Shown here: positions 1-64,000 of the stretch, piece by piece
Layout: every line of letters starts with the position of its first letter
How positions within the stretch are numbered: the stretch's first letter is position 1
DNA from: Eledone cirrhosa
Lineage: Eukaryota
Direction of reading: 5' to 3'
NCBI GenBank assembly: GCA_964016885.1
Contig: OZ024741.1
Location: 194,556,001 to 194,620,000 of the forward strand
Length of the DNA stretch: 64,000 nucleotides
Translations under genes and position numbers: made by a program
The notes under the pieces: model-generated
What the model was told of the DNA's origin: nothing
Seen by the model: only the letters and a program-made list of their open reading frames with translations
Databases searched by the model: none

Positions 1-3000
1 GGTTATAGCTGTGGTGTGTTTGTATAACTGGGTTATAGCTGTGGTGTGCTTGTATAAATAGGTTATAGCTGTGGTGTTTGTATAAATAGGTTATAGCTGT
101 GGTGTGTTTGTATAACTGGGTTATAGCTGTGGTGTGTTTGTATAACTAGGTTATAGCTGTGGTATGTTTGTATAACTAGGTTATAGCTGTGGTGTGTTTG
201 TATAACTGGGTTATAGCTGTGGTGTGGATGTATAACTGGGGTATAGCTGTGGTGTGGATGTATAACTGGGTTATAGCTGTGGTGTGCTTGTATAAATAGG
301 TTATAGCTGTGGTGTGTTTGTATAACTGGGTTATAGCTGTGGTGTGTTTGTATAACTGGGTTATAGCTGTGGTGTGTTTGTATAAATAGGTTATAGCTGT
401 GGAGTGGATGTATAGGTGGGTTATAGCTGTGGTGTGGATGTATAACTGGGTTATAGCTGTGGTGTGCTTGTATAAATAGGTTATAGCTGTGGTGTGTTTG
501 TATAAATAGGTTATAGCTGTGGTGTGTTTGTATAAATAGGGTATAGCTGTGGTGTGTTTGTATAACTGGGTTATAACTGTGGTATGTTTGTATAAATAGG
601 TTATAGCTGTGGTGTGGATGTATAACTGGGTTATAACTGTGGTGTGTTTGTATAACTGGGTTATAGCTGTGGTATGTTTGTATAAATAGGTTATAGCTGT
701 GGTGTGTTTGTATAACTGGGTTATAGCTATGGTGTGTTTGCATAACTGGGTTATAGCTGTGGTGTGGATGTATAACTGGGTTATAGCTGTGGTGTGTTTG
801 TATAAATAGGTTATAGCTGTGGTGTGTTTGTATAAATAGGTTATAGCTGTGGTGTGTTTGTATAAATAGGTTATAGCTGTGGTGTGTTTGTATAAATAGG
901 TTATAGCTGTGGTGTGTTTGTATACATAGGTTATAGCTGTGCTGTGTTTGTATAACTGGGTTATAGCTGTGGTGTGTTTGTATAACTGGGTTATAACTGT
1001 GGTATGGATGTATAACTGGGTTATAGCTGTGGTGTGTTTGTATAACTGGGTTATAGATGTGGTGTGCTTGTATAAATAGGTTATAGCTGTGGTGTGTTTG
1101 TATAATAGGTTATACCTGTGGTGTGTTTGTATAAATAGGTTATAGCTGTGGTGTGTTTGTATAATAGGTTATACCTGTGGTGTGTTTGTATAAATAGGTT
1201 ATAGCTGTGGTGTGTTTGTATAAATAGGTTATAGCTGTGGTGTGTTTGTATAACTGGGTTATAGCTGCGGTGTGGATGTATAACTGGGTTATAACTGTGG
1301 TGTGTTTGTATAACTGGGATATAGCTGTGGTATGTTTGTATAAATAGGTTATAGCTCTGGTGTGGATGTATAAGTGGGTTATAGCTGTGGTGTGGATGTA
1401 TAACTGGGTTATAGCTGTGGTGTGCTTGTATAAATAGGTTATAGCTGTGGTGTGTTTGTATAACTGGGTTATAACTGTGGTGTGTTTGTATAACTGGGTT
1501 ATAACTGTGGTGTGTTTGTATAACTGGGTTATAGATGTGGTGTGCTTGTATAAATAAGTTATAGCTGTGGTGTGTTTGTATAAATAGGTTATAGCTGTGG
1601 TGTGTTTGTATAAATAGGTTATAGCTGTGGTGTGTTTGTATAACTGGGTTATAACTGTGGTATGTTTGTATAAATAGGTTATAGCTGTGGTGTGGATGTA
1701 TAACAGGGTTATAACTGTGGTGTGTTTGTATAACTGGGTTATAGCTGTGGTATGTTTGTATAAATAGGTTATAGCTGTGGTGTGTTTGTATAACTGGGTT
1801 ATAGCTGTGGTGTGTTTGCATAACTAGGTTATAGCTGTGGTGTGGATGTATAACTGGGTTATAGCTGTGGTGTGTTTGTATAACTGGGTTATAGCTGTGG
1901 TGTGCTTGTATAAATAGGTTATAGCTGTGGTGTGTTTGTATAAATAGGTTATAGCTGTGGTGTGTTTGTATAACTGGGTTATAGCTGTGGTGTGTTTGTA
2001 TAACTAGGTTATAGCTGTGGTATGTTTGTATAACTAGGTTATAGCTGTGGTGTGTTTCTATAACTGGGTTATAGCTGTGGTGTGGATGTATAACTGGGTT
2101 ATAGCTGTGGTGTGGATGTATAACTGGGTTATAGCTGTGGTGTGCTTGTATAAATAGGTTATAGCTGTGGTGTGTTTGTATAACTGGGTTATAGCTGTGG
2201 TGTGTTTGTATAACTGGGTTATAGCTGTGGTGTGTTTGTATAAATAGGTTATAGCTGTGGAGTGGATGTATAGGTCGGTTATAGCTGTGGTGTGGATGTA
2301 TAACTGGGTTATAGCTGTGGTGTGCTTGTATAAATAGGTTATAGCTGTGGTGTGTTTGTATAAATAGGTTATAGCTGTGGTGTGTTTGTATAACTGGGTT
2401 ATAACTGTGGTATGTTTGTATAAATAGGTTATAGCTGTGGTGTGGATGTATAACTGGGTTATAGCTGTGGTGTGTTTGTATAACTGGGTTATAGCTGTGG
2501 TATGTTTGTATAAATAGGTTATAGCTGTGGTGTGTTTGTATAACTGGGTTATAGCTGTGGTGTGTTTGCATAACTGGGTTATAGCTGTGGTGTGGATGTA
2601 TAACTGGGTTATAGCTGTGGTGTGGATGTATAACTGGGTTATAGCTGTGGTGTGTTTGTATAACTGGGTTATAGCTGTGGTGTGCTTGTATAAATAGGTT
2701 ATAGCTGTGGTGTGTTTGTATAAATAGGTTATAGCTGTGGTGTGTTTGTATAACTGGGTTATAGCTGTGGTGTGTTTGTATAACTAGGTTATAGCTGTGG
2801 TATGTTTGTATAACGAGGTTATAGCTGTGGTGTGTTTGTATAACTGGGTTATAGCTGTGGTGTGGATGTATAACTGGGTTATAGCTGTGGTGTGCTTGTA
2901 TAAATAGGTTATAGCTGTGGTGTGTTTGTATAAATAGGTTATAGATGTGGTGTGTTTGTATAAATAGGTTATAGCTGTGCTGTGTTTGTATAACTGGGTT

Positions 3001-4735
3001 ATAGCTGTGGTGTGTTTGCATAACTGGGTTATAGCTGTGGTGTGGATGTATAACTGGGTTATAGCTGTGGTGTGTTTGTATAACTGGGTTATAGATGTGG
3101 TGTGCTTGTATAAATAAGTTATAGCTGTGGTGTGTTTGTATAATAGGTTATACCTGTGGTGTGTTTGTATAAATAGGTTATAGCTGTGGTGTGTTTGTAT
3201 AAATAGGTTATAGCTGTGGTGTGTTTGTATAAATAGGTTATAGCTGTGGTGTGTTTGTATAAATAGGTTATAGCTGTGGTGTGTTTGTATAAATAGGTTA
3301 TAGCTGTGGTGTGTTTGATTAAATAGGTTACAGCGGCGGTGTGGATGTATAACTGGGTTATAGCTGTGGTGTGGATGTATAACTGGGTTATAGCTTTGGT
3401 GTGTTTGTATAAATAGGTTATAGCTGTGGTGTGTTTGTATAAATAGGTTATAGCTGTGGTGTGTTTGTATAAATAGGTTATAGCTGTGGTGTGTTTGTAT
3501 AACTGGGTTATAGCTGTGGTTTGGATGTATAACTGGGTTATAGCTGTGATGTGTTTGTATAAATAGGTTATAGCTGTGGTATGTTTGTATAAATAGGTTA
3601 TAGTTGTGGTGTGTTTGTATAAATAGGTTATAGCTGTGGTGTGTTTGTATAACTGGGTTATAACTGTGGTGTGTTTGTATAACTGGGTTATAGCTCTGGT
3701 ATGTTTGTATAAATAGGTTATAGCTGTGGTGTGTTTGTATAACTGGGTTATAGCTGTGGTGTGTTTGCATAACTGGGTTATAGCTGTGGTGTGGATGTAT
3801 AACTGGGTTATAGCTGTGGTGTGTTTGTATAACTGGGTTATAGCTGTGGTGTGCTTGTATAAATAGGTTATAGCTGTGGTATGTTTGTATAACTAGGTTA
3901 TAGCTGTGGTGTGTTTGTATAACTGGGTTATAGCTGTGATGTGGATGTATAACTGGGTTATAGCTGTGGTGTGGATGTATAACTGGGTTATAGCTGTGGT
4001 GTGTTTGTATAACTGGGTTATAGCTGTAGTGTGTTTGTATAACTGGGTTATAGCTGTGGTATGTTTGTATAAATAGGTTATAGCTCTGGTGTGTTTGTAT
4101 AAATAGGTTATAGCTGTGATGTGTTTGTATAAATAGGTTATAGCTGTGGTGTGTTTGTATAAATAGGTTATAGCTGTGGTGTGTTTGTATAAATAGGTTA
4201 TAGCTGTGATGTGTTTGTATAAATAGGTTCTAGCTGTGGTGTGTTTGTATAAATAGGTTATAGCTGTGATGTGTTTGTATAAATAGGTTCTAGCTGTGGT
4301 GTGTTTGTATAAATAGGTTATAGCTGTGGTGTGTTTGTATAACTAGGTTATAGCTGTGGTGTGTTTGTATAAATAGGTTATAGCTGTGGTGTGTTTGTAT
4401 AACTGGGTTATAACTGTGGTACGTTTGTATAACTGGGTTATAACTGTGGTGTGGATGTATAACTGGGTTATAACTGTGGTGTGTTTGTATAACTGGGTTA
4501 TAGCTGTGGTATGTTTGTATAAATAGGTTATAGCTGTGGTGTGGATGTATAGGTGGGTTATAGCTGTGGTGTGGATGTATAACTGGGTTATAGCTGTGGT
4601 GTTTTTGTATAACTGGGTTATAGCTGTGGTGTGGATGTATAACTGGTTTATAGCTGTGGTGTGTTTGTATAACTGGTTTATAGCTGTGGTGTGTTTGTAT
4701 AACTGGGTTATAGCTGTGGTGTGGATGTGTAACAG
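1..4735. repeat. 30-bp minisatellite (GGTTATAGCTGTGGTGTGTTTGTATAACTG), more than 150 units
   Basis: Direct inspection; continues past the left edge. Confidence 0.98.
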
Positions 4736-5546
4736 TTGTAGTTATGATCTCACTATGTAACATGGTGTAGATGTATAACAAGGTTATAGCAGTGACATCA
4801 ACACTTGCATGGTTTGTGTCACGACACCTGTTGCTGTCATCTGCAATCTCCTTTGTAAGTATTTTGAAATCAACTTTCACTACTTGTTCTTTATCTCCCT
4901 CTTCTGCAGAGTCTGCCTACTTGGATCTCCTGGCACTTATTTAACCAAGTCATCCTTAACATGAATCAATGGTTCCTTTATTTCAGACTATGACACAGGT
5001 AAACTTTGTCAGAGAATCATTTATCTGAAATAAGATCAACTTAGAAACAGGGGTTCAGCTTCAATCTAAATGAAACCTAGCTGTCCCTGTGGGGCCTAAT
5101 AATATGCTAAGACCTGAAATATCTCAACATAAATATCAAAGAGATATAAGATCAAGAAGATTAGCCAATGCAGAAAAACACTTTATCTCAATGACATCCA
5201 ACTGTTATTTATGGGGAATAATAGATGGAGCACTGTGCAGTAATAATACATTACAAAATGTAAGTAGACAATCCTACAATTATCATATATTTATAATATT
5301 ATACACATGATCAATTTCATCACTGAATAACTCAACATTATACAACTGTCTACAAAATTATGGGGGAAAAGATCAGTCAATTAAATCAACCCCAAATATT
5401 TGATTGCTACTTTATTTTATTGATCCAGGAAAGATCAAAGGCAAAGTTGACTATGAACTACTCAAAATATGAAGAACCAAAATAAATACTGCCAGACAAT
5501 TTATCTGATGCTTTGGATAGAAAGTAAAAACAAAAAATTTTTTTTA

Positions 5547-33178
<27,632 letters not shown>

Positions 33179-33354
33179 CTATTGTTAGTGTATTTGGTTT
33201 TATTACAATGTCAAATCATGGACATTTGTTAACACTGGACTTTATTATATATTTTCCAATACTACCAATCCACCAAGGCGGTGGATTGGTAGTATAGGTA
33301 GAGCGTCAGACACCATGCTTTGCAACATAGAGTTATGGCCTTTTATGATCTGAA

Positions 33355-33702
33355 TACACCCCCCATCCCCCTACCCCACCCCATTCCCACCAACACCACC
33401 CTTTCTCTGTAAAGTTGGTACCACAACATCCAGTCCAAATGAGATAATCGAGATCGTGTCACGACAAAAAAAAAAGAAAAAAAAAAAACAGTCCACGCTG
33501 TAATGTGACCGTGTAGGTAACACGGTAAAAAGTTCCCAGTTCCACACTGTAAATGTGGTTGGTGTTAGGAAGGGCATCCAGGCGTAGAAAACCTGCCAGA
33601 TAGTCCTATATGAGCGAAACACGGTCACCCGTGGGACAACTCCCGTCTCATCCATGCTTGCGTGGAAGATGTACGTTAAACGAAGATGATGATGATGATG
33701 AT
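33355..33702 (+). mobile_element. RTE LINE 3' UTR fragment; further copies near 23600, 31250, 31550, 45345, 49250, 52575 (minus), 56290
   Basis: GTGGTTGGTGTTAGGAAGGGCATCCAG...CGTTAAACGATGATGAT shared with the tails of the RTE copies. Confidence 0.8.
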
Positions 33703-33950
33703 TATATATATATATATATATAAAACATAAGAAAGAAGAATACTGCGTGGTTTGCACATGGGTTACATGTGATAAAAATAGTCCTTCGTCAGTGATTTTC
33801 CAACCATCATTGGTATTTCATCGCATTAAAAATCAGATACCTCAGGTTGGTGCGAGCAATAATCTAAAAAAAGTTATTGGGACCAGTAAATATATATATA
33901 TGGTGTAATATGACTGAAATAGTTTTATTTTAGTCTATCATTATATTATT

Positions 33951-34130
33951 GGATTGGCAGTATCGGTAGAGGGTCGGACGCCATGCTTTCCAGCATAGTT
34001 AAGTCCCTTTACGATCTGAGTTCAAATCCCGCCGAGGTTGACTTTGCCTTTCATCCTTGCGGGGTCGATAAAATAAAGTACCAGTAATGCACTGGTTATT
34101 GCTGGCCTTGTGCCTAAAGTAGAAACAATT
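33951..34130 (+). mobile_element. tRNA-derived SINE (same family)
   Basis: A and B boxes, core and tail. Confidence 0.85.
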
Positions 34131-35629
34131 ATATTATATATATATATATATATATCATGTGTGTTGCTGGCCATTCTCCATGGCAATGCCTTCGCCATTC
34201 TCTCTGCGTGGCACAACTAAATCGTCACACAGACAGGGGTGTACAGTCTGTCCCATCCTCCATTTCCTTCAATGCTTCAGCTCTTTTTCTTCTTTCCCTT
34301 TCCTTTTTTTTTTATAGACATTGTATATCGATATCTTTTTCTCGCTCTTGCTCGATGAGTTGGTGTCATCCTAAGTCAGAGATCCCATAGGCATCATCGT
34401 GCATAGAGCCGTTCACATCAGCGTCCTCCATCGCCGGCCGACCCGTGCCAGCTCCACTGCTTCCTCCAAGGGGACGTCGAGCCTCTGGATATCTTCCTTG
34501 ATGACATCCAGCCATCTGGTGCAGGGCCTCTTTCAACCTGTGGCTACTGTCGAACGAGAGAGAAGCTCTGGTAGGGTGTATATCGATTTACACTTAGCCA
34601 AAAGGCCGAGAAGAGATTGTTTGTGTTGAGTGGATTGAGTGGGTTGTCACAGATGGAATGTCTTTGTTATTTCCTTTTTAGTGGGTTATTGAAACGCAAA
34701 ATTTTAATAGGTAAAAATTAATGGTATATCTCCGTTACAGATACTATTGATTTTTTGTTCGAAATAAATTTATAAAGAATTAACATAATTCTCATTTTAA
34801 AAATTTGGCAAACAATTGAGTGGTTCAATTCTAGGTCTACGCCTGGTACGCTTCTAACACACAAATATATACATATCACTGTTGCACGCAATATATACAC
34901 ATCACTGCTGTTGCAGACACACATATATATAAACTCACTATTACACATATACACAACTATACACCCCACTTATAATATAGAATCCTGTTTTCCGTAATCC
35001 GGCATATATATATATATATATAGGGAAGGAGGTCACAACTTGACGAATACCACAGCTGACACCCTTTTTAATCGACGCTGGATCCAACCGTGACAACCCA
35101 GTCATTTTCAAATAAGGTGTGTGGCTAGTACTGCCTTATCTAATGTTTGTTTCCAATTTTTAAAACGATAGAATGTGATGTGAGAAAACGATCACATTTC
35201 TTGTGAAAAATAGTGACGTTTGAATGAGTCAGGGGAACAAACAAAATGTAAATTTTTAAAAGTTAATAATAAAGAGACAAGCTATGTGAGAAATAGGGAT
35301 GTGCTGTGTTAAAATACATTTATATATATATATATATACTTACTTTGATAGAGGAAATAACGACGACAAGGTTACGTTCTCGAAGAAATTACCAGACGTA
35401 ATGGTTGAGAGAGAAAGAGGAAGTTGTAAGGCTGATAGAGAGAGTGAGATATGTGCAAAGTTGATAGAGAGAGATGTAAGACAGAGTTGGGAGAGAAAGA
35501 ATTGTATGGTTAGTAGAGAGGGCGGTGGTGACGCACAAGGCTGAAAGAGAAAGAGAGGGGAGTTGTGAGAGAAAGAGAGTGAGAGAGAGAGTTGTAAAGT
35601 TGATAGAGAGAGGGGGAAATGTGTATGGT

Positions 35630-35735
35630 TGTCAGACTTGACACGACGAGGATGCCACGTACCGACTCCCAGCAGGCAGTGCGTAAAAGGAAGAGTTCAT
35701 TTCCGGTTATGTCCGATAACAATTTTTAAGTCTAT
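35630..35735. promoter_or_regulatory. Putative compact bidirectional promoter (Sec23 / SelL)
   Basis: Divergent gene starts, CpG-containing patch, ETS-type TTCCGG at 35701-35706. Confidence 0.45.
35663..35700 (-). other. SEC23: Putative non-coding first exon of Sec23
   Basis: The first coding exon begins at a splice acceptor, so an upstream UTR exon is required. A good donor TCG/GTACGT sits at 35662 in a CpG-containing patch. The start position is a guess. Confidence 0.4.
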
Positions 35736-35862
35736 ATGTCATCCCGTGTAACTGGATCAAATCTTCTTGTTTGCACTGAAAATATTTCTGCTATTTTTGT
35801 AGAATTTCTAAAGAATGGTAAAACAATTCTCGATAATGGAGTTGCAGAGTTTAGCCGCAAAG
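35736..35862 (+). CDS. SELENOL: SelL exon 1 (MSSRVTGSNLL...AEFSRK)
   Basis: ATG, open frame, donor AAG/GTAAGC, phase 1. Confidence 0.8.
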
Positions 35863-38800
35863 GTAAGCTACACGTTTGATGTTGTTCAACTACAGGTAAT
35901 CTCCGTTGCTAGGTGTTAGTGCTCTGGGGGTGGGGGTGGACTTCAGAACACTATGGGTGGGCACTATAATTTTCAATATAATTGTTTCTACTTTTGGCAC
36001 AAGGCCAGCAAATACCCAGTGTATGGCACTACCATGCTATTAGCTGTCAGAAGTGAAAGTTTCGTCAACCTTCTCAATCGTAAACATCGTTTATTTCCGT
36101 ATTACCACGCGTTATTTTAATAAAGCATATCGATGTAAGTGGAGTTACTTAAATGGGCCAAATTAGAAAACAAGTCATGGTTATCAAATAAATTGGATTT
36201 AATTATTTATATTTTCATAGTCATGGTTATCAATTTCATGTATAGGGTTGGTGAAAAAAATTTGATTACCATATATTTGTTGTCTAATTTGGCCCTTTTA
36301 AGGGCCACCTATATTTTCATTTAAGTTAACTCCACTGTTGGTGAAAATGATATTAGCTGTCAGAAGCAATTCCACTGTTGGTGGAAATGACTTGTTTTCT
36401 ACATTAATAACCATGACTATGAAAATATAAATGATTAAATCCAATTTATTTGATAATCATGACTTGTTTTCTAATTTGGCCCTTTTAAGGGCCACCTATA
36501 TTTTCATTAAGTAACTCTACTTACATCGATATGCTTTATTAAAATAACGCGTGGTAATACGGAAATAAAATGTTTACGATTGAGAAGGTTGACGAAACTT
36601 TCACTTCTGGCATGGTAGTGCCCAGTGTATTACTGGTACTTTATTTTATCGACCCCATAAGGATGAAAGGCAAAGTTAACCTCGACGGGATTTGAACTCA
36701 GAATGGCAAGGGCCGTAACTCTATGCGTCAAAGCATGACGTCCGACCCTCTACCGATACTGCCAATAATACTCAATAAACATCACTGTAATTTTTTTCTA
36801 AATCTGAAGGTGTACCTTTGAAAAGTGTGTGTGTGTTAGAAGGTTGACTCGAAGGCCAGGTCTGTGATTGGGGCTTATAAGGAGCACCAAGCCAACGAGG
36901 GAGGGACCGCGATGGAAGGGAAGAACTCTGCGAACAGGTCGATCAGCTGTTGGTGTTGAGAAGCCGGGTGGTTGAGGATCCAGAGCTCACATTTGGAGCT
37001 ATTGATCTGGAGACACCGGCGGCCAAGCTCCTCCACGATCCTGTTGGCAGTGGCGAGAATCATATCCGGAGTTCCCCTCAAACAGGCGTCGTCGAGGTAC
37101 CAGACATTGAGGTCCAACTCAACCCCCATCTTGGTGACATCATCAATGCCCAGTGCAAACAGAGCAGGCTCAAGTGGGTCACCTGAGGCAGGGGTGATGA
37201 TCTGGTCACCGAAAGAGAGGTAGGAGGGCTCCCGATAAGCCTGCCAAGCAAAGTGGAAGAGTTATGGGACCCTCTCTCTTACTGAGCTGAGGACGATGTC
37301 GCGGCTGATGGAGTTGAATGCATCTTGAGGTCAAGTTTGAGGATGACTTTGGGGGACGAGGAGGGCAAGTTGGTAAATGCTCTGGTAGCGTGGACAGCAA
37401 CCTCACATCCCAACCTGGTACCCACCCCCAGATGGATGGGGGAAAATTCCTCCGCCAGTGAGTCAGAGACCAACAGCAAACACGCCTTTGCAGTGAGGCG
37501 GCGAAGAGTGCAGCCAGCTGCAATGGGGCGCAGGTCCCTGTTGGACTTGGTGAGACCAAATAGCTTCGCACCGAAGAACAGTTGGCGGATGAACGGGAGA
37601 ACGTTCACTGAAGAGAATTGATTCACAAACTGAGTCAGACTCTCCAAGAGCTCGAGTCCGGCGTCACCGGCCGATAAGGAGATACCATCCTTGAGGTGTT
37701 GAGGACGAAGGCCGTCAATTCCCGCACCTGACGCAGCGGGGAAGGATGAAATCACCTTTCTGATGACATCGGTGGTGTAAACCGGTCTCAAGTATTCTGG
37801 TGGTTTGGGCCAGTGTAGCTGATCATCCAGGGGTGCCGATGGGTGCTTCTCTTTCAGACGCTCAAGAGAATCAGAGTTGCATGGAGCAAGGGAGGACAGA
37901 GAAGAGAGGAGACTGACAGCCCCTTTAATGTCAAATTCGCTGAATTCGCTTGAGGTCTACCGGTTGTCTGCTGGTGGACACCGAACTCGGTGTCGAACTG
38001 AGATGAGACGTGGTTGGAGTGGACTCAAACAGCTGGAACTGCCGCTTGAGAGAGGACGTGAGGGAACCCGAATTCGCATTGTGCACGTGAAGAGAGATGA
38101 GGGGAAACAAAAACAATTTCTGCCAGTCAGACCTATTGTTGGATGAGCAAACGTTTTTCAGTAAATTAGAGAGGGCATGTACAAAGCTATTCCGAGCGCC
38201 CTTAGGGATCCGGTTAATGAGCTTTGATTTGGAGAAGCCCTGGAGGGCTGTGGTAAAGTCGTCGGTAGAGAGTTGGTCATCAAAGCGTGGGGCATCCCCA
38301 CAGAATACGTCTGTCAATGAATGATGTCTGAACAGACTTATGATCAAAGGTAAAGTTGACCCGTGAATGTGTGAAAATATAACAAGTTTGACGTTTTCAT
38401 TTTGCAGAAGATTTTTTTTTTTTTGACATTTGTAAATTACAATTCACAATAATAACACTAAGTACTGTAAAACTTTTACATGGATGCTCTACCGATTCCA
38501 TTAATCTCTAATTGGACATTATTAACATTTCTAGTGCTATATCTTCTTTGAAACATGTCTATATATATAATTGTGTTGAAAGGTTTTTAAATTAATATAA
38601 ACACTTTAAAACCAAGTTTTGTGTCATAGAACAAAGGACACTTTCATATATAAAGGGTTACTATAGATCAGCAGGGTCAGTAGAGTGGACGACAAAATTA
38701 TTATGATAGGTATTTATGACCCTTTTCCTTTTGAGTTGAAATCCTGTCAAGGTCAACTTTGCCTTTCATCTTTCTAGCATTTAGTTTCGACCCTCAACAT

Positions 38801-41800
38801 TTGGGATACAAATTTCCATCGAGGTAAATATGAGAACCATCGTCATTTTTACGTCCGTTTTTCCACGCTTGAATCTCTCCACCGAGTTTCAGTGATTTGA
38901 GATCAACTCTCACCACTTCTGCCTTGGCCACCTTCTACTGCAACTTCCTTCCGCTGGGATTTCTTGACACTTCTTCACCCAACGATCACCATCTTTGTGC
39001 ATCATATGTCTATACCAATGCAGTCTTCCTAAGTTAGAAATGTTATTGTCAGTCTTAATCCAGCTGACTTATAGTCAAAGGTGTTCCTGTCGGACCCACC
39101 ATGACTTATTCTCTGACATAGCTTATCTAGGGCTAGACTAATCTATATGTTTTCTTTTATTTAAGATGTTAATCATAGCTACTGCTAAAAAAAAACAGGA
39201 TGGTCTTTTTAGGGCCTGTGAACAGAGGTGACTTGGAGCTAAATTACAGCAACAACCACCATTGTTATACCAGTCATATACTTCGATTGGTTTCTTGTGT
39301 CAACATAAATTATTATCAAAATCTAGTGGATTGGCAATATTGGTTGAGTGTTGAACAAAATGTCTGACGATAGTTACATCCTTTTAAGTTCTAAATTCAA
39401 ATCTTTCAAGGATTGAGTTAACCTTTCATTCACCAAGGACCAATAATATAAGTTCCTGTAATATACTATATTCCTTTTCCTGTTCTTTCTCTGTATTTTT
39501 CTGGTGTTGTACCTATATAAGAAATTATAAGCAGTAGTTGGTAGAATTGGTAAAACAGCCAAAATATCATCATCATCCTCATTTTACATTCACTTTTCCA
39601 TGCTTGCAAGGATTGGACAGGTCCTCTCCAGCATATCCTCCCCTCCACTTACAGCATGTCTTCATATCTGTGAAGCTCAGCATTTTTAGATCAGCACTAA
39701 TCACCTTTACCCAGATCTTTCTCGGTTTTATTCTACTGCAGATCACTTACACTTGCATCACTTCTTCAACTAGCATTCCTCATATAGTATTTTATATTCA
39801 AAGCATGTCTTTTATATTCTGGGTTTAAATCCTGCTGTTGTTAATGTTTTCTATCTTGTCACTTTAAGTTAATACTAAACCTACTTTAATGTAAGTAATT
39901 GTTTTATCGAGTAAGCTTGGTGTGGTAGGAGGACCCCTTGGTACAATCAAGTGATCAAGGATACCATCTGAGCAAGAAGGAGGTCTATAACGCTAAATCT
40001 ATTCTAATGTGAGAAATTGTTTTATGGAAAAGCAGAGACAGCAAAATGCTGTAGGGTATTAGTTAAATCCCTTACATTCTTGTTCAAATCCTGCCAAAAT
40101 TCACTTTGTCTTTTATCCTTCTGAGGTCAGTAAGAGAAATATTGGTTATATATTGAAATCCAATAAAATCAATTATACTCCTTTGTGACTCCATAAAAAT
40201 AATATTCTTTATATTTTTATTTTCAGATTGTCTTGAAGACTTCCTCTCCTCAAACATGGGGAAACTGTTCTGTCTTTTCCTGGAATACAACACAATGTTT
40301 CAAAGGTGTTCAAATTTAATATTTGTAAGAATAGATCATATAGCCAGGTACAATATAATTATCAGGTAGATGAATTGAACTGCAGATTTTCTAAGGTTAA
40401 GTAAATCACTTCATAGTTAAACTACCCAAATAATACCTAACTTTCGACTTCATAGTTGTGTGGATGTAAAAAAGAATTAAAGGTTTTAAAAAAATAGTTG
40501 TCTTTAAAAAAAGGAGCCAAAAAACCCTTATTTGATTAATTGTAGCAAATGTTGAAATTTGTAAAACCATCCAATCCCTGTCACTATAAAAAAAAAAGAT
40601 ATTTGTAGTGTTGGCTCACTTCAGTTTTACAATTTAATCAACCGAGATCAGTGCAGTACTACATTGATAGAGTGCCTTTATACTCCCAATTTCAATATAA
40701 ATATATTTGACTTAATTATCGTTGAATACATCTGTCTGATGATAATTGGACTAAAATTGTATATATCGCTATGAAAGGGTTAATTATATATGTAAGGGGT
40801 AGGAAGACTCATTAGTTAACTCAAAGACATAACTTCCTTAGTGCTGGTACCCTGATAAAATGCACTCAGTAGAGCATGGGAATGTATGTAAGCAAGATGC
40901 AGGCCCTGGCCTGTCTGAACACTTGGTAGAGTGCATGAATGTATGCAAATGAAATATGAGATCACACCCCATTTGAGAGGTCAGTAGCTCTGCTTGTATA
41001 CTGACTTGGTCTATGAAGACCCATCCAACCCTTGCTAGCATGAAAGATAAGCATTAAATGATGATGATATAGATATGAAAGGTTTAAATGGATCCTAGAA
41101 AACTGCTTGTTTCATTATTTCACCCAGGTATCACCCCAACTACTTGAATCACAGGTTTTCATCATTTCACCCAGATAACACTACAACTACATGAATCACT
41201 GGTTTAGCACTGAAAGGTTATTCACCTTCAAAAAAATATTTGCCTCACAATATATAAAAGTTCAACTTAACAGCAAATGCTCCTCCTGTGCAAGTTGTTA
41301 TATAATGACCAATACAAAACTATGTAATAATAATAATTGTTGCTAATTTTTTTTTTTTTTATATTTCCCACAGTCTTGGCATTGAGAATCGAAAGGAATT
41401 GGACGGACATGTAGGAAAACACTACAGGTAAATTATCATATATTGTGAGTTATCCTTAATGGTAAGGGTCATAAATTGATGCTTTTAATTTAGGTGGTTC
41501 AAATACTGTTCGGCCTTTAGTTCTTGATCCTTTTCGTGTCAGCCCGATTAAACCACATCTGATTCTATGAAACCAAATCACCCATTTTAAAGGATTTATA
41601 TTTATATTATTATCTTCAAACATATTTTTATATAAGAACCTTTTATTACATTGTTAAAAATAATTAATAATTTTAGTAAATCCTTCCAAATTTGTCCTTA
41701 ATTAATTCAAATACAGTGTATTTCATCATAAATATGGTAACAAAAGGGTTAAAACAGTATATTTAACTGTAAATGTTGTTTTCCATTTCTTTTTGTAAAT

Positions 41801-44800
41801 GTCTGGATTTGTAGAACTATTTAACGCATGCTAACATGTAGAAATAGATAATAACATCGCTGGTAAAGGTGGCAGATTACTAGAGAATTGAATATTGGTA
41901 AAATAGGTAGAGTATTGGATATTGGTAGAATAGGTAGAGCATTGAATATTGGTAAAATAGGTAGAGTATTGGATATTGGTAGAATAGGTAGAGTATTGGA
42001 TATTGGTAGAATAGGTAGGTTATTGGATATTGGTAGAATAGGTAGAGTATTGGATATTGGTAGAATTGGTAGAGTATTGGATATTGGTGGAATAGGTAGA
42101 GTATTGGATATTGGTAAAATAGGTAGAGTATTGGATATTGGTAAAATAGGTAGAGTATTGGATATTGGTAGAATAGGTAGAGTATTGGATATTGGTAGAA
42201 TAGGTAGAGTTATTGGATATTGGTAGAATAGGTAGGTTATTGGATATTGGTAGAATAGGTAGGTTATTGGATATTGGTAGAATAGGTAGAGTATTGGATA
42301 TTGGTAGAATAGGTAGAGCATTGGATATTGGTGGAATAGGTAGAGTATTGGATATTGGTAAAATAGGTAGAGCATTGGATATTGGTAAAATAGGTAGAGT
42401 ATTGGATATTGGTAGAATAGGTAGAGTATTGGATATTGGTGGAATAGGTAGAGTATTGGATATTGGTGGAATAGGTAGAGTATTGGATATTGGTAGAATA
42501 GGTAGAGTTATTGGATATTGGTAGAATATGTAGAGTATTGGATATTGGTAGAATATGTAGAGTTATTGGATATTGGTAGAATATGTAGAGTATTGGATAT
42601 TGGTAGAATAGGTAGGTTATTGGATATTGGTAGAATAGGTAGAGTATTGGATATTGGTAAAATAGGTAGAGTATTGGATATTGGTAGAATAGGTAGAGCA
42701 TTGGATATTGGTGGAATAGGTAGAGCATTGGATATTGGTAAAATAGGTAGAGTATTGGATATTGGTAGAATAGGTAGAGTATTGGATATTGGTAGAATAG
42801 GTAGGTTATTGGATATTGGTGGAATAGGTAGAGTATTGGATATTGGTAAAATAGGTAGAGTATTGGATATTGGTAGAATAGGTAGAGTATTGGATATTGG
42901 TAGAATAGGTAGGTTATTGGATATTGGTGGAATAGGTAGAGTATTGGATATTGGTAAAATAGGTAGAGTATTGGATATTGGTAAAATAGGTAGAGTATTG
43001 GATATTGGTAGAATAGGTAGAGTATTGGATATTGGTAAAATAGGTAGAGTATTGGATATTGGTAGAATAGGTAGAGTATTGGATATTGGTAGAATAGGTA
43101 GAGTATTGGATATTGGTGAAATAGGTAGAGTATTGGATATTGGTGGAATAGGTAGAGCATTGGATATTGGTAGAATAGGTAGAGTTATTGGATATTGGTA
43201 GAATTGGTAGAGCATTGGATAAAATATGCAATTGCAGTATTTGTTCTGGCTCTTTACATTCTGAGTTTAAACCACATCAAAGTCACCCTTTGCTTTTCAT
43301 ATTTCTGGGGTCAATAAAATAAAGTTCCAACCAAGTACCTTGGTGGATTTAGTCAACTTTACTCATCACCCAAATGGTCTTGTGCATAAAGTAGAAATCA
43401 ATATTATTAATGATAGATGTAGCTACTCAATACTGATGTTAAAACATTGGTTAGTTGTTGGAAATTTAAAGAATAGTTAATTTTGATACTAAAGTGGCTC
43501 TCCTTGTTACCCTCTAACACTTAGTGGAATTCCTTGGTACTCACTAACACAGGTACTCTAATACACCACAACATCCCCTTCACTACATCAATATACTACA
43601 ACACCCTCCATTACACTCCGTCCACAACACTACAACATCTTACACTACAATTTGATATAGCAACTTTTGTTATAACAAATGTGAAATAGTAAATTTTAAG
43701 TTTTTTCATTTAACATCATTCTGTTTTTGTATGTTTTAGACAATCTGTTATAAAAGACTTGGCAGATAATCTCACTGAATTTGAGGTAATTAATGACCTT
43801 TTATTTTGTCATCAATATAATCATGTCATCATCATCATTATTATCAATATAAGCACCACATGTCATCTTTGTTTAGTATATATTTTCCATGCTTGCATAA
43901 GTTACACGTCTGCGCAGGCGCAAAAGGAAGTTGACAATCCACTACCCCAAACTCACCAACAACTAGCCTAGGCAAGTCCCTCCCCCTCCTCCAACTAAAC
44001 GATCACCCCATCCAGGCTGGTAATATGGCACGGTTAAAGTATATTGCAGTTTTTCTCTGCCAGTGGCAGCTGACCGAAGTCTAGTGGTGGTGACAGAGTA
44101 TGAGTTTCAATAGGCCTTAATACTACACCTAATTTATGCCTGGACAATAGAGTTGACCAATATCTGCTAAGAGAATATATAAACTTATTTCTAGATATTA
44201 TGGTTTCACAGTGGAAATTAAGATTGAAAATTAGAAATTAAAAGTTAAAATCCTAATAGAAGTGATTAAAAATATAAAAAAATATATATATAAAAAGTAA
44301 ATAGGGAGATTAAAGTAAGAAGTTTTGAAAAGGGGTCAATATTGGATACTACAGATATATTATCAATATATTGAACGATAGTACCGTACAGTAGAACAGA
44401 AAATTATAGAAGAAATTTTGAAAAAGGGGATCAATATTGGATATTACAGATATACCATTCATATATTGAACAATAGTACTATACACTAGAATGGAAGATA
44501 AATTAAAGTATGAAGTGTAGTAATTAGGCAAACAATTAGTTAATATCTTCTACCATATGAATCAAAACAAAAGGTACATAGATGCAAAATGAGCGAGGAG
44601 ACATATATGAGAAAGATAAACATGTATATCAGTATGGAAACGAAGGTAGAAGTGGTGGAAATGCTTGTCAATTTGACCATGTAAAGTGCATATAAAAATT
44701 GTTATTGGATGAAGCGAGGAGGCCTACGTCCGAGGTCCCTGTGCAAAATGCAAGTTGTTGCAGGAAAATAAGGGGTTTTACGTTGCTTTCGTGTCCGCTT

Positions 44801-47800
44801 ATTTATCTGGTTGAAAGTTTGTTTATAATTTTAAGTTCATCCAGTAGTAGGGATATCCATGGTAGAGGGAATTTCTGGGTGTAGCTGATGGCTGTTGCCT
44901 TCACTTCTTCACTATATTGGTTATACCACAAAGTGCTCAACGTTTTAGGAGCAAAATTCTTACGGTAAATATTGATGGAATTCAATTCAAGCACTCATGT
45001 ATTTTTTCACATAGGAAAACGTAGTATATATATGTGGAGGCATGTGGCCTAGTGGTAAGAGTGTTGGACTTACAATCATAATGTTGTGGGTTCGATTCCT
45101 GGGCTGCATGTTGTTTTCTTGAGCAAAACACTTCATTTCACGTTGCTCCAGTATACTCAGCTGAAAATGAGTACCAGCAATAGCTGGAGGTTTAACCCTG
45201 CGATGGACTGGCGTCCTGTCCAGGGGGGTGTCTTGTACTCTGTCGCTTCACGGCATGAAACCGGGATAAGCACCGGCCAAATGAGCCTTCTGGCTTAAGA
45301 CAGACTTTAGACTTTTTAATATATATATATATATATATATAAGCACCCAGCACACAACTGTCAATGTAGTTGGCGTTAAGAAGGGCATTCAGCCGTAGAA
45401 AACCAGCCAGAAACACTCCTATATGAGCGAGACACAGTCACCTGACCCAACTTGCCTCTAAATGGGACAAACCTGTCTAACCCATGCTAGTGTGGAAGAT
45501 AAACGTTAATCGATGATCATGATGAAGTATATATCTTGTTTTGTATCCTCTTCCAGGCAGAATGGGATCAGTTTATAGACACTATTGATGCTGCTGTAAA
45601 ATGTGGATTACATGAGAAACTTAAATTACTTGAGGTTGGTGATTATTTGCCCCTGCAACTAACAGTCATTGTTGTACAACATGGAAATCCTGTTACCCTG
45701 GACAAATTACTCCCAGCGTTCACCTCCCCCTATTTACTACTTGTTTTCCAACGCCATTTTGGATGACTGCCCTGACGTAAACATGTAATGGAGCTTGAAA
45801 CTTGTATGGTAAGCTTTATATTTTTTCTTCTCTGCACTAATCCTATTTTATTTTTGTTTGACTTTCTTTCCTTCTGTAAATAATTGTCTTTAGAAATTTT
45901 CTGTAACTACTTTTGTAAATAAAATTTGGTTTTATATATATACAAACATATACCTACAAATAGTTTTACATTCTGAATGTGGTGAGCTGAAAAAAACTTC
46001 AATCAACTGAAACTATCCTTGCAATTTCAAGGTGGTTGTTCTTTTTTCTTCTTTTTTTCTTCTTTGTTTCTTCTTCTACTTATTCCTAGGAGGGCCATGG
46101 AAGCAGAGACCTCAAACACTCCTTCCAGCAGGTCCTGTCAGAAGCAACCATTTCTAACTGATCCTCCTGGATCCCTAAGCGAAACCAGCCGAGGTCATAG
46201 ATGTTATCCAACCATCTTGCTTGGTGTCAACCTCTGGGTCTCCTGCCAGTTGGTTTTGCTCATAAAATCTGTCCAACAATTCTTTCCTGAGACATTCTAA
46301 CCACATGCCCATAGTACCGGAGCTGTGACCAATCAATTTGGAGAAATAGCAGCTCTATCTGGAGTGACTCTCTGATCTCCGGAAATGTGAATTTCAAGGT
46401 TGGTACTCATTAGAAGTGTCCAAATGATGAGAAACAACAAAAGAAGGGAGAGGACTCCTATAGCCCAAGCTTGTCTAAGTCTTTTGGAACAATTTAAGAC
46501 AATGCAGTGGAAGTGGACCTTATTTAGAAGCCTGCTTGATAAAAACAATAGATATGTTTGACCTTATTAAATCTCACCAAATATTCACTTAGCAAGGTAG
46601 GGTAAACAACATGTTTAGTATGAAATGTGGCATATAAGTAGATGACTTGTATATATTCCTACTGGCAATGTTTATAATCCAAGTGATGTCACTTTAGTTC
46701 AACTGTTTATATATGTAAGATAAAGCAGCAATAATAATTTTTTAGTAGGTAATTTATCTACTAAGGCAGTGAATTGGCAATCATTAGAACATTGAATGGA
46801 ATACTTTGTGGTATATGTTCTGGCTTTCTGTGCTCTTTCAAATCCTGCTGAGATCAATAAATAAAGAATCAGTCCAATACTAAGGTCAATTCTTCCTCTA
46901 TATCTCTTTCTCACTTTCTCTCCTCTTTTCTGAAAGAAATCGTCAGTGTTCTGACCTGGAGAGGGATGGGCTCCGTCAGGTTTTAAATACCCAAGAAACA
47001 CTATATCACTACTGGTGTTGTGGATCCATATAATACAAAAATGTATCTATTATATTTAATTTCTTTTATTTGAAATTTATGATTGTTCAATACCCACCTA
47101 GTAAAACTGAATATCTGTCCAGATTTTAAACAACAGAATACTAGCTCATTCCATTGCACAGATGGTTCTATAGAAATAGTGGACACCTTCCGTTACTTGG
47201 GTGACAAAATCAGCAGTGGTGGAGGGTGCTCTGAAAGTACAGTAGCTAGAGTCAGAACTGGAGGGAAAAAGTTCAGAGAGCATATACCACTATTAGCCGC
47301 TAAAGGGTTCTCTCTAAAAATGAAAGGCAGGCTGTATGATGCCTGCATACGAACAGCAATGTTACATGGCAGTGAGACCTGGGCATTGTGTGCAGAGGAT
47401 ATACGCAGACTGGAGAGGAACAAAGCTTGCATGCTCCGCTGGATGTGTAATAGTAATATACGTGAACGGAAAAGCATAAACGAACTAAGGGAAAAATTAG
47501 AAATAAGAGGGATCAGATTTTGTTTACTCGAGAGAAGACTACGTTGGTATGGTCACGTGATGCGCATGAAAGACGACAGCTGTATAAAAAAGTGCAGGGC
47601 AATAAAAATAGACGGTAGCCACGGAGTAGGCAGACCCAGAAAAACCTGGTAATACAGAAGACCCGCCTTACCTAAATACAAAGTAAAACCTACTACAGTC
47701 AGTAGGCACCTCTAACAAAATACGCCCCCGTCCCACTACCCCCACCCCATCCATATCACCCCTTTCAATGTAAAGTTATGTTGGTACCACAACATCCAGT

Positions 47801-50800
47801 CCGAAACAAATGAGGTCGTGTAGGTGTCACGACAAAAAAAACACACAGTCCACGCTGTAATGTGGCCGTGTAGGTAACACAGTAAAAACTTCCCAGTCCA
47901 CACTGTAAACGTGGTTGGTGTTAGGAAGGGCATCCAGCCTTAAAAAACCCGCCAGACAGTCCTATGCGAGCAAGACAACCACTCTTGCCACAAGTGGGAA
48001 AACTCCCGTCCAAACCCATGCAAGCATGGAAGATGGACGTTAAACGATGATGATGATGATGATGATTAAGAAGTTGCTTGATGAAATATATTTAGAGTAT
48101 GTAACAAATATATCTAAAATGAGAGGAATTTATATCAGAATTTATACCTTTCATGATTATTTTTTTTAATGAAATACACATTATTTCAATTAATTAATGA
48201 AGAATTTTGAGTTATTTACTAAATATTATTTCATTACTAATATAGGAACTGAACATATTGTTATTACATAAAATTATGCTGGAAGATTTTAATCTAAAAT
48301 GGTTGGTTTTGTTTCATTGAATCAGAGTTGATTTTGGCTGGGTTGGTATGAAATGGTTTAAGTTTCTATTATTCTCTTTCTTCAATTTCCACATATAATC
48401 ATGTATAAGTTGCACCTTATACATAAAACATCTATAATGTACCATATATATTGTACTGACATTTTGTAGGTCCTGTAAATAAATCACATGCTGGTTTTCA
48501 CCTGGAAAATGTGCAGCTTACACATGCGTATATTTTAACAACTAAAACACCCATACAAATTCATTCTATTTTCCAGTCAGAGCTGAAATCTTCAGGTTGT
48601 GAAGTTATACTTGTTTTTTTTGGACCATTGGAGTCTGTGAAAAAATGGTTGATAGAAACTAAATCTTCCTTTCCTGCTCTTCAAGATTCTTCAAAAAATG
48701 TAAGAATTATATTTTAAAATATTTTTCAGAAATGTTTAATTCTGGTTATTAGCATTTTGTACTAATTTCATAAAACATTTAGCAAATTCATGCATGCACA
48801 TACATGCATACATAGTCATCACATTTTAATGTGACTTGATAGTGTTTAATTTGAATATTTATATTCAAATTTAACACTAGCAAGTCACATTAAATATATC
48901 ACTTAAATTTATGTTCATCATAACATTTTAACTGCTGTTTGTGTGTTAATTAATGGATCTCAGATGTAGCACATAAAGAAACTATGCAATATTTACCACA
49001 AGTTATCTTGTGGGGTATTTAGATGTTTTTCTGACTATTCACCTCACCAGCTGCTGTTGAATTAAAGACAATTCAAATCACTATGGTATATATAGCCATT
49101 GTTGGCATCATGAGTGGTTGGTGTATAAATCAGCTGGAAACAAAGGAAATATATGCATAAGTATATATATATGTATATATGTCAAACAAAGGGTTGGGAG
49201 GACCCTTCAGTTGTGTCACTGACATGACAACCTCCCTAATGCCAGTACATGCTGTAAAGTGGTTGGTGATAGGAAGAGCATCCAGCCTTAGAAAGCTTGC
49301 CAAACAAAGGATTGGGAGGACCCTCCAGTTGTGTCAAAGACATGACAACCTCTCTCGTGCTAGTGCCACAATAAAATGGGAAGTCAGTATCCCCACATCA
49401 GTATTGACTCGATCTGTGAAGCCCCATCCAACCCTTGATAGCAGGGAAAGTGGATACTAAATGATAATTGATATATATATATATAGAGAGAGAGAGAATT
49501 AAAATTTAGCTTTAACATAACTGTATACACATGTATGTGAATTTCGTATGTCTAAAGATATATGGTATGTTTAATAAACAAACATTTTGAAAGCCAAGCT
49601 ATGAGTATTGAAATGCTGACGGCCGTGCCCGCTAACGGATGCCAGCAGAAGCAGCAAGGGATAACTGCCTATATGTATTTCAAACTTAATGATTCTCATC
49701 GGGACAGTTCTGCCTTCTGTTGAAACTTGAAAACAGGCGAGAATATATAATATTTTCGCCTGTATAGGTGGCCTGATGAGTTTTTTCGTTTTTCTATGAA
49801 TTCAAATATACTCTCACTTCATCTCGATCAGGGACAACAATGTTTACTCATTTAACTTTATCATAGCTCTATGCATGTGTGAGTGCCTATGTGTTTCCTT
49901 TGTATTCTTTAAATTCCTCCAATAAAGGAAAATCTAGCCTCTAGAAGAAAGCATTTTCTCATTAATATGCATGCATTGTTTTATCACTTAACCCTTTTAT
50001 TACCATATTTCTGATAAAAATATGCTGTGTTTGAATTCATTAGTGAAGAATTTGGAGAGATTTACTAAAATTGTTTAAATTATTATGATGGTACATAAGA
50101 AAAATGTTTTTATGTAAAATTATGTCGAATGGTTTTAATTTAAATAAGAATCTTTTTAAAGTGGGTGGTTTGTTTCATAGAACCAGAGGTGGTTTTGATT
50201 TAGTTGGTATGACAAGAGTTAATCAGGAGGAATGACAGTATCTGTGATCCTTTAGGGATCTCCAAGACTTTATAAAGGAAGGAGGGAGTTATCCTTAAAC
50301 CAGAGACCTGGCCCAAATGCATGCAACTGAGTGTGCACTGCTAAAGGGCTTCAAGGGTCAAGTGTTGATGGCGTGAGACCACATAAGTAGTCCATACTAG
50401 GATTTGAACTCATAATAAAGTACTGGGACAGATATCGCAAAGCATTATATCAGACTCTCTAATTCCTCTACCAATTCACCATATACACAAATTTGTGTGT
50501 GTGTCTGCCTTACAGCTATTCATAACTGAATGTTTTTTGGTTCTTTTTTTCCAGCTTTACTCAACACTTGGATTAAGTAGATCTGTCAAGAAAGTAAGAT
50601 ATTTATAATACATATATATAACCCTCACCACACTCATATATATCTCCTTAATTCAAATTCTTTTCCCACTGTGCCTGTATTATCATCAGTGTGTCTACTT
50701 GTCTATTTTCTATACTCACTTGGAGTTAGATGAGCTATCTCCTTTGTGAAATCAGCTTTTACCACTGTTGATCATGTCTTCCTCGATCAAACCTACCATA

Positions 50801-53800
50801 TCTCCCTTCAACCTGAACATCACATAATCTCATTGATCTATCAATTCGATCAACAAGATCCCAGACCTCATTTACTTACCAAGTGAGGTGGAACTCGTCA
50901 AATTGGACCAAGGAAACAATTTTTCCATTGGTCTTTCCATGGCTGATACTATCTACTGATCGCAATGCATAATGCATCGCCCAGTCTCTGGAATCAAACA
51001 CACACCTTCATGATTGTGAATTCAATTCTCTAACCATTAAGCCAAATCTATGGCTTCATAATTCCTTAACCACTAAGCTTCAAATCTATAGCTTCATAAT
51101 TCTGTAAGAAATTCTTGTATGTCCCACTTACAAATGTAGTGTATCCTAAACACAAGTATATGTATTATATATTTATATATGTGTATTTTGTATATCTAAT
51201 GATATACAGTATGTTTATGGATAAACATTTGAAGGTCTTAATTTGAATTTTGGAAGCTGATACCTAACGCCATCTAGCGAATTCTAGCAGAAGCAAGTGA
51301 GGATAACTATTGACAATTGTTTCTGTCTGGTGGCTGTTATCAAGATAGTGCTCCCCCTACCTTGCTCTCTATATATATGCATAGAAGGAAGCAACACCTA
51401 GTGGTATCTAGTATGTACCACTTCTCACCTCCGCCCACATCTTAACACACCTACACCCACGTGTTAACACTCCACCCTTCACTAGCTAAGTACCTTACAC
51501 TACATACACACCTCTGTGCAGGGGGTTTGGGCTGGTGACATGACAAATAACTACCCAGTCTACCCTGTATGGTGGTCATGTTGGTGACACAACAGCAGGC
51601 ACCTAGTCTACCCTGTACATGGTCATGTGGTTTGGGGAGTGGTCGGGTTGGTGCCATGACAAAGAGTACTCTGTCTGCCCTGTAAGGTGGTCGTGTTGGG
51701 GACACAACAAAAGCACCCAGTTCATTTTGTAGGGTGGTTGTGATAATAACATGACAATAAAAGTCCAGCCCACCCTGTAAAGTGGTGGTGATGTTGACAT
51801 GACAAAAGCACCCAGCCCAGCATTGGTGACAAGACAAAAGAACTCCCAGCCCAACCATGATGACCTGGCCCACCCTGCAAGTGGTAATTTTGGAGACATG
51901 AAAAAATGCACCCAGTCCACACTGTAAAGTTGGCTACACCATACCTTGCTCATACCTGGAGCCAACCACATTTACTGTGTGGAACAGGCTGGTACCATTA
52001 TGAAGTAAGTCTGGCCAGTTGTCTGTGCTGTACCCTGCTTGTAGTGGAACCATGGAACTGGGTGAGTCCATTTTGAAGTAGGTCTGGCCAGTTAGCTACG
52101 TTGTACCCTGCTTGTAGTGAAACCATGGAACTGGGTGGTTCCATTATGAGATAGGCCTGGCCAGTTGGCTACATTGTACCCTGCTCATAGGGGAAGCATA
52201 TTATGGGAGCTGGGTGGGCATGTTATGAGGGAGGTATGGCCAGTTGGCTGCACTGGGACCTGTGTTGCTATCTGCTTATGAATTGTTGGACCAAATTTTT
52301 AATGTGTATATGTTTGTTTACAGGTGTATTGTATAGAGACCATTCAATATTATGCTGCTCAGAAGGCTTCTCATGTTGCTCTCCCAACTCCATACAAAGG
52401 TTTCAATGAAGATACTTACCAAGTAGGAATATTTTAGTATAAAATTACTCATTTTTATTTAAATTATCTTTCCTAGGGAAACAAAACCGGATGATTTATT
52501 ATGAAATTCGCAACTTTTATAATATCTTTCATCACAAATATAACATTAAATTTAAAAGCAGAAGTCAAAAGATCATCATCATCATCATCATCAGGTTTAG
52601 CGTCCGTGTTCCACGCTTGCATGGGTTTGGACGGGGGTTTTCCCACTTGAGGCAAGAGTGGTTGTCTTGCTCGCATAGGACTGTCTGGCGGGTTTTCTAC
52701 AGTTGGATGCCCTTCCTAACACCAACCACATTTGGGCCAGGTCTCTGGTTTAAAGATGACTTTAAATATTAGATGTGACCATTTCATAAATCCACAAGTA
52801 AATTTCTTCTCAATTTCTGGAATTGCATAACAAGAGGTGGTGGATATATTTTTTTATGTTTAACAAACTCAACATTTACACACACATTCACAAGACTTGT
52901 ACAGATACATAACTTACAAATATCTTGTACTTATTCATAACCTACACTTACTTTGTGCTAACTCAACATAGACTTATACCTTATACTAACATACAATTCA
53001 CACACACACACACACACACACACTTTATGCTGATACATAGTTCCTATTCAAACTATTTCATTTCTTCTTTCTTCCTAGATGGGTGGTGATTTCATCATTG
53101 ACCAAACTGGAAAGATTTTGTTTACCTATCGCAGTCAAACTCCAAGTGATCGACCTTCTGTTGACCAAATTCTAGGAACCTTAAAAGTTTGTAAACTTCA
53201 GTTGTGTTGACAATCTCTGTAGTATTGTAAACATTTATCAGATTGTTTAAAACCATTTGACCAGTGCCATCAATAATGACAGCAATAGCATTGAATGTTT
53301 TCAAGTTTTGGAATCTGGGATTGTACCATATATCCATATATACTAGGATTACTGGAAATATAAACAATCATACAAACTGGGAAATTTATAGTTTGCATAA
53401 GAGAAACCCTATAGTTTAGGTTGATTATTGACATGCGGAAGATTAAAAATAAGAATGATATTTTCGTAATATATTTCTAGGATATAATTACAGAAATGTT
53501 TAACATATAAGTACAATGACATGCAGGATTAAATGTATGAATGACTTTGGAGAAATAACTAATCACTAAGTCAAATGTTAGGTCAGAACCCAGGACCTTG
53601 TGATTGGAAAGCGAACTTCTTATTGTAACACAAGTGAGATAAGAAATGCCTTGTATGTGTATGTGTGCGTAAATTGTGAAGAGTTACAGATATATATATA
53701 AACACACACACACACACCACACCACACCGCACCACACCACACCACACACACACACACACACCACACCACACCGCACCACACCACACCACACACACACACA

Positions 53801-56800
53801 CACACACACATAGTAATAATAAATTTGAAGACTAAAATCCAAAGAGGGCTTGATAAGGATAAATATATATCAAATGTATAAGAACCGTAGAGCAAATATT
53901 TATATAGGCTAGGAATCCAAGGAATCGTTTCAGTTGTTGTTTGTTTGTTGGGATTGAGTAGTCTAGTAGGGTTTTGATGCGTTCCTTATCGGGTTTCTTT
54001 ACTCCGTTCTGAATGTTATAACCTAGTATAGATATACTCGTTTGGCAGATTTTACTCTTATCCAAGTTAAGAGTTAGGTTTTCTGTCTTCACGGCGTTTA
54101 AGAATGCTTCCACATTTCTATCATGTTCAGCTTTGGTATTTCCCGTGACTCTGACGTTGTCAATATAGGCATAGGTTTTGAGTAAGTTATATTTCTCTAT
54201 AACTTGATCCATAATTCTCTGAAAAACAGGTACAGCGTTAGTCACGTCGAAGGGTAAGCAGCAGAATTGGTAGAGTTTGTGATTAGCCTGAAATGCCGTT
54301 AGAGGTTTGTTGATTTTTCTTAAAGGTACTTGGTGATACGCTGAATTGAGGTCGAATTCTGAAAAATATTTATCCTGTGCCACTTTGTTAACAACATCCT
54401 CAATGTCGGGGGATGGATAGGCATCCAATTGTGTATACTTATTAATTGTCTGGGAGTAGTCTACCACGAGTCGAGGTTTCTTTCCGTGTACTATGAAGCA
54501 CTGAGCTCGCCAAGGTGAAATTGATTCCTCAATGATACCGGCTTCTAGGAGGCGAGTTATTTCGGACTTAGTAAAATTGTCGTCTCTCTTGTTAATGAAA
54601 CGTCCCTTAGTGGCAACCGGCTTGATATTTGTCTCGGCTAAATCGTGGAAGACAAGAGGCGGATTAACTTCTATTGTCGGAAAGCTACAGCATAGTTGAT
54701 TTGAAAATTTCATGGGAGGCCGGGCACCGCCAAGGTGGAGAATAATAGAGCTATGTTGGGTGAGGACATCCATTCCGATAATGATGTCTGCAACAAGACT
54801 TTTTGCAGTGATTAGGTTCACAGAGTATTCCTCGCTGTAGATACATATTGGTATGGATGTAGTACCAGTCGTCATTAATATTTTATTGTCGGCTAGTGTG
54901 ATTGCCCGTTTTTCTTGTTTTACGCTCAAGTTTAATTCAGTTGCTATGCTATGACGTATAAATGAATCTGTGGAACAAGGATCGATTAAGGCCTTTAGTG
55001 TGGTGTCTTTTATAGTTATCAGGCAGAGAATAGCTTTAGACTGTTTGCCGGTATTTAATGAACATATAAGTGAGGCTGCTTGCTTACTGCTTTGGCAGTC
55101 AGATTTACAGACTGATTGCCAGTGGCCGATCTTCCCACAAGAATAGCATATGTCTTTTCTAGCTGGGCATTTATTTCTAGGATGCCTAGAAAGTCCACAA
55201 AAAAAGCATTTAAATTCACTTTGGGAATTAGCATTTTTAAAGTATTTCAGAAGAGGTTGTTTTGATTTTGTAGCTGCTACGGTAGGTTCTTGAGAGGATG
55301 TAGTTGACAGTGTTGATGAATTCAGAGAGACGTCTAGGTTGAATGATTTAGTAAAATCACTGGATAGTTCTATTGCATTTGCCATTGCTATGCAGTCTTT
55401 TAGGTTTGCTTGAGTATCGTCTAGCTCTAGGAGACGTGCTCGTATAGCGTCTGATTGGACTCCTGCTACTAGTGAATCCAGGATCAACATATCTCTGTGG
55501 TCTTTAGCTGTGATGGCTTTACAGTTACATTTTTCCACTAAAAGGTTGAGTCTTTTAATAAACTCTCGGACGGTTTCTTCTTGCTTTTGGCGGCATGTTA
55601 GGAGTTGATGTCTGGCATAGAGTATACGACTGGGGGCTAAGAATTGAGTATCCAGGGTGATTAGTGCTTCGTTGAAGTTTTCTGCAGATTCGAGTAAACT
55701 AAATAGGTCGGCCCCAGCTTGTGAACGAAGGTAGGTCAATTTATGGTTGTCCTCTACTATGCCGTTTATGAGTAGGGAATCCACAAAACACTTCCGCCAC
55801 CATCGCCATTGCTCGGATGTGGGGTCATTTGGGAATGTTGGATGTGGAATTTTTAATTGAGCCATTGGTAATTGAGAATGTAGCAAGCTTTGAAGGTAGA
55901 GTAAGGGTGGAAACGAATACCACAAAACGTCTAGTCTCGGAACGAAACAATTGTAACAAATATCATATTGAATAAAATTGTTGTGCGTTCTAATATTGCA
56001 AAACTAAAGCTCCAATTCCAAGCTTTTATTCAATATCTAGAATATAAAAACAGTAATTAGTCTTGAAGAAATATAACAATAATATTTGTAAGAAAAGAAA
56101 GATATGCAATAAAACAAAGTTATATTGAGGATAGATGAACTTCATAACAATCCCGTTAAGGGTGAAAGCAGCGATTCTTTGCTTAAACTTTAATCTGTTA
56201 TTTTAATAAATATATATATATATATGAGAAACAAATGAGATCGTGTAGGTGTCTGTTATTTTAATAAATATATATATATATATATGAGAAACAAATGAGA
56301 TCGTGTAGGTGTCACGACAAAAAAACACACAGTCCACGCTGTAATGTGGCCGTGTAGGCAACACGGTAAAAACCTCCCAGACCCACACTGTAAATGTGGT
56401 TGGTGTTAGGAAGGGCATCCAACTGTAGAAAACCTGCCAGACAGTCCTAGGCGAGCAAGACAATCACTCTTGCCTCAAGTGGGACTACCCCCGTCCAAAC
56501 CCATGCAAGCAGGGAACACGGACGTTAAACGTTGATGATGATGATGATGATGATGATATATATGAAATATAAGAATCAAAGAACTGTTCAAAACATTTTT
56601 ATGCTTACAACTGTTTCCTCCAAACCGAGGTTTGGATTCTTCGGAGCAATTTATTAATGAATGAACACTTATATGACCTCCTTTTCACCCAAGAGACATA
56701 CAAATACATATGCAAATATTGTGGGTCAACATTCATTACAGCATTTAGAGTGGCAGTACACACTTAGAGATTACATTCATATTAAAAGATACAATCAAAA

Positions 56801-59800
56801 ATACAGGTTAAAATACAACATGAAAATAAGCGGTTATATAGTGCAAAGGTTATATGTGTGGCAAGCACGTGCGTCTTGTTTATATAGTGTGGCAGAGAGT
56901 TACGTAGTAGAAGCACTTAAGTAGGTAAACAAGAGTGTAAATTCATTTATCAATAGAGTGAGATGGAGGACATTCCATTATGATAGAAACAGATCTAACA
57001 ATGTGAATAATACTAACAAATTTGACTCCTTCGGCTTTAAAACCTTTAAAAGCCCCCCTCATAACACACTACTTAACTCCTTTGAAAATGATCTAGTTAA
57101 ACTAGTTAAGAACATTAAATACAATAAGCACCATAATAGAAGCAACACCTTCTTAAACAAACTTAACACCTCTATTAATGGATTCAAAACTAGTAATAAA
57201 ATTATTGTACACGCAGATAAAACTAATAACATATACAGCCTAGATTATAATACTTATAGAAAGTTTATATATAATGAACTACATAAAAGCTACAAGAAGA
57301 CCACCTTGAAAAACTTAGAAGATATTAATATAGAGGGATATAATATAGTGTCTAAACTAGGACTTCAGAGGCATACACAACCATTCACCCCAAACCCCCC
57401 TAGATTCTCTCTGAAGGATCATAAGGAGGACTTCATCAGCAACCCCTCGATAAGACTTATCTGCCCTTCCAAGTCCGACATTGGTATTATCAGCAAGAAA
57501 ATTTTAGATAAAATCATCCCACAAATTAAACACAAGATACACCTTAAACAATGGGGAAATACGGGTGAAGTTATTGAATGGTTCAAAGATATCAAGAATA
57601 ATAAGGACAAAAAATGTATTCAATTTGATATCAATTCATACTACACGTCTATTTCCCCTATCCTATTAAATAAGGCACTAATCATGGCCATGAACAATAG
57701 CGACCTGACTAGAGCCCAGATTGATGTCACCCTTGCGGCCCGTAAAACCATAATCACCTTCGAGGACCAACTATGGACACGCAAGGATACGCACAACAAC
57801 TTCGACATAACCATGGGATCTAGTGACTTGGCGCAGGTCACTGATTTGGTCGGCCTATACCTTCTCAATGAAATCCATAAGGACCTCCCTTACCTCAACG
57901 GTGGTTTGTACCGCGATGATGCACTTCTACTTATAGAATATAAAAAATTTAATATAGAAAGAACTAGAAAACTATTGCACAAGACATTCAAAAACTTTAA
58001 CCTTAGTATCACCATGGACAAAAACACTAAAAATGTTAACTTCCTAGACATCACACTATACCTAGACTCAAAAATATATACACCTTTCCATAAGCCTAAC
58101 GAAAAACTCATTTACGTAGATACCAAGTCTAATCACCCTAGATCAATATTAAACTCTATCTCTAAGGGGGTATCCAATAGAATATCTAGTCTGTCCTATG
58201 ACGCAAACATATTTAGCAAAAACTCACAATATTATAATCAAGCATTAGCTAGATCCGGCCATAATATAGAAATTGAGTTCCTGCCTAAGAAAACGCATAG
58301 CTACAACATGATCTCGCACAACATGTCCATGAGGAAACCTAATAATAGGAATAGCAACCACAAGTACACCAAAGCGGAGGGTGCCACCGGAAGTAACCAT
58401 TACCACGGAAACTACCGTAGTGCCTTAGGAAGAAACAACACACCAGACACTAAAAACAAAAATAGAAGAAGAAATAATACATTTTTCAACCCTCCTTTCA
58501 ACCTAAATGTCTCCACCAACATACCTAGGGCTTTCTTCTCACTACGAGATAAAAACTTCCCTCTAGGACACAAGTACCACAACCTTTTAAACAAAAACAC
58601 TATTAAAATCTCATACTCTACGACGCCTAACTTAGCATACCACATAGCTAGCAGCAATAAAAGTAAAATTAATTCTTACTTCCAACAAACGAAATCACAA
58701 CAGGAGGTAAACCTTCTAAATACCTCTGTAGCAAGCGACCATAGTAACGGCAGTAACAATAGAAATAACACTAGTATAAGAAATAACACCAGGGTCGACA
58801 ACCCGAATGTCCAAAATCCTATAGCTACCACCCAGACTTCTGCACTGCATTATAACCAGCAGACTAACACACAGGATAATTGTAACTGTAGAGCTAATAG
58901 AACCTGCCCTTTAGATAAAAAATGCCTAACCAAGGATATCATATACTCATGCACCGTCACAACTAGCAACTCTTCAGAAACCTATGTAGGCTCCACTTCT
59001 AACTGCTTCAAAATCAGATATAATTCGCACATCCACTCGTTCAAAAAGCACAGTCTAGCCAACTCCACCTCACTATCTAGCTACATACACTATCTAAAAA
59101 CTAAAAATAAACCTTACACACTCAAATGGGGAGTGATAGGTAGCGCGACTTCGTACAAACCACCTAATAAATTTTGTAACCTCTGTATACTAGAGACCCA
59201 CAATATTATCTTCTCTAACCGTAACCTACTTAACAAAAAATCTGAAGTGTTTGCAACTTGCCAGCACCGCTTCAGACATTCCTTCCAAAACTTTAAGCCC
59301 AATATATAGCAATGTCGGACTTGAACCAAACACCACCTCTAGCATCAAACACCAGGGGGACACCTTATACCACATACCCAACACTAACTGATCTAATATA
59401 ACACAAACAGCGACATCCCTCTAGAACCCTTCGCAGGGCGAATACCCATTTGTACCTCTACTTTAGGTGTGACAACATCCACCCACTTGAACTGCACTAC
59501 ACCGCTCTATAGGTAATTTAAGCATGAATTGATTGTCTTGTTAGTGTTGTGCGGACGAAGTGCCATCGTTGGATGGATGATAAACGAATTAATCTAGTAA
59601 CGCTGATGAGCAGTAGGACCGGTACGCTGAGTGCAGGGAATGAATGTATTGCAAGTGGCGTATGGGTTGTACATATATGGATGATTTGATGGTCAGATTG
59701 GGGTCATGAGGACTGCGGATTGACCTCTGGTCGGCCCTGGTGATGATTATCTTTCGACATCCAATGTAGCAAGCGATGACCCAGAACTTACCAGAGATCA

Positions 59801-61131
59801 TTGTGTGTTGAAGTGATTCTGCAATCACCGCGCCTGGTCCTTTGAGTAGATTACAACCACAGAGATCATTAATTTAGAATCCTCGCTCGTCGTCTATAAT
59901 ATTCATTTGTGGCACTCTACGATGGGGGTTAATCACCATAATAATACGAACAACTTAATAGACTACTCTATAGTTAAAACACTTTAGATTTTAGAAATTG
60001 CGCATAACCATAGAAGTTAGGGTCTATTTTGAGACGCACTTCAATAGTTAGTAATAGAAACCTCGGAGTTACCTCCCCTTAGCCACACACACTTCCGGGT
60101 AGTATTTCGATGTCGATTCTCGAAATGTAACATCCTCCTGTATTGAACTAAAGAACATCAGACTACGATTCTCTAACTGGATTGTCAAACGCTCAATATC
60201 GAATCGTCGTGGATTATGTGAGGGGCATATAATCTGAAAAATACACTCCCCAGACTATGAAAATGTCGAAGTACATGAAGTCCATATCATCCCTTCGCTG
60301 CGCATTTCCAATATTTTTAATGCTTATATTATTTCTCCACACACAGACTATAACAATCATATAAAGAATTTGTCACCAGATCAACCAACCTAACACTCTT
60401 GTTTACCTACTTAAGTGCTTCTACTACACGTAACTCTCTGCCACACTATATAAACAAGAGGGCGGTGGATTGGCAGTATCGGTGGAGGGTCGGACGCCAT
60501 GCTTTCCAGCATAGTTACGTCCCTTTACGATCTGAGTTCAAATCCCGCCGAGGTTGACTTTGCCTTTCATCCTTACGGGGTCGATAAAATAAAGTACCAG
60601 TAATGCACTGGGTAATTGCTGGCCTTGTGCCTAAAGTAGAAACAATTATATAAACAAGACGCACGTGCTTGCTACACATATAACCTTTGCACTATATAAC
60701 CGCTTATTTTCATGTATTTTAACCTGTATTTTTGATTGTATCTTTTAATATGAATGTAATCTCTAAGTGTGTACTGCCACTCTAAATGCTGTAATGAATG
60801 TTGACCCACAATATTTGCATATGTATCTGTATGTCTCTTGGGTGAAAAGGAGGTCATATAAGTGTTCATTCATTAATAAATTGCTCCGAAGAATCCAAAC
60901 CTCGGTTTGGAGGAAACAGTTGTAAGCATAAAAATGTTTTGAACAGTTCTTTGATTCTTATATTTCATATAACTGCTCTGTAAATCATCTGATGTTTTTA
61001 CATTGAGCTACTTAACTTACTGGTAATAAGGTAGTAATATATTACTGCCTACCACTATTTAGGGTTTGTATAAAAATATATATAACTGCAAAAGGTTTTT
61101 GTATTTACATAACCATAAATAGTATAATTAA

Positions 61132-61178
<47 letters not shown>

Positions 61179-63011
61179 AACACATGGTGTATTATTAAAG
61201 TTGCTGTTTTGTTACCATAGTAATAAGAAATCATACACAACAATATTTACAGAAGGAAATCAATAAACCACAGACCCATTTCTTTAGTTCACCATGAAAT
61301 GTCGTCTCTTCTTCTTTGCCCACTTATTCCTGAGAATGTCATGAGGGCAGAGTCATCAAACACTCCTTTCAAAAACAACCATTTCCCAAGCAAGACGAGC
61401 TGAGCCTATGGATGTTATCCAACCATCTCGCCCCGAGTCTACCCCTATGTCTCCAGCCAGTTGGTTTTACCTGTCACATCTGTTCATCGATTCTTTCCTG
61501 AGACATTCTAACCACATGCTCTTAGTATCAGAGCTGTGATCTCTCAATTCAGAGAAGTAGCGGCTCTACCTGGAGTGACTTTCTGATCTCCGAGTTATGC
61601 ACTCTATTGAGTAACGTTACTCCAAAGACCCAGTTGAAGGAACCCCATTTCAACTGCTTCTATTTGCGATCATATTCTTTTGGCCATTACTCAATAGTCA
61701 TGAGCATAGGCAAGGGTTGGCATGAATACTGAATTGAAAATAGCGAGTTTGGCTTTTACACCCACCTCTCTTCTTCTGATTACTGAATGCTGAAGCTAAT
61801 GCATTACTACACCAGCTCCTACAATTCTTGCACTTAATTCAGCCTCCTGTCTTGCGTCACTCATGAACATGGACCCAAGGTATTTGAATTTCTTCACCTG
61901 CTTCAGTGGAATTCAATTTACATGAAGAGTGCACTAAGTAGGCTTGCTTGCGAGGACAAATGTCTTAGATTTCACAGCATATTTTCATTCCAGCCATGCA
62001 GCACTCAGCATTAAACCTATCAAGTGCAAGTTAAAAATCACCTTCTCTCTGAGTCCTGTGTGCCTGGTGGCCTGGATCTCTGGAAAGGCACCTAAGCAAT
62101 TGGGAGTGATAATCCCAATTTTCAAAAAGGAAGGCAAGAGAAATTCTCCAATTATAGAGGGATCTCCTTGGCAAAGTCTATGCTAAGTGTCTGGCAAAGA
62201 GATGTAGGGAGATTGTCAAGTCTAAGCTAGATGTTGAACAGTGTGATTTTTACCCTAGATACAGCACAGCCAACCAAATATTCACACTATGGTAGGTCTG
62301 TGAGAAATAGTGGGAGTACAAGAGGTGTATTCTTGCTTTGTAAACCTCGAAAAGGCATATAACGCATTTCATGGGACCTGCTGTGAAAGGTTCTGCAGGC
62401 GTATGGAATCGATGGTCTGCTTCTTGTTGCCCTGATGTTTCTATTTGAATGCCTGAGTATTTGTGTTTGGATAAATGGTGTTAAACTGAAAACATTTGAG
62501 GGTGCATACTGTCAGTGAAATGTCGATAAAGCAAATTGGTTACCTGTGCCTTAGACAAGTAGCATTTCAGAGCATCAATTAATTACAATTAAATTTCCTA
62601 TAGAAGATCAGGTATCTGTTCACAATAGAATATCTGGTACCTGGTAATAGGTCTGGTCTCTATGTCCAATACATATATAGAATAAAGCATCCTACCCAGA
62701 TACACAACACTATGTGGATTTGTTTATCTGGTAGCCCTATGTTTTATCTGCTAAACACATTATGTACAAAACATTTTCTATACTTGACATACTAAGTATT
62801 TTCTCTAATCCTTCTCCTCCAAAATTGTAACTTATTGGACCTCATTTCCTGTGGGTAGAAAATTCTGAAAAAATAATAAGTGATTGATCCTTGAGATGGG
62901 GGGGGGGGGGGGGTTCTTCGAGACCCATGAGTAGGTGAAACATTCAGAAAAATCTAGAGAAAAATGAAACCATAATAATGTTTTACAATATTTCAGGGTT
63001 TTTCTCAGTGA
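35736..63011 (+). CDS. SELENOL: Selenoprotein L (thioredoxin/AhpC-TSA-like fold, UxxU motif), 10 exons, 313 aa, Sec172 and Sec175
   Basis: join(35736-35862,40227-40305,41374-41427,43740-43785,45557-45808,48577-48699,50555-50593,52324-52422,53079-53186,62997-63011). All GT-AG with consistent phases; 942 nt. LLLVFQRHFG-U-LP-U-RKHV and QMGGDFIIDQTGKILFTYRSQTPSDRPSVDQIL match the SelL family as I recall it; SECIS follows the stop. Confidence 0.92.
35979..36766 (-). mobile_element. tRNA-derived SINE interrupted by a foldback MITE
   Basis: SINE halves rejoin across 36025-36630. Confidence 0.8.
36025..36622. mobile_element. Foldback MITE, ~200-bp TIRs starting GGCACTACCATGC, 8-bp TSD CAGTGTAT (Merlin-like termini)
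   Basis: TIRs and TSD read directly. Confidence 0.8.
36845..38360 (-). mobile_element. Frameshifted non-LTR retrotransposon RT remnant, CRE-clade-like
   Basis: GAGIDGLRPQHLKD, LRPIAAGCTLRRLTAK, LGVGTRLGCEVAVHA, KLD..AFNSISR, WYLDD; GC-rich relative to host. Confidence 0.75.
40227..40305 (+). CDS. SELENOL: SelL exon 2 (DCLEDFLSSNMGKLFCLFLEYNTMFQ)
   Basis: TTTTCAG acceptor, AAG/GT donor, phases fit. Confidence 0.85.
41374..41427 (+). CDS. SELENOL: SelL exon 3 (SLGIENRKELDGHVGKHY)
   Basis: Poly-T acceptor, CAG/GTAAAT donor. Confidence 0.85.
41888..43220. repeat. 27-bp minisatellite (TTGGATATTGGTAGAATAGGTAGAGTA) inside a SINE head
   Basis: About 49 units; continues into SINE body at 43220-43405. 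Confidence 0.95.
43740..43785 (+). CDS. SELENOL: SelL exon 4 (RQSVIKDLADNLTEFE)
   Basis: TTTTAG acceptor, GAG/GTAATT donor. Confidence 0.85.
45036..45315 (+). mobile_element. Second tRNA-derived SINE family
   Basis: TGGCCTAGTGG A box, GGTTCGATTCC B box, CTTGAGCAAAACACTT and CCCTGCGATGGACTGGCGTCCTGTCCAGGG body motifs. Confidence 0.75.
45557..45808 (+). CDS. SELENOL: SelL exon 5 with two in-frame UGA (Sec) codons at 45764-45766 and 45773-45775
   Basis: AEWDQFIDTID...RHFG TGA CTG CCC TGA CGT AAA CAT...CM/GTAAGC; 252 nt. Confidence 0.93.
47134..48065 (+). mobile_element. RTE-clade LINE 3' fragment with (GAT)n tail
   Basis: FRYLGD, LHGSETW, RRLRWYGHV, GRPRKTW. Confidence 0.9.
48577..48699 (+). 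CDS. SELENOL: SelL exon 6 (SELKSSGCEVILVFFGPLESVKKWLIETKSSFPALQDSSKN)
   Basis: 123 nt, GT-AG. Confidence 0.92.
49663..49709 (-). ncRNA. Minimal hammerhead motif (CCGATGA core)
   Basis: AACTGTC-CCGATGA-GAATcattaaGTTT-GAAAT-acat-ATA-GGCAGTT; 7-bp helix I. Confidence 0.55.
50555..50593 (+). CDS. SELENOL: SelL exon 7 (LYSTLGLSRSVKK)
   Basis: 39 nt, GT-AG; Y..LGL motif typical of the fold. Confidence 0.9.
51500..52260. repeat. Degenerate tandem arrays (~55-bp RTE-tail-like unit, then ~65-bp unit)
   Basis: Recurring AAAAGCACCCAGTCCACCCTGTAAAGTGG and GGCCAGTT..GTACCCTGCTTGTAG motifs. Confidence 0.7.
52324..52422 (+). CDS. SELENOL: SelL exon 8 (VYCIETIQYYAAQKASHVALPTPYKGFNEDTYQ)
   Basis: 99 nt, GT-AG. 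Confidence 0.88.
53079..53186 (+). CDS. SELENOL: SelL exon 9 (MGGDFIIDQTGKILFTYRSQTPSDRPSVDQILGTLK)
   Basis: 108 nt; donor AAA/GTTTGT (the same GTTTGT donor is used in Sec23). Confidence 0.9.
53832..55925 (-). pseudogene. Gypsy gag-protease-RT polyprotein, truncated within RT
   Basis: Zinc knuckles CFFCGLSRHPRNKC and CYSCGKIGHWQSVC; protease ALIDPCS; RT RLVVDY, FDLNSAYHQ, AYIDNV. Confidence 0.85.
53890..56149 (-). mobile_element. Ty3/Gypsy LTR retrotransposon, 3'-truncated; putative 5' LTR 55979-56149
   Basis: LTR TGTTATG...CACAACA with AATAAA; gag-PR-RT ORF; no RNase H, integrase or second LTR. Confidence 0.85.
56601..56649 (-). ncRNA. Hammerhead motif, copy in the left inverted pLTR
   Basis: Reverse complement of 60881-60929. 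Confidence 0.75.
56958..59309 (+). CDS. Penelope-like RT plus GIY-YIG endonuclease (783 aa, N-terminally truncated, no ATG start)
   Basis: FDINSYYTSI, FDITMGSSD, GGLYRDDAL, VNFLDITL; CNCx5CPLxxKC linker; IIYSC...TYVGST..FKIRY..H; CNLC..E..LNKKSE...CQH. Confidence 0.92.
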   Translation: MRWRTFHYDRNRSNNVNNTNKFDSFGFKTFKSPPHNTLLNSFENDLVKLVKNIKYNKHHNRSNTFLNKLNTSINGFKTSNKIIVHADKTNNIYSLDYNTYRKFIYNELHKSYKKTTLKNLEDINIEGYNIVSKLGLQRHTQPFTPNPPRFSLKDHKEDFISNPSIRLICPSKSDIGIISKKILDKIIPQIKHKIHLKQWGNTGEVIEWFKDIKNNKDKKCIQFDINSYYTSISPILLNKALIMAMNNSDLTRAQIDVTLAARKTIITFEDQLWTRKDTHNNFDITMGSSDLAQVTDLVGLYLLNEIHKDLPYLNGGLYRDDALLLIEYKKFNIERTRKLLHKTFKNFNLSITMDKNTKNVNFLDITLYLDSKIYTPFHKPNEKLIYVDTKSNHPRSILNSISKGVSNRISSLSYDANIFSKNSQYYNQALARSGHNIEIEFLPKKTHSYNMISHNMSMRKPNNRNSNHKYTKAEGATGSNHYHGNYRSALGRNNTPDTKNKNRRRNNTFFNPPFNLNVSTNIPRAFFSLRDKNFPLGHKYHNLLNKNTIKISYSTTPNLAYHIASSNKSKINSYFQQTKSQQEVNLLNTSVASDHSNGSNNRNNTSIRNNTRVDNPNVQNPIATTQTSALHYNQQTNTQDNCNCRANRTCPLDKKCLTKDIIYSCTVTTSNSSETYVGSTSNCFKIRYNSHIHSFKKHSLANSTSLSSYIHYLKTKNKPYTLKWGVIGSATSYKPPNKFCNLCILETHNIIFSNRNLLNKKSEVFATCQHRFRHSFQNFKPNI
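60460..60646 (+). mobile_element. tRNA-derived SINE inserted in the right pLTR, 13-bp TSD TATATAAACAAGA
   Basis: TSD at 60447-60459 and 60647-60659; empty site visible in the left pLTR. Confidence 0.9.
60881..60929 (+). ncRNA. Type I hammerhead ribozyme motif in the right pLTR (CCGAAGA core variant)
   Basis: TGCT-CCGAAGA-aTCCAAACCtcGGTTTGGAg-GAAAC-agtt-GTA-AGCA. Confidence 0.75.
61310..62500. mobile_element. Decayed RTE-type LINE in two inverted parts (minus 61310-61945, plus 62050-62500)
   Basis: Minus strand: KQVKKFKYLGSMF...KAKLAIFNSVF; plus strand: VIIPIFKK, LEKAY. Confidence 0.65.
62997..63011 (+). CDS. SELENOL: SelL terminal exon, coding part (GFSQ-stop), followed by 3' UTR with SECIS and AATAAA signals (63266, 63292)
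   Basis: Acceptor ATATTTCAG at 62996, phase 0 matches exon 9, SECIS immediately downstream. Confidence 0.75.
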   Translation, partial: GFSQ

Positions 63012-63013
63012 TC

Positions 63014-63094
63014 TGAAGCATGTGGTATCTATGAAGGCCCTAGATAAAAGCAGTGATACTGAAAACTTTGGCCAGAAACTTCAACACGTCTTCA
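63014..63094 (+). promoter_or_regulatory. Type II eukaryotic SECIS element
   Basis: Helix I TGAAG(C)ATGTG/CACGTCTTCA; core ATGAA(63031)/AGAA(63074); helix II GGCC..AG.T/A.CT..GGCC; apical AAAA 11 nt after ATGA; mini-stem CAGT-gat-ACTG. Confidence 0.85.
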
Positions 63095-63339
63095 AACTAA
63101 TCCTTATTGATTTGTTTTTATTTACAACTAATACTACTATCGATTTTCATATTTATGTGTAGACACACATTGTAAGTATGCATATATGCATGTTCTTACA
63201 TACATATAATTATTTTATATCACTATATTTACTCTTTCAGATTTTAATTTTTTAACTGATTTTGGAATAAAAGTTTAGCGCATTCATTGAAAATAAAGGT
63301 GTTTTTTTTAATGAAACTTATTTTGTTTTGTTGTTTTTT

Positions 63340-64000
63340 GTGGAGATGGCATATCAGCATCCTCGTGAACTGCTACAAAGGCAAAGGAAATATCATTGGA
63401 AGAAATTATAGAGACATCAAGTTGATGAACCAGGATATTAAAGTTGCTGTAAAAATCATAGCACAACTGATGAGGGATAGAAATAACCTGGATTAGGTGT
63501 GGTCTTCTTTTTAGCTGCTGGAAAAGCACTTAGCTGAGAGTAAGCCTCACATTTGTTGAGCTGAGGATACCTTGCTCTGTAATCTGGTGGCCTCTTCGAA
63601 AACTAGAGGCAGGCGAATGGCTTGTGAGGGCGACACTGGCTATGTACTAAGGTGTTGTCAGCAAAGTTAAAGTTAGCATGCAGGTGAGGGTCCTCTGAGG
63701 TTCAGTCCTCAGTCCCTTCTGTTTATTATAGACCTCCAGGCCATAATGCAGGAGTTTAAGACTGGCTGCCCATGGAAACTCATATATGCTGATGTTTTGA
63801 CATAGATGCAAAACCTGGGCTCAAGAGGCCTCAGAGTGAACTTAGCAAAGGCTGAAGTCTTAATAAGTAGGAATGAAGACAAAACATTGATTTTATCATG
63901 AAAATGGCTGTGCTCAATGTGCAGAAAAGGAGTTGTTAGGAATTCCGTACTGTGTAAACTATGGGTAAACTAGAGATGTAGTAGGCTAATGAAAAATGTA
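63340..64000 (+). mobile_element. Decayed RTE LINE fragment
   Basis: NCYKGKGN..RNYRDIKL; GCPWKLIYAD. Confidence 0.75.

Follow-up and report, generated by a model that had tools for sequence, protein, structure and literature searches.

Exon structure and transcript evidence

The analysed window, a 64,000-nucleotide stretch of the Eledone cirrhosa genome, carries on its forward strand a gene of 10 exons that runs from 35736 to 63011 and comprises 313 codons (Table 1). All nine introns begin with GT and end with AG, and the only in-frame stops in the model are two TGA codons in exon 5 and the final one. The first-pass annotation had read exon 5 through both TGA codons to a splice donor and had continued it through further in-phase exons into a 313-residue, 10-exon model. 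The letters of exon 5, whose end translates as RHFG-TGA-LP-TGA-RKHVMELETCM, confirm this reading, and no additional stop was found. Exons 6–9 are all phase 0, and the frame is kept through the four codons of the last exon.

Table 1. Exons, motif codons and 3' elements of the predicted gene, in window coordinates.
Feature	Position	Strand	Evidence or remark
Exon 1, coding part	35736..35862	+	ATG at 35736; GT donor; 15/26 aligned residues identical to Argonauta N-terminal half
Exon 2	40227..40305	+	Weak GTGTTC donor; alignment to Argonauta protein gap-free with this donor
Exon 3	41374..41427	+	AG/GT; frame kept; 10/18 identical to Argonauta
Exon 4	43740..43785	+	AG/GT; frame kept; 7/15 identical to Argonauta
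Exon 5, UxxU motif	45557..45808	+	ttccAG/GTaagc; spliced contig, 0 differences; NF040769 positions 14-49, E 9e-11
TGA, predicted Sec172	45764..45766	+	TGA here in 3/3 genome-scan loci
TGA, predicted Sec175	45773..45775	+	TGA in L013; Cys in L014, L015
Exon 6	48577..48699	+	Joined straight to exon 5 in contig; NF040769 53-91; weak AhpC-TSA matches
Exon 7, 39 nt	50555..50593	+	39 contig letters separate exons 6 and 8; 9/13 identical to O. vulgaris
Exon 8	52324..52422	+	Contig piece; joint 52422-53079 GT..AG
Exon 9	53079..53186	+	Contig piece; NF040769 139-172, E 1e-10; 34/36 identical to O. vulgaris
Exon 10	62997..63316	+	4 codons, stop TGA 63009-63011, 3' UTR; joint 53186-62997 GT..AG; 0 differences
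SECIS candidate with apical mini-stem	63014..63095	+	AUGA at 63031, AAAA after 11 nt, GA at 63075
Likely polyadenylation signal AATAAA	63292..63297	+	About 20 nt before contig end 63316; second AATAAA at 63266

Four sequencing runs (X1–X4) contain exon 5; all belong to a single study and none is recorded as RNA. Run X1, whose library type is unrecorded, was taken as a transcript assembly from its GT-AG-joined contig alone. This contig, 1,285 nt long, is spliced from exon 5 through exon 10 with 0 differences and has both TGA codons. Exon 5 occupies contig letters 341-593 and exon 6 letters 594-717; after a gap of 39 letters, exon 8 follows at 757-855 and exon 9 from 856. The contig then joins 53186 to 62997 (GT..AG), skipping 9,810 bases, and continues to 63316. 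Because it spans exons 5–10, both UGA codons and the 3' UTR lie in one assembled transcript, and the UGA segment, which the first-pass annotation had asked to see retained, is not skipped. The 342 letters upstream of exon 5 fit the model, with a start near 35700. Of the splice junctions that had been proposed for checking, those from exon 5 to exon 10 are thus seen in one contig; those from exon 1 to exon 5 rest on the model and alignment, exons 1–4 having been placed by frame, splice sites and the Argonauta protein. Unspliced, DNA-like contigs of runs X2–X4 also cross exon 5 with 0 differences, making it unlikely that the TGA codons are assembly errors, with the proviso that all three come from a single sample and could themselves have been used to build the assembly.

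Two other exon boundaries were considered and rejected. A later donor for exon 2 (40347) would force a 14-residue gap in the alignment to the Argonauta protein. A first model of the C-terminus, in which exon 9 was read on to a TGA at 53208-10, was abandoned since the contig splices at 53186. Retention of intron 9 (53187-53450) would add seven codons to exon 9, followed by Cys-TGA, without a SECIS. An X1 contig of 171 nt and depth 3 lies at 53280-53450 and is probably pre-mRNA.

The gene appears once in the assembly. Exon 5 has one match in the 3.0-Gb genome, and genome searches with the NF040769 profile, with exon 5 DNA and with the Argonauta half each led to the same single locus; one further weak match, on C1, had an E of 8.7. 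The corresponding search with PF13911 gave no matches and missed the gene itself, so it is uninformative on paralogues.

SECIS candidate and selenocysteine machinery

A pattern scan of the 41 kb downstream of exon 9 found the AUGA at 63031, within a candidate SECIS element in exon 10. The predicted hairpin (63022-63090) has a lower helix, an open core, an upper helix based on GGCC/GGCC, an unpaired AAAA and an apical mini-stem. Rfam SECIS_1 aligns to it over the whole model, with AUGA, AAA and GA in register, but its score of 17.3 bits is below the cut-off of 35 (E 1.7 over 4,227 families; fourth of 6 matches). At the gathering score, Rfam reports no SECIS in the window. Helix II has mismatches, the 3' core is CAGAA, and the folding energy is unremarkable (z -1.57; 18 of 200 shuffles were equally stable). 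With a pattern-plus-helix filter, defined after the candidate had been seen, the site is the sole match on both window strands, and 1 of 1000 shuffles of the last-exon segment gives a match. By eye, the next 30 kb hold no SECIS-like site of matching quality. It should also be noted that a genome-wide SECIS search scored 129 of 57,266 candidates without listing the 63031 site, and that none of those scored reaches the Rfam cut-off.

The candidate lies 448 and 439 nt downstream of the two UGA codons in exon 5, and its core lies only 22 nt from the final UGA. PMC3316567 gives a minimum UGA-SECIS spacing of 51-111 nt and states that a single SECIS serves both Sec residues in selenoprotein L. The site thus qualifies, by pattern and position, as a candidate for the single SECIS of eukaryotic type: it is in the 3' UTR of the transcript that carries both UGA codons, and farther from them than the minimum spacing. 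The final UGA, at 22 nt from the SECIS core, falls below that minimum and would for this reason act as a stop.

The host genome has two copies of tRNA-Sec (77.7 bits), of which the one read has a UCA anticodon, together with six exon matches to SepSecS and a TGA inside five of nine GPx matches. The presence of tRNA-Sec(UCA), SepSecS and TGA-bearing GPx exons indicates that the animal encodes Sec machinery. Both this and the SECIS candidate in the same spliced contig go beyond the first-pass annotation.

Relatives of the protein and proposed reading of the UGA codons

NF040769 (SelL-related redox protein) was the only NCBIfam match, found in three of the four exons tested with the profile order kept (exon 5, 41.7 bits; exon 6, 14.7 bits; exon 9, 41.2 bits); exon 8 had no NCBIfam match. 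These scores are to be read against a prokaryotic model with a cut-off of 120 bits, to which the gene was compared exon by exon rather than joined; relatives that span the motif score 94-122 bits, and one of nine proteins tested passes. The UxxU motif sits within the matched stretch, at the CxxC position. Pfam found no family in exon 5 alone, and in a word-index search of exon 5 against longer proteins none of 26 candidates passed. Pfam AhpC-TSA_2 (PF13911) matches the Octopus vulgaris half at 61.1 bits. PDB sequence searches returned nothing significant, and the profile of the relatives had no solved-structure match at E 0.01, prostamide/prostaglandin F synthase appearing only at E 0.7. Taken together, the family matches point to a thioredoxin/peroxiredoxin-like domain of the SelL type. 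The N-terminal part (about 125 residues) had no Pfam match when searched with the Argonauta half and is found in full-length relatives; a partner-binding role for it would be a guess.

The closest proteins come from octopods. The model is identical at 97/132 residues (73.5%) to CAI9730810.1 of O. vulgaris, at 96/132 to UniRef100_A0A0L8FTW6 and at 88/154 (57%), gap-free over exons 1–5, to GAB1599855.1 of Argonauta hians. All three are likely orthologues, and all exons are conserved relative to octopod proteins. A tree built from the C-terminal part, with relatives that are all unnamed and include no named fish SelL, places the model beside two octopus-type proteins (100/99). Together with the 73.5% identity to O. 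vulgaris, this placement suggests an octopod as the host. A metagenome scan gave one locus, with a 35-residue match only, away from the motif.

Of the 53 protein relatives counted, none has CxxC. The motif is covered in 11 rows from 8 clusters, each with W-L-P-W; another 41 are blank at both motif columns and one is misaligned. The count leaves out P0001 and P0046 (repetitive 696-aa, chance match). Two of the W-L-P-W clusters also include forms ending at RHFA, as TGA under two codes would give, suggesting that W in these relatives stands for TGA. The Argonauta protein and Hyalella XP_018026459.1 stop just ahead of the first TGA, and the first ATG after the second TGA is where the O. vulgaris protein starts. 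At the DNA level, all three genome-scan loci have TGA at the first site; one (L013) has TGA-LP-TGA, and two actinobacterial loci of the NF040769 family (L014, L015) have Cys at the second site, making them U-x-x-C, in contrast to U-x-x-U here. Conservation of the UGA codons is direct at both sites in L013 and at the first site in L014 and L015, and indirect, by way of truncation points, in the cephalopods and the amphipod.

The SelL-like gene of L013 (L013:417-1193) has an N-terminal extension and lies on a contig titled Akkermansiaceae MAG. Its long branch in the tree lies with the eukaryote-type relatives, and the contig may be a binning contaminant.

As had been predicted for ordinary pipelines, such genes are recorded as halves around the motif. 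The three octopod records are hypothetical, AhpC/TSA-domain or uncharacterized halves without the UxxU motif, whereas the full model has it. The crustacean records P0047 (XP_018026459.1), P0022 and P0025 (Hyalella, Petrolisthes, Macrobrachium) break off before the motif, begin after it or skip it, and the same annotation fault seems to extend beyond cephalopods.

These data support the earlier proposal of a two-Sec SelL, for which NF040769 is the best family match and none of the 53 relatives has CxxC. We consider it very probable that the locus is an intact, spliced, single-copy gene in which both UGA codons are likely Sec, and that its predicted product is a selenoprotein L of 313 residues, with U-x-x-U as its redox centre and a predicted thioredoxin-like domain. 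Directly observed are the exon structure, one spliced contig that holds both UGA codons and a 3' hairpin, and the match to the SelL-related family. Following established Sec biology, the exon 10 SECIS would recruit SBP2, eEFSec and Sec-tRNA, and both UGA codons would be recoded. If the protein behaves like described SelL, its two selenols would form a reversible diselenide as a redox centre. With a maximum hydropathy of 1.35 over 19 residues, it shows no apparent membrane helix and is therefore most likely a soluble cytosolic enzyme; such an oxidoreductase might act in antioxidant defence or redox control. Where Sec insertion failed, termination would fall about 400 nt before the last junction and leave the mRNA open to nonsense-mediated decay, which would tie output to selenium supply.

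A more elaborate possibility, which we regard as very improbable, is that this first full-length cephalopod SelL is a switch. A SECIS weak for two UGA codons, possibly together with A-to-I editing of the UGA codons or of the SECIS, would then select among the full diselenide enzyme, a form with Trp, and an N-terminal product of 171 residues that is stable and has its own role.

Also very improbable is a decaying or poorly recoded SelL gene, with a SECIS not strong enough for two neighbouring UGA codons and, as main products, an N-terminal piece of 171 residues or a C-terminal one that restarts at Met180. The SECIS is imperfect and public octopod records contain exactly such halves, but octopods conserve both halves and the C-terminal piece would be without the redox centre. 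Moreover, a score below the Rfam cut-off is shared by all 129 SECIS candidates scored in this genome, yet GPx exons with TGA exist in it.

A-to-I editing is common in coleoid cephalopods, and the UGA codons could be read as Trp through such editing (UGA to UGI) or through other non-Sec read-through. W-L-P-W in 11 database relatives would fit this, but exon 5 in the spliced contig has no changed letter (although contigs drop rare variants), the W forms cluster together with others that terminate at the same position, TGA is genomic in L013, and a SECIS candidate is present. We judge this explanation to be highly unlikely.

The least credible explanation is a transcribed pseudogene, that is, a Cys-type peroxiredoxin-like gene killed by two TGY-to-TGA changes. 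While TGA is one change away from the Cys codons and the SECIS score is under the cut-off, two random nonsense changes in a CxxC gene would strike exactly both motif codons with odds of about 1e-4 (a rough count based on 139 one-step routes to stop). The 313 codons show no other lesion, none of the 53 relatives has CxxC, relatives in other lineages break at the same codon, and the part downstream of the TGA codons keeps its 73.5% identity to O. vulgaris, splicing and conservation both being retained. A Cys-type PRXL2/AhpC-TSA protein was rejected, given TGA at both motif positions and the lack of CxxC in all 53 relatives.

Selenoprotein L (SelL/SELENOL) was reportedly described from fish and aquatic invertebrates by Shchedrina et al. 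in 2007. PRXL2/SelU/AhpC-TSA_2 proteins, which have the Pfam family PF13911 in common with the C-terminal half as recorded in O. vulgaris, are known to carry CxxC or a single Sec. Compared by published descriptions, the gene reported here and the SelL of fish and aquatic invertebrates agree in having a pair of Sec codons spaced two residues apart, a single SECIS, a peroxiredoxin-like/thioredoxin-like domain and a single copy in an aquatic animal. They differ in that the host here is an octopod cephalopod and in that the SECIS is carried by a short last exon, which an intron of 9.8 kb containing two retroelements separates from exon 9. Table 1 of PMC3473315 places SelL in sponge, Trichoplax, Nematostella, Capitella and amphioxus and not in Lottia, the one mollusc in that table. 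Other sources report it in Ciona (PMC2874816) and fishes (PMC13134290, PMC3316567) and mention it for microbes and algae (PMC2398784, PMC7539508). PMC13134290 describes two nearby Sec able to form a diselenide and a peroxiredoxin-like motif in SelL. A recent preprint (bioRxiv 10.1101/2025.10.02.680026) still calls its function unknown and places SelL in a set of 130 gene families that distinguish aquatic animals from terrestrial ones. Our literature search found no paper on a cephalopod SelL; a molluscan SelL may already be in print.

As the family is already known from sponges to fish, what is new is an octopod member and not a new system; the range of the family is extended and no new mechanism is revealed. 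Proteins with a genetically encoded diselenide are very few, and SelL is among them. The locus provides a complete, transcript-backed SelL model including a SECIS candidate, and corrects the annotation of a gene that public octopod records keep only as halves without the active site.

Neighbouring sequences

Upstream of the SelL gene, a Sec23 coding exon on the minus strand (32861-33073; E 5e-37 to human Sec23A) points away from it. The pair seems to be arranged head to head, the Sec23 exon and the SelL ATG being about 2.7 kb apart. Further upstream, a 5.8S rRNA-like sequence at 24588-24722 (+; 90.9 bits) has one hairpin deleted and is probably a dispersed rDNA fragment.

Several introns contain other elements. 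Intron 1 has two histone 3' stem-loop matches above the Rfam cut-off (36286-36331 and 36473-36518), in a locally duplicated stretch, and intron 3 has a tandem array with a unit of about 20 nt (approximately 41880-43220). In intron 9, a 723-aa gag-protease-RT frame of the LTR-retrotransposon type lies on the minus strand at 53832-56003, and X1 contigs cover it with a few differences. An element at 56559-60971, which we take to be Penelope-like, encodes RT-like motifs in a frame of 794 aa (56925-59309, +) for which Pfam gives no match. The frame lies between inverted repeats (259 and 69 nt) that are nearly perfect, and the element looks recent.
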